DNA of 62,894 bases, counting the filler. It is 9 parts of 9 records of this genome, joined end to end, with 100 filler letters (N's around TTAATTAATTAA, not from the genome) between each part and the next. Parts side by side here need not be neighbours in the genome. Positions count along the whole stretch, not along the records: positions 27,784 to 35,108 come from SRR20825010_5683; 8 more parts are not named here. One strand, given 5' to 3'. A program made the translations under genes and the position numbers. Of this stretch, positions 1 through 62,894 are shown piece after piece. The notes beneath the pieces were generated by a model, which saw nothing but the letters and a program-made list of their open reading frames with translations, searched no databases and had not been told where the DNA came from. Positions within the stretch are counted from its first letter, which is position 1. Each line of letters starts with the position of its first letter.

Positions 1-1915
<1,915 letters not shown>

Positions 1916-1922
1916 AAGTCGC

Positions 1923-2657
1923 CTAGACTTGGTCGAGCAAGGCACGCATGCTACGAACAGCTTCATCCAGACCGGTGATCGCAGCGCGGGCAATAATGCT
2001 GTGGCCAATATTCAGCTCGTTGATGCCCGGGATTTCCGCAATCGGCAAAGTATTGTGGTAATGCAGCCCATGGCCAGCATTGACCACCAACCCCTGCTCC
2101 AGTGCCAACGCCACGCCAGCACGAATGCGCGCCAGCTCCTTCTGCTGTTCGTCCACCGTGTCTGCGTCCGCGTATCCACCGGTATGAATTTCGATTGCCG
2201 GGGCGCCACATTCACGGGCAGCTACAATCTGCGCTTCATCCGCATCAATAAACAGCGACACTTCGATGCCCGCTTGCCCTAGCCGCTGACAGCACTGAGC
2301 AATCCAGGCCTTGTTGCCCGCCACATCCAGGCCACCTTCGGTGGTCAGCTCCTCACGTTTTTCCGGTACCAGGCAGCAATGCGGTGGTTTAATTCGACAG
2401 GCAATGCCTACCATCTCTTCAGTGGCTGCCATTTCCAGATTCATGCGGGTTTGCAGCGTCTGCGCCAGCAGTTCCACATCCCGGTCATTGATATGCCGAC
2501 GGTCTTCGCGCAGGTGCACGGTAATGCCATCCGCACCGGCCTGCTCTGCGACCAGCGCGGCCTGTACCGGCTCGGGGTAGCGGGTGCCACGGGCCTGGCG
2601 AAGAGTGGCGATATGATCAATGTTGACGCCCAGAAGGACGCGGGAAGAATTCGACAT
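1923..2657 (-). CDS. pdxJ: Pyridoxine 5'-phosphate synthase
   Basis: [32 protein letters not shown] motifs; downstream of recO. Confidence 0.97.
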
Positions 2658-2670
2658 GTTCAAAACCCGG

Positions 2671-2816
2671 TTGAAAGTTCAAAGTTCAAAGTTGAAAACC
2701 CCGACCAACAGGAACCAACAGCGCCGTGTTTCGCTGCCGCAGGCAATTCCCCGGTATGGCAATGCCGTATCTGTCAGCCTTCCTCGCGCTTTCAACTTTG
2801 AACTTTAAACTTGTAA
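2671..2816. repeat. Intergenic element with inverted arms of tandem 7-mers
   Basis: TTGAAAG TTCAAAG TTCAAAG TTGAAAA (2671-2698) and CTTTCAA CTTTGAA CTTTAAA CTTGTAA (2789-2816). Confidence 0.8.
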
Positions 2817-2817
2817 C

Positions 2818-3495
2818 TCATTTCTCCCGAAACAGCTCCCGGCTTTTCAATGGCCGGTTGCCCAGATGCTGCGCCAGTAAATGTCGACATAGACTCAATG
2901 CTGCCCTGCGCGAAGCGGGATGCCAATCACCCTGGGCAATGGCCAGCAAGTCTGCGCCAGCATAACCGGCCCCGGTTTCTGTCTTCGCCAAACCTTGCTC
3001 AGGATTTAACTGGTATAACGCCTCGGGGTCCAGCCCGTGCCCATTAACATCCTGATCCAGAGCAATGCCGTAACCGATTTGCTCCAGCACCGCCAATTCG
3101 AATTGCCGCAGCGTGATGTCGAACGGTGTCGGCGTCTGCAAGTCGGACAGAGCCTGTTCGTATAAAGGCCAAACCGACGGATTCGGATCGTCCCGGTGCA
3201 GCAGTCGCGTCAGTAGCTCGTTCAGGTAAAACCCGCAGTACAACGCCTTGCCGGTCAGCATAAGGCGATTGCCGCGCGGCTCGCACGCGCGCAGGGAATA
3301 CATCTCGCCGGAGGGCTTTAACTCTACCCACAGGGGCGTAAACGGTGCCAGCAACGGGTCTTTGCGGCCACCGCGCACCACCGCACCAATGCGGCCTAGC
3401 GCAGGAAGAAACAGGTCTACCGTCAGGCTGGTATTACGAAAAGGCCGCCGGTGAATCAGCCAGGCGGCTTGCAGTGACGTCTCAGCGCGGCTCAT
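2818..3495 (-). CDS. recO: DNA repair protein RecO
   Basis: AWLIHRRPFRNTSL, LYCGFYLNELL, LKSRELF; era-recO-pdxJ synteny; ATG at 3495. Confidence 0.95.
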   Translation of the reverse strand: MSRAETSLQAAWLIHRRPFRNTSLTVDLFLPALGRIGAVVRGGRKDPLLAPFTPLWVELKPSGEMYSLRACEPRGNRLMLTGKALYCGFYLNELLTRLLHRDDPNPSVWPLYEQALSDLQTPTPFDITLRQFELAVLEQIGYGIALDQDVNGHGLDPEALYQLNPEQGLAKTETGAGYAGADLLAIAQGDWHPASRRAALSLCRHLLAQHLGNRPLKSRELFREK

Positions 3496-4414
3496 CGTAG
3501 CCGAGCGAGCGCAGCGCACGGGCGTCATCGGACCACCCCGCCTTGATCTTCACCCACAGGTTGAGCATCACCTTGCGCTCGATCAGGCGTTCAATATCTT
3601 CACGGGCCTGAATGCCGATCTGCTTGATGCGCTCGCCCTTGTCACCAATAAGGATTTTTTTCTGGCCGCGGCGCTCCACCAGAATGGCGGCGGAAATTTC
3701 GGTGACGCGGGGGCCATCTTCCCACATCTCCACTTCCACACTCACCTGATGGGGTACTTCCTGCCCGAGCTGACGAACCACTTTTTCGCGAATGATTTCC
3801 GCTACCATAAAACGCAAGCTGCGGTCAGTAAGCTGATCTTCCTCGTACCAGAACTCACCTTCCGGCAAACGCTGAACCAGTGCTTTTTCAAGCTCCACCA
3901 GGTTTTGTTCGCGCAATGCAGAGACTGGAATCACCGCATCGAAGGGGTAACGTTCACTCAAAGTCTGGATATGCGGCAACAAGGCCGCCTTGTCATCCAC
4001 GTTATCGACCTTGTTAATGATCAACAGTACCGGCACCTGATCCTTTTCCGGCAACAGGGACAGCACGTGCTCGTCCGCCGGCGTCCACTTCATGGCATCC
4101 ACCATCATGCAGATCACGTCCACACCGAACAGGGTGGACACTGCGGCTTCATTCATGGCGCGGTTCAGCGCCTTTTCCTGACCGGTATGAATACCCGGCG
4201 TATCGGCAAAAATAATCTGATAGTTGTCCCGGCTGAGAATTCCGTGGATGCGGTGACGGGTGGTCTGCGGCTTGCGTGAAGTAATGCTGACTTTCTGGCC
4301 GATCAAGTGGTTCATCAACGTGGATTTGCCCACGTTGGGACGCCCGACGATGGACACCATGCCGCAACGGGTCGCGTGGGAGTCATCGGGTTGGGACGTT
4401 GGGATATCAGTCAT
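3482..4414 (-). CDS. era: GTPase Era
   Basis: GRPNVGKSTL, DTPG, NKVD, KH domain; ATG at 4414 overlaps the rnc stop. Confidence 0.97.
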   Translation of the reverse strand: MTDIPTSQPDDSHATRCGMVSIVGRPNVGKSTLMNHLIGQKVSITSRKPQTTRHRIHGILSRDNYQIIFADTPGIHTGQEKALNRAMNEAAVSTLFGVDVICMMVDAMKWTPADEHVLSLLPEKDQVPVLLIINKVDNVDDKAALLPHIQTLSERYPFDAVIPVSALREQNLVELEKALVQRLPEGEFWYEEDQLTDRSLRFMVAEIIREKVVRQLGQEVPHQVSVEVEMWEDGPRVTEISAAILVERRGQKKILIGDKGERIKQIGIQAREDIERLIERKVMLNLWVKIKAGWSDDARALRSLGYDEPR

Positions 4415-5093
4415 ACTGTTGCTCCAGCCATTCAAGCGCCAGGCTTGCGGCCTCCTGCTCGGCCTTGCGGCGGCTCGCGCCCTGGGCGATAAATATCTGC
4501 TGCACCTGATCCAGTGAGCACTGCACATCGAAGGTCTGTTTCGGAGCCAGCCCTTCCACTTGGGTCACTTCATAGGTCGGCAATTCAAATTTGCGCGCCT
4601 GCAGCCATTCCTGCAAACGGGTTTTGGCATCTTTCTGGGCACTTTGCGGGGAGATGGCGTCAAGGCGTGGCGCAAACCAGCAAAGCACAACCTCACGGCA
4701 ACGGGACTCACCACCGTCCAGCAACATGGCACCAATAATCGACTCCAGCGCATCCGCAAGAATGGAATCACGGCGGAAGCCGCCGCTTTTCAACTCACCG
4801 CCACCCAGCACCAGGTATTCCCCCAGGCCCAGCTCCCGGGCTACCAGAGCCAGCGTTTGGCCACGCACCAAAGACGCCCGCATTCGGGTCAACTGACCTT
4901 CGGCTGCTTCCGGGAACTGTTCAAACAGGGCAACGGAAATAATTTGCCCGAGCTGGGCATCACCGAGAAACTCCAGGCGTTCGTAATTACGGTGGCGGCT
5001 GACACTACGGTGTGTCAGCGCCAACTCGAGAAGGGAAATATCCTGGAACTGATAGCCCAGGCGGGCCATCAGCCGGTTAAGATCACCGTTCAC
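4407..5093 (-). CDS. rnc: Ribonuclease III
   Basis: NYERLEFLGDA signature, dsRBD KTRLQEWLQ. Confidence 0.97.
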   Translation of the reverse strand: MNGDLNRLMARLGYQFQDISLLELALTHRSVSRHRNYERLEFLGDAQLGQIISVALFEQFPEAAEGQLTRMRASLVRGQTLALVARELGLGEYLVLGGGELKSGGFRRDSILADALESIIGAMLLDGGESRCREVVLCWFAPRLDAISPQSAQKDAKTRLQEWLQARKFELPTYEVTQVEGLAPKQTFDVQCSLDQVQQIFIAQGASRRKAEQEAASLALEWLEQQYD

Positions 5094-5473
5094 TGGCGAA
5101 CGTCTTTCTTGAACTCGTCTTTGAAGGTCATCACGATGCTCACGTTGTAGAACATCGGTTCGCGCACTTCATAGTCTGTGGACACGGTCAGCACGCCGGC
5201 TTCCTTGGCGATAGCCAGGTCATCGACACGAATTACATCGACCTGGTTAATGGTGAAACGCTTGTCTATCCCTGCGCGAATTTCACTTGGGGACATGAGT
5301 GCTGTTTTGCTGTCCTGCAGCACTGAGCGGATGGTTGTCGAAATCGTGTTGTGCTCCATATAGGCCGGAACCATACGGAATGCTGCCGTCCCCAGAATAG
5401 CCACAACGATCAGCACGACTGCCCAGCTGATCAGTGACATCCCACGTTGCCGTGAGGGCGTTGTTGTCATCAT
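5090..5473 (-). CDS. DUF4845-type membrane protein with pilin-like N-terminus
   Basis: RQRGMSL plus hydrophobic helix; usual position between lepB and rnc. Confidence 0.8.
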   Translation of the reverse strand: MMTTTPSRQRGMSLISWAVVLIVVAILGTAAFRMVPAYMEHNTISTTIRSVLQDSKTALMSPSEIRAGIDKRFTINQVDVIRVDDLAIAKEAGVLTVSTDYEVREPMFYNVSIVMTFKDEFKKDVRQ

Positions 5474-5474
5474 T

Positions 5475-6266
5475 TTAGTTTGCCTCCACCTTATCAATGG
5501 CGCCATTACGAGAAAAACTGGGCAGAGAGAAAACCGGTTTCCAGTGCATCCAGATCATGAACGCTTCCCCCACGACCAGCCCCTCAGGGACTATACCCCA
5601 GAATCGGCTATCATTACTGTTATCACGGTTGTCGCCCATCACAAAGTAGGCATCTTCCGGCACCGTCCATTCCCCCTGGGTGCGTGCCTGCGGCACCTGA
5701 CGCCCGGTATAGGGGTTGGTTTTGCCTTCCTGCCAAATCAGGTGAGTCGCGTCACCCAACTGCTCAACATATTGCTTGCGCCACACCCCCGGGCCAGCCC
5801 ATTCATTCACCAGATCCCGGTCAACGATCTTCCCGTTAACCGTCAGAACGTTATCCTTCACCTGAACCGTGTCACCGGGCAACCCCACCACACGCTTGAT
5901 GAAGTTCTGCTTCCGGTTTTCCGGGTACTTGAACACCATCACATCACCGCGTTCAGGCTCACCGGTTGCAATGATTTTGGTATTGGTTACGGGTAAACGC
6001 AGGCCATAGGCAAACTTGTTTACCAGAATAAAGTCATTCACCTTCAGCGTTGGCAGCATGGAGCCGGAGGGAATGGTAAACGGTTCAACAATAAATGAAC
6101 GAATCACCAGCACCACGAAGAACACTGAAATCAGCGAGTTGGAGGTTTCCACTACACTGGCCACCGGGCCGCCCTTGCTCTTCAATTTCAGAGCCTTGTC
6201 GATCAGCCAGACGACAACGGTAATCGCCAGCGCCAGGGTCAACCAGAAACCGATATCAATATCCAA
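5475..6266 (-). CDS. lepB: Signal peptidase I
   Basis: EPFTIPSGSMLPTL, FIKRVVGLPGD, GDNRDNSNDSRFWG. Confidence 0.96.
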   Translation of the reverse strand: MDIDIGFWLTLALAITVVVWLIDKALKLKSKGGPVASVVETSNSLISVFFVVLVIRSFIVEPFTIPSGSMLPTLKVNDFILVNKFAYGLRLPVTNTKIIATGEPERGDVMVFKYPENRKQNFIKRVVGLPGDTVQVKDNVLTVNGKIVDRDLVNEWAGPGVWRKQYVEQLGDATHLIWQEGKTNPYTGRQVPQARTQGEWTVPEDAYFVMGDNRDNSNDSRFWGIVPEGLVVGEAFMIWMHWKPVFSLPSFSRNGAIDKVEAN

Positions 6267-6287
6267 CAGAAATCTCCATTAAAAGAC

Positions 6288-6432
6288 GCAACAAGCTGCA
6301 CGCCCCACGCATCACATCAAAAGCAAAAACACCTAATGTGAAAAGTTAAGTGCCAGAACTCCAGATCCAATAAAAGCCCGAAAGGCAGAACCGCAGATTC
6401 TCGCGTGTTGCGTGATGCGTGCGGCCTGCTGC
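6288..6432. repeat. Intergenic element with inverted arms of tandem 7-mers
   Basis: GCAACAA GCTGCAC GCCCCAC GCATCAC (6288-6315) and GTGTTGC GTGATGC GTGCGGC CTGCTGC (6405-6432). Confidence 0.7.
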
Positions 6433-6438
6433 GGCTCT

Positions 6439-8238
6439 TTAATCATCCACCTTCAGCACGGCCAGGAAGGCCTCTTGGGGAATTTCCACATTCCCCACCT
6501 GCTTCATGCGCTTCTTGCCTTCTTTCTGCTTCTGCAGCAGTTTTTTCTTACGCGATACGTCACCGCCATAGCATTTCGCGGTCACATTCTTGCGCAGGGC
6601 CTTTACCGTCTGGCGGGCAATAATCTTGCTGCCAATGGCCGCCTGAATGGCCACATCAAACATCTGGCGCGGCACCAGCTCTTTCATTTTTTCACACAGG
6701 GCACGGCCCCGGTAGGCAGACTGATCCAGGTGGCAGATCATCGCCAGCGCATCCACCTTATCGCCATTGATCAGCACATCGACGCGCACCAGCTTGGTGG
6801 CTTCGAATCGCTCGAAGGCATAATCCATGGAAGCAAAGCCCCGGCTCACTGACTTGATACGATCGAAGAAATCCAGCACCACTTCCGCCATGGGAATATC
6901 GTAGGTCAGGGCAACCTGTTTACCCAGATACTGCATATTGATCTGCGAACCACGCCGCTCCACGCAAAGAGTGATCACATTACCCACATATTCCTGCGGC
7001 ACCAGGATATTGACCCGCGCAATCGGCTCACGGAACTCTTCGATCTTACCGCCTTCCGGCAGTTTGGACGGGTTATCCACGTGCAGGATGTCGCCGGAGA
7101 CCAGCGCCAGTTCGTACACCACCGTAGGTGCCGTGGTAATCAAATCCAGGTCGTATTCGCGTTCCAGCCGTTCCTGGATGATTTCCATGTGCAACATACC
7201 CAGGAAACCCACCCTGAAACCAAAACCCAACGCATCTGACGTCTCCGGCTCATAGAACAGGGAGGCATCATTCAGCGTCAGCTTGGCCAGCGCATCACGG
7301 AAATCTTCATAATCATCGGCACTCACCGGGAACATGCCCGCGTAGACCTGAGGCTTGACGTTCTTGAAGCCCGGCAAAGCTGGCACATTGGGGGTTTTCG
7401 CCAGGGTCAGGGTGTCACCCACCGGCGCCCCGTGAATATCCTTGATGCTGCCGCTCACCCAGCCCACTTCGCCGGCTTCCAGCAATTTGGTCTCGGTGCG
7501 TTTGGGAGTAAAGATGCCAAGGCTGTCGACCACGTGGGTCTGCCCGGTGGATTTCACCAGAATCTTGTCACCTTTTTTCAGACAGCCTTCTTTCACCCGC
7601 ACCAGCGAGATCACACCCATGTAGTTGTCGAACCAGGAATCGATGATCAGGGCCTGCAGATCTGATTCGCGCTCACCTTCCGGGGAGGGGATACGCTCGA
7701 CCAACTGTTCCAGCAGATCATCCACACCCACGCCGGTCTTCGCCGACACCCGGCAGGCATCATGAGCATCCAGACCAATAATTTCCTCGATCTCGTTGAT
7801 CACCATTTCCGGCTCGGCCTGGGGCAGGTCGATCTTGTTCAGGACCGGCAGCACTTCCAGGTCCTGTTCGATGGCGGTGTAGCAATTAGCCACGGACTGG
7901 GCTTCCACACCCTGGGCAGCGTCCACCACCAGCAGCGCCCCTTCACAGGCCGACAGGGAGCGCGAGACCTCGTAGGAGAAATCCACGTGCCCCGGCGTAT
8001 CAATAAAATTCAACTGGTAGGTTTCGCCATCACGGGCCTTGTAGTACAAGGTCACACTTTGGGCCTTGATGGTAATGCCCCTTTCCCGCTCAAGCTCCAT
8101 GGAATCCAGCACCTGAGACTTCAGCTCACGGTCACTAAGGCCGCCGCAAACCTGGATAAAGCGGTCTGCCAACGTGGATTTGCCATGGTCGATATGGGCA
8201 ATGATGGAAAAGTTGCGAATATTCTTGATGTCAGTCAT
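6439..8238 (-). CDS. lepA: Elongation factor 4 (LepA)
   Basis: [21 protein letters not shown]-terminal [17 protein letters not shown] at 8238. Confidence 0.98.
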
Positions 8239-8463
8239 AAGGCCTGTTGAACAAAAAGTCGTTGCCGCACCGATACTTCCCACCCCCTGGTTACACCAAG
8301 GATCAGAAAGAACCGTCCTGCTGCCCAACCCTGCGCCGGACAACACACCGTGATACTCAAAACGACAAACAATGGGCCGCGATTCTAGCGGATATCGGGG
8401 GGGAGTTGCACGGCGCACCGTCCGGTGCGCCGAAAAACCCTGTGTCAGGCCCTGAAAAAGGGG

Positions 8464-9912
8464 TTATGGCAGCTTCAGTGCCAGAAAACGGGGGGTGCCA
8501 TCACGGTTGACCAGTGCCGCCACCGTGCCCTCTTCCGGCAAGGCCGCCGCCGCATCGGCCAGATCCGCCGCGCTGTTGATCGGGGTATTGTGCAGGGTCA
8601 CCAAAATATCCCCCGCCTGAATACCCGCCTGCCGGGCCGGGCCATCACTCACCTGGGTCACCACCACACCGGCCTTGAGGTCCAAACGGCTCAATTCCGA
8701 CGTTGATGCTTCCCGCACGGCCAGTCCCAGTTTCACCGCGGGTGAAGCCTTATCGGATTTCGCCCCGCCCTTGAGAGCCATTTCCGGGTTATCCGGTAGC
8801 AGGCCGATGGTCACCGACAAGGTCTTTTTCTCGCCATCGCGGATCACCACCATGTCCACATCCGACTCGGGCTTCACCAGGCCAACCCAGCGCGGCAGCT
8901 CCGAGGAGCGGTAGATGGTTTCATCGTTGAAACGGGTAATCACGTCGCCCGGCTCCACCCCGGCTGCCTCGGCCGGAGAGCCCGCCAGTACCTGGGAAAC
9001 CAGCGCCCCGCGGGGCGAATCCAGGCCAAAGGACTCGGCCAGATCCCGGTCGACCTCCTGAATCAGCACTCCCAGCCAGCCTCGACTGACTTTACCGCCA
9101 TCCTTGAGCTGACTGACCACATCCATGGCCATGTCCATGGGAATGGCAAAGCTCACTCCCATATAACCGCCAGAACGACTGAAAATCTGTGAGTTGATCC
9201 CAACCACTTCACCGCTCAGGTTGAACAACGGCCCGCCGCTGTTACCCGGGTTGATCGCCACATCGGTCTGAATAAAGGGTACATAGCTATCGCTGGGCAG
9301 GCTGCGCCCTTTGGCGCTGACGATACCGGCCGTCACGCTGCTGTCGAAGCCGAACGGGGCGCCAATGGCCAATACCCATTCGCCGACTTTCAAATCCGCA
9401 GAGGAACCGATATCCACCACCGGCAAGTCACCGGCATCCACTTTCAACAGGGCCAGATCGCTCTGCTCATCGGCACCGACCAATTCAGCGGGCAATTCCC
9501 GGCGATCCTGCAAACGCACCATGATTTCATCGGCTTCCGCCACCACATGGTTGTTGGTCAACACATAGCCATCGGCAGAAATGATGAAGCCTGAACCCAA
9601 TGAGCGGGTGTCGTCCTGCTCCGGCAACGACGGCATATCGCCTTCACCGCCAAACTGTTCAAAGAAGTGCTGAAAGAACTCCGGCAACTGCTTGAGCTGA
9701 TCCGCAGCGGAAGATTCATCCCGGTGTGTAACGGTGCTGATGTTCACCACCGCCGGGCCTTCCTTCTCCACCAGACGGGTAAAATCAGGCAGCCCGGTTA
9801 CCAGGGGCTCACCGCGCTGGGCAGAGGGTTCAGAAGAAGGGTCGGAGCATGCCGCCAGTACGGCACTCAGCATTACAAGCCACACTGCTGCGAAACGATA
9901 TCCTCGTCGCAT
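8464..9912 (-). CDS. mucD: DegP/MucD serine protease with two PDZ domains
   Basis: GSGFIIS, TNNHVV, DVAINPGNSGGPL; possible lipobox LAAC; follows rseABC. Confidence 0.92.
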   Translation of the reverse strand: MRRGYRFAAVWLVMLSAVLAACSDPSSEPSAQRGEPLVTGLPDFTRLVEKEGPAVVNISTVTHRDESSAADQLKQLPEFFQHFFEQFGGEGDMPSLPEQDDTRSLGSGFIISADGYVLTNNHVVAEADEIMVRLQDRRELPAELVGADEQSDLALLKVDAGDLPVVDIGSSADLKVGEWVLAIGAPFGFDSSVTAGIVSAKGRSLPSDSYVPFIQTDVAINPGNSGGPLFNLSGEVVGINSQIFSRSGGYMGVSFAIPMDMAMDVVSQLKDGGKVSRGWLGVLIQEVDRDLAESFGLDSPRGALVSQVLAGSPAEAAGVEPGDVITRFNDETIYRSSELPRWVGLVKPESDVDMVVIRDGEKKTLSVTIGLLPDNPEMALKGGAKSDKASPAVKLGLAVREASTSELSRLDLKAGVVVTQVSDGPARQAGIQAGDILVTLHNTPINSAADLADAAAALPEEGTVAALVNRDGTPRFLALKLP

Positions 9913-9948
9913 TGAAGTCTCCTTTTGTCAGGCCTTTTTCACGGCCTT

Positions 9949-10422
9949 TTATTGCGATGCAGGCTTAATCACCACCGCCTGACAACTATCGTCCCCGGAT
10001 GGCATCAGACGAGGCTGGTAAGCCAGAGTATGCCCCGCACGGCGGCTCATGGCACGATTGACCGCGAAACCGAGAAACAGCCCCGCCATACCCAGCAAGG
10101 CAGACGTATCAACGGTTTCGACGGGAAGCACCGAGCCCAGCAAGGCACCGATAAACAACAACACCAGCGGCAACCCATATACCCACAAGGCACCACGCAT
10201 CAGCGCGCCTTCGGGTAAGGCTACATTAACGGTATCGCCAACCTGGTGAGAATCTTGAGAAGGGACGCGCAGGCGGGCACGCTGCCCGGACTGCTGTTCA
10301 TTGATAAGGTGATGCCCGCAACCGGCTTTCGCCTTGCAGGCACCACAGGTGGACGCACGCACAGTTTCTACCCAGATAGCCCCGGGCTCTACCGCCACGA
10401 CGACTCCCTGCTCCTGCAACAT
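9949..10422 (-). CDS. rseC: RseC/MucC family protein
   Basis: CGACKAKAGCG motif, two TM helices, operon position. Confidence 0.9.
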   Translation of the reverse strand: MLQEQGVVVAVEPGAIWVETVRASTCGACKAKAGCGHHLINEQQSGQRARLRVPSQDSHQVGDTVNVALPEGALMRGALWVYGLPLVLLFIGALLGSVLPVETVDTSALLGMAGLFLGFAVNRAMSRRAGHTLAYQPRLMPSGDDSCQAVVIKPASQ

Positions 10423-11402
10423 CAGGGTTGGCTGTCTCGCACGCTGATGCCTTCAATCACGCGCTCTGCGGTATTTTGCGGCACCTCGCCCACCAGCGTT
10501 ACCAGGTACGCACCACTGGGGGCCGTGAGTCTGCGGCTAACGGCGACCGTAGGGCCTACACGGCTCACGCCTTCCTCCACGGTGCTGTCACCCACCGCTT
10601 CCACAAACACGGTAAAGGCCGCCAGACCGTCACTGTAGCCTTGTGCTGCCACCGGCTCGCGGTCGGAACCGCCCTGACGCCAGTCTTTATCCACGGAGGT
10701 AAACCCCGCCGGCATCCACTTCGCATCCACCGACAACTGGTGAGACGGGTGAGAATCCGCCAGTTGTTTGAGATCGCTTTCTTTCACGGTTTCCGGGATG
10801 GCGAAATCCTGCTCGGTGAGCGGCGGCGCCAGCGTCAGGGTGACAAACTCCACCCGCTCCAGCGCCACACCACTGCCATCAACCACTTCCGATTTCAGCA
10901 GCAGATTACTGTCGTTATCCAGCCACAGGCGGTAACCGTAACGGTGGTTATCCAGGGGCGCCACACGCATACGCGTGGCCGCACGGCCGGCAACGCGACC
11001 ATCACCATCCACCAGAATGTTGTACTGCTCCGGCACATCGCTGGCGATCCGATCGCCCAGCGCCAAGGGACCACCCTTCTCACGGTTAATGCGAGTCAGG
11101 GTGCCGTTCGGGTGCAGACACACCACCTCGTCACCCCGGCGCAGCACCTCCACCAGGCGACCATCCAGATGGGTCAGCCGCTGGAACTCACGGCCACCGA
11201 TCACCGCATGGCTCACTTCCATGGTGCTGACTTCGGCACCAAACTGATAAAGGAAACGGCCAGTGTAATCGAGGGATCGATTGGCCTGTGCCATGGACTG
11301 GAGCTGATCCTGCGCCGGCGAGGGGTTCGCCAGCGCCACTTCAGACAGCGCCACCATTGGCGAGCAGAGGGTCAGAGAGAAGGCAAGAGCTCGAAGCATC
11401 AT
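10422..11402 (-). CDS. rseB: Sigma-E regulatory protein RseB/MucB
   Basis: Signal peptide, RYGYRLWLD, YSDGLAAFTVFVE, VTLVGEVP. Confidence 0.92.
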   Translation of the reverse strand: MMLRALAFSLTLCSPMVALSEVALANPSPAQDQLQSMAQANRSLDYTGRFLYQFGAEVSTMEVSHAVIGGREFQRLTHLDGRLVEVLRRGDEVVCLHPNGTLTRINREKGGPLALGDRIASDVPEQYNILVDGDGRVAGRAATRMRVAPLDNHRYGYRLWLDNDSNLLLKSEVVDGSGVALERVEFVTLTLAPPLTEQDFAIPETVKESDLKQLADSHPSHQLSVDAKWMPAGFTSVDKDWRQGGSDREPVAAQGYSDGLAAFTVFVEAVGDSTVEEGVSRVGPTVAVSRRLTAPSGAYLVTLVGEVPQNTAERVIEGISVRDSQP

Positions 11403-11405
11403 CCG

Positions 11406-11990
11406 TTAGCGGGCCCCGTGACGGGCATCCATGCTGACCAGGCGAGCAAAGGGCATCATGCCCTGGCCGCTATGGCGCGCTGCGAAATCGCTATGACGCA
11501 ACAGCATGTTGTTCACACGGGGCTGGGAGACCGGCACCGCAGTAGCGGGGGTCGCCGTCACATTGCTGGTCTTGAACGCCTGGGATACCAGGGAGGTTTC
11601 ACCAAACGGACGGCTGATGCGGTTATCCGGCGCCGCAGCGGCCAGAGCCGGGGCTGCCGAACCATTCACCGCCTGGCTGCCTTCCCAGGTCTGCCAGCCA
11701 ACCACCGTGGCCGCCGCCACAGAAGCGGCCACCGCCAGACGTGCCATGCCACCCAGCCATGCTGGACGACGCGCCGGTACCGCTTCGTCCGCCAACGCAG
11801 CAGACAGGCTGGCATTAAAACCCGCGGGCACTGCCATGGACGCCTGACCATGCATAACATCACTGGCCAGCTGCCAACGTGCCAGCGTATCCAGCTCGCT
11901 ATCATCGATATCACGCATTACCCGGCGGGTTTCCAGCTCGCTGGTTTCACCGTCGAGGAACGCGGACAACGTTTCCAAATCCCTGTTCAT
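11406..11990 (-). CDS. rseA: Anti-sigma-E factor RseA/MucA
   Basis: ETLSAFLDGE N-terminus, TM LAVAASVAAA; ATG at 11990. Confidence 0.9.
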   Translation of the reverse strand: MNRDLETLSAFLDGETSELETRRVMRDIDDSELDTLARWQLASDVMHGQASMAVPAGFNASLSAALADEAVPARRPAWLGGMARLAVAASVAAATVVGWQTWEGSQAVNGSAAPALAAAAPDNRISRPFGETSLVSQAFKTSNVTATPATAVPVSQPRVNNMLLRHSDFAARHSGQGMMPFARLVSMDARHGAR

Positions 11991-11994
11991 ACTC

Positions 11995-12579
11995 TCACCC
12001 TTTATCGCCGCGCTGTGAGCCCAATAGCGGGCGGACAGCTGTGTCAATTGCTTCCCTGGCCCGGAAAATCCGGGACCGAACTGTGCCCACCGGGCATTCC
12101 ATGACGACCGCAATGTCCTCGTAGCTAAGGCCCTCGAATTCACGCAGGGTCACCGCAGTCTTCAACTCCTGAGGCAGCTCGTTGATCGCTGCATGGATCA
12201 CCGCCTCCAGTTCCTCTGACAACACGAGGGACTCCGGGGTTCCAATCTCGTGCAGCATTTCTGCACCGGCGTACTGCTCGGCTTCGGCTGCATCTAGGTC
12301 AGAGCCCGGCGGCCGCCGGCTGGCAGACACCAGATGATTCTTGGCAGTATTGACCGCGATACGATAAAGCCAGGTATAAAAGGCGCTGTCTCCACGGAAT
12401 CGGGGTAGCGCGCGCCAGGCTTTGATAAAGGCTTCCTGGGCAACATCCTGGACCTCGTCCTGGTCACGCACATAGCGGCTAATCAACGCAAAAAGGCGCT
12501 GCTGGTACTTGTGCACCAACACCTCAAAGGCACGTTGATCGCCGGTTTTGGCTTTCTTGACCAACTCTTCGTCTGACAC
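11995..12579 (-). CDS. rpoE: ECF sigma factor RpoE/AlgU
   Basis: DVAQEAFIKA, FYTWLYRIAVNTAKN, CPVGTVRSRIFRAR. Confidence 0.97.
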   Translation of the reverse strand: MSDEELVKKAKTGDQRAFEVLVHKYQQRLFALISRYVRDQDEVQDVAQEAFIKAWRALPRFRGDSAFYTWLYRIAVNTAKNHLVSASRRPPGSDLDAAEAEQYAGAEMLHEIGTPESLVLSEELEAVIHAAINELPQELKTAVTLREFEGLSYEDIAVVMECPVGTVRSRIFRAREAIDTAVRPLLGSQRGDKG

Positions 12580-12886
12580 CGATCCCCCGGATCTATCGCG
12601 AAACGCGTGAAGTAACCATGGCCGTATTATGACGACCCGCTAAAACGCGCCATTGTAGCAGTTGCCGGCGTGGCGGCTACACCATGAGCGCGATTTCGCC
12701 ACCTTTTCACATTGCTTGAACATTTCTTTGCCAATGCGATGACGTGTTTATAGGACAGAATCGGACAGGCAAGAGCCCTGATGGTTCCAGCAGCACTGAA
12801 AATCAGACGCATTCTCAAGACAAGGGAGGGACAATCAGGCCCTCACAGGCGCTAAAGCCCCTGTGAGGAACCGTCGAAGCTCAAGA

Positions 12887-14161
12887 CTAGAAAATCGAGC
12901 AACCGCTACCACCGAATTTCTTTTTCACCTGGGCCATACAGCCACGCATCAGCAAACCGAACGGGTCGCCCGGCATCGTTTCGCAGACTTTCTTGGCCGC
13001 ATACGCCTTGGAACATTCCGTGGCTGTGACTTCCAGGGCATTGCCTGCCACCGGTTGTGCACCGGCCTGCCCGCCCGGCGCGGCGGCCGTCATCAAGCCC
13101 GCCGGTACTCCCCCCGGTGTCGTCTTCGGCTCACTGGTCTCAATCATCGCAGCCACCACATCGGCAGGTAACCCCTCTTTGGTCAGCCAGCTGGATTCTT
13201 CAGGCGTAAACAGGGCATAGGGCTGGCCCGAAGCCTTGATACTGGCTGCCATAGCCGGTGCCGAACGCTTGCGATAGGTCTGCTTGAGTACATCCATCAC
13301 CCGTAAATCCGCAGGACCAACAAACAACAGCCTCTCATTGCCATGAATGTTATCGGCAAACTCCGGGTGCTTATCGACAATAGCGGCGTAGGCCTTGAGG
13401 CGTTCGTTGCGTTTCTGCCCCGCCAGCACCTCAGCCAGACGGTCAGAGACCAGAGGTCGGTAGAATTTCAGTTGTGGGTTATCCAGCGCCGCGGCCAGCT
13501 TGTCCGTATCCTTTGATTTCTTAAGTGAATCGTAAAGGGGCTCTTCCATGGTAATGCTGCGAGTCAGCTTTTCCTCGTGGGAAAAAAAGGAGGCGTACCA
13601 GGCTGCATCTGTAATCATCTGCGTACCACGCAACTTGCCGAAGGGGATCCAGCTCATATAAACAGTGCCGCGATAGTGCGCATTCGCGCTGTAGACCAAC
13701 TCGCCTTCTGAACGCATTTCAATCGTCGTATCGAAATGCTGCGGCGCCACCATCGGCACGATACAAAGGCTGAAGACACAGCCAAACGTTGTCACCAGCA
13801 CGGTAGCAACCGTTCCTACTCCCGCCTTCGGCCTGAGCCGGGTCACTGAGATATCCAGTGGCGGCATCTGACCATCATGTAGCCAGTAATCCGCTGCCAC
13901 ATCCAGTTCATCATTGGCGCTGCTTTTAGGCTGCTCGTTTAATGATTTCTGGAGCCTTTCACTGGCCCATGAATATGCGTTATAGGTGGCTTTGCCTTTG
14001 CTATACGGAATAATCGGGTTATCCGGATTGGTATTGAAAAGATCAATCGTATCCTGCGTCAGCGGTGTGCCCTGCTCGGTGTAGTAATTGGCCGACATGC
14101 AACCACTTAGCAAGCACGCCCCCATGGTTATGGCTGTCAGGCTTTTTAGTCCCCGTCTCAT
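12887..14161 (-). CDS. Hypothetical lipoprotein with C-terminal 4-Cys domain
   Basis: Long ORF, RBS-like GGAAAGGA before ATG 14161, lipobox LLSGC; no family recognised. Confidence 0.75.
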   Translation of the reverse strand: MRRGLKSLTAITMGACLLSGCMSANYYTEQGTPLTQDTIDLFNTNPDNPIIPYSKGKATYNAYSWASERLQKSLNEQPKSSANDELDVAADYWLHDGQMPPLDISVTRLRPKAGVGTVATVLVTTFGCVFSLCIVPMVAPQHFDTTIEMRSEGELVYSANAHYRGTVYMSWIPFGKLRGTQMITDAAWYASFFSHEEKLTRSITMEEPLYDSLKKSKDTDKLAAALDNPQLKFYRPLVSDRLAEVLAGQKRNERLKAYAAIVDKHPEFADNIHGNERLLFVGPADLRVMDVLKQTYRKRSAPAMAASIKASGQPYALFTPEESSWLTKEGLPADVVAAMIETSEPKTTPGGVPAGLMTAAAPGGQAGAQPVAGNALEVTATECSKAYAAKKVCETMPGDPFGLLMRGCMAQVKKKFGGSGCSIF

Positions 14162-14372
14162 ATCCTTTCCCAATATCGATCGTAATGTGTACGCCGCTCC
14201 CCCAACGAAAGCGGTGCTGCCCCAAGTCACAGAAAAATAACAACGCTGTCACAAAACCGCATACCCCATTTGGGGGATACGTGAGGATTGGTCATTTAGC
14301 CGGAAGCGAATTCACCGCTATACTGGCCGCCGCGCATCCTATCCAACAGGGCTCTTCACAACAGGATTCTCC

Positions 14373-15995
14373 ATGGCTACCTACCGACACGATGTACTCA
14401 TTATCGGCTCCGGCGCTGCAGGCCTTACTGCCGCATTGCGCCTGCCGGATGAGTGTCAGGTTGCCCTGCTCTCCAAAGGAGAGCTCACCAGTGCCAGCAC
14501 CTACTACGCCCAGGGTGGCGTAGCAGCGGTGCTGGATCAGGAAGACTCACTGGAAAGCCACGTGGCCGATACCCATGTGGCCGGCGCCGGGCTGTGCCAC
14601 GATGATGCCGTGCGTTTTACCGTGGAAAACGGCCCGGACGCCATCCGCTGGCTGATTGATCTGGGCGTGGACTTCACCCGTTTTGACAGCGGCGATGGCA
14701 GCAAACTGCCCTACCACCTGACCCGCGAAGGCGGCCACAGCCACCGGCGCATCATTCATGCCGCTGACGCCACCGGCAAAGCCATTTCCGGCACCCTTAT
14801 CGAACAGGTCTGCCGCAAGAACAACGTGACCCGTTTTGAACACCGGGTGGCCGTGGACCTGATCGTGCAGGAACACGACAGCCTCAATGGGGAACAAGGC
14901 AAGGAAAAACGCTGTTGCGGCGCCTACGTACACAATATTCAAACCGGGGAAACCGACGTTATCCTGGCTCGCTCCGTGGTACTGGCCACCGGCGGCGCCT
15001 CCAAGGTGTACCTGTATACCTCCAACCCGGATGTGGCCACCGGCGATGGCATCGCCATGGCCTGGCGAGCCGGTTGCCGGGTGGCCAACATGGAATTCAT
15101 GCAGTTCCACCCCACTTGCCTCTACCACCCCAAGGCGAAAAGCTTCCTGATCACCGAAGCCATTCGCGGCGAAGGCGGGCACCTGCTGCTACCCAATGGC
15201 GAACGCTTCATGAACCGCTTTGATGAACGCGGCGAACTGGCCCCCCGAGATGTGGTAGCACGCGCCATTGACCATGAAATGAAGCGGCTGGGGGCAGATT
15301 GTTTGTACCTGGACATCAGCCACAAGCCAGCAGACTTCATCATCGAGCACTTCCCCACCGTGTACGCCAAGTGCCTGCAGCTGGGGCTGGATATCACCCG
15401 CGATCCGATCCCCGTGGTGCCTGCCGCCCACTACACCTGTGGCGGCGTAATGATCAACGAACACGGACAAACCGATGTGCCCGGCCTCTACGCCATCGGC
15501 GAAACCAGCTTCACCGGCCTGCACGGCGCCAACCGCATGGCCAGTAACTCCCTGCTGGAGTGCTTCGTCTATGGCAAAGCCGCCGCCGACCATATCGGCG
15601 CACACCTGCATAACCTTCCCACGCCCCGGGACGACAATGAATGGGATGATTCCCAGGTCACCGACTCCGACGAAGACGTGGTGATCAGCCACAACTGGGA
15701 CGAGCTGCGCCGCTTCATGTGGGATTACGTGGGCATTGTGAGAACAGAAAAACGCCTGGAGCGAGCCTTGCACCGGGCCGAACTGCTGAAGAGCGAAATC
15801 GCCGAGTATTACAGCAACTACCACATCAGCAACGACCTGCTAGAGCTACGTAACCTGGTCGTCATCGCCGAACTGATCATCCGCTCCGCCATGCAACGCA
15901 AGGAAAGCCGCGGCCTGCATTTCATGCGTGATTTTCCCGGTGTGAATGAAGAAACCAGGGACACGATCCTGACACCGGACACAATGAATAGTTAA
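14373..15995 (+). CDS. nadB: L-aspartate oxidase
   Basis: [44 protein letters not shown]. Confidence 0.97.
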
Positions 15996-16138
15996 TAGTT
16001 AAAAACGTCGCGAACTGCCCCTTTCTGTTCTGAAAGGCAAGAGACCGCTCCCAGGAGCTGGGCGCGGTCTCTATGCGTTGAAATCTACATACGCTGCTCG
16101 CGCAACTATTAATTAGTCATTATTAACTATTAATTGCT
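15983..16138. repeat. Intergenic element with inverted arms of tandem 7-mers
   Basis: AATGAAT AGTTAAT AGTTAAA (15983-16003) and AACTATT AATTAGT CATTATT AACTATT AATTGCT (16104-16138). Confidence 0.7.
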
Positions 16139-16534
16139 CTTCCTGTTGGTCCACAGCCACTGATAAAACGGCTGCAACTCTGCCACCGGCGCCTGATCCG
16201 CAAACACATGCAGCCAGCCCTTTGGCGTTTGCATGGCCAGCCAGGGGCCATGGCGAATGACCCTCAGGGGCTGCTCCATCACTTGGGTATGCTCCCCCAT
16301 TACCGTCAACGTCTGCGCGTGCAATTCCAGCGCCTCCGGCTGTGGCAGGCGCCAGCCCAACAGCATCACCGGCAATACACCAAACAACACCAGCATGGCC
16401 CAGCCAGGCAAGGACGACAGCATAATGGCCGGCCACACCACCAACATCGCCAGCCAGCGCAGGCGCGCCGGATAGCGGGAAGCGCCGAGCTTAACCTTTC
16501 TTCGTGGAGACCAGGCCGAGGACATGACGTACAT
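16130..16534 (-). CDS. Small membrane protein, YgfX-like by position (start uncertain)
   Basis: Two hydrophobic helices; directly downstream of sdhE as in the ygfZ-ygfY-ygfX arrangement. Confidence 0.6.
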   Translation of the reverse strand: MYVMSSAWSPRRKVKLGASRYPARLRWLAMLVVWPAIMLSSLPGWAMLVLFGVLPVMLLGWRLPQPEALELHAQTLTVMGEHTQVMEQPLRVIRHGPWLAMQTPKGWLHVFADQAPVAELQPFYQWLWTNRKSN

Positions 16535-16793
16535 ACTCGTTTAACAACGGGTCCGCAGGCTCACTGCGATAGGTAAACCACTCGAACATGTCGGCGTCTT
16601 CACAGGCAAGCAAGGTGGCGAACTGGGCCTGGCGCTCGGCCGGCTCCGCGTCAAAATGGTCATCCAGATAGCCGTACAGCACTACCTCCACTTCGGAGGC
16701 GCCCCGGCGACACTGCCAGCGATATTTGCGTTTCAGGTCTTCATTACTCATTTCTGCACTATCCTGATCAGAAACTCCGGCGTCTTGCGCCAA
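16491..16793 (-). CDS. sdhE: FAD assembly factor SdhE (YgfY)
   Basis: RWQCRRGASEVE and LLACEDADMFEWF motifs. Confidence 0.9.
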   Translation of the reverse strand: MAQDAGVSDQDSAEMSNEDLKRKYRWQCRRGASEVEVVLYGYLDDHFDAEPAERQAQFATLLACEDADMFEWFTYRSEPADPLLNEYVRHVLGLVSTKKG

Positions 16794-16903
16794 TTACCAG
16801 CCATGGCTTTCAGGCTGTGCGCGCATTATCTATCATGCCTGATGATTTCTCGACTCTTCGGCGTCACACGCCAAGACACACATGCCCAAACGACAGGAGC
16901 ACC

Positions 16904-17851
16904 ATGAGCTGGTCCCAGTTTATCGCCGCCCAACCCCTCGCAGACCATGCCGAGGCAAGCACCGCACCGGCATTAAGCCATTGCGATCACCTGGCCGTCA
17001 TCCGCGCTCACGGCGAGGAAGCGGGCCATTACCTGCAAGGGCAGCTTTCCTGTGATCTCCATGAAGTGGACAACGGAGGCCACCTCACCGGCATGCACCT
17101 GAGTCTGAAAGGCCGTGGGCTGGTGAGCGTACGCATCGTGCGAGACGGTGATGACTATCTGATGCTCTGCCCCACCGGGCAAAGCGAGGCGGTGATCAAG
17201 TCACTGATGAAGTACCGTCTGCGCGCCAAGGTGGAATTTCAGGTCGACGAGCAAGCGGTGCTAATGGGACTGAGCGGCGCCTTGCCTGCCACCTCACCCG
17301 AACCCGGCCAGAGCGGACGTAACGGACAGGGCCTCTGGTTGCGCTACCCCAATACGGATCACGCCCTGCTGATCACTGACACCGAACAGGCCGAATCCGT
17401 CTGGACCGTGCTTGCCCTGGATCGTGCCGCCACCAATGCCAACGGCTGGCGTCAAGCCGACATCGACGCGGGCGAAGGCATGGTCTATCCCGGCGCAGAA
17501 GACCTGTTTCTGCCCCAGGTGCTTAATTACGACGTCACCGCCGGAGTGAATTTCAAAAAAGGCTGCTACACCGGCCAGGAAGTCGTCGCGCGCATGCACT
17601 TCAAGGGCAAACTCAAGCAGCGCATGCAGCGCATTGACTACGCCGCCGAGGTGGACCTGGCACCCGGCGAGACTCTTCGCAACAGCGACGGCAAGGCTGC
17701 CGGTGAAGTAGTCAGCAGCGCCCGCAATCATGCCGGGCACAGCGCACTGGTGGTACTGCGCCGCGACACCGACGGCGTACTGTTCAAGGACGAGCAACCG
17801 CTAAACAGCCAGCTTGGCGCCCTGCCCTATACATTGCCCTGGAAGGATTGA
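16904..17851 (+). CDS. ygfZ: Folate-binding protein YgfZ
   Basis: KGCYTGQEVVAR signature; RBS AGGAG before ATG 16904. Confidence 0.95.
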   Translation: MSWSQFIAAQPLADHAEASTAPALSHCDHLAVIRAHGEEAGHYLQGQLSCDLHEVDNGGHLTGMHLSLKGRGLVSVRIVRDGDDYLMLCPTGQSEAVIKSLMKYRLRAKVEFQVDEQAVLMGLSGALPATSPEPGQSGRNGQGLWLRYPNTDHALLITDTEQAESVWTVLALDRAATNANGWRQADIDAGEGMVYPGAEDLFLPQVLNYDVTAGVNFKKGCYTGQEVVARMHFKGKLKQRMQRIDYAAEVDLAPGETLRNSDGKAAGEVVSSARNHAGHSALVVLRRDTDGVLFKDEQPLNSQLGALPYTLPWKD

Positions 17852-17901
17852 GCCCCACGGAGTCCGCGCCCGTAGGTCGAATTCACCCAAGGGCACAGAG
17901 A

Positions 17902-18001
17902 NNNNNNNNNNNNNNNNNNNNNNNNNNNNNNNNNNNNNNNNNNNNTTAATTAATTAANNNNNNNNNNNNNNNNNNNNNNNNNNNNNNNNNNNNNNNNNNN
18001 N
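17902..18001. other. Artificial contig spacer (also at 21688, 27684, 35109, 43992, 48070, 51870, 56718)
   Basis: N44-TTAATTAATTAA-N44, identical at each junction, with stops in all frames; composition changes across each. Confidence 0.99.
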
Positions 18002-18357
18002 AACTACTATAGGTTGTACATGTAATCGGAATACGTTATCGTTTGGTCAATCTGGTGGTTGGAGGGCGTCGAGAATTCTGGGGGACAGTGTGTTTCAGCG
18101 GACAGGTGTTTAGCGCTGCGGAGATCTTGGTCCGAGGATCATTAGGAGCCCGGACGAAATGAATTGGCGACATGTTGGCAGGTGTCTCTCTGCCAGCGCC
18201 AAGACGGATCCCGCGGGGCCGCGGAACTGCATTGCGCGAATGAAACGCGTGATGCGGACGGACGGATTTTGCCGTCTTTCAACAGTGTTGCGTGCCGCAT
18301 TCGCGGCGGCGTCCTTCGGGTCAGATTTCCACTCTTATCAAGCGAGGCGTAGAGCAT

Positions 18358-19266
18358 ATGGGCATGCACAAACAGGATGGACTTTCATTCGCAACCTTAC
18401 GAGCCGCGGAAGCGGTCATCGACACACGCAGCCTGACCGGCGCAGCGCAGAAGCTGGGCATCAGCCAGCCAGCGGTCAGCATGCATCTGGGGCGTTTGGA
18501 GCGGGCAATCGGAACACCCCTCATCAAGAAGCTCGGCAACCGCATTGTCGTGAAAGAAGAAATATCGGGCCTCATTCGGCAGATGCTCGATCTCGAGCGC
18601 CGGCTTCGCACGGTCGGGTACGAGAAGAATGTTTCCAAACTAAAGGTGGGGATCTGTACCTATACAGCCCCACTGCTCCTGGGCGGTCTCGGGCGACTGG
18701 GCAAGATCAAGGAAACCGTGAGCTGGCGTATTTCCGATTCCAGGCGTCTGGAGGAGATGTACGATCTGGGGCAGGTGGATGCCGCATTCCGCGCGCTCTA
18801 CCCAAATGAACTGGGCCCCGACCTGGTCTGCGACTACTCCATGCGTTGGATGGGCGCGCGTGAACTGAGCGAGCAGATCAAGCGCAACTCCACCGCGATA
18901 CCCGTGGTACTTTCAAATCCACAGTCTCCTCTGGGAATTATGGCGCGTGACTGGCTTCGCCAGCGCAATGTACCCTACGAGGTGATTGGCGAGGTGGACG
19001 ATCTCACAAGTGCCATGAAGCTTGTGGTCGGCGGTGTTGCCGTGTCTCCGTTGCCGGGTTTTGTCTTCGAAGGAAACTCCTCATCGCTGGAGGATTGCGC
19101 AGAGATCATCCCTGGTGGCCTCGAAATCCGCTACGGCATGTTTTTCGACGACAAGCGTTTCAATCTGCGGCTTGCGATGGATATTTTCGAGCTTCTCCAG
19201 GGAGAGCTTCATCGTCTCACCCCGCCACCTTCTGCCTATCAGGGGCATAGCCTGGCCCGTCAATAA
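18358..19266 (+). CDS. LysR-family transcriptional regulator
   Basis: HTH SLTGAAQKLGISQPAVSMHLGRLE; about 300 aa. Confidence 0.88.
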   Translation: MGMHKQDGLSFATLRAAEAVIDTRSLTGAAQKLGISQPAVSMHLGRLERAIGTPLIKKLGNRIVVKEEISGLIRQMLDLERRLRTVGYEKNVSKLKVGICTYTAPLLLGGLGRLGKIKETVSWRISDSRRLEEMYDLGQVDAAFRALYPNELGPDLVCDYSMRWMGARELSEQIKRNSTAIPVVLSNPQSPLGIMARDWLRQRNVPYEVIGEVDDLTSAMKLVVGGVAVSPLPGFVFEGNSSSLEDCAEIIPGGLEIRYGMFFDDKRFNLRLAMDIFELLQGELHRLTPPPSAYQGHSLARQ

Positions 19267-19388
19267 ATTCCCACCCATGCCTAACGCCGCGCAGCCCCCT
19301 GCGCGGCGTGGTTATGCCTAGAAACTGTCGTCAAAATTTCACCCAGCCGCCGCTTTGCCGTCAGGTTCGGCGCGCAAGATTCCAAACC

Positions 19389-19646
19389 ATGAGCAGATCG
19401 ATTCACAACGCCCGACCGGACGCGCAAACCGATGCGCAAATTGAGGCTCTCCTGTCGCCGCAGGACGAGGTTTCCATTGTCGACTCACTCTTTGCGATGT
19501 CGAAGGCGCATACGGCAGCGGGATCGCGCGATGTGCTTGAGCGCGTTCTCGCAGCCCGCCTGGAGGCGCGACTTGCGCGTCGGATGCGCCAGACCATTGA
19601 GCAAACAACCGATCAATCAGGCAGAGCATCAAGGAGTGCGGCATGA
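19389..19646 (+). CDS. Hypothetical small protein
   Basis: 85-aa helical-looking ORF filling the gap between LysR and IclR. Confidence 0.35.
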   Translation: MSRSIHNARPDAQTDAQIEALLSPQDEVSIVDSLFAMSKAHTAAGSRDVLERVLAARLEARLARRMRQTIEQTTDQSGRASRSAA

Positions 19647-19714
19647 TACGCTACAACAGCCCCCGGCTCCCCCGGCTCCCCGGGGGCGATGTCTTAGCCC
19701 GCGATGACAACGCG

Positions 19715-20503
19715 CTACTGCAAAGCGAGAAAGTCTTCGATCTCACGCGCGCCCGCCCGCAGATCAGGCAGGATTGTCTGCTCCATCTCGACGCAGGTGA
19801 AGCGCGCCGACTGGGTGGAAACGTTGAGCGCAGCCGCAATGCGTCCCGACTTGTCGCGGACAGGCACCGCAATCGACCGCAGACCGAGTTCCAGTTCCTG
19901 GTCGACAATGGCATAGCCGCGCGCGCCGGCCATTCTCACGGCTTTGGCGAGTGCGGCCCGGTCCGTCAACGTTCTCTCGGTCTTGGCGCTGATCGACGCC
20001 TGCGCGAGAAAACGGGCGAGTTCGGGCGGGTCCAGGTCTGACAGGAGGATCCGGCCCATCGACGTGCAATACGCCGGCAGGCGCGTGCCAACGTTGAGAG
20101 CGACCGAAACGATGCGTCGCCCGGCCACCCGGGCGACGTAAACCACCTCCTCGCCTTCCAGGACCGCTGCTGAGCAGGATTCGCCAAGCGTTTCAGAAAT
20201 CCGCCGCATGATGGGTTCTGCATAGCGCCAGAGTGCCGCCCCGCCCATCCATGTTCGTGCCAGGCCAAGCAATCTTGCCGACAGCAGGAAACGGCGCTCT
20301 TCCTGTCGGGCATAGCCGCTGGCCACCAGCGTAAGCAGCAGGCGCCGGGCGCCCGCGCGCGTCAGCCCTGCCTCCTTCGCCACTTCCGTCAGCGTCATGC
20401 CATCGGGTGCGCCTGCGAGAATTTCCAGAACGCCGAGCCCCTTCTGCAGTGATCCGACAATATCTCGACCCTCGCCGGTGTTTGACACAGTCTCGTTCTC
20501 CAT
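19715..20503 (-). CDS. pcaR: IclR-family regulator, PcaR/PobR type
   Basis: GLTRAGARRLLLTL HTH, GTRLPAYCTSMGR, DQELELGLRSIAVP; divergent from CoA-transferase. Confidence 0.85.
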   Translation of the reverse strand: MENETVSNTGEGRDIVGSLQKGLGVLEILAGAPDGMTLTEVAKEAGLTRAGARRLLLTLVASGYARQEERRFLLSARLLGLARTWMGGAALWRYAEPIMRRISETLGESCSAAVLEGEEVVYVARVAGRRIVSVALNVGTRLPAYCTSMGRILLSDLDPPELARFLAQASISAKTERTLTDRAALAKAVRMAGARGYAIVDQELELGLRSIAVPVRDKSGRIAAALNVSTQSARFTCVEMEQTILPDLRAGAREIEDFLALQ

Positions 20504-20510
20504 CTAATAA

Positions 20511-20545
20511 GTATCGCATATAAAACTTATGTTCGCAATACGAAC
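20511..20545. promoter_or_regulatory. Putative PcaR/PobR-type operator
   Basis: Palindrome GTTCG-CAATA-CGAAC (20531-20545) plus degenerate copy at 20511-20526 in the short divergent intergenic region. Confidence 0.6.
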
Positions 20546-20559
20546 TTTTGAGGAATGCC

Positions 20560-21414
20560 ATGGCGCGTTTTGTTCCGCTGTCGCAGGCGGTCGCGGAGAA
20601 TCTCGGCAATGGCGACAGTGTCGCTTTCGAGGGGTTCACGCATCTCATCCCCACCGCTGCTGCCCATGAGGCGATCCGCCAGGGTTTGAGAGATCTCACT
20701 CTGATCCGGATGACCCCCGATGTGGTCTATGACCAGATGATCGGCATGGGTCTCGCCCGAAAGCTGGTATTCTCTTACGCGGGCAATCCAGGCGTGGGGC
20801 TCCTGCGCCGGTTGCGTGATACCGTGGAGAACGGGTTTCCCCACGCAATCGAGATTGTGGAACACTCCCATGCAGCCATGGCCAATGCCTATGAGGCGGG
20901 TGCGGCGGGACTTCCCTGCGCCATCTTCCGTGGCTACCGCGGTGCGGAGCTTGCCCGTGTGAACCCGAACATCAAGTTCATCGAGTGCCCCTTCACCGGC
21001 GAGAGCCTGGCCACCGTGCCGGCGCTCCGGCCCGATGTCACCTTCATCCACGCCCAGAAAGCGGACCGAAAGGGCAATGTTCTAATCGAGGGCATCGTCG
21101 GCATTCAGAAAGAGGCGGTGCTTGCAGCGAAACGCGCTGTCGTGACCGTGGAAGAGGTCGTAGACGATTTCTCCGACCTGCACCCCAATCTCACCATCCT
21201 GCCGCACTGGACGGTAACCGACATTGCCGTGGTGCCGGGTGGGGCGCACCCCTCCTACACGCATGGCTACTACGCACGCGACAACGCCGAATATCTGAAA
21301 TGGGACAAGATCGCCGCCGACCGTGACCTGTTTCGCGACTGGATGCAGAAGAATGTGCTTGATGCGACGCCTGAGGATTTTGCCGCCCGTGTCGAGAAGC
21401 TGAGGGACGCATGA
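20560..21414 (+). CDS. 3-oxoadipate/glutaconate-type CoA-transferase subunit A
   Basis: FEGFTHLIP, RMTPD, GNPGVG, HAQKADRKGNV. Confidence 0.9.
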   Translation: MARFVPLSQAVAENLGNGDSVAFEGFTHLIPTAAAHEAIRQGLRDLTLIRMTPDVVYDQMIGMGLARKLVFSYAGNPGVGLLRRLRDTVENGFPHAIEIVEHSHAAMANAYEAGAAGLPCAIFRGYRGAELARVNPNIKFIECPFTGESLATVPALRPDVTFIHAQKADRKGNVLIEGIVGIQKEAVLAAKRAVVTVEEVVDDFSDLHPNLTILPHWTVTDIAVVPGGAHPSYTHGYYARDNAEYLKWDKIAADRDLFRDWMQKNVLDATPEDFAARVEKLRDA

Positions 21415-21687
21415 TGAGCAAGCCCGAATTCACCCCCAATGAAATGATGACGATTGCCGCCTCGCGCGCGCTGAAGAATGACGATGTGTGCTTCGTCGGC
21501 ATCGGTGCGCCGTCTGCTGCCTGCAACATTGCGCGCCTGACCCATGCACCCGACATCACGCTGATCTATGAATCCGGCACCATCGGCACGGCGCCGGACG
21601 TTCTGCCGCTCTCGATTGGCGATGGCGAGCTGTGCGACACCGCGCTGACCACGGTACCGGTGCCGGAGATGTTCCGCTACTGGCTGC
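21411..21687 (+). CDS. CoA-transferase subunit B (3'-truncated)
   Basis: CFVGIGAP, LIYESGTIG, LPLSIGDGEL. Confidence 0.9.
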
Positions 21688-21787
21688 NNNNNNNNNNNNN
21701 NNNNNNNNNNNNNNNNNNNNNNNNNNNNNNNTTAATTAATTAANNNNNNNNNNNNNNNNNNNNNNNNNNNNNNNNNNNNNNNNNNNN

Positions 21788-22714
21788 CGGCGCGCTCAGG
21801 CCCGACAGCAACGGGCGGTCGGGGTTGTCCCGCAGCTTGATCTCGGCCTCGTAGTAATACGTCCCGTCGGTCCACCGCCGACGCTCGAGCCCCACCCGCT
21901 CGACCAGACCGAAGAACGGCTCGTCCCGGTAGGCGTTAACGTACACCGTCGCCTCCTGCGCCGCTCGCACCTGGGCGATGTTGGACTCGTCCACCCGGGC
22001 CATCAGCAGCATGTCGGAGAGGTCCGCGATCTCAAGGATGATCGACCCGGCGTTGTTGAGCGTGCCGACCACGACCAGCTCGCCGACCTCGGCGTTCAGC
22101 GTCGTGATCACGCCGTTGATCGGGCTCGAGATCACGGCGTTGGCCAGGTTGCGTTCGGCCTCGATGATCTGCGCGCGCGCGATCTCGACATCCGCCGTCG
22201 CCATCTCCACCGTCGCGACCGCCTGGTTGTACCGATTCTCAGATTGCTCGTAGGCGACATCGGAGATGTCGCCGGTGTCGTGCAGCTCGCGTTTGCGGCC
22301 AAAGTCGCTGAGGGCGACCGCCAGGTCCGCCTCCGAGCCGCGGAAGCGGGCTTCCTGGGCCTTCAGCCTCGCCTTGGCCGCCTCGAGCCTCGCGGTCAGG
22401 TCCTCAGAGTCCAGCCGCACGACGACGTCGCCTGCGCGCACGACATCGCCTTCTTCGAACGGCAACGCCACGATCCGGGCCGAGACCTGGGCGCTGATCT
22501 CCACCTTCGTGCGGGGCTCGACCAGCCCCGGGGCGCTGACGCTCCGGGTCACGTCGCTCCGCCCGACCGCCTCAAGCCGCACCGTCGCGGCCTCTTCCTG
22601 CCGCTCGAACTTGGCCTTGAGCGTCTCGCCGAGCGAGGTCTGCGTCAGGGCGATCCCCGCACCGACGACGCCGACCACCACCACCGCTCCGCCGATCAAC
22701 AGCACCTTGGCCAC
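21788..22714 (-). CDS. Efflux RND/ABC periplasmic adaptor subunit (3'-truncated)
   Basis: N-terminal TM, lipoyl motifs ISAQVSARIVAL and ISSPINGVI, coiled-coil hairpin. Confidence 0.88.
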
Positions 22715-22909
22715 GTCGAACCCCTTCCATCACCGCTCCGGGGCCCGATCCAGGCCTGGCAACCACCGTTGTTCCGAGAGTCGGATCGGCGCGTTTCACT
22801 CGAACGCCCTTTTTGGGCCACAAACCGGAGGACGATAGCGCTTCCCCGGGGCTTGCCCGGTGCCCCGGGCCCGCTCGCCGGCATCGATCACCAGAGGTTT
22901 CGCCGGGAA

Positions 22910-24478
22910 TCAGAGCCCGAGCTTCTCGCCGAGGAACCCAGCCACGGCGTCGAGCGCGACGCGGTGCTGCTCGCCGCTGTCGCGGTCGCGGGCGGTGACG
23001 GTCTGGTCGGTCAGCGAGTCGCCGTCGACGGTGAAGCACCACGGGCACCCGGCCTCGTCCATGCGGGCGTACCGCTTGCCGATCGACTGCTTGGCGTCGG
23101 TCTCGATGAAGCCCGACCGCCCGAACCGCCGCTGCAGCTCGGCGTGGAGCTTCTCGGCGACCTCGGGCATGCCGTCCTTGTTGACCAGCGGGAAGACCGC
23201 CGCCTTGATCGGGGCAAGCCTGGGGTGGAGCTTCAGGATCTCGGGGCTGGGCCGGCTCTCGTCGCGGGTGTAGGCCTCGCAGAGCAGGGCCAGCACGCCC
23301 CGCGTCAGCCCGGCTGCGGGCTCGATGACGTCGGGCAGGTAGTGCTCGCCCTTGGGCTGGCCGTTCTTGGCCAGCTCGCCCCGGGTGTTGTCGAAGTACT
23401 GCAGCTTGGTCCGCGAGTGCTTCTCGTGCTGGCTGAGGTCGAAGTTGGACCGGTGGGCGACACCCTCAAGCTCGCCGAAGCCCGGCGCGGTAAAGGGGTA
23501 CTTGTACTCGACGTCGGCGGTGCCGGCGCCCTCTTTGGCGTAGTGGCTGAGCTCGTCCTTGTCGTGCTCGCGCATGATCAGGTTGTCGCTGGTCAGGCCG
23601 ATCGATTCCCACCAGCGCTTCCGCTCGGCCTGCCAGAACGTGTACCACTTGCGGGCGTCCTCGGGGTGGCAGAACCACTCCATCTCCATCTGCTCAAACT
23701 CGCGCGAGCGGAAGATGAAGTTCCGCGGCGTGACCTCGTTGCGGAACGCCTTGCCGACCTGCGCGATGCCGAAGGGGACCTTGACGCGGCTGGTGTCCAC
23801 CACGTTCTTGAAGTTGATGAAGATGCCCTGGGCGGTCTCGGGGCGGAGGTAGGCCTTGTTGTCCTCGCTCCGGATCGCACCGGTGTAGGTGTCGAACATG
23901 AGGTTGAACATGCGGGGCTCGGTCAGCGAGCCGGGCTCCTTCGCGTCGGGGCCGACCGTGCGGGCGAGCATCGCCGCGTCCGGCGCTTCGTTCTCGATGA
24001 CCTCGACGTCATCGTCACCGAGATCGCGTTTGACGTACTTGCCGAGCGCCTTGAGCGCCTGGGCCCGGCCCGCTTCGCTGCCCTCGACGAAGGCGAAGAG
24101 CCGGCCCTCGGCCTCGCCTTTGAGCCCCAGATATCGCAGATGGTCGGCGCGATAGCGCGACTTGCTCTCGCGGCAGTCCACCATCGGATCGTTGAACCCG
24201 CCCACATGCCCGCTCGCCTCCCACACCTTCGGGTTCTGGATGATCGAGCTGTCGAGGCCGACGATCTGGAGGCGTTCGCCGTCCGGGCCCTTGGGCGGGT
24301 TGAGGACCATCGCCTCCCACCAGGCGTCGCGGAGGTTGTTCTTGAGCTGCACGCCCAGCGGCCCGTAGTCCCAGAAGCCGTTGATCCCGCCGTAGATCTC
24401 GCTGGCGGGGTAGACGAACCCGCGCCGCTTGCAGAGCGAGACGATGTCTTCCATGGATTTCTGGGCGTTGTCGGTCAT
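22910..24478 (-). CDS. glyQS: Glycine--tRNA ligase (alpha2 dimeric type)
   Basis: IYGGINGFWDYGPLG, LRPETAQGIF, FRNEVTPRNFIFRSREFEQME, IGKRYAR; ATG at 24478. Confidence 0.96.
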   Translation of the reverse strand: MTDNAQKSMEDIVSLCKRRGFVYPASEIYGGINGFWDYGPLGVQLKNNLRDAWWEAMVLNPPKGPDGERLQIVGLDSSIIQNPKVWEASGHVGGFNDPMVDCRESKSRYRADHLRYLGLKGEAEGRLFAFVEGSEAGRAQALKALGKYVKRDLGDDDVEVIENEAPDAAMLARTVGPDAKEPGSLTEPRMFNLMFDTYTGAIRSEDNKAYLRPETAQGIFINFKNVVDTSRVKVPFGIAQVGKAFRNEVTPRNFIFRSREFEQMEMEWFCHPEDARKWYTFWQAERKRWWESIGLTSDNLIMREHDKDELSHYAKEGAGTADVEYKYPFTAPGFGELEGVAHRSNFDLSQHEKHSRTKLQYFDNTRGELAKNGQPKGEHYLPDVIEPAAGLTRGVLALLCEAYTRDESRPSPEILKLHPRLAPIKAAVFPLVNKDGMPEVAEKLHAELQRRFGRSGFIETDAKQSIGKRYARMDEAGCPWCFTVDGDSLTDQTVTARDRDSGEQHRVALDAVAGFLGEKLGL

Positions 24479-24522
24479 CGGGCGGGGCTCCTGGCGTGGG
24501 TCGTTGGGGGGGGATGGTAGGA

Positions 24523-24731
24523 AAGAGCCCCAAGCGTGAGCGCGTGGGCCCGGAAGAGCCCCAAGCGTGAGCGCGTGGGTCCGGTCGTGAGCGCGCGGGC
24601 CTCGTAGAGCCCCCCGCGCGAGCGGGGGAAACGGAATCTGGCGACGTGTCGATTGTCCCCTCGTCTGCACAAGGGGCTCTGTGGGGCGTGCCCCCACGCT
24701 CGCGTGAGGGGCTCCGTGCTCACCCGCGGGC
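24523..24731. repeat. Cluster of REP-like short palindromic repeats
   Basis: AAGAGCCCCAAGCGTGAGCGCGTGGG at 24523-24548 and 24554-24579, plus degenerate copies and GC hairpins to about 24731. Confidence 0.7.
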
Positions 24732-24732
24732 G

Positions 24733-25395
24733 TCAGGGTGCCGGGCGGATGATCCGGTCCCAGACCTCGGCCATGCCGATCGACTCAACATCCCGGTCGG
24801 CCTCGACGGTCACGGTGGCAAAGTCGGCGATCTTGGGCGACGGGGTGAGCTGCACCTTGGCCGTCTCGGCCACCTGCACGAGGCCGAGGGCCCCGCTTCC
24901 GGTCACGCTGATGACCCAGCGTCCCTCGCCGAGCTGGCGGTAGACCGCCTTGCCCATCCGCGCCTGCCCGTCGCCCTCGCCCCACAGCACCGGGCCGATT
25001 CCGGGGTCGATCACGACCCCCTGGCTCGGCGGCGTGTTGGCGTCGAAGACCCGCCTGATCCACAGGCGGCTGTCGCGGACGATGTAGTCCACGTAGACCT
25101 CGCCGGCGGGGTCGTAGGGGGTCTCGACCCGGCGGAGGATGCCGGTCTCGGAGACGACCAGCACGCTGAGCTTGCCGTCCTCAACCTGCAACTCGGTGAC
25201 CGCCGACTTGCGGACGGCCTCGTTGTAGGTGGTGCGGAGTCCCTCGTACTCGTGGGCGAGCGTGGCGAGTCGCGTCCGATAAATGTCGGCCGCGGCACCG
25301 GCGCGGATGTACTGATAGCCCAGGATGCCCGCCGCGGCGATGACCGCGAGCATGATCGAGGTGGAGATGGTCCGGGTGAGTGTGGCTACTGGCAT
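24733..25395 (-). CDS. Hypothetical membrane-anchored protein
   Basis: N-terminal TM then coiled coil; co-oriented with fabF and glyQS. Confidence 0.7.
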   Translation of the reverse strand: MPVATLTRTISTSIMLAVIAAAGILGYQYIRAGAAADIYRTRLATLAHEYEGLRTTYNEAVRKSAVTELQVEDGKLSVLVVSETGILRRVETPYDPAGEVYVDYIVRDSRLWIRRVFDANTPPSQGVVIDPGIGPVLWGEGDGQARMGKAVYRQLGEGRWVISVTGSGALGLVQVAETAKVQLTPSPKIADFATVTVEADRDVESIGMAEVWDRIIRPAP

Positions 25396-25521
25396 GGTGA
25401 TGGCGCTCCGCTGAATTCATCGGCGGGAAGGGCGATATGTCATCAGACAGCCGACGACGCCCGCGAGTTCTGTGATTTCGATGCCCGGCGGCAGAAAATC
25501 CGGCACCCCGTCCCGCGCCGA

Positions 25522-26874
25522 TCACCCAAACCGCTTGACCACCACCGTGTCGTTCTGCCCGCCGAAGCCGAAGCTGTTGGAGAGGCACGTCTCCACGCCG
25601 CCCGAGCCCGAGAGATCGCGGGCGGTGTTGGGGACGTAGTCCAGATCGAGGTCGGCATCGGCGTCGTGGAGGTTGACCGTCGGCGGCAGCACGCCGGTCC
25701 GGATCGCCTGCACGCAGGTGATCAGCTCGACCACCCCGGCGGCCTGGATCAGGTGCCCCATCATCGACTTGATCGAGCTGATCGCCACCCGCGGGGCCTG
25801 CTCGCCGAACGCGGCCTTGATCGCCTTGGTCTCGATCGAGTCGTTCTCCTTGGTGCCCGTGCCGTGGGCGGAGATGTAGTCCACCGGCGGCCGTCCGTCG
25901 CTCCGGGGCTGTGCCGGGTCGATCCCGGCCTGGTGCAGGGCGGCCAGCATGGCCGTCCGGGCCCCGCGCCCGTCCGGCTGCATGTCGGTGATGCGGAAGG
26001 CGTCGGCGGTCGAGCCGTAGCCGGCCAGCTCGGCCAGCGGCGTCGCGCCGCGGCGCTCGGCGCTTTCCAGCGACTCGAGCACCACGATTCCCGCACCCTC
26101 GCCCATGACGAACCCGTCCCGCGTCCGGCTGAAGGGCCGGGCGGCGGTCGTCGGGTCGTCGTTGCGGGTGCTCATGGCGGTCAGGCGGATGAACCCGGTC
26201 ATGCCGAGCGGGTGGATCATCGAGTGGGCGCCGCCGGCCAGCATGATGTCGGCGTCGCCCCGGCGGATGATCTCGCTGGCCTCGCCGACCGACTGGGTGC
26301 CCGCGGCACAGGCGGTCATGCAGTTGAACGCCGGGCCGCGGCACTGGAACGCCGAGGCCAGGTGCGAGAGCGCCGCGTTGGGCTCCTGTTCGATCTCGCG
26401 GATCGCGCTCATGCGCTGGTGGGCCGCCTGCGCCCAGCGGTCGCCGTCCACGCGCCGGTTGTCGGCGTTCCACCCGTCGAGGTTGGTCGCCCAGAAGGCG
26501 TCGTAGTCGAGCGAGCCCTCGCCGCCGCCGAGATAGAGCCCCACCCGCCGGGGCTCGGCCCCGCGGATCGGCTCTCCGGGCCCGCCGAGGCCGGCCTGCG
26601 TCCACGCCTGCGTCGCGGCCGCGAGGGCCATCTGGGTGCCGACGCCCGCCTGCGCGTGCCGCCGGGCCAGTGCTGTGGGGAGATGGTCGGGAAGGTCAAA
26701 CCCCTTCACCTCCGCCGCGAAGTTGGTGGTGAAGCTGGAGGCGTCAAACCGGGACACCGGGCCGATCGCGACCTCTCCGGCAGTCAGGCGGGACCACGCG
26801 CGGTCGATGGTGTGGCCCAGGGGCGTGATCCAGCCCATGCCGGTGATGACGATGCGGGGTGAAGCGGATGGCAT
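25522..26874 (-). CDS. fabF: Beta-ketoacyl-ACP synthase II family
   Basis: IVITGMG, catalytic TACAAG, HGTGT, KSMMGHL, SNSFGFGGQN. Confidence 0.9.
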   Translation of the reverse strand: MPSASPRIVITGMGWITPLGHTIDRAWSRLTAGEVAIGPVSRFDASSFTTNFAAEVKGFDLPDHLPTALARRHAQAGVGTQMALAAATQAWTQAGLGGPGEPIRGAEPRRVGLYLGGGEGSLDYDAFWATNLDGWNADNRRVDGDRWAQAAHQRMSAIREIEQEPNAALSHLASAFQCRGPAFNCMTACAAGTQSVGEASEIIRRGDADIMLAGGAHSMIHPLGMTGFIRLTAMSTRNDDPTTAARPFSRTRDGFVMGEGAGIVVLESLESAERRGATPLAELAGYGSTADAFRITDMQPDGRGARTAMLAALHQAGIDPAQPRSDGRPPVDYISAHGTGTKENDSIETKAIKAAFGEQAPRVAISSIKSMMGHLIQAAGVVELITCVQAIRTGVLPPTVNLHDADADLDLDYVPNTARDLSGSGGVETCLSNSFGFGGQNDTVVVKRFG

Positions 26875-27110
26875 CGTGAACTGTACGGAGGGTTGCGGCA
26901 GACCGCTCGGGCACGGAGTGTCGATCGGATCGGCCAAGTGTTCGGAATGTATTTGTATATTCAGGATAAAAAGCTGCTGAATATCACTGAATTGGGCTTG
27001 ACAGCGATAGGGGCGGTCACGAGACTTTTATAGTAGTCACTAACTTCTTCATCCGGTCATCGGTGCAGCGGTGTGGGCTGCTCGATGTGGCGGAGCAGAA
27101 AGGAAGCGTC

Positions 27111-27638
27111 ATGTGGAAATCAGGTGTGTTGGTACTCGCGGCGGCGGCGGTGCTCTTTGTGACGGGTGTGGGTTCGACGGGTGCGCAGCCGACACCGGCG
27201 CGTGAGCCCGCGTTCCGCGTCGGCACGTACGACAATCGTGCCATCGCGATCGCGTGGGTGCGTTCGGAATTCAGCGATCTCGGAGAGCTCCGTGAGCAGC
27301 TCGATGCTGCGGAGACGGCGGGCGACCAGGCGAAGATCGACGAACTCATGGAGCTCGGCCCCAAAGTCCAGCAGAAGCTGCACCTGCAGGGCTTCGGTCG
27401 CGCCCCGGTGTCGGACCTGCTCGAGGCGGTGCAGGATCGGCTGACGGAGGTGGCCGAGGAAACCGGCGTGGATGTCATCGTGTTTGAGTGCAACTTCGCG
27501 GGACCGGGCGTCGAGGTGGTGGACGTGACCGACGCGCTGGTGGAGCTGTTTTCACCGACCGTCGAGACGCGCACGACGATCGATGCGCTTCTCCGGAACG
27601 ACCCCGTGCCTCTGGAAGATCTCCACCCCGAGCATTGA
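27111..27638 (+). CDS. Secreted protein, OmpH/Skp-like
   Basis: Signal peptide; RVGTYD...VAEETGVDVIV...DVTDALV pattern resembles OmpH. Confidence 0.55.
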   Translation: MWKSGVLVLAAAAVLFVTGVGSTGAQPTPAREPAFRVGTYDNRAIAIAWVRSEFSDLGELREQLDAAETAGDQAKIDELMELGPKVQQKLHLQGFGRAPVSDLLEAVQDRLTEVAEETGVDVIVFECNFAGPGVEVVDVTDALVELFSPTVETRTTIDALLRNDPVPLEDLHPEH

Positions 27639-27783
27639 GCGCGTCGTGTGCGCCTGGCCGGGTCGGTCCCAGAGGGTCCGTTGNNNNNNNNNNNNNNNNN
27701 NNNNNNNNNNNNNNNNNNNNNNNNNNNTTAATTAATTAANNNNNNNNNNNNNNNNNNNNNNNNNNNNNNNNNNNNNNNNNNNN

Positions 27784-30700
27784 GTACGTAACGGTAAATC
27801 TGTACGTATACCTGGATAGAACACACCTTTCCTGGTAGGGTGCATGTTATACGTTACACGCCATGCATAAACTGAAATTAGTAAAGTGCTTACATAATAC
27901 ACTGTTTATGCTGAGTAGTATTACCCATGTCTATACCTGTAACCCCCACGTGTACATGGCGTGTTGTAAACACACAAAAAAAAAGTTATAGTTTATTACG
28001 ATTGTTTTGTTTGTGTAACATACTATGTGTGAGGGGTCATTCCCAGGAAAGGTGTGTTGCGTATGACGTCTATAAAAAGTATAAAACTTAAGTATACGTG
28101 CATACACCTTTCCTATATTAATATGTAGTATACTACGTAACACAAAAAATCAAAAAACGATATTACGTAATCAACAGGACGTCGCTACGGGGATATCCAC
28201 CTACTATTTTTTGTACGAGCTGAGCATAGTTGCTCGGGGAGGATATGACATGCAGGTTTACACCTTTCCAGGTAATGTACATATATATACAATACTTACA
28301 ATTCTCAAAAAAGTGAAATTCCACAGGTTAGCAGATGCTGTACCGTGTCGTAACGTATTGACTTATATGTTGTAACAGTATAAGGCGCAAAAGTTTACAG
28401 TTTAAACTACTTATATGTACCGTAACAATACTCTTTACCTGTTACGTGTGTTTCCACATGCTTGCCGTACATACAGGTTATGTATGTATTGTGGGATTGA
28501 TTGATGTTTGAAATCAATATAGTACAATGTCTTACAGGAAAGGTGTATCCGCGGGGGTGTATGTTGACATCAAACGTAATAAAAACGCAGTGGCGTTGTA
28601 CATAACTGTACAAGTGTATACTACGTAATGCGGCATACAAGTTATAACCCTGTTAAACAGCATGCACAATATAAATACATAATGTGCCACCTGTGTGTAC
28701 GTAAGTATTACTCCTATGACACTACATACATAGAAGTAAGTGTAGTTGCTGTCACATATATTTGAAATTTTTTTTGTATGTTTTGTTATAAATCTTTTAC
28801 TATCCGTTTTACAGGAAAGGTGTACACAGTTCTGTGTTGTTATACTTGCTGTACACGTTATGCATTAATACCATGGTTGAAGTGTCATCCTACATCACAT
28901 AACCAAAACACAGTAAACAACACATGAACATACTTAGTATTCGTCTTGTGTACTGTTACTGTTTTTGTTTGGTGTTGTTCATGTAATTACTGGATGATGT
29001 CTACACGGAAAGGTGTAGTTTACATTACACGTGTATAGTATGTTAAGCGCTGTTATCCGGGTGAGATACTTTCGGCCATACGGTCGACCTCTACTGTGGA
29101 GATGCTATACTACTGATACACCAGTACCAGGTACGCTCCGTATGCGGTACATGTAAACACGCGTATACCTACAGACGTGTACAGGGAAAGTACCTACCCG
29201 TAGCAATCGTGTGTTTAGTTACGAAATTTATGTTGTATTATTGCATATCATATCCGGATAGATTATCTCAGGAAAGGTGTAACCCCAATGGAACGCGGGG
29301 AATAACCTCCCTAAAAAAGAGAGAGCGTGCAATACGTACTACGGTATATGTTGTATGCGGTATCCGCAAGTATTACGTACGCCGTGTGTGTGTATATATG
29401 TACATGTACACCTTTCCGATAAGTATACAATGTTAATCATACTACAACAAATTTCAACAAACACGCAGTGCCAGTATACATGGTATACATAACAGACCCC
29501 GTGGTGATAATAATCAGGGATGTTCTATAATACACGACAAATAATAGACTTACATTTTACGTAACATACAGTGTATTATAACCATACTATGTAAGTTCGT
29601 CTTCCCGGGAAACAACGACCACCGTATGCATACGTGTGTGTAAACGTGTACCACGCAAAAGAATCAACTATGTATTGCATATTTTATGTTGTACGGTAAA
29701 CGACTAATCTAATTATTGTATGCACCTTTCCATTGCTGGCGTAACATGGATGTACGTACGTCAACACCCACACGAAACCTACAGTACATGGAAGTGTACA
29801 CGGTATCGTACATACAACCCTATTGTTGTATGGTATTGTACTGTCCTTCAAAAAAAAATGTAATGTATCTGAAAAAATCTACGCGGACAAATGTAATCAT
29901 ACGTAACGTACACCTTTCCTGGGGGAACGGATTCACGATGAATTACAAAAAACAAAAAATGTAAACGCACGTAATAACCCTCTATGCTTTTTTACGCATA
30001 TACGTGGTGATGGTAAGGTTAAATTTATTAAATACGGAAATACATGTAATACCGTAGTGTGTGTAATGCACGCGTACCGCACACGTCCGTAATGCAACAC
30101 ACACTTTTCGTGTAGTGTTTATTATTGTTTACATGCATCCCGTATTACGCATAAACAAAATTATCCCCATATTTTTTATTTTTTGTGTGTTTGGTGTAAC
30201 GTACACTATCCGTACAATTATCCGGAAAGGTGCATTAATATGTATTATACATACATTATGTTATAAGTTCGCGTACTTGTAATTCATACTTGCTATGTGT
30301 TGAACCCCGTTGATGTCACGGAGTGTAAACCATCCCCGCGCACGATGCAAATTTGAGCAATAACAACTTACTATACGTAGGTGCACACCTTTCCTACGTG
30401 TACATGCACGTAAGCTCTACAAAAAAACAACACCAACTACGTCTTTTTATAAATGTTGAGTCTTATCGGTACCGTGCGTAGTATAGCCTTGGTTTAACTA
30501 CGTATTAACTTAATCGATATAACACGAGCATACATTACCGGTGCACATCATCCAGTTTGAGTGTATTGCTTTTGTTTACTATTTTTTGTGCACACTGCGT
30601 ATTACATAGGAAAGGTGTATTGTGGCTGTTACGCGTAATGATACTACTTGCACTTACACTGTTGTATTAATACGACAATACGTACGCCGTAGTATTACCA

Positions 30701-33700
30701 GGGCCATGTGTGTGTAGGAAACGTTACATGCATTGTAAGTTTGGCTTTGTATTTATTGATTACAGTAACGTTGACCGGGACGCACTTACCTGGAAAGGTG
30801 TACGCAGATATTCCCATAGAAGTACGTCCTATAAGTTAAGTAACATACGCAGGGTATAGGGCATTAAATACTCTGTAAAATTATAAATGGTTACATAAAC
30901 GCGGTACGATATACCGTGCTGACTATCGCGTGACCAGCATATGTAATAGCATATTATACTTTTTCTTTTTTTTTGTTTGTTACAAATAATGGTGTCGTTG
31001 CAATTGTCGGAAAGGTGTAATGTCTGTAACGTGTATTGGTATGTTTTACTGTTGCTTGCGCATCTCGCGTAATAGTATCTGAGTCTTTACACGTACATCA
31101 GTAGGTCTTAACGCTCATAATAGACACTACGTGGTATGAGTTGGGTATATATCCCGGGTGTAAATATATTATTTCCGTATACTTATATACATTAAATCAT
31201 TTGGGTTTATATATATATACGTATACACATCATACGTGTACACACCTTTCCAACTTATATACATATACCGTATCCCGTAAAACAAACATAAACAACGTAA
31301 ATTTATATTGAGTACACACACCGTTTTTGTAGTGTTATGGGATTCCATAAATGCATACGTATACCCACACAAAAAATATAAAAAGTAGGGGTCCCATTTG
31401 GTGCAGACACAGTGTGGTGTAAACGTGTGCATTTTTCATAGTATGGGTATTCCGTTTCCGTTGCCACACCATTAATATATTGTATGTAGTGTAACACCTT
31501 TCCGGTAGTTTACAGTTATTAATGTTATCAAAAACATAAAAACATTGGAACAACACGTTATTAACTGTGTATAGCGTAAAATGTTATACACGTTGTTTGT
31601 GATATGGGTGATGCGTTACAAACGTACATATACGTAGATAAACTGTATGCACTAAACTCGTAGTAACAACGGAATACGCATTGATACTGAAAGCTGATAT
31701 GTGTAGTTCCTTTTTTCATAGAGTATACACTATGTAGATATACTACGCGTGTTACGTAGGATTACGTTAATTCTTCCATACCAGTAACTGCATATTGGGG
31801 TGGTATTTTAGTTTGGGATGTACAGTAATGTACAACGCACTACTTACTTAGGAAAGGTGTGGCGTGCATGCTGCATGCTATGTAGTTTTGTTATCATTTT
31901 GTTTTGTTGTGTCCGTTATTGTATATACCGACTTTATAGGAAAGGTGTAATTTATATTGTACGTACCAAGGCTACCACAACTCCGTGACTACGTGTAATA
32001 CACCCGGTAAAATATAACCTCTACACACAGGTACTGCGTAAAACAAGTCCCTGGGTATATATTAACACGGTACTTTACGCTACGTGTGTGGTGAAGATGT
32101 ACATCTGTTTGTTATTAACTTTTCGTGTTTTGTTGCTTTTATGTATATACTATAATGTCTGCAAACCGTAAGGAAAGGTGTCGTGCTACACCGGGGTTAC
32201 TGGACATGACCTTATTCTACTTATACACGTACAAGATACGATCACTGTATGCACCGTCTCAAAAAAAAACGGGATGTACGACTACCACGCATATGCGTGT
32301 ACACGATATGTGTGTGTACCACTGTACATGCCGCCAGGTATATATATATATACGAGCTTACGCTGATATTATTGTTGGATACGTGTATCGTATGCAGTAC
32401 ATAACGGAACTTATTTTTTTTAGAAAGACATACCGACAAGCAATGTACGCGATGTAGCTGACATAGCATGTACTACGTCCCCGAAGTGTTACCCTACTTG
32501 GTTTGTTGTTGCTTGTTATTTGTTTATGGCTTACATCACGTATAGGGAAAGGTGTTATGGATGTAAATCCATTTACAGGATAACATATTTATGTTATGCG
32601 TGGGTACACCTTTCCTGAGGAAATACACACCATCAAATAAACGTAGCAATCACACAAAAAGACGAGCGTATGTACACACCATGTTGAACGTATGTCACGT
32701 GGATAAGTATATATCACACGCAACTAATTCAGGGAACATACTACGTATAACGAAGTTTATTAATTGTTACTATTGACAACCGTGTACACACCTTTCCGTA
32801 TGTAAGATCACAATGCATTACAGGGCAACAACAAAACAAAACTAGTTCACATAGTATGTTGCGTTATTATCCGTGTGTAACAAAAACCGGGTACAATGAA
32901 AGTACACACACATGCAGTTTCCTCCATTTTGCAGATGTGGGTATGCGTTGCCTGTATACGCGTATTCCGGAAAGGTGTACACGTATACTAGTTCCACGTA
33001 TCACCGCCGTACAACGTGCACACCTTTCCAGAGCAGAGTTACATCCACCACGATATATGTATCCTTCAAAAAAACAAGATACATCCTCGTATGTGTGTAT
33101 AGTCACTGTGTATTGTGTGCTTGCCTGTTACGTGTATAGTGGTATGTTAGCTATTGCATAACCCGGGCATTACTGTGGGAATAATATAACACCCTACACA
33201 TTTTGGTGTTGGTATATGTAACTGTTGTCATATACGTAATTGTGGTGTATACTATTCTACCACACAGGGTTGTATACATATGAACACCTTTCCATACCAG
33301 TCATACATGTACGTAGTAAGGGGTCTTCCACAACATAAATATTACACACCTGGTGGGAGGTATTATACGTTGTGTAAGTGCACATCCGTCTATAGTATTA
33401 CTACTGTAATAGCAGTTACACCTTTCCTGTACACGTGTATTACACTCATATCGGGTGCAACAAACAAAAAACATTTCACGCATAGTAGGTATATATCATA
33501 GCAATATGCTATACGTAGGACGTAATATGCTTAACCGTATGTTTTATTATTTGTGTACACGTTATGTATTTGTCATCTGTTACTACGGAAAGGTGTACAC
33601 GTTGTGGAAGCTATTACTTCACGATTACAATAAAATGACATACACTATACACGTAGGACACTGCATGCACCTTTCCTGGGTGTGGTATGTACGCCACGTG

Positions 33701-35108
33701 TAGACTACGCAAACATAAAGTTATGTATGATTACGTGTATGTTTATGTAAAGCATATAACGCTATAAAAAAATGTATATGTTTTTGTAGTAGCTAAATTT
33801 ACATACATTCCCATTACGTATTTAACATAACATTGCATGCGTGGTATACATAGTGCACAGCGTTCACACCTTTCCGGTATAAGCCTGTATATATGTATAG
33901 TCCAAAATCATGACAAACCACCTAGGCAAAGTTACGCACCCGGTACAATACAGGCGAACGTACTTTACATGTTATAACGTATACGTTTTGAAATGTCCCA
34001 TATCCTACGCGGGTTGGGTGGTTAGTGTATATTAGTGTACACTCCCCCCGGCCTATCGGCATCGTGGGATGTAATTATTCTACGCGGGATTATACACCTT
34101 TCCGGGTTTAACGTAATTCTAGTAAAATAGAACAACAAAAACAACAAACTACCCGCATGTACCTGTCTACATATTTTGTAAGGTACCGTTATACTTATCA
34201 CGATACTATACGGTTACAATAAATTTACGTAATACGTGTGCATATAAAATAAAAGATATTAAGCCACGTAATAACTATGTGTTAATGAGTACTATGTATG
34301 CACACGATACGTACATTCTGCATTATACAGAGTAAAACTACACCTTTCCTATATAACGCTATTATCAGCTGGGTTACGCAAAACATGGGATTACTAACGT
34401 AGCATACCTATATATCATGTGGAATGTGTAAATACTGCACACATTTAAAAGTCGTAGTTACTACGTTGGTTTACACGGAGTGTACTTCACACCTTTCCGA
34501 GAAGTGTTAAATAACGATATTAACTATCGCAAAACGAAAATTAAGCAAACTCATGTTATGCAAGTAATGTACTGGTTACGGGGTATATAGTACCCGTATC
34601 CTTCCATAAGACATAACACATACACGTAAATCATGTGTAACATGCACACCTTTCCGTATGGTTGAATACATTACCGTTGTTGCAAGACAACAACAACAAC
34701 ATAAAACTACGGGTATATCACACCCCTATGTAACATACATCCTAAGTTAAATATCATGTCTGTCGTGGGTAACACGCGGTATACATACAAGAACTACATC
34801 CGGGGCTTACATGTCATATAGAAATATATATTTTTTTTTATTTCTGTGTGTACTGCTACCATATGATATACCCTTACTGGAAAGGTGTTCGGGTTTAATC
34901 CCGGTGTAATATACGCATGACATTGTTATACGTAGTCCCCCTGGTAGTAACATGTGTACTGCTCGGAACGCAGTATAACAATGCGTGGTTACGTAAAATA
35001 TCGGGATTACGTGTAACGTGTAAAGTAATGTACGTAATATTGTATAATACAGTAAACACTTATATTACAACTCTTACGACGTAGTAGTGTACATAACCGT
35101 ACGTACAC
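27784..35108. repeat. Gene-less AT-rich contig with 36 dispersed directional units (RCACCTTTCC + about 25-35 nt + A/C-rich tract); putative small-RNA gene array
   Basis: RCACCTTTCC on + at 27823, 28104, 28260, 29408, 29722, 29910, 30385, 31242, 31494, 32606, 32788, 33020, 33284, 33418, 33667, 33866, 34094, 34340, 34489, 34646. GGAAAGGTGY at 28046, 28537, 28814, 29007, 29271, 30224, 30609, 30792, 31009, 31851, 31939, 32172, 32546, 32969, 33587, 34879. No ORF over 110 aa. Confidence refers to the repeat structure, not the function. Confidence 0.93.
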
Positions 35109-35209
35109 NNNNNNNNNNNNNNNNNNNNNNNNNNNNNNNNNNNNNNNNNNNNTTAATTAATTAANNNNNNNNNNNNNNNNNNNNNNNNNNNNNNNNNNNN
35201 NNNNNNNNG

Positions 35210-35342
35210 TTGAAAGTTCAAAGTTTAAAGTTGAAAAGGTAAGCGGTGATCTTGTGCATTTCCCTGCGAAATCGCTCGTCGCGGTTATAGCCGTGTCGGC
35301 GTGGTGTCTGGGCAACGCGCGTTTGAACTTTAACCTTTGAGC
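35210..35342. repeat. Intergenic element with inverted arms of tandem 7-mers
   Basis: TTGAAAG TTCAAAG TTTAAAG TTGAAAA (35210-35237) and TTTGAAC TTTAACC TTTGAGC (35322-35342); same type as 2671-2816. Confidence 0.8.
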
Positions 35343-35365
35343 TCGCTCCTGCTAACCACCGGACC

Positions 35366-36382
35366 ATGACAATGCCCCGCATTCTTCCTCTGCTGATTGT
35401 CTCCCTGGCGCTGCTGCTGACGGGCTGTGATGACAGCAAGAATCGCCTGTCTGTACTCAGTGGTCCCACCATGGGAACCACCTGGAGCGTCAAATACACC
35501 GGCACCCCGGATGAAGGCGTGGAAGCGTTGAAGGGGGAGATCGAAGCGGCGCTGGAGCAGGTGAACGCCCAGATGAGCACCTACCGCCCGGATTCCTCCC
35601 TAAGCCGTTTCAACAATGCCGAGCCGGGGGCACTGATGAATCTGCCCGCAGATACGGTGAAGGTGCTGCTGGCCGCGTTCTCCCTGTCGGAACAAACCGG
35701 CGGCGCCTATGACGTGACGGTGGGGCCGCTGGTTAACCTGTGGGGCTTCGGACCGGACCGGAACCGATTCGAGCCGCCAGAGGCCAGCGAAGTCGAGACA
35801 GCGAAGGAACGGGTTGGCTGGCAGAAACTGCTGCTCAGCGACCAGCAATTGCTGCAACCCGGCGGCGTCTATGTGGATCTGTCATCCATTGCGAAAGGCT
35901 TTGCGGTGGACAAGGTGGCGACCTTACTGGATAGCCATGGGGTGAATAACTACCTGGTAGAAGTCGGCGGAGAACTGCTGGGCAAGGGCAGCAAGCCCTA
36001 TAAACAGCCCTGGCGGGTTGCCGTGGAACGCCCGATTGCGGGCGTTCGCGAGGTGGAGCAGGTGGTAGACCTCAAGAACATGGCCGTGGCCACCAGTGGC
36101 GATTACCGGAACTTCTTTGAGTCGGAAGGCCGCTTGTATTCCCATACGATTGATCCCCGTACCGGTTACCCGGTGGAGCACCAGTTGGCCTCGGTGTCCG
36201 TTTTGCACAAAAGTGCGATGATGGCCGACGGCCTGGCCACCGCCATGACGGTGCTGGGCCCGGATGAAGGAATGGCTTTCGCCAAAGACCATGAACTGGC
36301 AGTCTTTTTTATTGTCAGAACCAATAAGGGCGTGGAAGAGTTATCGACTCCCGCCTTCGATGCAATTGTGGAGGGTAAGTAA
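35366..36382 (+). CDS. apbE: FAD:protein FMN transferase lipoprotein
   Basis: Lipobox LTGC, TMGT, DLSSIAKGFAVD, ATSGDYRN, HTIDPRTG, ADGLATA. Confidence 0.96.
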   Translation: MTMPRILPLLIVSLALLLTGCDDSKNRLSVLSGPTMGTTWSVKYTGTPDEGVEALKGEIEAALEQVNAQMSTYRPDSSLSRFNNAEPGALMNLPADTVKVLLAAFSLSEQTGGAYDVTVGPLVNLWGFGPDRNRFEPPEASEVETAKERVGWQKLLLSDQQLLQPGGVYVDLSSIAKGFAVDKVATLLDSHGVNNYLVEVGGELLGKGSKPYKQPWRVAVERPIAGVREVEQVVDLKNMAVATSGDYRNFFESEGRLYSHTIDPRTGYPVEHQLASVSVLHKSAMMADGLATAMTVLGPDEGMAFAKDHELAVFFIVRTNKGVEELSTPAFDAIVEGK

Positions 36383-36383
36383 C

Positions 36384-36620
36384 ATGTTCATGACCATTGT
36401 GGCAGCAGTAGTTTTCATTGGCCTGCTTTTCGCCGGCATGGCTGTGGGCGTGATTCTTTCCAACAAGCCGGTTAAAGGCTCCTGTGGTGGCCTGGCCTCA
36501 CTGGGCATGAAGCAGGACTGTGAAATCTGCGGCGGTAACGACGACGAATGTGAAGAGAACGCCCGCAAGGTGAACAGCGAAAAAGCGGCCACCTTGGGTA
36601 AGGACGTGATGAAGATGTAA
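36384..36620 (+). CDS. nqrM: Na+-NQR maturation factor NqrM
   Basis: TM followed by KGSCGGL...CEICGG; immediately after apbE. Confidence 0.9.
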   Translation: MFMTIVAAVVFIGLLFAGMAVGVILSNKPVKGSCGGLASLGMKQDCEICGGNDDECEENARKVNSEKAATLGKDVMKM

Positions 36621-36637
36621 GCCCGCGCCCGGCCACA

Positions 36638-36665
36638 AGAAGCCCGCCCCGTGCGGGCTTTTTTG
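36638..36665 (+). terminator. Rho-independent terminator
   Basis: AAGCCCGC-CCCGT-GCGGGCTT followed by a T-run, after nqrM. Confidence 0.8.
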
Positions 36666-36678
36666 TGCCTGAACGACC

Positions 36679-36802
36679 CGTAGGCGCATCGCTGGCGGCG
36701 CGATAACAGCAGTTGCGAGTTGCGAGAAGTGTGTTTCGAAAAGAAAAACCTTAAAGAGCGGAAAATTCAGGTTTTCGTGACTCGAAACTCGCTTTTCGAA
36801 AC
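36679..36802. repeat. REP-like copy plus inverted 7-mer arms
   Basis: CGTAGGCGCATCGCTGGCGGCGCGA; AGTTGCG AGTTGCG AGAAGTG TGTTTCG ... TTTTCGT GACTCGA AACTCGC TTTTCGA. Confidence 0.65.
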
Positions 36803-36837
36803 GGCTTTATTGCGATGTTCATGCAACAAAGCGTTAT

Positions 36838-37950
36838 TCAGGGGCGGCTCAATATCACTGCCGTGCGCAGCTTTGCCTGGCCGTATTGTCGCATCTGGTC
36901 AAACTTTTCCCGAGTGATGGGCACGTGTTGGCAATCCATCGGCACCTGATCTTCGCCGGGGTCGGGGTCATGTATGTAGAAGCATTCTTCGTCGCTGCCG
37001 CTGATAGCGACCCAGTGTGGCGCCTTGCGGCCATCCAGCCGCCAGGTGCTGATCAGCACCAGAACGATGCTGCCGGCGGTAATGGCCTTGTCCACGTCAG
37101 CGGCGCTGAAATCTTCGTAACAGACGGGAATTTTTTGCTGCGCACATTCGCTGACAAAGTGGTTATGCAGGGTGGTGATAACCGCTTTTTTATCGCTGTC
37201 GCGCACTGAATCCACAAACAGGGGGCCGGTCTGGTTACACCAGACGCGGGCGTTGAGGCCACGGTGTCGGGCGGCCAGTGCCAGCCCCAACGGGTGGCAG
37301 CCACCATGACCTGCGGTCATGAAAATGGTGGTGGCTTCGCGCCACAGCAACAGTTCTTCTGTGGTCGTGGGCGTTTGCTGTTTCAGCGCGGCCAGGGCCA
37401 TTAACAGGCAGGCTGGGCCACAGGTGAATGGGGTGGTTTGCTGGACCCAGGGTAAATGCTGCGGGTTGGAGGTGCCGCGTAGATTCTTCGGTTGATAGTG
37501 AAGGCGTTTTTGATAACGCAGGGCGTCTTCGTGGTCTTCGTAATAGTCTGCGGTCTGGGCAAACAGGCGGTAACCCAGGCGTTCGTACAAGGCGATCGCT
37601 GTGGTGTTGTCCTTGCGCACCTCCAGGCGGAGGAACAGGCGTCGCTGTTGGTGAGCATAGTCTTCGGCGGCGTCCAGTAAGCGCTCGCCGAGTTTTTTGC
37701 CCCGTTGCTGAGGATCCACCGCAATGGAGTAAAGCCGGGCAAGGCGCGTGCCGGGCTGCAACAACACCAGCGCATAGCCTGCCAGTTGCTGCTGTTCATC
37801 CAGCGCAACGATCAAGCCGGCGTGCTGGCGCTTGAGCCATTTACGGAAACTGCGGCGCGACAATCGATCAGAAGAAAAGCAACGCTGTTCCAGCGCGGTG
37901 AGCGCATCCAGGTCGTCGGGGAGAGCGGGGCGGAGGGAGAAAGCGCACAT
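36838..37950 (-). CDS. RimI-like GNAT acetyltransferase fused to peptidase C39-like domain
   Basis: LYSIAVDPQQRGKKLG, LEVRKDN, then QTTPFTCGPACL, PHWV, IHDP. Confidence 0.88.
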   Translation of the reverse strand: MCAFSLRPALPDDLDALTALEQRCFSSDRLSRRSFRKWLKRQHAGLIVALDEQQQLAGYALVLLQPGTRLARLYSIAVDPQQRGKKLGERLLDAAEDYAHQQRRLFLRLEVRKDNTTAIALYERLGYRLFAQTADYYEDHEDALRYQKRLHYQPKNLRGTSNPQHLPWVQQTTPFTCGPACLLMALAALKQQTPTTTEELLLWREATTIFMTAGHGGCHPLGLALAARHRGLNARVWCNQTGPLFVDSVRDSDKKAVITTLHNHFVSECAQQKIPVCYEDFSAADVDKAITAGSIVLVLISTWRLDGRKAPHWVAISGSDEECFYIHDPDPGEDQVPMDCQHVPITREKFDQMRQYGQAKLRTAVILSRP

Positions 37951-38080
37951 AATCCTGTGTCCTTGAGTGCCTTCAGCATAAGGCAGCGGTTATGTTCCCG
38001 CCAGCATTATTGCTGCGACCAGCGGTGGTGGCCGGGCGGTCAGCGCGGCATACTGACCACAACCAACAGGGAGGGTATCG

Positions 38081-39250
38081 ATGCACAAGCAGGATCCGGT
38101 GAGAGGATTGATATTGTCCGGCGGTGGCGCGCGCGGCGCCTACCAGGTCGGTGTGCTGGCGGCGATTGCGGAGATGGTGCCTCGTGGTGCGCCCAACCCG
38201 TTTCCGATCATCTGTGGCACCTCGGCGGGGGCGATCAATGCGGCGGCGCTGTCAGCCAATGCGGGCAACTACCGCGCTGCGGTGCGAGGGCTTGAACGAG
38301 TCTGGTCGAATATTACCGCAGAGCAGGTTTACCGCACGGACCTGTACGCCTGTCTGCGGGGCGTGATGCGCTGGTTTTTCTCCGGCGTGGCCACGGGCAA
38401 AACCCCGGAACGCAGCTCTTTACTCGACAACACCCCGTTGCAGCGTTTGTTGTCACTGGTGATTAATTTTCGACGTATTCAGGAGAGTCTGGATCAGGGG
38501 CACCTGCGGGCATTGGCGATTACGGCCTCTGCCTATGCCAGTGGCGAGTCGGTGAGCTTTTTTCAGGGTGCGGATGAATTGCCCGAATGGATCCGGGCGC
38601 GGCGCAAAGGCAAGCGTTCGAACATTGGGGTGGAGCACTTGTTGGGATCGGCGGCCATTCCCATCCTGTTTCCTGCCAGCAACGTGGACGGCGCCTATTA
38701 TGGCGACGGGGCGCTGCGCCAGTTGGCACCATTGAGCCCGGCATTGCATCTGGGCGCTACGCGTTTGTTGGTGATTGGTGTCTCCGGCAACGTCAGTGCC
38801 GGGCATCAGCGTCGGCTCAGTGGCTACCCCTCCATGGCCCAGGTGCTGGGGCATGTGTTGAACAGTGTGTTCGTGGATACCCTGGAAGGGGACGTGGAGC
38901 GGCTTGAGCGAATCAATCACACCCTGTCTGCTCTGGGCGAGCGCACCCGCAGAAAGCACGGTATCAAGCTTCGCGAAGTGGATGTGCTGAAAATTTATCC
39001 CTCGCGGCCCATTGATGAAATTGCGGCGGAGCATATTCGTGAATTGCCCCGCACCTTGCGATTTTTCCTGCGCAGTTCCGGGGCGACCCGTTCCCCCGGG
39101 GCCAGTGCCATGAGTTATCTGCTGTTTGAGCCCGGCTTCACCAATGCCTTGATCGAGATGGGGCGCAAGGACGCCATGGCCCGTAAAGAGGAGATCATGG
39201 CGTTTCTTAACGATCAGCCGTTAATGGAAGCGGCTTCCGAAGAGCCGTAA
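38081..39250 (+). CDS. Patatin-like phospholipase
   Basis: LSGGGARGAY, GTSAG, DGAL. Confidence 0.93.
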   Translation: MHKQDPVRGLILSGGGARGAYQVGVLAAIAEMVPRGAPNPFPIICGTSAGAINAAALSANAGNYRAAVRGLERVWSNITAEQVYRTDLYACLRGVMRWFFSGVATGKTPERSSLLDNTPLQRLLSLVINFRRIQESLDQGHLRALAITASAYASGESVSFFQGADELPEWIRARRKGKRSNIGVEHLLGSAAIPILFPASNVDGAYYGDGALRQLAPLSPALHLGATRLLVIGVSGNVSAGHQRRLSGYPSMAQVLGHVLNSVFVDTLEGDVERLERINHTLSALGERTRRKHGIKLREVDVLKIYPSRPIDEIAAEHIRELPRTLRFFLRSSGATRSPGASAMSYLLFEPGFTNALIEMGRKDAMARKEEIMAFLNDQPLMEAASEEP

Positions 39251-40017
39251 CGGTGTTTGCGGCGGAAGTGGCTGACAAAGCTGGTGGGGAAGTCTGTGAT
39301 GATGCTGTGCACTTTCAGTTTGGCCAGCCGTTCGGCTTCGGTCAGGTCGTTCACCGTCCACACGGACACTTTCAAGCCCCGTCGTTTGGCTCGGCGCATC
39401 AACGCCGGGCCTACCAGCGAGTAATGTGCGATCACCCAGCTGCAGCCCAGCCCTTTGGCGCGGCGAGTGGGTTGCAGGTAACGATGTTGGCACACGTAAC
39501 CCCGCTCGATATCCGGGGCCATGGTGCCGATCATGCGTAGAAAGCCGGTGTGGCTGGATGTGATCACCACCCGTGATTGCAGCTGCTGATCATGGATCAT
39601 GTGCGTGAGGTGATGAGCCAGCTGGTGGAGGACGGTACGGTCTGCGCCTTTCACCTCGAACTGAAAACGCATATCCGGGCCGCAGAGTTCAACCACTTCC
39701 TGCAGTGAGGGAATGCCGGTGGGGCTGTGCCAGCCGGGGGTATTGCGGCGGGCATCCATAACGCCAAGCTGGGCACGGGTGTACTGGCGTACATTGCCAC
39801 GGACACCGGTGGTGCGGGTGACGTCGCTGTCGTGCAGCACGATCAATTGGCCATCGGAAGATAGCCGCACGTCCAGTTCCATTTCCGTCACACCGGCTTC
39901 GATGGCCACTTGAAAGCTGGCCAGCGTGTTCTCCGGCGCTTCGCCGCGGGCGCCACGGTGGCCTACCAGAGCAGGGTAGGCAGAAGGGTTCGTCAGGTCG
40001 GTCATTGGCACAGTCAT
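39214..40017 (-). CDS. Glycerophosphodiester phosphodiesterase
   Basis: GHRGARGEAPENT, ELDVR, VLHD, VWTVND, IITDFP. Confidence 0.93.
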   Translation of the reverse strand: MTVPMTDLTNPSAYPALVGHRGARGEAPENTLASFQVAIEAGVTEMELDVRLSSDGQLIVLHDSDVTRTTGVRGNVRQYTRAQLGVMDARRNTPGWHSPTGIPSLQEVVELCGPDMRFQFEVKGADRTVLHQLAHHLTHMIHDQQLQSRVVITSSHTGFLRMIGTMAPDIERGYVCQHRYLQPTRRAKGLGCSWVIAHYSLVGPALMRRAKRRGLKVSVWTVNDLTEAERLAKLKVHSIITDFPTSFVSHFRRKHRYGSSEAASING

Positions 40018-40137
40018 AGCGCTATTCTTTGCGAGAAAGATGACAGCGCTGTGACCTGGACACAAGAGGCAGTGTTGTCATTTTTGTGACTTGAAACTGT
40101 TTTATTGTTTCAACGTTTCTTCCCTTCGAGCCTGATC

Positions 40138-41307
40138 ATGCCAACGCTGCTGAAACGTTATACCGCATTGTTTGCCGCCAGCTGGTTTCCCGGTTACCAG
40201 GGGCAACTGCGTGGATTTTCGTTACAGCGGCTGCTGGTGATGCTGCTGTTCTGGCCGTTATTCCTGCTGGTACAGGGAATTAACGGTATCGGCCTGGGCC
40301 TGGATTATCTGCTGTTCCCGGCGTTCCGGCGGGTGACTGTGCGTCAGCCGTTGTTTGTGACCGGGGTGCCACGCAGCGGCACCACCTTTCTGCATCGCCT
40401 GCTGGCCATGGATACGCGGTTTACCACCACAGCGTTATGGGAGCTGCTGTTTGCGCCCTCGATTACCCAGCGTTATTTCTGGACCGGTGTCGCTCGTCTG
40501 GACAAAGTGATCGGTCGCCCGGGTGCGCGGCTTCTGTTCTGGGCGGAAAGGCGTTTGTTGGGCGGACTGGACGGCGTGCACAAGACCGGGCTGCTGGATC
40601 CGGAAGAGGATTATCTGGGATTGATCCCGGTATGGGGCTGCTTTCTGCTGGTGCTTGTGGTGCCTGTTCCTGCCCTGTGGCAACTGACGTTTCTGGACCG
40701 CGATGGCCGCCCGGAAGAAAAACAACGGCTGATGCGCGCTTACCGCCGTTTTATTCAGCGCCACCTTTACTTCCACGGCCCGGAAAAAATCCTGCTATCG
40801 AAGAACCCGTCGTTTACCCCGTGGATGGAAACCTTGGCCGAAGCTTTCCCGGATGCCCGTTTTATCGGCTGCCTGCGCAGCCCCTCTGCGGCGGTGCCAT
40901 CGCAGGTGAATTCCATTCTTATAGGCGCGCGCCTGTTCGATGGCCGCGACACCACCTCCTACTGGCGTGAAGGATTTCTGGCGATGCTGGAATACTACTA
41001 TCGACACTTGCTGGAGGTGCTAGAGCAGATGCCGGAACAGCGCCAGGCGCTGTCGGTGATGGAAACCTTGGCATCTGCTCCTGGCGAGACCGTACTGGGT
41101 TTTTACCAGCGGTTTGGCTGGCAGCCCGACGCGCCATTTTGTCAGCGGCTGCAGGAGCAGGACCGCAAGGCCAGGCAGTATCGCAGCGCCCATCAGTATT
41201 CTCTGGATGCCCTGGGTGTCAGTGGTGAGGCGTTGCTGCACAGGTTTGGCTGGGTGTATGAGCGCTTCGGATACCCGCTCCCCAACACTGATGAAAAACC
41301 GCTGTAG
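40138..41307 (+). CDS. Sulfotransferase family protein
   Basis: PAPS-binding FVTGVPRSGTTFLHRLL, LSKNP, FPDARFI. Confidence 0.88.
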   Translation: MPTLLKRYTALFAASWFPGYQGQLRGFSLQRLLVMLLFWPLFLLVQGINGIGLGLDYLLFPAFRRVTVRQPLFVTGVPRSGTTFLHRLLAMDTRFTTTALWELLFAPSITQRYFWTGVARLDKVIGRPGARLLFWAERRLLGGLDGVHKTGLLDPEEDYLGLIPVWGCFLLVLVVPVPALWQLTFLDRDGRPEEKQRLMRAYRRFIQRHLYFHGPEKILLSKNPSFTPWMETLAEAFPDARFIGCLRSPSAAVPSQVNSILIGARLFDGRDTTSYWREGFLAMLEYYYRHLLEVLEQMPEQRQALSVMETLASAPGETVLGFYQRFGWQPDAPFCQRLQEQDRKARQYRSAHQYSLDALGVSGEALLHRFGWVYERFGYPLPNTDEKPL

Positions 41308-41464
41308 GAGCGCCGCTTGAGGCGCGAACCAAAATAGTTTTGATTTTCGAAACTCGCTTCTCGTGGCTCGCAGCTGATGAGGCAAGCAGATTCGCGTCTC
41401 AAGCGGCGCTCCTACAGCGTCGTTGTAGATGTCGCGGAATCGCGCCGCCAGCGACGCTCCTACG
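41300..41464. repeat. GTAG-family REP doublet plus third copy
   Basis: 29-bp inverted repeat CGCTGTAGGAGCGCCGCTTGAG(G/A)CGCGAA at 41300-41328 and 41391-41419 (1 mismatch); related copy at 41440-41464. Confidence 0.85.
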
Positions 41465-41561
41465 GCGAGCTTCGGGTTCGTTACATCTTGTCGCAATTAC
41501 ACCGTCATGGTGCGACCCTTTTGTCACATTATCGACATGAGCGGCCGGGATACTCCCGGCC

Positions 41562-42740
41562 ATGGATACCAAAGAGCTACGCATACTGTTTGTGGTGGAT
41601 GCGATCAAGGGGCGGAATGGCGTCGGCGCCTACTTCCAGGACCTGGTCTCGCATCTGAAAGATCAGGTGGCGCAAGTGGAACTGGTGCAGCCCTGCATGC
41701 AGGATCCTCACCCCTGCCAGGGGGCGTCCATACCGATTCCCGGCGACCCCACCCAGCGGCTGTTCTTTCCCAAAGTACGTGAGCTCAGTGCGCTGGTCTG
41801 GGAAATGAAACCGGATGTGATCGTGATTCCGGGCCCGGGCATTTTCTCCATGATCGGCTACTGGATCGCCAAGAAGTGGGGGATTCCGGTATGCGTCACC
41901 TTCCAGACAGATTACAACCGCCTGGTGGAGCTGTATTGGGGGAAGCGGCTGGCGCGATTGGCCGGGGGCTTTCTCAACTGGGTGAATCGCACCCTGTTTC
42001 AGGGCAGCGAAACCGCCGCCACCATCTGCGAATCGATGATCGCCCAAGCGCGGGCCGCGGGGGCGCGCAATCCACAACTTGTAGGCACACCGTTGGCCCG
42101 CGAATTCGTGCATACGCCAGTGGTCGAGCTGGATAACACTGTGCAGCGGGTCTGTTATGTGGGCCGGCTGGCGGCGGAAAAGAACATTGAATCCTTCCTC
42201 GCGCTGGCGTCCCGTCGCCCGGACCTGCAGTTTGACATTGCCGGCGACGGCCCGCTACGCGGCAAGGTGGAAAAGGCCTGCGGCGAGCAGCGTAACCTGC
42301 ATTTCCACGGCTGGTGTTCCCGTGAGCAAGTGGTCAGCATGCTGGATCGCTGTCAGGTGCTGGTGTTGCCCTCATCGGTGGAAGCCTTTGGCACGGTAGC
42401 GCTGGAAGCCATGGCGCGGGAGCGGTTGGTGATTACCACGCCGGCCTGCGGCATCAATGAATGGCCGGCATTGGCCAACGGCCTGTGGATCATGGACGAG
42501 GGAGAAAGCCTGCTCGATACCCTTGAACGCCTGCAATCACTCAGCCCGGTGACGCGCTCCCTCAAGGCCGGCCAGGCCCGGCAGGCCGCATTATCCATGA
42601 ACAACCATGCGGTGACGCAGTGGACGGCGGTGCTGGCCCACTGCGCTACGTTGGCACCCAACCCAAACCAGGCGCTGCCTTCTCCCACCCTGGCATTGCT
42701 GCGCCGCCTGAGCAGCAGTTATATCCGCAATGCGCTCTGA
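41562..42740 (+). CDS. Glycosyltransferase family 4
   Basis: YVGRLAAEKN, IAGDGP, EAFGTVALEAMA. Confidence 0.92.
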   Translation: MDTKELRILFVVDAIKGRNGVGAYFQDLVSHLKDQVAQVELVQPCMQDPHPCQGASIPIPGDPTQRLFFPKVRELSALVWEMKPDVIVIPGPGIFSMIGYWIAKKWGIPVCVTFQTDYNRLVELYWGKRLARLAGGFLNWVNRTLFQGSETAATICESMIAQARAAGARNPQLVGTPLAREFVHTPVVELDNTVQRVCYVGRLAAEKNIESFLALASRRPDLQFDIAGDGPLRGKVEKACGEQRNLHFHGWCSREQVVSMLDRCQVLVLPSSVEAFGTVALEAMARERLVITTPACGINEWPALANGLWIMDEGESLLDTLERLQSLSPVTRSLKAGQARQAALSMNNHAVTQWTAVLAHCATLAPNPNQALPSPTLALLRRLSSSYIRNAL

Positions 42741-43467
42741 GCCATTAACCGCACTGGTATCGATTCACGATGTGATGCCCGAGACCCGCACGCGTGTCAC
42801 CGCCATGCTGGCGCGGCTGAAGCTGCCCGCCCAAGCGGTGACCTTGCTGGTGGTTCCCGGTAAAGACTGGCAGGCCGATGACCTGGATTGGTTGCGGGGT
42901 CTGCAGGAGGCGGGGCATCCGTTGGCCGGCCATGGCTGGTCTCACCGTTGTCAGCCACCCATGACGCTTTATCACCGCTTGCACAGCGCACTGTTGTCAA
43001 GGGATGTGGCGGAGCATCTGTCGTTCTCCGGCGACGGCATTCAGCGGCTGGTGTGGGACTGTTATCGCTGGTTTATCCGTAATGGCCTGACGCCATCGCC
43101 GCTCTATGTGCCGCCGGCGTGGGCATTAGGCGCGCTGACCCCGGCACAGCTTGCCGGGTTGCCGTTTCGGTATGTGGAAACGCTATTCGGTATCCATGAT
43201 GTCCAGGAGAAAACTTTCACTCGTTTGCCGCTAGTGGGCTTTGAAGCAGATACTGCATTTCGGGCCTGGCTGTTGAGCTTTTCTAACGCGGTAAATATAA
43301 GTCGTTCCAGGCGCGCTCGGGTGCCGGTGCGTATCGGCTTGCATCCATATGATTTTGAGTTGCGCCTTGGTAACAGGATTTCACCCTTGGTGAAATCCTT
43401 ATCGCAGGCACTACCTTATCCGCAGCTAGGCCTGGCGCCAGAGTGGATGCCCAACGGATATATTTAG
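42730..43467 (+). CDS. Polysaccharide deacetylase-like protein (DUF2334 type)
   Basis: VSIHDV, GHGWSH, YVPPAW, IGLHPYD; overlaps the GT4 stop. Confidence 0.8.
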   Translation: MRSEPLTALVSIHDVMPETRTRVTAMLARLKLPAQAVTLLVVPGKDWQADDLDWLRGLQEAGHPLAGHGWSHRCQPPMTLYHRLHSALLSRDVAEHLSFSGDGIQRLVWDCYRWFIRNGLTPSPLYVPPAWALGALTPAQLAGLPFRYVETLFGIHDVQEKTFTRLPLVGFEADTAFRAWLLSFSNAVNISRSRRARVPVRIGLHPYDFELRLGNRISPLVKSLSQALPYPQLGLAPEWMPNGYI

Positions 43468-43991
43468 TCCCGATAACGTTTGCGCAAGTCGCCATAGGCG
43501 TCCACGCGCCGGTCGCGCAGGTAGGGCCAGATGCGGCGTACGGATTCACTGCGTTGCATGTCTACATCAGCGAGCAGCACCTGCTCATTGTTGCTGTCGG
43601 CCTGGGCCAGGAATTCGCCCTGTGGCCCGCAGATAAAGCTGTTTCCCCAGAACTGTATGCCGCTGTCGTCCGCCGGGCTTTGTTCAAAGCCGGTGCGGTT
43701 GGCGACCAGCACCGGTAAACCGTTGGCCACGGCATGGGCGCGCTGAATGGTGATCCAGGCGTCCAGCTGGCGCTGTTGCTCGTCCTGTTCATCGCTACGG
43801 TCCCAGCCGATGGCGGTGGGGTAGAGCAGCAGGTCGGCGCCGGCCAGTGCCATCAGGCGGGCGGCCTCCGGGTACCATTGGTCCCAGCACACCAGCAGGC
43901 CCAGTTTGCCCACGCTGGTGTCGATGGGGCTGAAGCCGCTGCGGCCATCGTTGAAGTCTGCATCGCCGGGGGTGAAATAGAATTTTTCATA
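43464..43991 (-). CDS. Carbon-nitrogen hydrolase, N-carbamoylputrescine amidase-like (5'-truncated)
   Basis: EKFYFTPGD, VCWDQWYPEAAR, YPTAIGW, WPYLRDRR. Confidence 0.9.
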   Translation of the reverse strand, partial: YEKFYFTPGDADFNDGRSGFSPIDTSVGKLGLLVCWDQWYPEAARLMALAGADLLLYPTAIGWDRSDEQDEQQRQLDAWITIQRAHAVANGLPVLVANRTGFEQSPADDSGIQFWGNSFICGPQGEFLAQADSNNEQVLLADVDMQRSESVRRIWPYLRDRRVDAYGDLRKRYRD

Positions 43992-44091
43992 NNNNNNNNN
44001 NNNNNNNNNNNNNNNNNNNNNNNNNNNNNNNNNNNTTAATTAATTAANNNNNNNNNNNNNNNNNNNNNNNNNNNNNNNNNNNNNNNNNNNN

Positions 44092-44790
44092 TATTTCGAC
44101 AGCGCGCTGGACGCCGACAGCATCCTGGAGTTCGGGTTTGAGAACATCTGTATCGCCACAGGCGCAAAGTGGCGGCGCGACGGGGTCGGCCGTCAGCATG
44201 TGGTGCCCTTCCCGATGGATGCAGCCACCCCGATCTACACACCCGACGACATCATGGACGGGCAACGCCCCTCTGGCCATGTGGTGATCTATGACGACGA
44301 TCACTACTACATGGGCGGCGTTCTGGCTGAACTGTTGCGGCAGGAGGGCTGTGAAGTCACCATCGTCACGCCCTCGGCCTATTTGTCCGACTGGACGGTT
44401 AACACGTTGGAACAGCACACGATCCACCGCCGGCTGGCCGAAATGGGGGTTGAGATCGTGTTGAACCGAGGCGTCACCGCCATCGGCAAGGGGCATGTCG
44501 TGACCAATTGCACCTACACGGATCGCCTGACAGAGATTGGCTGCGATGCGGTTGTCGTGGCCACCTCTAAGCTGGAAAACAACACACTTTATACCGACCT
44601 TTTGGCGCGGCAGGGTGATTGGGCCGACGCGGGCATCAAATCGGTCAAAATCATCGGCGACGCCGAGGCCCCCGGGCCCATCGCCTGGGCCACCTACGCA
44701 GGCCACCGCTATGCGCGTGAGTTGGACGGCGAAGACATCGGCGATGCGCTGCCCTTCCGCCGCGAAATCACAGAGTTGGCGGCAGAATGA
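44092..44790 (+). CDS. Trimethylamine/histamine dehydrogenase-like flavoprotein, C-terminal part
   Basis: ATGAKWRRDG, VVIYDDDHYYMGGVLAE, IGDAEAPGPIAWATYAGHRYARE. Confidence 0.82.
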   Translation, partial: YFDSALDADSILEFGFENICIATGAKWRRDGVGRQHVVPFPMDAATPIYTPDDIMDGQRPSGHVVIYDDDHYYMGGVLAELLRQEGCEVTIVTPSAYLSDWTVNTLEQHTIHRRLAEMGVEIVLNRGVTAIGKGHVVTNCTYTDRLTEIGCDAVVVATSKLENNTLYTDLLARQGDWADAGIKSVKIIGDAEAPGPIAWATYAGHRYARELDGEDIGDALPFRREITELAAE

Positions 44791-46121
44791 AAGACCCGTT
44801 TCCCTTTGACCCCGCCGCGACGGATCAGATCCTTGAGTGGACCGCCCGTCGCATCGCCGACGGCCCTGACCCGAAACACGGCGCGCAGGCCTTTGCCGCG
44901 CTAGAGCCGATCCTTGGCGGGTCGATCACCGCAGACGGCATTGGGGGTGACGCCGCCTTTGGCCTGTTCACTGACACCATCGTGCCCTCGACCCGGCCTT
45001 TCGGGCATCCCACCAGCCTGTCCTTTGTCGCATCCGCCCCCAGCCGCGCGGCGCTGAGTTTCGACGCGGCCCTTGGCGCGGCAGGCATCTTTGCGGGCAA
45101 TTGGGACGGCGGCGCGGGCGCGATCCATGCGGAAAATCAGGCGCTGCGCTGGATTGCCGATCTTGCCAGCTGGGGGGACAGCGCGGGCGGCGTGTTTGTG
45201 GCGGGCGGCACCTTGGGCAACCTGTCGGCCCTGCACGCGGCACGCGAATGGCATCGCCGCACCCACGGACGCCGCGACCGCCGCGCCATCCTCTGTTCGT
45301 CCGAGGCGCACAGTTCCATCGCCGCCGTCGCGCGGATCATGGATGTTGAGGTGATCCTTGTGCCTGCGGATGCCTCGGGGCGCATGTCCGGGGAAGCAGC
45401 AAAGGCCCACTTGGAGGACCACCTCTTTGCCATCGTCGCCAACGGCGGCGCAACCAATTGCGGCGCGGTCGATGACATCGCCGGTCTGGCGGATTTGGCG
45501 CAGGCGCATGGGCTCTGGCTACATGTCGACGGGGCCTATGGTGGCGCGGCGCTGGCCGATCCGGTCATGCGGCCCGCGTTCGACGGCATAGAGAAGGCCG
45601 ACAGTCTGATCGTCGATCCGCACAAGTGGCTGTTTGCGCCCTATGACAGCTGCGCGCTGATCTATCGCGATGCCGGTCACGGCGCGGCGGCGCATGGGCA
45701 GCAGGCGGTCTATCTGGACACCGTGGACAAGACCCATTGGAACCCCTCCGACTACGCCCTGCACCTGACCCGCCGGGCGCGCGGCCTGCCGTTGTGGTAT
45801 GCGCTGGCTACACATGGCACCCGCGCCTTCACGCAAGCTATCGCCGCCACGCGTGAGGTGGCAGAGGAGATTGCACAGGGGATCGCGGCCACCCAAGGGC
45901 TGGACCTGCTTCTTGGCCCACAACTGACGGTAATCCTGTTCCGCCCCAAGGACATGTCCGAGGACGCCATGATAACATGGGCCGAGGGGCATCGCCGGTC
46001 CGGTGCGCTGCTGTGCCTGCCGACACGCTGGCGCGGCGAGATGGTGTTTCGCCTGTGTATCGTGAACCCGCAGACCGACCCCGATGCCGTGTTGGAAACG
46101 CTGAAAACACTGGTGCCATGA
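44787..46121 (+). CDS. Group II PLP-dependent decarboxylase
   Basis: GGTLGNL, HVDGAYGG, VDPHKWLF. Confidence 0.92.
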   Translation: MKDPFPFDPAATDQILEWTARRIADGPDPKHGAQAFAALEPILGGSITADGIGGDAAFGLFTDTIVPSTRPFGHPTSLSFVASAPSRAALSFDAALGAAGIFAGNWDGGAGAIHAENQALRWIADLASWGDSAGGVFVAGGTLGNLSALHAAREWHRRTHGRRDRRAILCSSEAHSSIAAVARIMDVEVILVPADASGRMSGEAAKAHLEDHLFAIVANGGATNCGAVDDIAGLADLAQAHGLWLHVDGAYGGAALADPVMRPAFDGIEKADSLIVDPHKWLFAPYDSCALIYRDAGHGAAAHGQQAVYLDTVDKTHWNPSDYALHLTRRARGLPLWYALATHGTRAFTQAIAATREVAEEIAQGIAATQGLDLLLGPQLTVILFRPKDMSEDAMITWAEGHRRSGALLCLPTRWRGEMVFRLCIVNPQTDPDAVLETLKTLVP

Positions 46122-47248
46122 CGACAAGCCTTGAGATCCTCGACCGACTTGTCGGGTTCGACACGGTCAGCGCCCGGTCGAACCTGCCGCTGATCACCTA
46201 TGTCGAGGACTTCCTGAAAACCCGCGGCTTTGCCGTCACACGCGTCCCCGACCCGGTCGAGGGCAAGGCCGGGTTGTTCGCCAGTATCGGACCGACGGGC
46301 GCAGGCATCCTGCTGTCAGCCCATACAGATGTGGTCCCGGTCGAGGGCCAGACCTGGACCCGCGACCCGTTCCGCCTGACCGTCGAAGGCGACCGCCTGT
46401 ACGGACGCGGCACCACTGACATGAAGGGATTTCTGGCCGCAATGCTGGCCTGCGCCGACAAGGCGTCAAAACGCACGCTGCGCGAACCCCTGAAACTGGC
46501 GATCTCATACGATGAAGAAATCGGCTGTGTCGGTATCGCGCGGATGATCGATGCTTTGCCCCCCGCCATCGGCCTGCCCCGCGCGTGTATTGTGGGAGAG
46601 CCGACCTCGATGCAGGTCGCCGTGGGTCACAAGGGCAAAAGCGCGATCCGCGCCATCTGTCACGGCGAGGCCGGGCATTCCGCGCTTGCGCCACGGTTCA
46701 CCAACGCGCTGCACCTTGCCGCGGATCTGGTGGCCGGGTTGCGGGCGCTGCAAGACGATCTGGCAACGCATGGCGCACAGGACGACAGCTATGCGATCCC
46801 CTATAGCACCGTGCATGTGGGCAAACTGTCAGGCGGCACCGCGCTGAACATCGTCCCCGACCGGGCCGAGCTGTTGTTTGAGTTCCGCCACCTTGCCGCC
46901 GACGCCCCAGACAGCCTGATGGCGCGCATCCGCGCCCTTGCCGACGACATCGCCACCACCCACGGCGCGGCGATTACGCTGGAGCAGGTCACCGCCTACC
47001 CCGGTCTGGACACCCCCGCCGACGCCGAGGTCACGCGCCTTGTCCAGCGCCTTGCCCGCAAGCAGACGCTGACCAAGGTCGCCTTTGGAACAGAGGCCGG
47101 TTTCTTTGACGCCCTTGGCATCCCCACCGTTGTCTGCGGGCCCGGCGACATGGAGGCGCAGGGCCACAAACCGGACGAATACCTGCTGCATTCGCAGCTG
47201 GACGCCTGCGACTCGATGCTCGACTCGGTGCTCGACCATCTCGGCTGA
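46118..47248 (+). CDS. argE: Acetylornithine deacetylase family (M20)
   Basis: SAHTDVVP, GRGTTDMKG, DEEIGC, GEPT, HKPDEY. Confidence 0.88.
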   Translation: MTTSLEILDRLVGFDTVSARSNLPLITYVEDFLKTRGFAVTRVPDPVEGKAGLFASIGPTGAGILLSAHTDVVPVEGQTWTRDPFRLTVEGDRLYGRGTTDMKGFLAAMLACADKASKRTLREPLKLAISYDEEIGCVGIARMIDALPPAIGLPRACIVGEPTSMQVAVGHKGKSAIRAICHGEAGHSALAPRFTNALHLAADLVAGLRALQDDLATHGAQDDSYAIPYSTVHVGKLSGGTALNIVPDRAELLFEFRHLAADAPDSLMARIRALADDIATTHGAAITLEQVTAYPGLDTPADAEVTRLVQRLARKQTLTKVAFGTEAGFFDALGIPTVVCGPGDMEAQGHKPDEYLLHSQLDACDSMLDSVLDHLG

Positions 47249-47448
47249 CCTTGCGAGGAATCTCAATGTCGCTCAAAAATTATGCGTCTGCGGCACCTTT
47301 TTGTGCAACCATTCGGGCGGCGGTAGGAAAACCCGTTTTTCGGCGCGTCTTAGGCTAAGGCTAATGACCGCTGAGGCAGTCGTTGCTTCTGACCTTCGGA
47401 CGGCCTTTCTATGCTCCTGCCAGCAATCGGACCAAAGGCGGGGCGCGC

Positions 47449-48069
47449 GTGGCAACAGAAACATCCAATGCGATCGACGTGCAAAACGCGGTCAAACGGT
47501 ACGGCGATTTCACCGCTCTCAAACGCGTGTCGTTATCGATCCGGGACAATGAGTTCTTTACTCTGCTTGGCCCCTCTGGATGTGGCAAGACCACGCTCTT
47601 GCGGATGATCGCCGGGTTTGAGGACGTGACCGAGGGCGCGATCCACCTGTTCGGCGACGACATCGTAACCCTGCCGCCGCACAAGCGCCCGATCAACACG
47701 GTGTTCCAGAACTACGCCCTGTTTCCGCATATGACCGTGCTGGACAACGTCGGTTTCGGCCTTGAAATGCTGGGCAGTACCAAGTCAGAGGCCCGCGCCC
47801 GAGCAGGCGAAGTGTTGGAAATGGTGCAGCTGTCGCAATTCGCGGCGCGCAAGCCATCGCAACTGTCCGGTGGTCAGCAACAACGTGTGGCCCTCGCCCG
47901 CGCGCTGGCCCCGCGTCCCAAGGTGCTGCTGCTGGACGAACCGCTGAGCGCGCTGGACCTCAAGCTGCGCAAGGCGATGCAGATCGAACTGAAGCACCTT
48001 CAACGCGACACCGGCATCACCTTTATCTTTGTCACCCATGATCAGGAAGAGGCGCTGACCATGTCCGAC
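47449..48069 (+). CDS. Polyamine-type ABC transporter ATP-binding subunit (3'-truncated)
   Basis: [27 protein letters not shown]. Confidence 0.92.
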
Positions 48070-48169
48070 NNNNNNNNNNNNNNNNNNNNNNNNNNNNNNN
48101 NNNNNNNNNNNNNTTAATTAATTAANNNNNNNNNNNNNNNNNNNNNNNNNNNNNNNNNNNNNNNNNNNN

Positions 48170-48857
48170 GATGCATATCAATCTGCATAAAACCTTTTCG
48201 ACCCCGCATGGCGGTGGTGGACCGGGTTCCGGGCCGGTTGTGTTTTCAGATGCATTGGCACCCTATGCGCCGATCCCTTATGTCGTTCGCAATGAAAATG
48301 GCTTCCATCTGGTCGAAACCGCAGATGAAAAAGATGGCAAAAAGCCATTTGGTCGTCTGAAAGGGTTCCATGGTCAAATGGGCATGTTCGTTCGTGCGCT
48401 GACCTATATGAAAAGCCACGGTGCGGACGGTTTGCGTCAGGCATCCGGGGATGCGGTTCTGAATGCCAATTATCTGCTGGCACGTCTGAAGGACAAACTG
48501 AGCGTCGCCTTCCCGGGATATTGCATGCATGAAGCCCTGTTTGACGACAGCTTCCTGAAAGATACCGACGTCTCGACACTGGACTTTGCAAAGGCAATCA
48601 TCGACGAAGGGTTCCACCCGATGACGATGTATTTCCCGCTGGTCGTTCACGGCGCACTTTTGATCGAGCCGACCGAGACCGAAACCAAGGAATCGATCGA
48701 TCAGTTTTGCGATGCGATCCTGTCGCTTGTCGCCAAGGCCGAGTCGGGTGATGCGGAGTTCTTTAAGAATGCGCCTTATCTGACACCGCGTCGTCGACTG
48801 GATGAGACAGCGGCTGCACGGAAGCCTGTGTTGCGCTGGAAACCGGAAACGGCTTGA
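48170..48857 (+). CDS. gcvPB: Glycine dehydrogenase subunit 2 (5'-truncated)
   Basis: HINLHKTFSTPHGGGGPG, IEPTETE, RRLDET. Confidence 0.95.
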
Positions 48858-48881
48858 TAAGCAACGCACCTTGCGATTTCA

Positions 48882-48916
48882 GAACACCCCGGCCCTGTGT
48901 CGGGGTGTTCTTTTTC
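48882..48916 (+). terminator. Rho-independent terminator
   Basis: GAACACCCCGGC-CCTGT-GTCGGGGTGTTC then TTTTT. Confidence 0.8.
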
Positions 48917-49060
48917 AATGACTTGCACTTGAAACCCATTGGACTTGTTGCAATCTGAACCCTTATACTTGTCTGAAGTACTAATGAACGGCATCAGTAA
49001 ATGGTGTGTTTGGGGATTATGTGTTCGGGCATTGCCCGTTCCGGAGGTTTGAAGTCAGTC

Positions 49061-49975
49061 ATGTCTCGTCGCGTGCAAAAAGTATTCACTGCCGAACGTC
49101 GATTAAAAGAACGGACAGGTGGGGTTGTTGAAGATTGGTCGGACTCCTTTTTTGATCCGACGCTTGAGGCCGGACTTGGTGCCGGTGAGGCGATGACGCC
49201 TTCACTGCCATCATCAAATGCATCTGAAGGCGGCTCTGACCTGACACAAGCTGTCCTCGATGAAATCCGTGCGCTGCGTGGCGAAGTTTCGCAATTGCGT
49301 TCTGCTGTGGCATCTGGTGGCACCGTAAGTGCCGATGTTGCTGCACCTCTTGCGTCAAATGACCCGCCGCTTGATGTGTTGCCTGAACCTGTTTCGAGCA
49401 ATTTCACACATAGCAATCGCCCCGGGGCAGCTGAACCGGATCGGGATGATCTGGAATTGATTCGCACCCAGATTGCCGAAATGAACGAGCATATCCACAA
49501 GGCCAAGGTCCAGATTGCATCACTTCGTCATCCCAAGGCGTCCGATGATCGGATCGTCAGTGCGACGTCGGAGTTGGATGCGATTGTCAAAGATACAGAG
49601 ATGGCAACACACACCATTCTGGAATCGGCTGAACAGATTGATGATCTGGCGATGACGTTGAAAAACTCTGCACCAAGTGAATTTGTTGCAGATCACGTCG
49701 AACAGATCGCCTTTATCGTTACAAAGATTTTTGAATCCTGCAATTTTCAGGACATCACAGGTCAGCGTATCAACAAGGTGGTTCGGACACTGGAATTCGT
49801 TGAAGAACGTGTCCACAATATGATCTCGATCTGGGGCGAAGAGGCCTTTGCCGATCTTCCGGTTCCGGAAAGCGATGCCAAAGAAAGCGAGCCTGATGAT
49901 TCCGATCTTTTGAACGGTCCTCAGCTTCAGGGCGAGGGGATTAGTCAGGACGATATCGATAAATTGTTCGATTAA
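49061..49975 (+). CDS. cheZ: Chemotaxis phosphatase CheZ, alphaproteobacterial type
   Basis: ELDAIV..TE.AT..IL, FQDITGQRI, LLNGPQ, SQDDIDKLFD. Confidence 0.88.
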   Translation: MSRRVQKVFTAERRLKERTGGVVEDWSDSFFDPTLEAGLGAGEAMTPSLPSSNASEGGSDLTQAVLDEIRALRGEVSQLRSAVASGGTVSADVAAPLASNDPPLDVLPEPVSSNFTHSNRPGAAEPDRDDLELIRTQIAEMNEHIHKAKVQIASLRHPKASDDRIVSATSELDAIVKDTEMATHTILESAEQIDDLAMTLKNSAPSEFVADHVEQIAFIVTKIFESCNFQDITGQRINKVVRTLEFVEERVHNMISIWGEEAFADLPVPESDAKESEPDDSDLLNGPQLQGEGISQDDIDKLFD

Positions 49976-50184
49976 CGGTGAAAAATCTTGGGTTTCTGCC
50001 TATATTTAGGGAGTGACCGTACCCAACCCTTTCAAAGAAAAAGGGTGAAGGTGTCCAAGCAGGGCCTTTCGTCAACTAAACGTTTACAAATGTTGGGGTA
50101 GGTTCATACCTATAAGAATAAGAAGCGATGTTGGGATGCGTGTGATATTCGGTTGCACGCGTTTTAGCGTGCTTGGAGGATACT

Positions 50185-50589
50185 ATGGGATTTTGGTCTC
50201 TTGGTGCTATTCGCCAGCCTAAGGCGCAGGATATTAAGTGGCGGAAGAGCCCGCGTGGTGACTACTATCGCCTCTTCATGATCGATGACATTTCAGAGCT
50301 TAAACTGAATGGCGTTGGTGGTGTGTATTTGCTGTGGCATGGCGGGATAAAGCCATCTTGGCTCGTCGCAGGCGCGACAGAGGATCTTGGGCACAGTTTT
50401 TCGGAACTGATGCGCGATCCCGATATTCGCGAATATGACGGCCGCGGCGGTGTTTACATGAGCTGGTCGCCGATCAAAGGCAGCTTCCGGGAAGGGGTTG
50501 TGCATTTCATCGCAAAGCACACCAACCCGACCTTTGAGTGTGACTATGACAGCAAATCAGACCCGATACCGGTTCTGTTGCCGCGATAA
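50185..50589 (+). CDS. Hypothetical protein, possible degenerate GIY-YIG fold
   Basis: RBS GGAGG; GGVYLLW...LVAGATEDL. Confidence 0.6.
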   Translation: MGFWSLGAIRQPKAQDIKWRKSPRGDYYRLFMIDDISELKLNGVGGVYLLWHGGIKPSWLVAGATEDLGHSFSELMRDPDIREYDGRGGVYMSWSPIKGSFREGVVHFIAKHTNPTFECDYDSKSDPIPVLLPR

Positions 50590-50619
50590 CCACGCAACGT
50601 CGTCTTGGCTTCAGATATA

Positions 50620-50651
50620 ATAAAGCTCCGCAGTTACCTGCGGAGCTTTAT
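50620..50651. terminator. Bidirectional terminator
   Basis: ATAAAGCTCCGCAG-TTAC-CTGCGGAGCTTTAT between convergent genes. Confidence 0.8.
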
Positions 50652-50676
50652 GTGCTTTTACCTGCAAAAATTCAGC

Positions 50677-51156
50677 TTAGAGCTTCGCAAGTACGGCTTC
50701 GGCACTTGATACGTCAAATGCGCCCGGCTCTTCGACAGCAAGATGGGTGACTTTGCCGTTATCGACGATCATGGCAAAGCGGTTGGCACGCTTGCCAAGG
50801 CCACGGCCGGTCAGATCAAGTTCAAGACCGGTTGCATCGACGAATGCCAGATCACCGTCAGACAACATGGTGATGTCGGTGGCTTTTTCGCTGGTGGCCC
50901 ACGCCTGCATGACGAATGCATCGTTCGATGCAAGGCATGCGATTTCATCGACACCCTTTGCTTTGATCTCGTCGGATTTGGCGACGAATCCCGGAAGGTG
51001 CTTGGCCGAGCAGGTCGGGGTGAAAGCGCCAGGAACAGCAAACAGAACGATTTTGCGGCCTGCGAAGAATTCTTTGGAGTTTACGGCTTCCGGGCCATCG
51101 CTTGTGGCGCGGAAAAGAGTGACGTCCGGGAGTTCATTGCCGACTGAAATGGTCAT
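50677..51156 (-). CDS. Peroxiredoxin (Prx5 type)
   Basis: VPGAFTPTCS, NDAFVM. Confidence 0.95.
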   Translation of the reverse strand: MTISVGNELPDVTLFRATSDGPEAVNSKEFFAGRKIVLFAVPGAFTPTCSAKHLPGFVAKSDEIKAKGVDEIACLASNDAFVMQAWATSEKATDITMLSDGDLAFVDATGLELDLTGRGLGKRANRFAMIVDNGKVTHLAVEEPGAFDVSSAEAVLAKL

Positions 51157-51357
51157 GGGTATCTCCGTATGGGGTGCGCAATCCCGTTGATTGCGCGATG
51201 GATCGTATGGTTGGGAATCAAACTACAAATTCGTTGGATATTCAATGCCATCCAGCGGTGTTTTTCGTAAGTTTCATCAGGAAGACTTTTCAGCGATCTT
51301 TGAGTGATGCCTGAAACGCCTGCTGCACTTTCTCTACGGGCGATCTTTGAGGTGTGA

Positions 51358-51869
51358 TCATTGTGCGTTTTTCGCAAGGTCACTGCTGGTATTAGCATCG
51401 CGCAAAGCCGTCAAAACAGCATCGGTGCTGAGCAATTCCGATAGTAAAATTCCGTCAGGCGCATTGGGACCAAAGACCGCATTAAACGGAATGCCAAAAC
51501 GCCCATAAGATGCCAGATAATCAGAAATCTGTTGGTTCGGGCGGGTCCAGTCGGCCTGCATCAGAACGATGTTGTCGCTTTGAAGCGCATCGGAAACCTC
51601 GGCTGTTTCAAGCACCAGCTTTTTATTGACCTGACAGGTCACACACCATTCGGCGGTGACGTCGACCAGAACCGTTTTCCCATCCGCAACAAGGCTGCCA
51701 ATGGTTTCAGGTGCGAAGCTTTGCCATTGAAGCGGACCTGTTTTGGTGTTGCCAGCCATCGGTGCAATAGGTTGGGAAAAGCCCGGTGCAAACAGGGCGA
51801 CAAGGAAGCCCAAAACAGCAAATGCGGTAAAGGCAAATCGCGGACGTAAGGATGACGTGCGTTTACGTG
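51358..51869 (-). CDS. DsbD-family protein, C-terminal thioredoxin domain (5'-truncated)
   Basis: DVTAEWCVTCQVN, ADWT, GIPFN. Confidence 0.88.
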
Positions 51870-51969
51870 NNNNNNNNNNNNNNNNNNNNNNNNNNNNNNN
51901 NNNNNNNNNNNNNTTAATTAATTAANNNNNNNNNNNNNNNNNNNNNNNNNNNNNNNNNNNNNNNNNNNN

Positions 51970-52190
51970 ACGCCATACTTGGATGAGTTCACAACCTGTA
52001 GAATTTTCGCTGCCAGCGCGGGATCATGCTCGATACATCGAACAATATCATCGATACGGCTTTCCGGATCTCGAGTCAGTTGCAGAATCTGTTGTGCAAC
52101 TTTCGGGGCCGAGTGTAAGCGATCTAAACGTTGGACAAATTGATCTGCCAGATCAACAGGGTCTGCACAATTATCAACTAACATGACCAT
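51970..52190 (-). CDS. HDOD-domain protein (3'-truncated)
   Basis: IEHDPALAAKILQVVNS. Confidence 0.85.
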
Positions 52191-52418
52191 CCTTCTTTTT
52201 GTAGTTTTCTGCGTTGCAATTTAGCCCGTTTGGGGATTCTCTTCTCTCGAAATCTATCTTTGAGAGAACGCAGACACGGTCAATAATTGAGATCCGAAAA
52301 CCAGTTTATTGATTCTCGGATGCGACTGTTCCAGAAATAACGGTCGGAACTGTTGTAGTACCAGCCGGCTCTCGATTCTGAGAATGGTTTCCCTCCTCAG
52401 AACTTTCCCTGTTTGGAC

Positions 52419-53300
52419 TTACGTCAACAGTTTGAGTCCCGATTCCTGGATCTCATAGGGCACCAGCGATTCATCGACGGCACTGCCACGATGTTTGGCG
52501 ACATGCAGTGCCCGGCTCATCCGGTTCCCTTCTTTGATTTTGCCCATCAGAATGATGGTATTCGCATTGGAAAGAACATCCCCACTCTCAATGGGACGTT
52601 GAATCAGATCATCCAGCATCACTTCATACGTCGTCAGCAGCAGCAGACACCCGATCTGCTGAAAATCATAACGATGCTGCTCAACTTCGGCCTGATGACT
52701 GCGGAACTGTGCCCGGAACAGGTCCCGGGCGACCCAGTCGTATTCTTTTCGGAGGATCTGGTGGTAGACGTATTCAAACGCATGAAACTGAAACGAATCA
52801 CTGGGACGATCTGTCGGCTCGATACCATCGATCACCGTCCGCCGGACGCCATGCACAAAGTTGGAATAAAAAAAGGCAATCGCGGCATCCAGTTTCTTGA
52901 CGAATTCCAGTTTCCACTCTTTCCATTCATCCAGTTCCATATCGCGGCGCGTCACCCGGCGACCACTCTGGCGAAACAGATGCTGGTAATCGGTTCGCGT
53001 ACCAACATCCCAGATCTGGTCCAGGTCAAAGGGGGCATCGACCAGCTGTTCGCGCAGCTTCCACTGAAAAAGGCGCTCGGCGTAATCACTGTGGCTCTGC
53101 GAATCGCCGCGGGTTGCCATATCAAACAGCACCCCGGTCTGCCCTTCCTGCTGCAGGCCGGCCTCTGCGAACTGCAGACCAAGCTGCGTTTTGCCAATCC
53201 CGGTCGCGCCCAGAACGACGGTCAGTTTGCCTGGCATTAACCCGCCCGAGAGCAGTTCATCGAGTTCCGGAATTCCTGTTTTTTGTCGCAAGTCAGCCAT
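52419..53300 (-). CDS. KaiC/RAD55-like RecA-superfamily ATPase
   Basis: [43 protein letters not shown]. Confidence 0.88.
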
Positions 53301-53379
53301 GATGAATCTTCATTTCGCAGAGAGAACCTCCGCGCCTTTGTGGTTTACGGTTTGTGCCAGCTGCCGAGTTGACCGGAGA

Positions 53380-54495
53380 TCAGACGGTAATATAGCGGTC
53401 GCGTGCAGCCACATTCCAGTGGTCGACCACTTTTCCGCCACTCACGACCGTCACGGATTTATGCAGAGCCGACGTCGGACAGACATGCCGGGGAATTGCC
53501 AGCAGCTCATCGCCGGGCTGAAATTCCCCTGCCCGCGCACTGATGACGACCAGATGTTCTTCATTCTGCAACACCGGTTTCGCATCAGGCAGATCGGGGA
53601 ACCGGCAGCGATTTTCCATCGCAGGATCAGAGGCAATCGCTTTATAACCCAGATCAAAGGTGATGCGCTGCGAATCAGGGCGACTGATCACGCGCGTTAA
53701 TACCAGCGCTGCGGGAGTGAATTTCAGGTCGGGAAACAGTTCTCCGTAGCCGACATCATGCAGCACGCAGGTTCCCGGACAGACTTCGATATCCGGATCG
53801 TCAATGCCGGCAAAGATGGGGAACGAACCGGTCGCACCTGCGACAATCCGCGGGACCGGGAGTCCTTCAGTGACCAGTTGATCCCGCAGGCGACTCACGT
53901 TGTTCCAGACCTCTTTGACCGCGATCTCCCGTTCATGGATATCTACCTGATGATTCTGCCCATCGTAGGCATGCAGACCCGCGGCGATTAAACCAGGCGT
54001 GTTGGCGATCATCTGGTACAGTTCGACGGCGTTCTCCCCTGGAGGAAGGCCGGTGCGATTCTGTCCGGTATTCAGATCGAGCAGGACTTCGATTTCGAGC
54101 CCTGCAGCGGACATGGCTTCGCCCAGCAGTTCAATCGGGCCGGGATGATCGGCGGTCACCTGCAGTGACACATCGGGCCAGCGTTTACGGAATTCAACAG
54201 CACGGGCGATATTGGGACCGACCAGGTTATAAGCCAGGCAGATATCTTTGACCCCCGTATCCGCCAGCATTTCGGCCTCTGCAAATGTCGCCGCCTTATG
54301 CTTCAGGATTCCCAGTGAAAGTTCCAGCTGGATGATCTCGCGCATCTTATGTGTTTTACAATGCGGGCGCAGTCGGGAAGGGTCGCCGACCAGCTCAATC
54401 ATTTTTCGTATGTTGTCCTCAAGCAGATCCTTGAAGATAATCATTCCCGGAGAAATGATCTGGCTTGTATCGTCTATCTGATAGCATGCATCCAT
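53380..54495 (-). CDS. D-threonine aldolase/D-serine dehydratase-like PLP enzyme
   Basis: RPHCKTHK, HAYDG, EEH, PRHVCPT. Confidence 0.88.
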   Translation of the reverse strand: MDACYQIDDTSQIISPGMIIFKDLLEDNIRKMIELVGDPSRLRPHCKTHKMREIIQLELSLGILKHKAATFAEAEMLADTGVKDICLAYNLVGPNIARAVEFRKRWPDVSLQVTADHPGPIELLGEAMSAAGLEIEVLLDLNTGQNRTGLPPGENAVELYQMIANTPGLIAAGLHAYDGQNHQVDIHEREIAVKEVWNNVSRLRDQLVTEGLPVPRIVAGATGSFPIFAGIDDPDIEVCPGTCVLHDVGYGELFPDLKFTPAALVLTRVISRPDSQRITFDLGYKAIASDPAMENRCRFPDLPDAKPVLQNEEHLVVISARAGEFQPGDELLAIPRHVCPTSALHKSVTVVSGGKVVDHWNVAARDRYITV

Positions 54496-54522
54496 GAGCA
54501 GACCTGATCGCAGTTTGAAAAA

Positions 54523-55362
54523 TTAAATACCCTGAAAGAAGACTTTTTCCGCCGTCTTTTCCAGAACCCATTCTTTATCCATCTTAGAGAGGAATGGCAG
54601 GCCATTCTTGACCAGACCGATTGACGCCTGATACGAATGATCGCCTTGAACCTGGTACGGACAGTCGGTAGCCCACATCAGACGATTGGCTCCGAAAGCC
54701 TGATAGACTTTATTGATCAGCGGCAGCAGATCGTGATACGGCATCTGTTTTTTGCCCAGCGCGTAAAAGGCGGAGACTTTGACATACACATTGGGATGTT
54801 TCGCCATCTTGCAGAGCATGTCGACTTCTTTGGGATCGATTTCCCCCGTCACGCCAATGCGGGCCAGATGGTCGATGACCACAGTCGTATCGCGATGTTT
54901 CTGGCACATCTTATCCAGGGCAGGCAGACCGACGGCATCCATCAGGCAGCACATGGCCATCCCTTCTTTGGCACCGGTGGTCCACATTTCTTCCATGCAG
55001 TCCCCGTCCAGCCATTCGTCAACTTTTTTCGAGAGAGGACGAATGCGAAAGCCACGCACGCCTTTCTTTTTCAGCGCCAGCATTTCCGGCGTGGGGTTCT
55101 TTCCATTCTGATCAATCACTGCCACGCCCGAGAACATGCCCGGGTACTTTGCCATGCAGTCCAGCATGTAGCTGTTATCGAAGCCATAAAATGACATCTG
55201 AATCAGTACGACCCGATTCACGCCGACCGGCATCATTTCAGCCTGCAGCTCTTCAGCGGTAAAGCTGGGAGGTACCATATCAGAAACCTGAAAACCTGGT
55301 GCCAGTGGATATTTTTTGACATCCGGAGTCCAGACATGCGAGTGTGCGTCGATATATTCCAT
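54523..55362 (-). CDS. Amidohydrolase 2 family protein
   Basis: IDAHSHVW, VIDHLA, RLMWATDCP. Confidence 0.9.
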   Translation of the reverse strand: MEYIDAHSHVWTPDVKKYPLAPGFQVSDMVPPSFTAEELQAEMMPVGVNRVVLIQMSFYGFDNSYMLDCMAKYPGMFSGVAVIDQNGKNPTPEMLALKKKGVRGFRIRPLSKKVDEWLDGDCMEEMWTTGAKEGMAMCCLMDAVGLPALDKMCQKHRDTTVVIDHLARIGVTGEIDPKEVDMLCKMAKHPNVYVKVSAFYALGKKQMPYHDLLPLINKVYQAFGANRLMWATDCPYQVQGDHSYQASIGLVKNGLPFLSKMDKEWVLEKTAEKVFFQGI

Positions 55363-55407
55363 AGCAGAAGCCTCTGATAAAAAAGGTCAGTGGAAAAACA
55401 GCCCGAA

Positions 55408-56717
55408 TCAGGAATCGGCTTTGGCGGTGTAAAAGAATTTGTGCACGAGTTCTTCCGGTGGGGGAGCCGTCATTTTTGTGACGATAAAACCGGAGATAAA
55501 CGAGACAAACAGGCCGATGATGATCGGATCAAAATCGAATAACTGGTAAGGCTTGAAAAAGCTGCCATTCACAAAATAGCCGGTGACATACATCGCCAGA
55601 TGTATGGAAAAACCGCCGAGCATGGCCCCCATGGCGCCTGCTGCATTCACGCGTCTCCAGTACAGACCATAGACGATCGTCGCGAGGAAGCTGGCGGCCA
55701 GTCCACTGCCGACATACACGATAATATCCTGCAGGAACTGGGGAGGATTGATGGCGACCACCATCGCAGCGGTACCCACGACGAAGGTTGCCAGATAACT
55801 TAAGATCTTGATCGTTTTCTCACTGGCTTCGGGATTGATATTCCGCTGATACACATCACGCACCCAGGCCGAGGAAATCAGCAGCAGGAAGCTGTCGACC
55901 GTCGACATGACAGCGGCAAAAGGAGCTGCCACCAGCAGACCCGCCAGCCAGCCCATGCCAATATGGTTGGTCAGATAAACGGCCATTGCCGGCATGATCC
56001 GGTCCGAATCACCTTCCATCCCGGGCAGTAATACACGGGCACAGCAGAAAATCACGACCAGCGGGAAATAAATCAAAGTGTAATAAATGGCCACGGTACA
56101 GATGGAACGCTGCAGCGTTTTCGTATCGCGAAAGGCCATCAGGCGCACCATGTTGGCAGGTTGACCGGTTCCGGAAATTGCCCACATGAAGAAGAACGAA
56201 ATCGCCAGACTCAATGGGAGGAATCCGCTGTCACTGCCGGGACTGGGCCCGGGGCCGACAATATAGGTCCCCTGCTGGCTGCCTGCTTCTCCGTATGCAT
56301 ACGCTTTGAGATCAATATTGGAAACACTGACATCATCGAGAAATTTTTCACTTTCGCGACGAGCCAGGATCCGCTCAATATCATCCAGTGTGGTCAACTG
56401 CAGCACTTTGACTTCATTGACGGTGGTCTCACCCTCGGCAATTTCGCTCGCCACAGTGACACGAAATAACAAAGGCGTTTTATTGTCGTCGATCGGGGTA
56501 TCGGTGATCCAGGTCCCCGCTTCAATCCGCATCGTTTCCGGCGCGGGTTCTGCAAGGGTCAACGTGATCCCCCCCTTATCCGGATCCGATATCCGGGGCG
56601 GCGTCATTTTCGCCATCAGTTTCGTGGTATTTTCCAGACCACCGGCCTGTGAGATGGCTAAAGGCAGCATGATGATCACGCCGATGACCATCACGATTCC
56701 CTGCATCACATCGGTCC
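55408..56717 (-). CDS. Sodium:solute symporter (5'-truncated) with large loop insertion
   Basis: TD.MQG, GQP..VR.MA, AAVMSTVDSFLL, multiple TMs. Confidence 0.88.
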
Positions 56718-56817
56718 NNNNNNNNNNNNNNNNNNNNNNNNNNNNNNNNNNNNNNNNNNNNTTAATTAATTAANNNNNNNNNNNNNNNNNNNNNNNNNNN
56801 NNNNNNNNNNNNNNNNN

Positions 56818-58498
56818 AGGTTATATCTCCCTGTGGAATGGACACTCCACCAGTTTCGTGATCCGCAGTGATGATTAATAAGGTATTTGGGTTGGCATCC
56901 ACATACTGAATCACTTTCCCGATTACCTCATCAAAATCCAACATCTCCGATACGATCGTTGAAGTACTATTGGCATGTCCACCCGAATCAATATTCGCTG
57001 CCTCTACCATTAGGAAAAAAGGAGCATTTTTATGATCAAAAAACTCAAGTGCGTACGCTGTGCTCTGTAGCAAATAATCGCCTCTCCCATCCAACTTTTT
57101 AGGTAGGGATCCCTTTGCTGCAAAATACCCAACACGATCCGCCTCAGTCTGTTCTAAGCTTTCTACCAGTGTAAACCCTGCACTTTCAAGGTTTGCCACT
57201 TGGGATTGAAAAGAATCTCCGCCTCCACCGATGAAAAGATCCAATTTACTTGTTGATAAATAAGCTGCGATCTGATCAGAATCATCACGCTCAGGATGAT
57301 GTGCATAGAAAGATGCCGGAGTTGCTCCCGTCAATTGATCGGTGGTAATAATCCCACTTGAAAACCCATACTCATGAAGAAGATCTGGAAGATTTGGCAA
57401 AGAATTCCCTTTCGAATCAACGCCTAGCGCACGGTTATTTGTTTTCTCTCCCGTCGCATAGGCAGTGGCTCCGGCAGCTGAATCAGTGGTAAAATCATCT
57501 GCAGCCTGAGTTTTGATTAAGCCCATATTTTTCAACTGAGTTAGATTGAGCTGATTGCCGTTGGAAAACAAAGCAGAGGCTATCTGCGTCAATCCATTGC
57601 CATCTCCAATCATCAGAATCACATTGTCAACGGGAACTTCAGCTCCGTCGCCTTCAAAAGTCGGCTGGTAAACCTCATGAATTGAAGTGTTTTGATAGAC
57701 ATTTTCACTCAACTTATTCAGATAAGCTGCTGCCTCGATTGGGTGATCAGTATTGATATAATCCTCCCCCATTTCATGAAATGCCTTCCAGGCAGATTTA
57801 CTATCTGGAGAACCCCAAAAGCGAACCGGCTTATCAAAACTATGAACCAAATCAATAAACTCTTGAAGATTTGCACGTTGATCCTCGACCATCCTACCTT
57901 TTCCATTCCAAATAGAAAATTGGCGAAAACTCAAACTCACCATCCCAATTTTATTCCAAGGCAGATCGGTCGTCAACTCCTTACTTTGGTAATCAAATAG
58001 CATCCATTCCGGATAATTTTTATAATCCTCGGCTTTTGGCCTGTTTCCTGAAATAATTAATTTCAATCCATTGGAATTACCTGAGCTAAAAAGAACCGCT
58101 TCATAATCTTTCATGCTTTCCTCTAGCACTTTCAATGTGGAATAAGCCTCGGTTTTCAAATCAACCAATAGATGGAAGTTGATCGATGAAATCACCCCAC
58201 TTTTGATCCCCTCTGAAATCGGATCCAGATACAAACTTTCAATGGTTCGTTTTGGATCTATACTCGCCGCTTCGTGCGCAGCCATCAGTTTACCATCCTT
58301 TAAGATCAGGTCTACTTCTATAGAGGATGCTCCAGCTGAATAGGCTGTCCAAAAAGGAACAGTTTGCAAGTAATCATTGTGGGAGTGAATTTGAAAATCT
58401 TTGGAATTCTGTGCCGAAACTTGACCTACAGCAATCAGAATAAAGACCAAAAGGCTTGAAATGAATTTATGCATTTCTAAAAATAGAATATTCATCAC
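56818..58498 (-). CDS. Alkaline phosphatase with N-terminal PLC/GDPD-like domain (3'-truncated; start may be 58474)
   Basis: HSHNDY...SIEVD; then MIGDGNG, TDSAAGATA, TPASFYAH, TADHETGG. Confidence 0.88.
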
Positions 58499-58725
58499 TA
58501 TTTCACTGCTCCATTAAGTTCAAAAAGCTAAGGCTTAACAAATTCATAAAACAGTACGACAACATAGCTTAATCTCTATTTAGAATTTTTTAGCACAAAA
58601 CTGATTTCAAGATCCTTACTCTATCCTCATCTTTATAAGCGGCTACTAATGCAAAAGAAAAGCAAGCATAGATTTAATAGAAATCCACTGAAAATAGGCG
58701 AATATTGCCAGTTGAATTGAAACTC

Positions 58726-59802
58726 ATGAAACAATACATATTAATCCTGTTTGCATTTAGCACTTTCTCTTCCTTTACGCTTTCTGCGCAGAATCTCAAG
58801 CTCAACCAAATTCAAGTCATAGGAAGTCACAATAGCTACAAAAGCCAGATATCTCCTGAACTGCTGGCCTTTTTATCCAAGGTAAATCTCTCTGCCTCGA
58901 AAAGTTTAGAATATGCCCATATCCCACTGGAGGAGCAACTTGATTTAGGATTGAGAAATCTCGAATTAGATGTATTTCACGATCCTTTAGGAGGAAGATA
59001 TTCCAATCCAAAAGGTATTGAAATCATCAAAAGCAGTGGGGGAAACATCCCTGACTATGATCCCACTAACTCACTTTCCAAGCCAGGAATGAAGCTTTTT
59101 CACGTACAGGACCTGGATTTTCAGTCTCATCACCTCCTATTTGCAGACGCGCTGAAAGCACTCAAAACTTGGAGTGAAGCTCATCCTGACCACTCACCTG
59201 TTTTCATTCTGATCAATGCAAAAGATGATAATATCCCAGGCACCAGACCTACTTTACCCTTTACTGCATCAGCTTTGGACAGTATAGACATAGAAATAAG
59301 GACGCATTTGGGAATGGATCACCTGATCACACCCGATCTGGTGAAAGGCAAATACGCTGATCTGGAAACAGCTGTACTGGCTGGAAATTGGCCAAACGTT
59401 GATGGCACAAGAGGGAAATTTCTTTTTGTTTTGGATGAAAATGAGGAAAAAACAGACAGGTACTTGAGTGCAAAGCCGGAGCTTAAGAACGCAGTGCTCT
59501 TTGTCAATAAAAAGGAAGGTAATTCCACTGCTGGGTTCCGAATCATCAATAACCCAGTAAAAGATGAAGCATATATCAGAGATCTCGTGAAAAAAGGATA
59601 CATGATCCGGACTCGCGCAGATTCAGATACCAAAGAGGCAAGAATGGAAGATTATTCCACCTTCGAAAAAGCCAAAGCTTCTGGCGCGCAGGTGATTTCT
59701 ACTGATTACTACAATACTTCGACTTTCTTCAAATCTAATTACAGAGTTAATTTCGAAGAAAACGTGTACGAAAGACCAAACCCGGTTTTGATCAAAAACT
59801 AG
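58726..59802 (+). CDS. Ca-dependent phosphoinositide phospholipase C-like protein
   Basis: QVIGSHNSY, LELDV, IRTRAD, GAQVISTDY; signal peptide. Confidence 0.85.
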   Translation: MKQYILILFAFSTFSSFTLSAQNLKLNQIQVIGSHNSYKSQISPELLAFLSKVNLSASKSLEYAHIPLEEQLDLGLRNLELDVFHDPLGGRYSNPKGIEIIKSSGGNIPDYDPTNSLSKPGMKLFHVQDLDFQSHHLLFADALKALKTWSEAHPDHSPVFILINAKDDNIPGTRPTLPFTASALDSIDIEIRTHLGMDHLITPDLVKGKYADLETAVLAGNWPNVDGTRGKFLFVLDENEEKTDRYLSAKPELKNAVLFVNKKEGNSTAGFRIINNPVKDEAYIRDLVKKGYMIRTRADSDTKEARMEDYSTFEKAKASGAQVISTDYYNTSTFFKSNYRVNFEENVYERPNPVLIKN

Positions 59803-59909
59803 AAGGCCTCCAATTGATTAGTAAGAATGGCAGAATAAATGCTACCTCTTGGCTACCAGCATTTGCAAGTAGATTTACAATTCTTTAATTCGAATTAATT
59901 CCTGAAATA

Positions 59910-61703
59910 GTGCCTTACTCTACGAACAGAGCCTTTTTTCTACTATGTGTACTCCTTTGTATTAGGGTGGATCTTTTTGCCCAAGATGCGAATGACTCGT
60001 CAAAAGTATCGATCACTCAAAAGGCGCTGGAAAAAGGTATGGATTTTATTACCAGGTCTAATAGGGACACCGTACTGGTAGAAAAAGCAGAGGAAAAATT
60101 TCTTCCTTATGCAGGGATGATCATCCGAAATATTGAGGTTGAAACCATTGGGTTTGAATTTTCTATCTATGGACGTCAGAAGCCAATAGTCCAAAAAGTA
60201 GGTAGAATTGCAAATAATCTCCATACAAATACACGAGAAAAAACCATCCGACAACACCTATTCATCAAACCAAATAGACGGTTAAACCCATATAAACTCG
60301 GAGATAATGAGCGATTCCTGAGAGATCAACCGTTTATTCTTGAAAGTCGGATAATAGTCACACCTGTAGATGGAACGGATTCTGTGGATCTTACCGTGAT
60401 CACACGTGACATTTTCAGTATAGGTGGATCTGTGGGAGGAAGCATCCCTACTGCGCCACTTTTCAAAGTTTATGATGCCAATGTAGATGGAAGGGCTCAA
60501 GGTTTCGAATTTGACATTCTATATGACCTTGACCGAAGCCCGAAGACAGGCGTAGGAATGGCTTATTCTAAAAGTAGTTTAATGGGAAGTTTAGCTGATT
60601 TTATGGTCTACTATACACAGCTGAATTCAGGAGTAAGTCAAGGGGAGGAAATAGAATATTCTACCGGAATCATGCTGGAAAGACCATTAGTTTCTCCCTA
60701 TTCCAAAATGGCGGGTGGTGCCAGCTGGAGCCAGAATTGGTCAAGAAACGTAAGGTCAAAACCTGATTCCTCCTTTCTCGATTACAAGTACAATATCATG
60801 GATGTTTGGACTGGGTACAATTTCGGTTCAGAGAAAACCTTTAAGGATAGACGAAGGGAATTTCTTGCTGTACGCCTTTATGATGGAGATTTTGTAAATC
60901 AGCCCGAACAAGAGGAAGTGATGGATGAGCGCAGGTATCATGACAGTAAGGGAATTTTGGCAGAGTTCAGCCTTTATCAACAAGACTTCTTTAAAACTCA
61001 ATATGTCTATGGTTTCGGACGGACGGAGGACATTCCTTTTGGTTACAACCTTTCCACTACTGTAGGATACATCAATACCATTTCGATTTCTAGGCCTTAC
61101 GCAGGAGTTAATTTCAACTATAAAGGCGCTTCTAAAAGCGGAAGCTTCTACGAATTGACCCTGAATGCAGCTAGTTATTTCCGCAGTGGTAACTGGGAAG
61201 ATGGCGTACTACAAGCAGGAGGTACATTCTATACTCAAGCGTTCTCGATAGGCAAATACAAGATCAGAAATTCCGCTTCTGCTTTCTACACAAAATTGTT
61301 TGACAGAGTAACCAATGATTGGCTGACTATCCAAGGCAATACTATCCCTGGATTACGCGTAGAAGAAGTGGATGCTACCAAAAGATACTCTTTAGGCTTT
61401 GAATCGAGCCTTTTTACTCCTTGGTCCCTGGTAGGATTTAGAGTAGCTCCGTTCACTTCCTTTTATTGGGCGAAATTAAAATGCCCAAGTTGCGAAAATC
61501 AATACCAAAACTTCACAGGAATCAGCCTTGGGATGCGCGTTCGAAATGAAAACCTCATCTTCGGAACGATGGAAATAAAAGGAACTTATATCCCTACGGA
61601 TGACGAAGGGAAGTCCAAATTCGCCTTTAGCTTCAGGAAAAATCTGAGATTCAGAAAATCAGATATCTATGTATCTGCACCAGATTTGATCAATTATAAT
61701 TGA
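59910..61703 (+). CDS. Outer-membrane protein, BamA/TamA-like (POTRA plus barrel)
   Basis: ERFLRDQPFI..RI POTRA-like motif, GFGRTEDIP, amphipathic beta strands. Confidence 0.65.
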   Translation: MPYSTNRAFFLLCVLLCIRVDLFAQDANDSSKVSITQKALEKGMDFITRSNRDTVLVEKAEEKFLPYAGMIIRNIEVETIGFEFSIYGRQKPIVQKVGRIANNLHTNTREKTIRQHLFIKPNRRLNPYKLGDNERFLRDQPFILESRIIVTPVDGTDSVDLTVITRDIFSIGGSVGGSIPTAPLFKVYDANVDGRAQGFEFDILYDLDRSPKTGVGMAYSKSSLMGSLADFMVYYTQLNSGVSQGEEIEYSTGIMLERPLVSPYSKMAGGASWSQNWSRNVRSKPDSSFLDYKYNIMDVWTGYNFGSEKTFKDRRREFLAVRLYDGDFVNQPEQEEVMDERRYHDSKGILAEFSLYQQDFFKTQYVYGFGRTEDIPFGYNLSTTVGYINTISISRPYAGVNFNYKGASKSGSFYELTLNAASYFRSGNWEDGVLQAGGTFYTQAFSIGKYKIRNSASAFYTKLFDRVTNDWLTIQGNTIPGLRVEEVDATKRYSLGFESSLFTPWSLVGFRVAPFTSFYWAKLKCPSCENQYQNFTGISLGMRVRNENLIFGTMEIKGTYIPTDDEGKSKFAFSFRKNLRFRKSDIYVSAPDLINYN

Positions 61704-61929
61704 GTGCATCAGCTCAGTCATAGCTATCCCAGCATCTTTACTTCCTAACTATTTCTTCTATAGAAAAGAGAGTGAAAAGGCGTGTATTCTAATTTCAGGA
61801 AATGTCGATTTATTAGGGAATACACCTTATTCAAACTCATATACCTTGGCAAAAGGTAGTAATTCATTAGTTTTTAATAAATTACTCTTACTTATTCCAA
61901 ATCCTTAGAATTCACATCATTTCCTATAC

Positions 61930-62894
61930 ATGGCATTTAAAACCAATCTGATTCTTTTCATCTTATTAGTCAACTATTCATTTTCCATGGCTCAGCACAA
62001 CGCTAATTACGACGAAAGCAAGGTTCCTGACATTACACTTCCAGATCCTTTTGTAAGTCTGAGAGGTAAGCTTATCAGCACGCAGCAAGATTGGGAGGAG
62101 ATTCGAAGACCTGAGATTCTGGATCTTTTCAGAGAATATGTCTATGGTAATGTACCAACTGATTTTGATCAGATTTCATTTTCAGAAGTTCAGGAAGGTC
62201 AAAACCCCTATCCGGAAAAAGCCTTATTGAAAGAAGTGAACATAACCGTTTCCAGAAAAGGAAAATCGCACACGATGCGCCTGAACGTTTTTCTACCCAA
62301 GAATGGAGATGGCCCATTCCCAATTTTCTTTCTTGTCAATCACCGAGCCGAAAATGAAGAAGTAGGCCTAGTAGAGGAAGGTTATTGGTCAGTTTCAGAG
62401 TTGATCGATCGTGGCTATGCTACCGCTTCCTTTCATGGTGAAACTGTTGCTCCAGATGACGCCGAAAGATTCTCAGAAGGGATTCTAACCTCACTTTATC
62501 CCGAGGAGCTAGGCAAGGCAGATGGGATGAGGACTTTCGGAGCATGGGCTTGGGCAGCGATGCGAGCAATGGATTATTTTGAGCAAGACCCACTCTATAA
62601 CACCAGAAAATCTGCCCTAATCGGCCACTCTAGATCTGGGAAAACTGCCCTTTGGGCTGGCGCAAATGACCCACGCTGGTCTGTAGTTTATTCAAATGAA
62701 TCAGGCTGTGGCGGCGCTGCTATTTCCAGAAGAAAATACGGAGAAACTGTAGCTGTAATCAACAGCAGTTTTCCTCATTGGTTCGCAGACAACTTCACGG
62801 CCTACAACGGTCAAGAGGAAACTCTACCTGTCGATCAGCACATGCTAGCCGCGCTTATTGCACCACGTGCGCTGTACTTCGCCAGTGCTAGAGG
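61930..62894 (+). CDS. Glucuronoyl esterase-like (CE15) secreted esterase (3'-truncated; absent from the ORF track)
   Basis: Own translation: MAFKTNL..., NYDESKVP..TLPDP, AWAW...RAMDY, GHSRSGKTALWAGA, SGCGGAA, LPVDQHML.ALIAPR. Confidence 0.88.
   Translation, partial: MAFKTNLILFILLVNYSFSMAQHNANYDESKVPDITLPDPFVSLRGKLISTQQDWEEIRRPEILDLFREYVYGNVPTDFDQISFSEVQEGQNPYPEKALLKEVNITVSRKGKSHTMRLNVFLPKNGDGPFPIFFLVNHRAENEEVGLVEEGYWSVSELIDRGYATASFHGETVAPDDAERFSEGILTSLYPEELGKADGMRTFGAWAWAAMRAMDYFEQDPLYNTRKSALIGHSRSGKTALWAGANDPRWSVVYSNESGCGGAAISRRKYGETVAVINSSFPHWFADNFTAYNGQEETLPVDQHMLAALIAPRALYFASAR

Follow-up and report, generated by a model that had tools for sequence, protein, structure and literature searches.

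What kind of genetic element repeats one short sequence dozens of times on both strands and carries no gene? The question is raised by a 7,325-bp contig at positions 27784..35108 of the window (the whole stretch of DNA that was analyzed, 62,894 nucleotides in length), in which RCACCTTTCC occurs 36 times, 20 times on the plus strand and 16 times on the minus strand. Position 1 of the motif is A in 33 copies and G in the other 3 (29722, 30224, and 33667). Neighboring copies are 51–374 bp apart, and all of them fall within 27823–34888 and therefore solely in this contig. Our recount reproduced the counts and the spacing given in a preliminary description, which had proposed that the motif is a selected signal, one per unit, and the contig the best candidate for an undescribed system.

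The motif and the contig that carries it

The abundance of the motif is not random. Shuffling the window 100 times with dinucleotides preserved gave 0.22 copies on average and at most 3, and none of the 100 shuffles reached 36. A search that allowed one mismatch added nothing within the contig, where the 9-mer CACCTTTCC is therefore invariant, as had been claimed, and decayed copies are absent. The same scan of the other contigs added two matches (18100 and 40545), compared with 3.65 expected by chance.

Within this bacterial assembly the contig is foreign and does not belong to the bacterium, a point that the preliminary description had not recognized: the nearest bacterial genome has a single copy of the motif in 3.6 Mb, and the contig (GC 0.376) differs in base composition and in dinucleotide signature (odds of 0.48 for GA/TC and 1.64 for AC/GT) from all eight other contigs of the window. 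The complete sequence is contained in a 13,242-bp contig of a public run (X1). This agrees with the earlier view that the array runs off both contig ends, the distance from the nearer contig end being 40 nt for the first motif and 229 nt for the last. One study contains the identical sequence under three different organism labels, and a syntenic relative with ~95% identity, whose differences are transition-biased, comes from a run of another study that is labeled as sediment metagenome. No RNA data set is listed among those that contain the contig. Short identical pieces also occur in run X4, which is RNA by guess only, and these pieces do not show transcription.

Relatives were found in marine metagenome contigs at 17 loci. 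Together with the window contig they make up a family of 102 kb and 411 units, with 25–55 units per contig and a density of ~5 per kb, and diverged relatives are found in several metagenome collections. The motif takes the form ACACCTTTCC in 372 cases and GCACCTTTCC in 40, and the rare variants are changed mainly at positions 1–2. Units are distributed over the strands without pattern (223 plus and 189 minus; neighbors in the same or opposite orientation in 200 and 194 cases). A second lineage (L064 and L081), with a GC content of 0.26, has the same 8-mer core and the same spacing. Elsewhere, a scan of genome_contigs returned 23 stretches, none with more than five motif copies, which is the chance level. 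Three pattern scans of IMG/VR gave 4, 1, and 0 stretches, none of them a family member, and blastn against plasmid and phage collections gave no match.

The earlier conclusion that the contig is gene-less also stands. Among its 55 open reading frames (ORFs) of at least 40 amino acids the longest has 110, the longest stop-to-stop frame has 136, and no such frame in the family exceeds 184 amino acids (table 11). An alternative genetic code was considered and rejected: the long frames seen with code 6 are an artifact, occurring in several frames on both strands, and arise because TGA is scarce as a result of the GA/TC depletion. An Rfam search of 88.7 kb of relatives brought no family up to its gathering score, and three weak sub-threshold matches in the contig look like chance.

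Anatomy and conservation of the units

A second feature, which the preliminary description missed, is an A/C-rich tract that follows each motif downstream at a constant distance. Over 411 units, the distance from motif end to tract start has a median of 27 nt (interquartile range 23.5–32), and the tract has a median length of 20 nt. At +40..+49 the base frequencies are 0.60 for A, 0.26 for C, 0.04 for G, and 0.10 for T, compared with background values of 0.31, 0.19, 0.19, and 0.31, respectively. The tracts are of low complexity (G 0.04–0.10) and begin with A or C by construction of the tract definition, and the 411 tracts are nearly all different from one another.

Each of the 36 units extends from its motif to its tract, and the two are given here in that order, separated by a slash. 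The plus strand carries unit 1 (27823–27832/27856–27863, a weak A/C tract), unit 3 (28104–28113/28139–28158), unit 4 (28260–28269/28306–28312, a short tract), unit 9 (29408–29417/29444–29464), unit 10 (29722–29731, with G at position 1/29762–29783), unit 11 (29910–29919/29945–29959), unit 13 (30385–30394/30419–30437), unit 17 (31242–31251/31279–31296), unit 18 (31494–31503/31529–31544), unit 23 (32606–32615/32621–32660, a long tract), unit 24 (32788–32797/32826–32842), unit 26 (33020–33029/33067–33077), unit 27 (33284–33293/33328–33350), unit 28 (33418–33427/33458–33473), unit 30 (33667–33676, with G at position 1/33710–33719), unit 31 (33866–33875/33902–33922), unit 32 (34094–34103/34124–34154), unit 33 (34340–34349/34379–34385, a short tract), unit 34 (34489–34498/34530–34550), and unit 35 (34646–34655/34683–34707).

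On the minus strand, where the tract has the lower coordinates, are unit 2 (28046–28055/28002–28016), unit 5 (28537–28546/28476–28510), unit 6 (28814–28823/28768–28787), unit 7 (29007–29016/28946–28979), unit 8 (29271–29280/29209–29220, atypical in that the tract is 50 nt from the motif), unit 12 (30224–30233, with G at position 1/30172–30197), unit 14 (30609–30618/30555–30590), unit 15 (30792–30801/30739–30758), unit 16 (31009–31018/30960–30981), unit 19 (31851–31860/31795–31821), unit 20 (31939–31948/31881–31922), unit 21 (32172–32181/32106–32144), unit 22 (32546–32555/32498–32529), unit 25 (32969–32978/32936–32950), unit 29 (33587–33596/33540–33556), and unit 36 (34879–34888/34831–34851).

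Selection was mapped by comparing 10 orthologous units of the window contig with those of L099, a diverged syntenic relative. Identity is 0.98 in the motif, falls to 0.51–0.60 in the spacer at +10..+29, where gaps amount to just 1–3%, and rises again to 0.70 at +30..39, 0.93 at +40..49, and 0.81 at +50..59. The remaining positions show 0.47–0.69 identity with gaps mostly of 5–21%, and conservation does not extend past the tract. Among individual units, 27 nt across the tract of unit 16 are identical in L099, the tract of unit 17 is conserved, and the orthologue of unit 23 differs mostly by transitions. Units 18, 19, 20, 22, 24, 25, and 26 likewise have orthologous units, the motif of unit 15 is not kept in the homologue, and L099 is without the region of unit 21. 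Because motif and tract identities are high and the spacer is free in sequence but constrained in length, each unit keeps its own tract sequence, as would be expected of an information-bearing product, along with its motif-to-tract distance. These findings bear out the proposal of a selected signal, one per unit, since the motif is strand-specific relative to the tract and is 98% kept amid diverged flanks.

The sequence between copies is unique, as first described: blastn comparisons of the contig with itself and with the family found no repeated unit in it, and unit bodies share only tract-level similarity. Units are accordingly not diverged copies of one longer sequence, and a satellite or tandem repeat was rejected. 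CRISPR arrays have direct repeats of 23–50 bp in one orientation and spacers of near-constant length; this candidate was excluded, as the motif here is a 10-mer on both strands at intervals of 51–374 bp. With unique unit bodies and a directional motif, the earlier exclusion of a satellite, a CRISPR array, or an integron holds.

The tracts were also examined in other ways. No 3-nt periodicity of C positions was seen in them. An exact suffix–prefix chain test for guide cascades, badly designed in that flanks were included, gave 0 edges compared with 0–11 in shuffles. Words common to different tracts are about twofold above block shuffles at all offsets, which tract word structure could explain as well as overlapping guides could. 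Predicted RNA structure gave mean z values of −0.4 to −0.7 against mononucleotide shuffles (200 of 411 units), which is not meaningful given a palindrome-rich composition.

Ends and abundance of the molecules

The molecules would be high-copy elements of ~6–13 kb, probably linear, and some of them end in tandem repeats in inverted orientation. In L091 these inverted repeats span ~134 nt and consist of 10-bp units, L126 has an inverted terminal repeat of its own, and L064 and L081 have terminal inverted repeats of ~0.6 kb that are common to both. Terminal repeats are also shared among L031, L045, L054, L089, L091, L098, L099, and L108, and family comparison shows that the interiors of such end-sharing molecules are unique. 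Terminal repeat units in the family measure ~10 bp and ~79–100 bp, and TRF analysis of L091 and L108 placed sizeable arrays at the ends only.

In run X1, the word depth of the contig is 235. Seven other contigs of 3.9–11 kb in this run match around the motifs and have depths of 280–1494, and presumably are array molecules as well. By our own arithmetic, length times depth of the eight contigs comes to ~45 Mb of the 211 Mb read.

Possible functions and known systems

We consider it moderately probable that the contig is a guide-RNA (gRNA) gene array of a marine euglenozoan in which the motif is a promoter or positioning signal. The source would be a eukaryotic organelle, most likely kinetoplast-type mitochondrial DNA (kDNA) of a bodonid-like kinetoplastid, from which a molecule may have been swept into the bacterial assembly. 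Each of the 36 units would be an autonomous mini-gene, wherein the invariant 8–10-mer (R)CACCTTTCC would act as the promoter or positioning signal, a ~27-nt spacer would be constrained in length and free in sequence, and the unit-specific A/C-rich stretch of ~20–30 nt would be the product, a short guide RNA. This RNA is predicted to pair, mostly by Watson–Crick base pairs, with U/G-rich edited mitochondrial mRNA and to direct U insertion. A guide for a U-rich edited mRNA with few G:U pairs should be A-rich and G-poor, as the tract is. The unit anatomy, its pattern of conservation, the terminal repeats in common, the high depth, and the foreignness to the bacterial bin were observed directly, and from these we infer transcription, its start site, the target, and the taxon. 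A promoter or positioning role, in line with the protein-binding or promoter signal originally suggested, fits the fixed ~27-nt distance to a conserved tract. Weighing against the gRNA reading are the low complexity and shortness of the tracts, the absence of a 3-nt period in them, and a search for the kinetoplastid replication motif CSB-3 that yielded no match.

If the gRNA reading is true, the array belongs to uncultured marine lineages and is the densest guide-RNA gene organization yet seen, with ~5 units per kb on molecules of 6–13 kb with terminal inverted repeats. The more than 400 units that pair an invariant 8–10-mer with a putative product at a fixed distance would then be a clean candidate for a gRNA promoter, the identity of which is reported to remain obscure (PMC6789859). 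In practical terms, a bacterial assembly would here be contaminated by eukaryotic organellar DNA, and contigs of this kind could easily be flagged by the motif.

The same anatomy and conservation require only a per-unit signal and a unit-specific short product. It is conceivable, though we regard it as rather unlikely, that the units encode guide-like or antisense RNAs of another lineage or process (a diplonemid, another protist organelle, or a high-copy nuclear extrachromosomal element resembling a piRNA cluster), with the motif as per-unit promoter and with targets other than U-indel-edited mRNAs. A kinetoplastid tie is lacking in that CSB-3 (a 12-mer) was not found and no rRNA or protein marker gene is linked, and the 8-mer core and its spacing recur in L064 and L081 at a GC content of 0.26. 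We are similarly hesitant about a related possibility, namely that these are gene-less, high-copy linear replicons of an unknown class, each with dozens of A/C-rich guides under their own 8–10-nt promoters, in a host outside the known U-indel editors or in some other RNA-guided process. Diplonemids, in which researchers have looked for templates of U addition and module joining, would be one such host. If this new class is real, a common core and spacing at 26% and 38% GC would indicate an old and widespread marine system. Against guides of another lineage, the very high depth is more in keeping with organellar DNA than with clusters on chromosomes, the kinetoplastid architecture is by far the closest of the published ones compared, and an A-rich, G-poor tract suits a guide for U-rich edited mRNA with the few G:U pairs described in PMC9679448.

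Other explanations dispense with guides. The invariant motif and its fixed spacing to a second element, with no sign of transcription in the data, could mark a bipartite DNA site for proteins, for example those that replicate, segregate, or package a multicopy replicon, with no RNA product. However, a protein site should converge on a consensus, and almost every one of the 411 tracts differs from the others and yet is 93% kept between orthologues. To our knowledge, iteron or centromere-like arrays also remain far below the five sites per kb seen here on both strands, and we judge a protein site improbable. Still less credit is due to amplification, in the samples, of defective viral DNA or of a selfish viral or plasmid satellite replicon without ORFs. 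Terminal inverted repeats and a size of 6–13 kb do resemble linear viral or plasmid genomes, and the same sequence recurs in one study with three organism labels, but the IMG/VR scans and the phage and plasmid collections yielded no relative, no credible ORF exists in contig or family, and many molecules have common ends and different interiors, as gRNA classes do. Finally, a contaminant contig within a bin of mixed composition might suggest an assembly artifact or synthetic DNA. This explanation is effectively refuted by the presence of the whole contig in run X1, by the ~95% identical syntenic relative from another study, and by diverged relatives in several collections.

Two well-known systems resemble the array in part. 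In the 21U-RNA clusters of Caenorhabditis elegans, very small autonomous units occur by the thousand on both strands, and an 8-nt motif precedes the unique short RNA of each unit by a set distance, as the motif here stands at a fixed distance from a unit-specific stretch. These loci are chromosomal, nuclear, and in an animal, with a motif ~40 nt upstream of a 21-nt RNA that starts with U. In contrast, the present array has another motif, small molecules with terminal repeats, a putative product region that is A/C-rich and starts with A or C, and very high depth rather than chromosomal copy number, and a nematode-type piRNA cluster was rejected. The nonanucleotide promoters of yeast mitochondria are likewise short, invariant, and repeated before each transcription unit, where a phage-type RNA polymerase reads them. 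Transcription from them starts within the motif, and they number a few dozen per genome ahead of ordinary genes, whereas here the conserved tract lies ~27 nt past the motif and ordinary genes are absent.

Within the main-text passages covered, literature on gRNA gene organization yielded no description of an ACCTTTCC array. The 10- and 11-letter motif strings turn up in 398 papers, of which the 25 listed seem from their titles to concern primers or unrelated uses. In Trypanosoma brucei, minicircle cassettes are reported to have a semi-conserved upstream element 30–32 nt from the gRNA start, a fixed distance like the median of 27 nt between motif end and tract in the array, and as in the present (putative) case each gRNA has an autonomous unit of its own, protein genes are absent, and classes number in the hundreds (PMC6868439). 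Unlike the array, T. brucei has catenated circles of ~1 kb with a conserved region carrying CSB-1 to CSB-3 and with 3–5 cassettes, each within paired 18-bp inverted repeats, where the array has a lone directional 10-mer without a closing repeat. Its gRNAs are 40–50 nt long with many G:U pairs (PMC6868439). The tracts, with a median of 20 nt, are shorter than published gRNAs, and because the sequence after the tract is not kept, a published description of gRNA genes and the present anatomy map imperfectly onto each other. In Perkinsela, whose mitochondrial DNA is very abundant, an A- or A/C-rich tract, as seen here, is reported as the sole common feature beside putative gRNA genes, with no conserved motif (PMC4669381).

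Of the features that characterize kinetoplastid gRNA-bearing kDNA, the family has a motif at a fixed upstream distance, shared termini with variable interiors, and no protein-coding genes. Such kDNA is further marked by high copy number, by short RNAs complementary (with G:U pairs allowed) to edited mitochondrial mRNAs of its own organism, and by transcripts with non-encoded 3' oligo(U) tails. The CSB-3 12-mer of a conserved region had no match with 0–1 mismatches in the 102-kb family or in L064 and L081, in which the termini are only partly assembled. The closest counterpart is the ScaI-flanked gRNA kDNA of Trypanoplasma borreli, for which one report describes inverted tandem, "telomeric-like" end repeats around a unique interior, gene-less as here, and 420 putative gRNA loci on both strands without placement pattern, as with the many short putative loci here (PMC9679448). 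The motif RYAGGCTTT lies 20–40 bp upstream of those loci, comparable to the ~9-nt conserved motif before each unit of the array, and the gRNAs are short (median 28 nt) with rare G:U pairs (0.11 per base), properties that the putative guides would share (PMC9679448). The family contains RYAGGCTTT just twice in its 102 kb, so the signal here, (R)CACCTTTCC, is not the same sequence. The systems differ also in size (6–13 kb here compared to ~70 kb) and in density (~5 units per kb compared to 23 loci on average in a ~70-kb contig; PMC9679448), as well as in terminal repeats, which here have ~10-bp and ~79–100-bp units in which CSB-3 was not found. A table in a 2026 review lists minicircles of 0.7–2 kb, circles of 15–22 kb, and linear molecules of ~70 kb (PMC12936278). 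In T. borreli, as here, molecules have common ends and differing interiors. For the T. borreli gRNAs, complementarity to edited mRNA has been demonstrated (PMC9679448). The array appears to match an architecture already in print for gRNA-bearing kDNA of T. borreli, which weakens the initial claim of an undescribed system (PMC9679448).

A motif array on a contig unlike its neighbors

The contig at positions 27784-35108 (hereafter the array contig) carries 36 copies of RCACCTTTCC, and every copy of this motif in the window lies within it. Twenty copies are on the plus strand and 16 on the minus strand, position 1 is G in three of the 36, and motifs are separated by 51-374 bp. These values match exactly those of the preliminary description (36 copies; 20+/16-; 33 with A and 3 with G; 51-374 bp), whose claim that the contig is gene-less also holds on inspection, given that the longest of 55 ORFs of at least 40 aa spans only 110 aa. 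Across 100 dinucleotide-preserving shuffles, the motif occurred 0.22 times on average and three times at most. Because a search permitting one mismatch added no copies within the contig, decayed versions of the motif are absent from it. The array is real, highly non-random, and biologically organized.

The array contig (7,325 bp) has a GC content of 0.376, compared to 0.41-0.68 for the other eight contigs, all of which carry long ORFs. Its dinucleotide odds (GA/TC 0.48, AG/CT 0.62, AC/GT 1.64, TA 1.34, CG 1.27) form a signature absent from all eight. The nearest bacterial genome, G001, has 32% of the window's words in common and a single motif copy in 3.6 Mb. The array contig is not bacterial. 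The window joins nine contigs through N spacers. Their GC contents span 0.38-0.68, their dinucleotide signatures differ, and the assembly resembles a mixed bin, in which the last contig (56818-62894, GC 0.41) also stands apart from the rest.

All 36 copies were oriented on the motif, with offsets measured from its start, to give the anatomy of a unit. T precedes the motif (position -1) in 21 of 36 units, and offsets +10 to +19 are C-poor. An A/C-rich tract then follows, with A, C, G, and T at 0.60, 0.26, 0.04, and 0.10 for +40..+49 and at 0.55, 0.17, 0.10, and 0.18 for +50..+59, against a background of 0.31, 0.19, 0.19, and 0.31. Upstream of the motif and past about +70, composition in these 36 units is at background. 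Among the 411 units of the array contig and its relatives described below, the median distance from motif end to tract start is 27 nt (interquartile range 23.5-32), and tracts are a median of 20 nt long (interquartile range 13-27).

Relatives, selection, and contig ends

Among prokaryotes, sampled at one genome for each species, a scan returned 23 stretches with no more than five motif copies each, which is the level expected by chance. When metagenomes were searched for two motifs 215-245 nt apart, at least 116 stretches were recovered, of which at least 17 are relatives: they carry 1-6 motif copies per kb, on both strands, have a GC content of 0.35-0.39, and show an A-rich tract at +40..+60. 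Thirteen of the 17 are scaffolds from one TARA sample, and the other four are separate records (L052, L053, L084, and L126). Together with the array contig they comprise 102,400 bp and 411 usable units. The motif appears in this sequence as ACACCTTTCC 372 times and as GCACCTTTCC 40 times, the commonest variants being ATACCTTTCC (18), TCACCTTTCC (10), and CCACCTTTCC (8). Units are oriented 223+/189-, adjacent units share orientation in 200 cases and oppose each other in 194, and median spacing is 208.5 bp.

The pooled family has the signature of the array contig, with dinucleotide odds of GA/TC 0.50, AG/CT 0.65, AC/GT 1.55, TA 1.31, and CG 1.24. This signature is strong, with a preference for alternating purine-pyrimidine steps and for short palindromes (among them ACGT, GTAC, and TATA). 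It also makes TGA scarce, which produces long frames under genetic code 6. These "ORFs" of several hundred codons were rejected as genes, as they occur in several frames and on both strands.

Screening all retrieved loci for the family signature identified two further contigs, L064 (1-7719) and L081 (1-8263), with a GC content of 0.26 and 24 copies each of ACCTTTCC, an 8-mer core after which TA usually comes next. The distance from motif to A/C tract is the same as in the family, and these contigs form a second lineage of this system. Other motif-rich loci were set aside. Short metagenome contigs including L082, L076, L058, L096, L080, and L060 carry many copies of the motif, all in one orientation and without the A/C tract, and resemble unrelated tandem satellites in which the 10-mer happens to occur. 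An IMG/VR record labeled as a giant-virus MAG (L142:1-9533, GC 0.28) has eight motifs on one strand and no tract, and is probably a local repeat rather than a family member.

In relative L099, positions 2400-5050 are collinear, in inverted order, with positions 2900-5450 of the array contig. The motif is aligned in both for 10 units; for one other unit of the array contig the motif is gone from L099, and another falls in a segment that L099 does not have. Identity is 0.98 across the motif (offsets 0..9, gaps 1%), falls to 0.60 at +10..19 (gaps 3%) and 0.51 at +20..29 (gaps 1%), and rises through 0.70 at +30..39 (gaps 3%) to 0.93 at +40..49 (gaps 3%) and 0.81 at +50..59 (gaps 13%). The remaining bins from -60 to +139 have identities of 0.47-0.69 with gaps of 5-21%. 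Purifying selection therefore acts on the motif and on the tract sequence particular to each unit, and the spacer is free to change in sequence while its length is held. Thus, the earlier proposal of a selected signal in each unit was right, with motif identity at 0.98 and spacer identity at 0.51-0.60. Unit pairs from different loci also have exact tract words in common more often than expected, with 35 pairs for 16-mers (3-8.5 in block-shuffled controls) and 10 for 20-mers (0-0.1 in controls), counts that include some orthologues and one trivial overlap.

By blastn, family contigs have little in common besides their ends. In L091 (6,006 bp) the terminal arms are inverted, ~134 nt long, 77% complementary, and made of 10-bp units. 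The inverted arms of L126 lie at 1-158 and 7505-7663, and L054, L099, L045, L089, and L108 carry related repeats at one end each. A 79-bp tandem repeat, present in L108:4135-4729 (7.7 copies) and L089:1-275, sits outside the ~10-bp CCGGGAAA-type repeats, and the molecules therefore end with at least two repeat layers. In the second lineage, each contig has terminal inverted repeats of ~0.6 kb with arms 82-85% identical; these are common to both contigs at 84-89%, and the interiors are unique. The outermost unit at each end of these two contigs faces inward and is followed by similar A/T-rich sequence. All such arms are ends of assembled contigs, and fit either linear molecules or circular ones whose conserved region is palindromic.

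Occurrence in public sequencing runs

Words from the array contig occur in six runs that belong to four studies. All sampled words are present in three runs of a single study, which bear three organism labels, but this study is possibly the source of the window and therefore does not constitute independent support. In a run designated X1, the array contig lies whole within a 13,242-bp contig at a word depth of 235. Seven further contigs of 3.9-11.1 kb in this run match only around motifs, at depths of 280-1494, and we infer that these are also array molecules. Multiplied by word depth, the lengths of the eight contigs add up to about 45 Mb, compared with 211 Mb read.

In a run from another study, labeled sediment metagenome, three contigs span the whole stretch with about 5% differences. 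These changes are biased toward transitions (A>G 68, G>A 65, C>T 66, T>C 72, versus 111 transversions), and none of the 40 examined among the 382 falls in a motif. Two further studies contain short identical pieces. Given the X1 contig, the diverged sediment relative, and the pieces in further studies, the sequence is real, natural, and evolving.

A contig from another run, X4, stops at window positions 34383-34389 with a loose 16-letter tail, which we take to come from a SMART template-switching or PCR oligo. In the genome, ACATGGG comes next, matching the 3′ end of that oligo. Because tail and adjoining sequence both agree with it, this boundary looks like oligo mispriming and not an RNA end.

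A possible guide-RNA function and known systems

The established features are an invariant directional motif, a fixed-length spacer, and a unit-specific conserved A/C-rich segment, on molecules with no genes, inverted ends in common, and very high word depth. The motif might position a mitochondrial RNA polymerase, such that transcription would start about 25-30 nt downstream and yield a guide of about 20-30 nt. Within this putative guide, A residues would serve as the template for inserted U, and C residues would base-pair with the encoded G of an edited mRNA rich in U and G. Few G:U pairs would be expected, as is reported for Trypanoplasma borreli. Cascade overlaps, 3-nt periodicity, and RNA structure in the units gave no decisive internal signal.

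The array contig and its relatives match no Rfam family. A sub-threshold match to the potassium channel RNA editing signal at 31815-31929 (32 bits versus a gathering score of 51, E 0.0028) was taken as chance. Phage and plasmid collections gave no blastn match, and returns from three pattern scans of IMG/VR included no family member. CSB-3, a defining feature of known gRNA-bearing molecules, was not found in the 102 kb of family sequence or in L064 and L081. Given this result, we say only that the array appears to work like a kinetoplastid gRNA array.

The interpretation toward which we lean, with moderate confidence, is that the array is a new variant of guide-RNA gene organization and entered the bacterial assembly as contaminating eukaryotic organellar DNA. 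A system more remote from everything described so far seems unlikely to us. The preliminary description saw a candidate for an undescribed system, which the array probably is not, as the closest architecture in print is the gRNA-bearing kinetoplast DNA of T. borreli (PMC9679448). This comprises seventeen contigs of ~70 kb with unique interiors and with ends of opposing tandem repeats called "telomeric-like." Each contig averages 23 high-confidence gRNA loci on both strands without a placement pattern, RYAGGCTTT lies 20-40 bp upstream of each locus, and the median gRNA is 28 nt long, with only 0.11 G:U pairs per base (PMC9679448). The motif reported here differs, as RYAGGCTTT occurs just twice in the 102 kb of family sequence. 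For Perkinsela, an A- or A/C-rich tract is reported as the sole common feature beside putative gRNA genes (PMC4669381). According to a 2026 review, gRNA-bearing molecules comprise minicircles of 0.7-2 kb, circles of 15-22 kb, and the T. borreli molecules of ~70 kb (PMC12936278). The molecules described here match this general type, yet differ from it in being 6-13 kb in size and carrying about 5 units per kb.

Follow-up and report, generated by a model that had tools for sequence, protein, structure and literature searches.

The window, that is, the whole stretch of DNA analysed here (62,894 nucleotides), includes a separate contig of 7,325 bp that is set between two contig-joining linkers.

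27684–27783, no strand: contig-joining linker, N44-TTAATTAATTAA-N44
27784–35108, no strand: separate non-coding contig, 7,325 bp, 37.6% G+C, fragment from the interior of a molecule that measures 13.2 kb or more
35109–35208, no strand: contig-joining linker, N44-TTAATTAATTAA-N44

The G+C content of this contig is 22 points below that of the flanking bacterial contigs (~60%). No frame in it is open for more than 136 codons (table 11), or for more than 151 codons with TGA read through, and the open frames of its mirrored sequence were no better. No tRNA was found in the contig, no Rfam family matched it at gathering score, and comparison with the nearest genome (G001) and with 50,697 phage records gave 0 matches each. 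An earlier note on this DNA had regarded the array described below as part of the surrounding genome; this view had to be given up, as the array stands on a foreign contig of low G+C between linkers of N and TTAATTAATTAA.

The contig carries 36 exact copies of the 10-nt motif RCACCTTTCC (33 ACACC... and 3 GCACC... variants), all of them within 27823–34888, against an expectation of 0.22 copies, and none of 100 shuffles reached 36; the number of units given in the earlier note was thus recovered exactly. Twenty copies lie on the plus strand and 16 on the minus strand, with a start-to-start spacing of 51 to 374 nt. The minus-strand unit at 31886–31948 precedes the next motif of its strand by only 78 nt. 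When the footprint was evaluated over 369 motifs of 16 contigs, divergent motifs were found down to 20 nt apart, same-strand neighbours were mostly at least 72 nt apart, and convergent gaps were at least 138 nt (median 236) with one exception at 39. Convergent motifs kept no preferred distance, each unit having one motif without a fixed inverted partner. The units are listed below with motif, cargo (the unit-specific tract) and A+C count in a fixed 17-nt window, where "weak" denotes a best window of 13 or less; the homologue referred to is the TARA scaffold described further below.

27823–27885, plus strand: unit, motif 27823–27832, cargo window 27861–27882, weak, A+C 12/17
27993–28055, minus strand: unit, motif 28046–28055, cargo 27996–28017, 15/17
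28104–28166, plus strand: unit, motif 28104–28113, cargo 28142–28163, 16/17
28260–28322, plus strand: unit, motif 28260–28269, cargo 28298–28319, weak, 12/17
28484–28546, minus strand: unit, motif 28537–28546, cargo 28487–28508, 14/17
28761–28823, minus strand: unit, motif 28814–28823, cargo 28764–28785, 16/17
28954–29016, minus strand: unit, motif 29007–29016, cargo 28957–28978, 17/17
29218–29280, minus strand: unit, motif 29271–29280, cargo 29221–29242, 13/17
29408–29470, plus strand: unit, motif 29408–29417, cargo 29446–29467, 14/17
29722–29784, plus strand: unit, GCACC variant, motif 29722–29731, cargo 29760–29781, 14/17
29910–29972, plus strand: unit, motif 29910–29919, cargo 29948–29969, 14/17
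30171–30233, minus strand: unit, GCACC variant, motif 30224–30233, cargo 30174–30195, 17/17
30385–30447, plus strand: unit, motif 30385–30394, cargo 30423–30444, 16/17
30556–30618, minus strand: unit, motif 30609–30618, cargo 30559–30580, 13/17
30739–30801, minus strand: unit, motif 30792–30801, cargo 30742–30763, 12/17, best window 14
30956–31018, minus strand: unit, motif 31009–31018, cargo 30959–30980, 16/17; cargo 26/26 identical in homologue
31242–31304, plus strand: unit, motif 31242–31251, cargo 31280–31301, 16/17; cargo conserved 23/26 in homologue
31494–31556, plus strand: unit, motif 31494–31503, cargo 31532–31553; cargo conserved in homologue, 23/27 columns
31798–31860, minus strand: unit, motif 31851–31860, cargo 31801–31822; cargo conserved in homologue, 21/28 columns
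31886–31948, minus strand: unit, motif 31939–31948, cargo 31889–31910; cargo conserved 22/26 in homologue
32119–32181, minus strand: unit, motif 32172–32181, cargo 32122–32143, 15/17; within stretch absent from homologue
32493–32555, minus strand: unit, motif 32546–32555, cargo 32496–32517, 16/17; least conserved cargo in homologue, 16/26, 5 gaps
32606–32668, plus strand: unit, motif 32606–32615, cargo 32644–32665; cargo conserved 21/26 in homologue
32788–32850, plus strand: unit, motif 32788–32797, cargo 32826–32847, 17/17; cargo conserved in homologue, 21/27 columns
32916–32978, minus strand: unit, motif 32969–32978, cargo 32919–32940, not A/C-rich (11/17); conserved 21/26 in homologue
33020–33082, plus strand: unit, motif 33020–33029, cargo 33058–33079; cargo conserved 24/26 in homologue
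33284–33346, plus strand: unit, motif 33284–33293, cargo 33322–33343, weak, 11/17
33418–33480, plus strand: unit, motif 33418–33427, cargo 33456–33477, 15/17
33534–33596, minus strand: unit, motif 33587–33596, cargo 33537–33558, 13/17, best window 15
33667–33729, plus strand: unit, GCACC variant, motif 33667–33676, cargo 33705–33726, weak, 12/17
33866–33928, plus strand: unit, motif 33866–33875, cargo 33904–33925, 14/17
34094–34156, plus strand: unit, motif 34094–34103, cargo 34132–34153, 17/17
34340–34402, plus strand: unit, motif 34340–34349, cargo 34378–34399, weakest, 10/17
34489–34551, plus strand: unit, motif 34489–34498, cargo 34527–34548, weak, 12/17
34646–34708, plus strand: unit, motif 34646–34655, cargo 34684–34705, 16/17
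34826–34888, minus strand: unit, motif 34879–34888, cargo 34829–34850, 15/17

All units were oriented and aligned on the motif, with positions numbered from its first base. The proportion of A+C was 0.75–0.97 at each position from +38 to +54, i.e. 28–44 nt beyond the last base of the motif, against a background of 0.50. In the fixed 17-nt window, the mean A+C count was 14.08 and the mean G count 0.97, compared to 8.50 ± 0.45 (largest 10.14) and 3.18 at random anchors, and none of the 5,000 sets of 36 anchors placed on either strand of the same contig reached the observed A+C mean. The best 17-nt window within +30 to +69 reached 14 A/C or more in 29 of the 36 units, versus 14% of 20,000 random anchors, while the mirrored upstream window (−60 to −21) was at background (A+C 10.8). 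With the motif as reference, the bias is strand-specific, G being avoided and C not. The earlier note had described each unit as a motif, a spacer of about 25–35 nt and an A/C-rich tract, and the alignment and the anchor control bear this out; its example tracts were located where it had placed them, and the two units that it called weak (27823 and 32969) are among the seven that we count as weak (motifs at 27823, 28260, 33284, 33667, 34340 and 34489 on the plus strand and at 32969 on the minus strand).

The region 30821–33104 is colinear with a 12,073-bp TARA scaffold, a diverged syntenic homologue, at ~70–80% identity. Of 11 units in the aligned region, 10 keep the motif in the homologue and the eleventh lies within an insertion. 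Identity across the 10 unit pairs was 98/100 in the motif (98%), 162/278 in the spacer (58%) and 218/264 in the cargo (83%), versus 212/424 in the upstream flank (19% gaps) and 161/331 in the downstream flank (25% gaps). The length of the spacer was kept, with 4% gap columns compared to 19–31% in the flanks, and each position from +40 to +56 was identical in 8–10 of 10 pairs; the non-A/C cargo of the unit at 32969 (minus strand) was likewise conserved. Selection is therefore seen on the motif, on the distance and on the cargo. No excess of transitions was detected in or behind the cargo (ts/(ts+tv) = 0.44–0.57 in all regions), so that there is no sign of the G:U tolerance that trypanosomatid guides typically show, and there was no conservation in the region following the cargo, the place expected for a long guiding part. 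A sediment variant of 95% identity has 382 differences; of the 34 listed for 27837–28516, 3 fall in the 5 cargo windows against ~5.5 expected by length, showing no clear depletion. The kept spacer length and the conserved tract fit an upstream element that would position the start of a short variable product, and the comparison supports the view of the tract as a cargo that is specific to each unit and under selection. The proposal of the earlier note, an upstream element at a fixed distance from a variable cargo, thus stands in its bipartite form and constrained distance and is extended by selection on the cargo (58% identity in the spacer, 83% in the tract), whereas its other suggestion, that the tract is a second binding site, is disfavoured because every tract differs, which argues against a site for one protein.

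Marine metagenomes contain a family of like contigs of up to 12 kb, in which motifs occur at 4–5 per kb and are followed by the same kind of A/C-rich, G-poor tract (437 unique units pooled from the window and marine metagenome contigs, +37 to +53: G 0.03–0.09, A 0.43–0.63, C 0.14–0.32). Each contig holds 36–58 units, and nearly all of its sequence is unique to it. Three relatives end in a shared constant region of ~400 bp (76–86% identity) that has GGGAAA..TTTCCC-type palindromes, and 5 further ones have pieces of it at their ends; the contig in the window, an internal fragment, is without it. In run X1 (212 million letters), the entire 7,325-bp stretch is contained in a 13,242-bp contig at depth 235, and other contigs of 3.9–11 kb at depth 280–1,494 share only 24–29 nt with the stretch, located at motifs or at a cargo. 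In some cases, the same cargo was found on different molecules between unrelated flanks. Staggered cargo overlaps, which a guide cascade would give (11–13-mers shared in a small sample of 385 units, probably of several species), were equal to the reversed-sequence control, the sole departure being a small 13-mer excess at offsets 0–1. The array sequence is present in runs under at least three different organism labels, and in runs X1–X3 it occurs alongside bacterial data. No comparable array was found in IMG/VR, nor among 100 pattern matches from one genome each of 185,579 prokaryote species, where the multi-copy matches were all ordinary tandem repeats (one gap window used).

Taken together, the closest resemblance of the locus is to the arrays of guide-RNA genes in mitochondria of kinetoplastid protists, in a form that has no earlier description. 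We consider it probable that short guide-RNA minigenes are arrayed here on kinetoplast-like DNA from a marine protist, and that this contig, foreign to the surrounding bacterial genome, was mis-binned. The source would be a high-copy, non-coding extrachromosomal molecule with a ~400-bp constant region and a long variable region, most likely mitochondrial (kinetoplast-type) DNA from a kinetoplastid-like marine protist that was sequenced along with bacteria. In its variable region, independent minigenes would occupy both strands at a density of ~5 per kb; in each, RCACCTTTCC, a putative promoter, may recruit or position the transcription machinery and is followed by a spacer of ~28 nt whose length rather than sequence would matter. 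The unit-specific segment, with a conserved core of 17 nt (+40 to +56), perhaps up to ~22 nt, is A/C-rich and nearly free of G; as the functional portion of a short RNA, it would stay unstructured, since no pairing occurs between A and C, and would form Watson-Crick pairs with U/G-rich targets, like guide RNAs on U-insertion-edited mitochondrial mRNAs. Complementarity to edited mRNA, with G:U pairs, is the defining property of a guide RNA; here it was the composition that was compared, and the complement of the cargo is U/G-rich, in line with an edited mRNA target. As in kinetoplast DNA, the family has a constant and a variable region, high copy (depth 235–1,494) without protein or rRNA genes, and a conserved motif, a species-specific one in kinetoplast DNA, at a set distance from each putative guide locus. 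CSB3, conserved sequence block 3, is a universal 12-mer of minicircle origins; it was found 0 times at up to 1 mismatch in 82,636 bases of family sequence with partly assembled constant regions, and its 16 matches at 2 mismatches lay here and there, none of them in the constant region. A kinetoplastid marker was not seen either.

Several other explanations have to be weighed against this. That the units act as DNA, the motif binding a protein for replication priming, nicking, recombination or packaging and the A/C tract being a bent or easily melted structural element at a set distance, would suit a motif that is invariant, present on both strands and kept at its distance, and A-runs could bend DNA. 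However, the tracts all differ from each other and still are 8–10 of 10 identical per position between homologues, the tract that is not A/C-rich is conserved too although a structural element would need composition only, and the strand-specific bias points to a single-stranded product; we therefore regard this explanation as quite improbable. The array could also be native to the bacterial genome or a mobile part of it, or belong to a phage or plasmid, for instance as a small-RNA island or an unknown defence array; this is suggested by the deposition within a bacterial assembly and by the bacterial data in X1–X3, but seems very improbable for a separate gene-free contig of such different G+C that matches neither the nearest genome nor the phage records, has no counterpart in IMG/VR or among the prokaryote pattern matches, recurs under several organism labels and reaches a depth far above a chromosome's share in the 212-million-letter run. 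In Caenorhabditis elegans, 21U-RNA (piRNA) loci are thousands of autonomous minigenes on both strands, each with a short core motif ~40 nt upstream of a unique small RNA; they are nuclear and single-copy, with another motif, no A/C bias and products starting with U. A nuclear cluster of small-RNA genes of this kind, each transcribed independently, would share the layout seen here (a unique segment of ~21 nt, several units per kb), but its probability is slighter still in view of the depth in a small run, the contigs that end in a common constant region and never exceed ~13 kb, and a composition that is A/C-rich instead of diverse.

It is harder to set apart small-RNA minigenes on high-copy DNA that serve another RNA-guided system or host than U-insertion/deletion editing, for instance guides for a different RNA-processing step in the organelle of a non-kinetoplastid protist, or a selfish element. 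The architecture and the evidence of selection fit this equally well, and it is favoured by the lack of CSB3 in the family sequence and of the Trypanoplasma borreli gRNA-proximal motif in the contig, by the missing wobble signature and the lack of cascade overlap above the control in a small sample, and by a conserved part of only ~17–22 nt, below the length of described gRNAs. On the other hand, kinetoplastids are the only organisms known to have high-copy gene-free constant/variable DNA with dozens of short unique RNA genes (PMC12936278), and the A/C-rich, G-poor tract is the complement of U/G-rich edited mRNA such as that of Perkinsela, whose candidates have the same 5′ A/C-rich tract (PMC4669381). 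We hold such a system to be rather unlikely, and unlikely also, slightly more so, that the family is distinct from kinetoplast DNA and represents a novel class of extrachromosomal DNA, gene-free, high-copy and common in the sea, which would contain nothing but hundreds of autonomous minigenes for very short, unstructured, A/C-rich guide RNAs of an undescribed RNA-guided process.

If the guide-RNA minigene reading is true, this would be the densest guide-RNA coding DNA known (~5 genes per kb, 36–58 or more per molecule), belonging to a marine lineage with an undescribed kinetoplast genome, and would give an unusually clean handle on the transcription of guide genes, which is still an open question in the field of mitochondrial RNA editing: an invariant 10-nt element at a fixed distance from a short, Watson-Crick-only guide, repeated hundreds of times, would allow the rules for promoters and start sites to be tested directly. 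For genome curation, it would mean that a protist organelle contig was binned into a bacterial assembly.

Among known systems, a CRISPR array, with regularly spaced direct repeats of ~25–40 nt in one orientation, was rejected on the 10-nt motif, its two strands (20 and 16) and the spacing of 51–374 nt. Diplonemid mitochondrial chromosomes carry one gene-fragment cassette per circle in a long class-wide constant region, and were ruled out by the 36–58 units per contig and the nearly all contig-unique sequence. In Trypanosoma brucei, the guide starts ~30 nt behind the upstream repeat, which resembles the distance here. gRNA-coding molecules generally have a conserved and a variable region, and a T. 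brucei minicircle is similar also in that each guide gene is its own unit with a short conserved repeat; it differs in its 18-bp inverted repeats, 1-kb circles, 3–5 guides and CSB1–3 (PMC12936278), whereas here the molecules are much larger, with no CSB3 found, and a cassette of the T. brucei type was rejected on the one motif per unit and the convergent gaps without preferred distance. In Perkinsela, mitochondrial DNA is likewise massive and high-copy, edited mRNA is T/G-rich, and the gRNA candidates have an A- or A/C-rich tract at their 5′ side; the tract is described there as lying upstream of the complementary part, whereas here it is itself the conserved part, and the authors found no common flanking motif at the putative gRNA genes (PMC4669381). 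RCACCTTTCC was absent from the Perkinsela supplement (File S3, PMC4669381). A gRNA locus of the T. borreli type was rejected, as its motif RYAGGCTTT is missing from the contig and occurs once elsewhere in the window, against an expectation of 1.69. T. borreli molecules are ~70 kb with ~23 gRNA loci each (PMC9679448), compared to contigs of 6–13 kb and ~5 units per kb here, and the conserved cargo here is only ~17–22 nt and almost G-free, with no CSB3-like block found. T. borreli kDNA is like the present family in being gene-free save for many short loci on both strands without any placement pattern, with a conserved 9-nt motif 20–40 bp upstream of each locus, short guides (median 28 nt) with few G:U pairs, and repetitive termini shared between molecules (PMC9679448).

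The motif RCACCTTTCC occurs in 36 exact copies in the window (20 on the plus and 16 on the minus strand; 0.22 expected by chance), all of them inside the contig at 27784-35108. The earlier note had described these copies as heads of bipartite units, in which an A/C-rich tract lies at a set distance 3' of the motif. Accordingly, the 36 units were oriented, aligned on the motif (positions are counted + from its first base) and compared with random anchors. A+C was 0.75-0.97 at each position from +38 to +54 against a background of 0.50, and its mean over these 17 nt was 14.08 in the units versus 8.50 ± 0.45, at most 10.14, in 5,000 sets of 36 random anchors on the same contig, so that the proposed enrichment was borne out. 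G was depleted (0.97 per 17 nt in units versus 3.18 at random), and the mirrored stretch 5' of the motif had background A+C. A 17-nt stretch with at least 14 A/C was present in 29 of the 36 units, compared to 14% of random anchors, and the two units singled out earlier for their weak tracts, 27823 and 32969, both belonged to the seven weak ones.

Like arrays are carried by contigs of marine metagenomes. A two-motif scan of metagenome contigs returned at least 128 loci, and 36 loci among the matches listed passed a filter for motif density (2.5 per kb or higher) and G+C (0.34-0.41), mostly scaffolds of 1.2 to 12 kb from one TARA sample and a few from JGI marine samples. The unique units of the window and the listed family loci, 437 in total, gave the same profile as the window: G 0.03-0.09, A 0.43-0.63 and C 0.14-0.32 at +37 to +53, with background composition again by about +62, along with weaker preferences for A at -2, T or C at -1 and purines at +11 to +13, and scarcity of C at +10 to +17. 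For overlap, k-mer and recurrence counts, units found only in five loci suspected to be tandem repeats (L163, L118, L206, L196 and L212) were left out, giving 385 units; in this set, certain unrelated molecules carry identical 14-17-nt tracts at matching offsets, between unrelated flanks.

A diverged homologue enabled us to evaluate which parts of the unit are conserved. Positions 30821-33104 are colinear, in reversed orientation, with 2529-4899 of a 12,073-bp TARA scaffold at approximately 70-80% identity. This region holds 11 units of the window, and the homologue keeps the motif in 10 of them; the eleventh falls within an insertion specific to the window; elsewhere, the homologue carries an additional unit, showing that units come and go.

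Identity between the window and the TARA homologue by part of the unit (10 unit pairs)
Upstream 40 nt: identity 212/424 (0.50), gap columns 19%
Motif: identity 98/100, gap columns 0
Spacer, +10 to +36: identity 162/278 (0.58), gap columns 4%
Tract, +37 to +62: identity 218/264 (0.83), gap columns 6%
Next 28 nt, +63 to +90: identity 161/331 (0.49), gap columns 25%

At each position from +40 to +56, between 8 and 10 of the 10 pairs have the same base. In the weak minus-strand unit at 32969, the tract is without A/C richness and is still conserved at the same place in the homologue. What is kept is thus the motif, its distance to the tract, and about 17-22 nt that are specific to each unit; this block is information and not mere composition. 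The spacing of neighbouring motifs (369 motifs on 16 contigs) was also informative: gaps go down to 20 nt between divergent neighbours, most same-strand neighbours are separated by 72 nt or more, and convergent neighbours, with one exception, by 138 nt or more. The footprint of a unit is accordingly the motif together with about 70 nt 3' of it, and does not extend 5' of the motif. Two family loci have same-strand pairs only 30 and 46 nt apart (L165 at ~858-897 and L183 at ~5641-5696, respectively), leaving no space for the upstream copy's own cargo, and these upstream copies may be spare or decayed motifs.

The molecule itself is natural, high-copy and recurrent. The entire 27784-35108 stretch is contained in a 13,242-bp contig, at depth 235, of the public sequencing run X1 (212 million letters). 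This run also has contigs of 3.9-11 kb at depth 280-1,494 whose only matches to the stretch are at motifs or in a low-complexity tract. Small pieces of the same sequence, with zero differences, occur in runs from two further studies, and a sediment metagenome contains a 95%-identical variant across nearly the whole stretch (271 transitions versus 111 transversions in the listed changes). Among the matches listed, a region of about 400 bp, rich in GGGAAA..TTTCCC-type palindromes, is common to three relatives at 76-86% identity, and pieces of it are located at the ends of five further contigs; the layout is therefore a constant plus a variable region. One TARA scaffold (60334_2, locus L171) starts with a 79-bp tandem repeat at 1-236 (1-157 versus 80-236 at 87% identity), and this repeat is unlike the constant region found at the opposite end. 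In run X4, guessed to be RNA, six contigs with 173-354 nt matched at depth 2-8 are identical to parts of the stretch, and a contig of this run stops with a loose end at 34383-34389. The loose end looks like a SMART-type cDNA adaptor; since the genome at these positions equals the adaptor's own last 7 letters, it is probably a product of mispriming or strand invasion and not the 5' end of an RNA.

The nine contigs of the window are joined by the linkers listed here, together with the genes of the last contig:

Starts at 17902, 21688, 27684, 35109, 43992, 48070, 51870 and 56718: linkers N44-TTAATTAATTAA-N44
56818-62894: phosphatase/GDPD fusion; Ca-dependent PI-PLC; 597-aa protein without a Pfam family; glucuronyl esterase

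A Pfam scan found ordinary bacterial genes in the contigs at 44092-62894. The contig under study (7,325 bp) has a G+C of 37.6%, compared to about 60% in neighbouring contigs, and the contig at 56818-62894, at 0.39-0.45, is likewise unlike those of about 60%. Since G+C ranges from 0.37 to 0.69 among the window contigs, the bacterial assembly may be a mixed bin instead of one genome. Trinucleotides in 27784-35108 are also biased, with GTA, TAC, TAT, ATA, TGT and ACA at 2.5-3 times and GCC, GGC, CTC, GAG, TCG, AGC, CGA and AGA at 0.17-0.34 times an even share; this bias amounts to purine-pyrimidine alternation with common ACGT/TACGTA.

The contig at 27784-35108 is non-coding, and we consider it very likely that it is foreign to the bacterium. 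Its longest open frame has 136 codons (151 with TGA as sense), alternative genetic codes gave long frames only if two stop codons were read through, and no tRNA was found. A mirrored synthetic spike-in standard was rejected, because the reversed sequence is no better in ORFs. No Rfam family reached its gathering score, and the three sub-threshold matches at E up to 1 (K_chan_RES, mir-297 and DnaX) were taken as chance; the first of these, a potassium-channel RNA editing signal, matches 31815-31929 (32 bits versus 51, E 0.0028) and covers two adjacent minus-strand units. The nearest genome available for comparison has nothing resembling the contig, and blastn against 50,697 phage records gave no match. 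With one gap window per scan, which limits sensitivity, two motif-pair patterns in IMG/VR gave 5 and 0 loci with no array among them, and a two-motif pattern in 185,579 prokaryote species (one genome each) matched 100 loci with no like array found, all 10 multi-copy loci examined being ordinary tandem repeats. One IMG/VR locus (L002, 3001-3322, on a giant-virus bin contig) has the 10-mer seven times within a 52-bp tandem repeat and is unrelated to the family.

We predict with fair confidence that the units are small-RNA genes, and, by analogy and somewhat less firmly, we favour the reading that the contig works like a kinetoplastid guide-gene array, as a candidate guide-RNA minigene array on kinetoplast-like DNA. 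Each unit is read as a minigene because the layout matches that published for guide-RNA-coding kinetoplast DNA (high-copy, gene-free molecules that combine a constant region with a variable one and carry, on either strand, many short unique genes with a conserved short motif at a set distance from each), and because the A/C-rich, G-poor tract complements U/G-rich mRNA. Such an RNA cannot fold on itself and is the Watson-Crick complement of U/G-rich mRNA, as in Perkinsela. The motif would position transcription, with a spacer and then a short guide behind it. The RNA could start at the tract, about +36 to +40, in which case the motif would behave as a -30 element does. Alternatively, it could start directly 3' of the motif, where purines are preferred at +11 to +13, and carry a leader of approximately 28 nt. 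Both predicted placements are compatible with the data.

Several features expected under this guide-gene reading were not seen. The 12-mer used as CSB3 query, which we take to be the minicircle origin block, was not found at up to one mismatch in 82.6 kb of family sequence. Among the 385 units, staggered overlaps between cargos did not exceed a reversed-sequence control, and the cascade/overlap and k-mer sharing tests gave no signal above low-complexity controls. In the 10 homologous unit pairs, substitutions lacked the transition bias expected of G:U tolerance, and no conservation was observed 3' of the tract, so that the guide would be unusually short.

Literature searches with the motif letters in either orientation gave, among the matches listed, what all appear to be primers, and the motif with 'kinetoplast' gave primers only; literature on guide-gene organisation in bodonids, prokinetoplastids and diplonemids described neither this motif nor molecules with a density of about 5 guide units per kb, and the available part of a preprint (10.64898/2026.09.29.755400) held nothing about molecule structure. 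A 2026 review describes guide-RNA-coding kinetoplast DNA alike in general terms (PMC12936278). In T. borreli (PMC9679448), each molecule has about 23 guide loci distributed over both strands, with a 9-nt motif located 20-40 bp upstream of them; the guides have a median length of 28 nt and few G:U pairs, the molecule termini are repetitive, and the motif of this species is absent from 27784-35108. For Perkinsela, PMC4669381 reports T/G-rich edited mRNA and guide candidates whose 5' tract is rich in A or in A and C, and RCACCTTTCC does not appear in its File S3. Free-living prokinetoplastids differ in layout, with gRNA contigs of 0.6-2.2 kb bearing 1-3 guides (PMC7859406). Compared to these known forms, the array is new in having no CSB3 found in 82.6 kb, another motif, very short G-free putative guides and a far higher density.

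Follow-up and report, generated by a model that had tools for sequence, protein, structure and literature searches.

Background

Among described systems, the closest to the locus reported here are the guide-RNA (gRNA) genes of kinetoplastids. According to Gerasimov et al. 2022 (PMC9679448), putative gRNA loci of Trypanoplasma borreli, which were identified via complementarity to edited mRNAs, are preceded at 20-40 bp by a 9-nt motif, RYAGGCTTT, and are spread over a unique inner region in no particular pattern, some on one strand and some on the other. The gRNAs have a median length of 28 nt and make little use of G:U pairing (0.11 per base); the contigs carrying them, which are probably linear, have inversely oriented repeats at their flanks, and their coverage varies by as much as fivefold (PMC9679448, PMC12936278). 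In more than 94% of Trypanosoma brucei transcripts, the gRNA 5' end lies 30-32 bp beyond the forward repeat (Cooper et al. 2019, PMC6868439). David et al. 2015 (PMC4669381) describe candidate gRNAs of Perkinsela in which an A- or A/C-rich tract lies 5' in relation to the part complementary to mRNA. Vickermania HL-circles and other non-minicircle carriers can be molecules of 15-22 kb, with 2-5 gRNAs each in the table of PMC12936278.

The array described here was found in a window (the whole stretch of DNA analysed, 62,894 nt with filler) in which 100-nt N/TTAATTAATTAA spacers link nine contigs. Judged by analogy with the systems above, it is a probable kinetoplastid-type gRNA array.

Results

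Location and origin of the array

The contig bearing the array has a GC content of 0.376, against 0.41-0.68 in the other contigs of the window; its 7,325 bp yielded neither a tRNA nor an Rfam family, and its ORFs do not exceed 136 aa. It is not bacterial, and was binned with a bacterium by mistake. In run X1, for which records and depths were taken from Logan contigs, it sits within a 13,242-bp record of depth 235, and further motif-bearing records measure 4-11 kb, at depths of 280-1494. The contig's sampled words are present in full (100%) in three runs of one study that carry three different organism labels, which shows a shared contaminant or a co-cultured organism. Its sequence features favour, somewhat, its being part of a multicopy, gene-free DNA molecule from an organelle of a marine protist, the likeliest being the kinetoplast-type mitochondrion of a kinetoplastid that lives free. 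None of 28 array sequences carries a marker gene or a tie to Euglenozoa by sequence.

The motif and its spacing

RCACCTTTCC occurs 36 times on the array contig, between 27823 and 34888, with 20 copies on the plus and 16 on the minus strand; 33 are exact, and the other three read GCACCTTTCC (Table 1). When one mismatch at most was allowed, ACACCTTTCC matched 38 times in the whole window, 36 of them on this contig, against 3.65 expected (sd 1.89), an enrichment of about tenfold. The expectation was obtained from 100 shuffles, none of which reached 38 (largest 9).

Each motif is followed by a spacer of about 24-30 nt, of which the length is kept and the sequence is not, and in which indels are avoided. 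A tract rich in A/C and poor in G then begins, about 27-31 nt past the motif. Among the 35 units whose flanks are complete, positions +41 to +54 from the motif start are A/C-rich in a fixed register, and +41 is never G or T. A 14-nt segment of at least 85% A+C, starting at +35 to +48, was found in 29 of 35 units of the window. In the pooled set the figure is 508 of 677 units, and of 5,000 placements made at random 8.3% had such a segment. Its start falls at a median of +37 in the pooled set (IQR 34-40), i.e. 27 nt after the 3' end of the motif, and at +41, or 31 nt after it, in the window's own units. A conserved element at a fixed upstream distance, as expected of gRNA genes, was thus found, RCACCTTTCC being invariant in 690 units; the extended form of the signal is (Y)RCACCTTTCC.

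The spacing between neighbours leaves about 65-79 nt per unit downstream of the motif: in all arrays pooled, only 2 of 315 tandem gaps are shorter than 66 nt, and 1 of 173 convergent gaps is shorter than 129 nt. Divergent motifs approach to 19 nt, the unit length being respected on the downstream side only. An RNA of at most about 40-45 nt is permitted by this spacing.

The preliminary description had reported a motif array at 27823-34888, separated from its cargo by about 30 nt, and had quoted a T/G-rich string from the complement of the cargo. The array and the spacer are both confirmed by the counts above, and the string is present near 28002-28016.

Table 1. The array contig and its 36 units. 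Motifs are exact unless marked as variant (one mismatch); A+C refers to the best 14-nt window; plain numbers in the last column are counterpart scores.
Feature	Span	Strand	Motif	Block	A+C	Counterpart and remarks
Array contig	27784..35108	.				Separate contig, 7,325 bp, GC 37.6%, ORF-free; mis-binned foreign sequence; in run X1, part of a longer molecule (13,242 bp)
Unit 1	27823..27889	+	27823-27832	27856-27889 (zone)	0.71	Weak tract; contig end too close for inclusion in pooled set
Unit 2	27989..28055	-	28046-28055	27989-28022	1.00	13 (best)
Unit 3	28104..28170	+	28104-28113	28137-28170	0.93	16 in L051
Unit 4	28260..28326	+	28260-28269	28293-28326	0.79	11
Unit 5	28480..28546	-	28537-28546	28480-28513	0.86	15
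Unit 6	28757..28823	-	28814-28823	28757-28790	0.93	20 in L040
Unit 7	28950..29016	-	29007-29016	28950-28983	1.00	18 in L070
Unit 8	29214..29280	-	29271-29280	29214-29247	0.79	12
Unit 9	29408..29474	+	29408-29417	29441-29474	0.86	13
Unit 10	29722..29788	+	29722-29731, variant GCACCTTTCC	29755-29788	0.93	11
Unit 11	29910..29976	+	29910-29919	29943-29976	1.00	15
Unit 12	30167..30233	-	30224-30233, variant GCACCTTTCC	30167-30200	1.00	18 in L049
Unit 13	30385..30451	+	30385-30394	30418-30451	1.00	14
Unit 14	30552..30618	-	30609-30618	30552-30585	0.86	14
Unit 15	30735..30801	-	30792-30801	30735-30768	0.86	16 in L085
Unit 16	30952..31018	-	31009-31018	30952-30985	1.00	L040 syntenic orthologue, score 28; about 36 nt near-identical, flanks diverged
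Unit 17	31242..31308	+	31242-31251	31275-31308	0.93	L040 syntenic orthologue, score 24
Unit 18	31494..31560	+	31494-31503	31527-31560	0.93	Conserved vs L040, one 1-nt indel in A run
Unit 19	31794..31860	-	31851-31860	31794-31827	0.86	L040 syntenic counterpart, score 15
Unit 20	31882..31948	-	31939-31948	31882-31915	1.00	Conserved vs L040; next motif 78 nt downstream
Unit 21	32115..32181	-	32172-32181	32115-32148	0.93	15
Unit 22	32489..32555	-	32546-32555	32489-32522	1.00	15
Unit 23	32606..32672	+	32606-32615	32639-32672	0.93	L040 syntenic orthologue, score 19
Unit 24	32788..32854	+	32788-32797	32821-32854	1.00	L040 syntenic orthologue, score 16
Unit 25	32912..32978	-	32969-32978	32912-32945	0.79	L040 syntenic orthologue, score 18; block has G, not A/C-only
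Unit 26	33020..33086	+	33020-33029	33053-33086	0.86	L040 syntenic orthologue, score 22; top pair of a comparison
Unit 27	33284..33350	+	33284-33293	33317-33350	0.86	14
Unit 28	33418..33484	+	33418-33427	33451-33484	1.00	16
Unit 29	33530..33596	-	33587-33596	33530-33563	0.86	17 in L063
Unit 30	33667..33733	+	33667-33676, variant GCACCTTTCC	33700-33733	0.79	13
Unit 31	33866..33932	+	33866-33875	33899-33932	0.86	18 in L063, adjoining the L063 counterpart of unit 29
Unit 32	34094..34160	+	34094-34103	34127-34160	1.00	15
Unit 33	34340..34406	+	34340-34349	34373-34406	0.64	Weak tract
Unit 34	34489..34555	+	34489-34498	34522-34555	0.79	12
Unit 35	34646..34712	+	34646-34655	34679-34712	1.00	16
Unit 36	34822..34888	-	34879-34888	34822-34855	0.86	16

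An adaptor-bearing contig of run X4 starts at 34383, inside the block of unit 33.

Related arrays and molecule ends

A metagenome scan identified 27 further contigs with the same array (690 motifs in 167,363 bp, GC 0.34-0.40). The majority come from one ocean (Tara) sample, and the others from JGI metagenomes and a sediment metagenome, sources that fit the marine label of the preliminary description. In 144.6 kb of array sequence no tRNA and no Rfam family were found. Contigs contain 21-53 units each, whose orientations follow one another without pattern.

The molecules measure about 6-13 kb; those that are complete span about 6-10 kb and bear inverted terminal repeats, built of GGGAAA/TTTCCC-type palindromes; those of L077 extend over 209 nt at 88% and 135 nt at 74%. 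A terminal element is common to many of the contigs, and is tandem in L073. The layout is thus that reported for T. borreli, with a unique two-strand inner region, inverted repetitive termini and unequal coverage between separate molecules. The CSB-3 dodecamer, in the form that we take to be its sequence, matched 28 times with at most two mismatches, scattered inside the arrays and never consistently in the shared terminal element, so that this mark of a minicircle was not found there.

The layout of a diplonemid mitochondrial chromosome, with a module cassette in a class-wide constant region, was not seen: no module of the four gene families tried was found, and the contigs are unique apart from their termini and the 10-mer.

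Conservation and identity of the blocks

In orthologues of 89% identity (20 units), divergence was 1% in the motif, 3.5-4.5% at +37 to +56 and 12.7% elsewhere. In orthologues of about 60% identity (13 units), the motif is 95-100% identical and the stretch at +33 to +64 is 79% identical, with a peak of 86-92% at +42 to +53, compared with 56% for the spacer and 55% for the sequence beyond. At a score of at least 18, the 655 units compared fall into 614 components. Since only motif and block survive in the most diverged orthologues, sequence conservation indicates selection on about 600 different short sequences, each of them preceded by a promoter-like signal.

The block itself is an unstructured, unit-specific, A/C-rich and G-poor sequence of about 22-30 nt, conserved between diverged strains. 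Its mean MFE is -2.3 kcal/mol, whereas a control stretch gave -5.5. Related block pairs scoring at least 16 number 170, against 17-39 in composition-preserving shuffles, and those scoring at least 20 number 16, against 0-1; the resemblances are in register with the motif. Likeness between blocks was recorded 7,183 times in the same sense and 109 times in antisense, and the feature is therefore strand-specific.

Search for signs of editing targets

The sharing of k-mers between block starts and ends, by which head-to-tail overlaps of an editing cascade were sought, equalled that of reversed and shuffled controls (ratio 0.8-1.1); the power of this test is low, the sequence being of low complexity and mismatch rates like those of T. 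borreli being able to erase shared words. Tolerance of G:U wobble was not seen in 13 deep orthologues, where the transition/transversion ratio is 0.97 in the block vs 0.93 in the spacer. In the 89%-identity orthologues, the corresponding counts are 20:6 in the block against 152:70, and between related blocks transversions outnumber transitions. With no excess of transitions in the blocks and with block differences rich in transversions, a signature of G:U wobble is lacking. One orthologous block (unit 18 vs L040) contains an indel of 1 nt, a change that would put a reading frame out of step.

Translations of 11 residues in the mRNA sense of the blocks were compared with COX1, COX3, CYTB and RPS12 references, which are bacterial and distant: five scored at least 36, where shuffled peptides gave 3.45 on average (sd 1.6), and the top score was 40, with up to 44 in shuffles. 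Since this wider test is no better than shuffled sequence, protein hints as short as the 6-10 residues offered in the preliminary description may be what composition alone yields. A search of the 167 kb for modules resembling COX1, COX3, CYTB or RPS12, the four families tried, revealed none (best E 0.2). The earlier reading of the locus as a gRNA array is thus supported in part, by an architecture that fits it well and fits better with the related contigs, while the cascade-overlap, wobble and peptide proxies give it nothing.

Discussion

Comparison with described gRNA molecules

Taken by analogy, the anatomy of the array matches T. borreli gRNA molecules and T. brucei cassettes. With the former it shares a short upstream motif, the use of two strands, short unit sequences, inverted repetitive ends and uneven coverage. 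The molecules of T. borreli are, however, of about 70 kb (PMC9679448, PMC12936278), as against about 6-13 kb here, and 23 high-confidence loci are given per molecule, whereas two-stranded units here reach a density of about 4-5 per kb. The motif is also another one, an invariant 10-mer, and the terminal repeat has no CSB-3-like element.

An upstream element at a fixed distance from the gene (for the A/C tract here, 27 nt as the median, and 31 nt among the window's own units), a nucleotide bias around and within gRNA genes and several genes per molecule are features in common with T. brucei. Its minicircles differ in being 1-kb catenated circles with CSB-1 to CSB-3 and 3-4 cassettes (PMC6868439). 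There, paired 18-bp inverted repeats flank each gene and nearly all genes lie on one strand, whereas here the downstream repeat is missing and both strands are equally used; the conserved block is also shorter than the gRNAs of T. brucei, which are rich in G:U, and of trypanosomatids (40-60 nt).

Perkinsela resembles the present case in the 5' A/C-rich tract and in an organelle with very large amounts of non-coding DNA, but its contigs average 730 bp and share no common flanking motif (PMC4669381), whereas here the motif is invariant and the A/C tract itself is the most conserved, unit-specific part. Vickermania (PMC12936278) likewise has large gRNA-bearing molecules with several gRNAs, but these are circles with multi-copy conserved regions and 2-5 gRNAs, as against 21-53 units per contig.

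On a gRNA reading, the 10-nt signal would position a mitochondrial RNA polymerase or initiation factor, and transcription would start about 25-31 nt downstream. The block would correspond to the 5' anchor of the guide RNA together with a short information region, and the RNA would pair with U/G-rich edited mRNA, with little use of G:U pairs, to direct U insertion or deletion. Long read-through precursors might be produced and trimmed at their 3' ends. The terminal inverted repeats would probably serve replication or end maintenance.

Alternative explanations

Guide-type small-RNA genes serving another process or lineage, such as diplonemid-like trans-splicing or U-appendage guides or an unknown RNA-targeting system, would have targets other than U-indel sites. 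Such genes could well consist of small, unique, conserved, unstructured and strand-specific blocks behind a fixed signal, and would agree with the three blank U-indel proxies and with the failure to find CSB-3 in the terminal element; still, we consider them unlikely, and know of no system of this kind. Diplonemid chromosomes have cassettes in which a gene module is set within a region that is constant across the class, and the available text of PMC7049700 reports no guide RNAs for them. The array sequences, moreover, yielded none of the four modules searched for. Pan-edited kinetoplastid mRNA is U/G-rich, and the uniformly U/G-rich complement of the blocks suits it better than ordinary coding modules.

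It is distinctly unlikely that the arrays supply an organelle other than the classical U-indel editing kinetoplast with hundreds of trans-acting guide RNAs, e.g. module-joining or U-appendage guides in a diplonemid-like or basal euglenozoan mitochondrion; room for this is left because the cascade, wobble and protein tests were all blank. Guides for diplonemid-like module joining or U-appendage have long been sought. Whether the guides were of this sort or of the kinetoplastid type, RCACCTTTCC would be the first promoter to be sharply defined for a small-RNA gene of a euglenozoan mitochondrion.

The units could also be bipartite sites acting at the DNA level, in replication, segregation, recombination or programmed rearrangement of a multicopy extrachromosomal element, with a protein reading the 10-mer and the block as second site. 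The invariance of the 10-mer, the preserved spacer length and the elaborate palindromic termini are what such sites might show, but about 600 differing blocks, each conserved in its own sequence, are unlike the target of one DNA-binding protein, and the unit length is kept downstream only, with divergent motifs as near as 19 nt. The A/C bias, being strand-specific relative to motif orientation, points to an RNA product rather than to a site in DNA, and we regard this explanation as very unlikely.

In C. elegans, type-I piRNA loci have a short motif about 40 nt upstream of a unique small RNA, and are dense and on both strands. A cluster of small RNAs of this kind (21U-RNA), each with a promoter of its own, in the nucleus of a small marine animal or a protist, was among the alternatives listed in the preliminary description, and its geometry is indeed alike: one short upstream motif and one unique small RNA per tiny unit, in dense two-stranded clusters. 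The motif differs, however, from the Ruby core, as we take that sequence to be, and no preference for a 5' T appears at the block start (T 14-26% across +35 to +42). piRNA sequences evolve fast and those of nematodes are unconserved, nuclear and chromosomal, whereas here blocks are conserved across strains while flanks decay. The short contigs end in shared inverted repeats, and their depth differs up to sixfold within one run, unlike a single chromosomal cluster; such an origin is most improbable.

An artefact devoid of biology (synthetic or spike-in DNA, chimeric assembly or cross-contamination), which the complete sets of words in three differently labelled runs of one study might suggest, is hardly credible and largely refuted, since diverged orthologues (95%, 89% and about 60%) occur in independent collections, namely the sediment metagenome, the Tara sample and the JGI metagenomes, and their substitutions spare motif and block, as in evolution under selection.

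The array contig and its place in the bin

The nine contigs of the window are separated by spacers of 100 nt (N around TTAATTAATTAA), and one of them, the window contig, is filled entirely by the motif array. When up to one mismatch is allowed, ACACCTTTCC is matched 38 times in the window, against an expectation of 3.65 (sd 1.89; maximum of 9 over 100 shuffles). Thirty-six of these matches fall on the window contig, 33 of them exact and 3 with G in the first position. In the 35 units with full flanks, oriented by the motif, an A/C-rich tract, poor in G and T, occupies positions +41 to +54 from the motif start in fixed register. It begins 31 nt past the motif end, so that the spacing of about 30 nt reported in the preliminary description is borne out.

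The GC content of the window contig is 37.6%, compared with 41-68% in the other eight. Its longest stop-to-stop ORF spans 136 aa, and 56 ORFs reach at least 50 aa; the four longest gave no Pfam match above threshold, a tRNA search of the contig found none, and its three Rfam matches were all sub-threshold. The nearest bacterial genome, G001 (3.6 Mb), has 32% of the window's words in common and no match at all to this contig. From the low GC, the lack of long ORFs and of Pfam, tRNA and Rfam matches, and the lack of any match in G001, we conclude that the window contig is a foreign piece inside a bacterial bin; read as a eukaryotic organellar contaminant, it is to be taken out of that bin. A sub-threshold Rfam match to K_chan_RES extends over units 19 and 20, which lie close together, and is regarded as a chance hit. 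The bin is heterogeneous, with GC from 0.376 to 0.683 over the nine contigs; a set of contigs of lower GC with ordinary long ORFs differs in composition from those of about 0.58-0.68, and more than one bacterium may be mixed in.

Coordinates of the features discussed
Feature	Sequence	Coordinates	Strand	Details
Contig filled by the array	Window	27784-35108		7,325 bp
Span of the 36 motifs	Window	27823-34888	20 on +, 16 on -	
K_chan_RES match	Window	31815-31929	+	32 bits, gathering score 51, E 0.0028
Record of run X4	Window	34383-34736		370 nt
Contigs of lower GC	Window	48170-62894		GC 0.41-0.53
Syntenic segment	Window contig	3057-5321		About 60% identity to L040
Syntenic counterpart	L040	4541-2529		
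Segment with both terminal-element kinds	L073	1556-4281		
Array-like segment	L047	1-4627		
Array-like segment	L074	1-1790		

Related arrays in sequence collections

Sequence collections were scanned for pairs of motifs in divergent orientation, separated by 40-70 nt. The genome contigs gave 23 loci, none of them an array, since no locus had more than 5 motif copies or a density above 0.83 per kb; the viral contigs gave none. The metagenome contigs gave 65 loci, including 27 true arrays (2-6 motifs per kb, GC 0.34-0.40), 23 of them from one Tara sample and 4 from JGI metagenomes. The observation of the preliminary description is real and far larger than the window. Pooled with the window contig, the arrays amount to 28 sequences with a total length of 167,363 bp; they contain 690 motifs (4.1 per kb), 677 of which have full flanks. 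No Rfam family was found in the 20 largest arrays (144.6 kb) and no tRNA in the 27 array loci; tblastn of bacterial COX1/COX3- and RpsL-region ORFs against the arrays gave a best E of 0.2.

A literature search, with supplements and subscription journals outside its scope, found no paper on the motif or the arrangement; relevant gRNA flank sequences may be contained in the supplements on T. borreli and Perkinsela. Among the matches listed for a text search with the two 10-mers, all were unrelated biomedical papers, presumably reporting primers.

Two loci from other metagenomes (L047 and L074) are array-like, with an exact-motif density of only about 2-2.8 per kb. They contain sequences that resemble blocks but lie outside the annotated units, as well as several matches to a relaxed form of the motif; in a related organism the signal may differ slightly.

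Anatomy of a unit

In the pooled arrays, the upstream end of a unit shows a preference for T or C at -1, followed by R and by the invariant CACCTTTCC. C is depleted from +10 to +16, after which the spacer has background composition. The frequency of A climbs from about +33, and background composition is regained by about +68; at +47 to +50, A accounts for 65-69%, C for about 20%, G for 2-5% and T for 9-11%. An A/C segment is present in 554 of the 677 units, with a median start at +37 (IQR 34-40) and a median length of 22 nt (IQR 16-29). In the reverse check, 157 of 200 strong A/C tracts had a motif 25-60 nt upstream. As RNA, the block is unstructured.

The closest divergent motifs are 19 nt apart, whereas tandem gaps below 66 nt (2 of 315) and convergent gaps below 129 nt (1 of 173) are rare, which indicates that a unit needs practically nothing upstream and about 65-79 nt downstream.

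Conservation of units

Two levels of divergence were compared. The closer comparison, at about 89% identity, sets L059 and L073 against their orthologue L077; over 20 units, the motif has diverged by 1%, the spacer by 9-10%, positions +37 to +56 by 3.5-4.5%, positions +57 to +66 by 8.5% and the remaining sequence by 12.7%, and gaps are nearly absent from +10 to +66. At only about 60% identity, synteny persists between the window contig and L040, an array locus of the metagenome scan; together with the pair L078/L081 it provides 13 units. In these, the motif keeps 95% identity and the spacer 56%; positions +33 to +64 stand at 79% (86-92% at +42 to +53), and the sequence beyond at 55%. In the window contig/L040 alignment each unit appears as two islands in decayed sequence, one being the 10-mer and the other a block of about 16-36 nt that is specific to the unit. 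What selection retains in such a gene would thus be the signal, the spacer length and an address of about 25 nt.

Counterparts scoring at least 16 were found on contigs of other samples for 18 of the 35 window blocks, and 614 of 655 units stay distinct at a score of at least 18. Related pairs exceeded those in composition-preserving shuffles at every threshold: 170 against 17-39 (score at least 16), 43 against 1-5 (at least 18) and 16 against 0-1 (at least 20). The related blocks are in register with the motif (offsets 0-7), and block-to-block likeness amounts to 7,183 in the same sense and 109 in antisense. These data show several hundred different short sequences, which are strand-specific, individually conserved in sequence and set at a constant distance from a common signal that precedes each of them. 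A set of small RNAs that act by base pairing and are each transcribed from a promoter of their own would show such a pattern.

Molecules, termini and run coverage

Many contigs carry a common end element of about 250-450 bp, made of GGGAAA/TTTCCC-type palindromes around a conserved core. On the array locus L077 (10,027 bp) it is found at both termini, inverted (209 nt at 88% and 135 nt at 74%), and the same holds for L051 (6,084 bp) and L067 (7,436 bp); on L073 it is a 337-bp tandem repeat, followed by further such repeats. CSB-3 was not found in the terminal elements. These are of two kinds, the L040/L077 and the L051/L067 type, both with GGGAAA/TTTCCC-like palindromes, and both occur together on L073. 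The long ORFs within the repeats of the latter are artefacts of translation; one of 326 aa was rejected as a gene, being a translation of GGAAA/TTTCC repeats.

In sequencing run X1 the window contig lies within a 13,242-bp record at a word depth of 235, and other motif-bearing records of 4-11 kb reach depths of 280-1494. All words of the contig are present in three runs that belong to one study but are labelled as three different organisms; its source is therefore something common to the runs, not the labelled organisms.

Probable guide-RNA genes and known systems

The mechanism best supported by this anatomy is an array of small guide-RNA genes, carried by multicopy DNA in an organelle of a marine flagellate; we lean towards the kinetoplastid U-insertion/deletion kind as the most likely, as the preliminary description had proposed. 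The anatomy fits that proposal; the cascade-overlap, wobble and bacterial-peptide tests were blank. Sharing of k-mers between block starts and block ends was not above reversed or shuffled controls, in a test of low power given the low-complexity sequence and mismatch rates like those of T. borreli, which would erase exact overlaps. In the wobble test, likewise of low power, no transition enrichment was seen among block substitutions; one conserved block has a 1-nt indel. The mRNA-sense translations of blocks, compared with distant bacterial references for COX1, COX3, CYTB and RPS12, did not score above residue-shuffled peptides. ND7 and A6 were absent from these references because G001 gave no match to the complex I 49-kDa subunit (NuoD) or to F-type ATP synthase subunit a; its completeness is 94%, and it gave three COX1 matches. 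The top peptide matches fell on famous motifs: one block, on L051, resembles the C-terminal motif of COX3 (score 40), and a likeness to the COX1 motif just before GHPEVY is seen in several. They were rejected as targets, since residue-shuffled peptides score equally, and the two protein hints of the preliminary description are given no weight. These blank results lower the guide-RNA claim only slightly and lend it no support. The main rival, an array of guide-type genes that would serve a different function or belong to a different lineage, is considered unlikely.

Among the systems described, T. borreli has contigs of about 70 kb with inverse flanking repeats, on which putative gRNA loci occupy both strands; a RYAGGCTTT motif is located 20-40 bp upstream of the loci, the gRNAs have a median of 28 nt with 0.11 G:U pairs and 0.13 mismatches per base, and contig coverage varies fivefold (PMC9679448; PMC12936278). 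For candidate gRNA genes of Perkinsela, the sole common feature given is a tract rich in A, or in A and C, on the 5' side of the complementary region (PMC4669381), and gRNA contigs of free-living prokinetoplastids are given as 0.6-2.2 kb (PMC7859406). Diplonemid chromosomes, described as cassettes with gene modules (PMC7049700), do not match the present arrays in plan. The arrays share their logic with the T. borreli and T. brucei arrangements, as described; they differ in motif, in size and, most of all, in density.

If these are guide-RNA genes, their arrangement would be the densest in the table of a 2026 review (PMC12936278): a contig of 6-12 kb would carry 21-53 genes, or about 4-5 per kb. 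The molecules have inverted ends, and their host would be a marine flagellate present in water-column and sediment metagenomes. Every gene would have an invariant 10-nt signal upstream at a fixed distance. A 2019 review describes the identity of promoters or initiation signals in trypanosome mitochondria as obscure (PMC6789859); about 690 aligned natural examples would then open the mitochondrial promoter question to testing.

Further observations in sequencing runs

The record of run X4 has an adaptor-like loose end at 34383, which we take to be a SMART-type cDNA adaptor. The genome at this position is identical to the last seven letters of the adaptor, so that the start probably reflects strand invasion during template switching, on a longer + sense molecule, rather than a true 5' end. 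That X4 is RNA is a guess, and at most the record suggests that a + sense transcript passes through units 34 and 35. No RNA run is listed among those that contain the contig, and its uncovered parts in X4 and X6 carry no information.

A variant of the window contig, about 95% identical, is present in a sediment metagenome at a depth of about 10. The substitution spectrum against the about 95% variant (run X5) is odd: the 382 listed changes comprise 271 transitions, 101 A<->C and G<->T changes, and 10 A<->T and C<->G changes.
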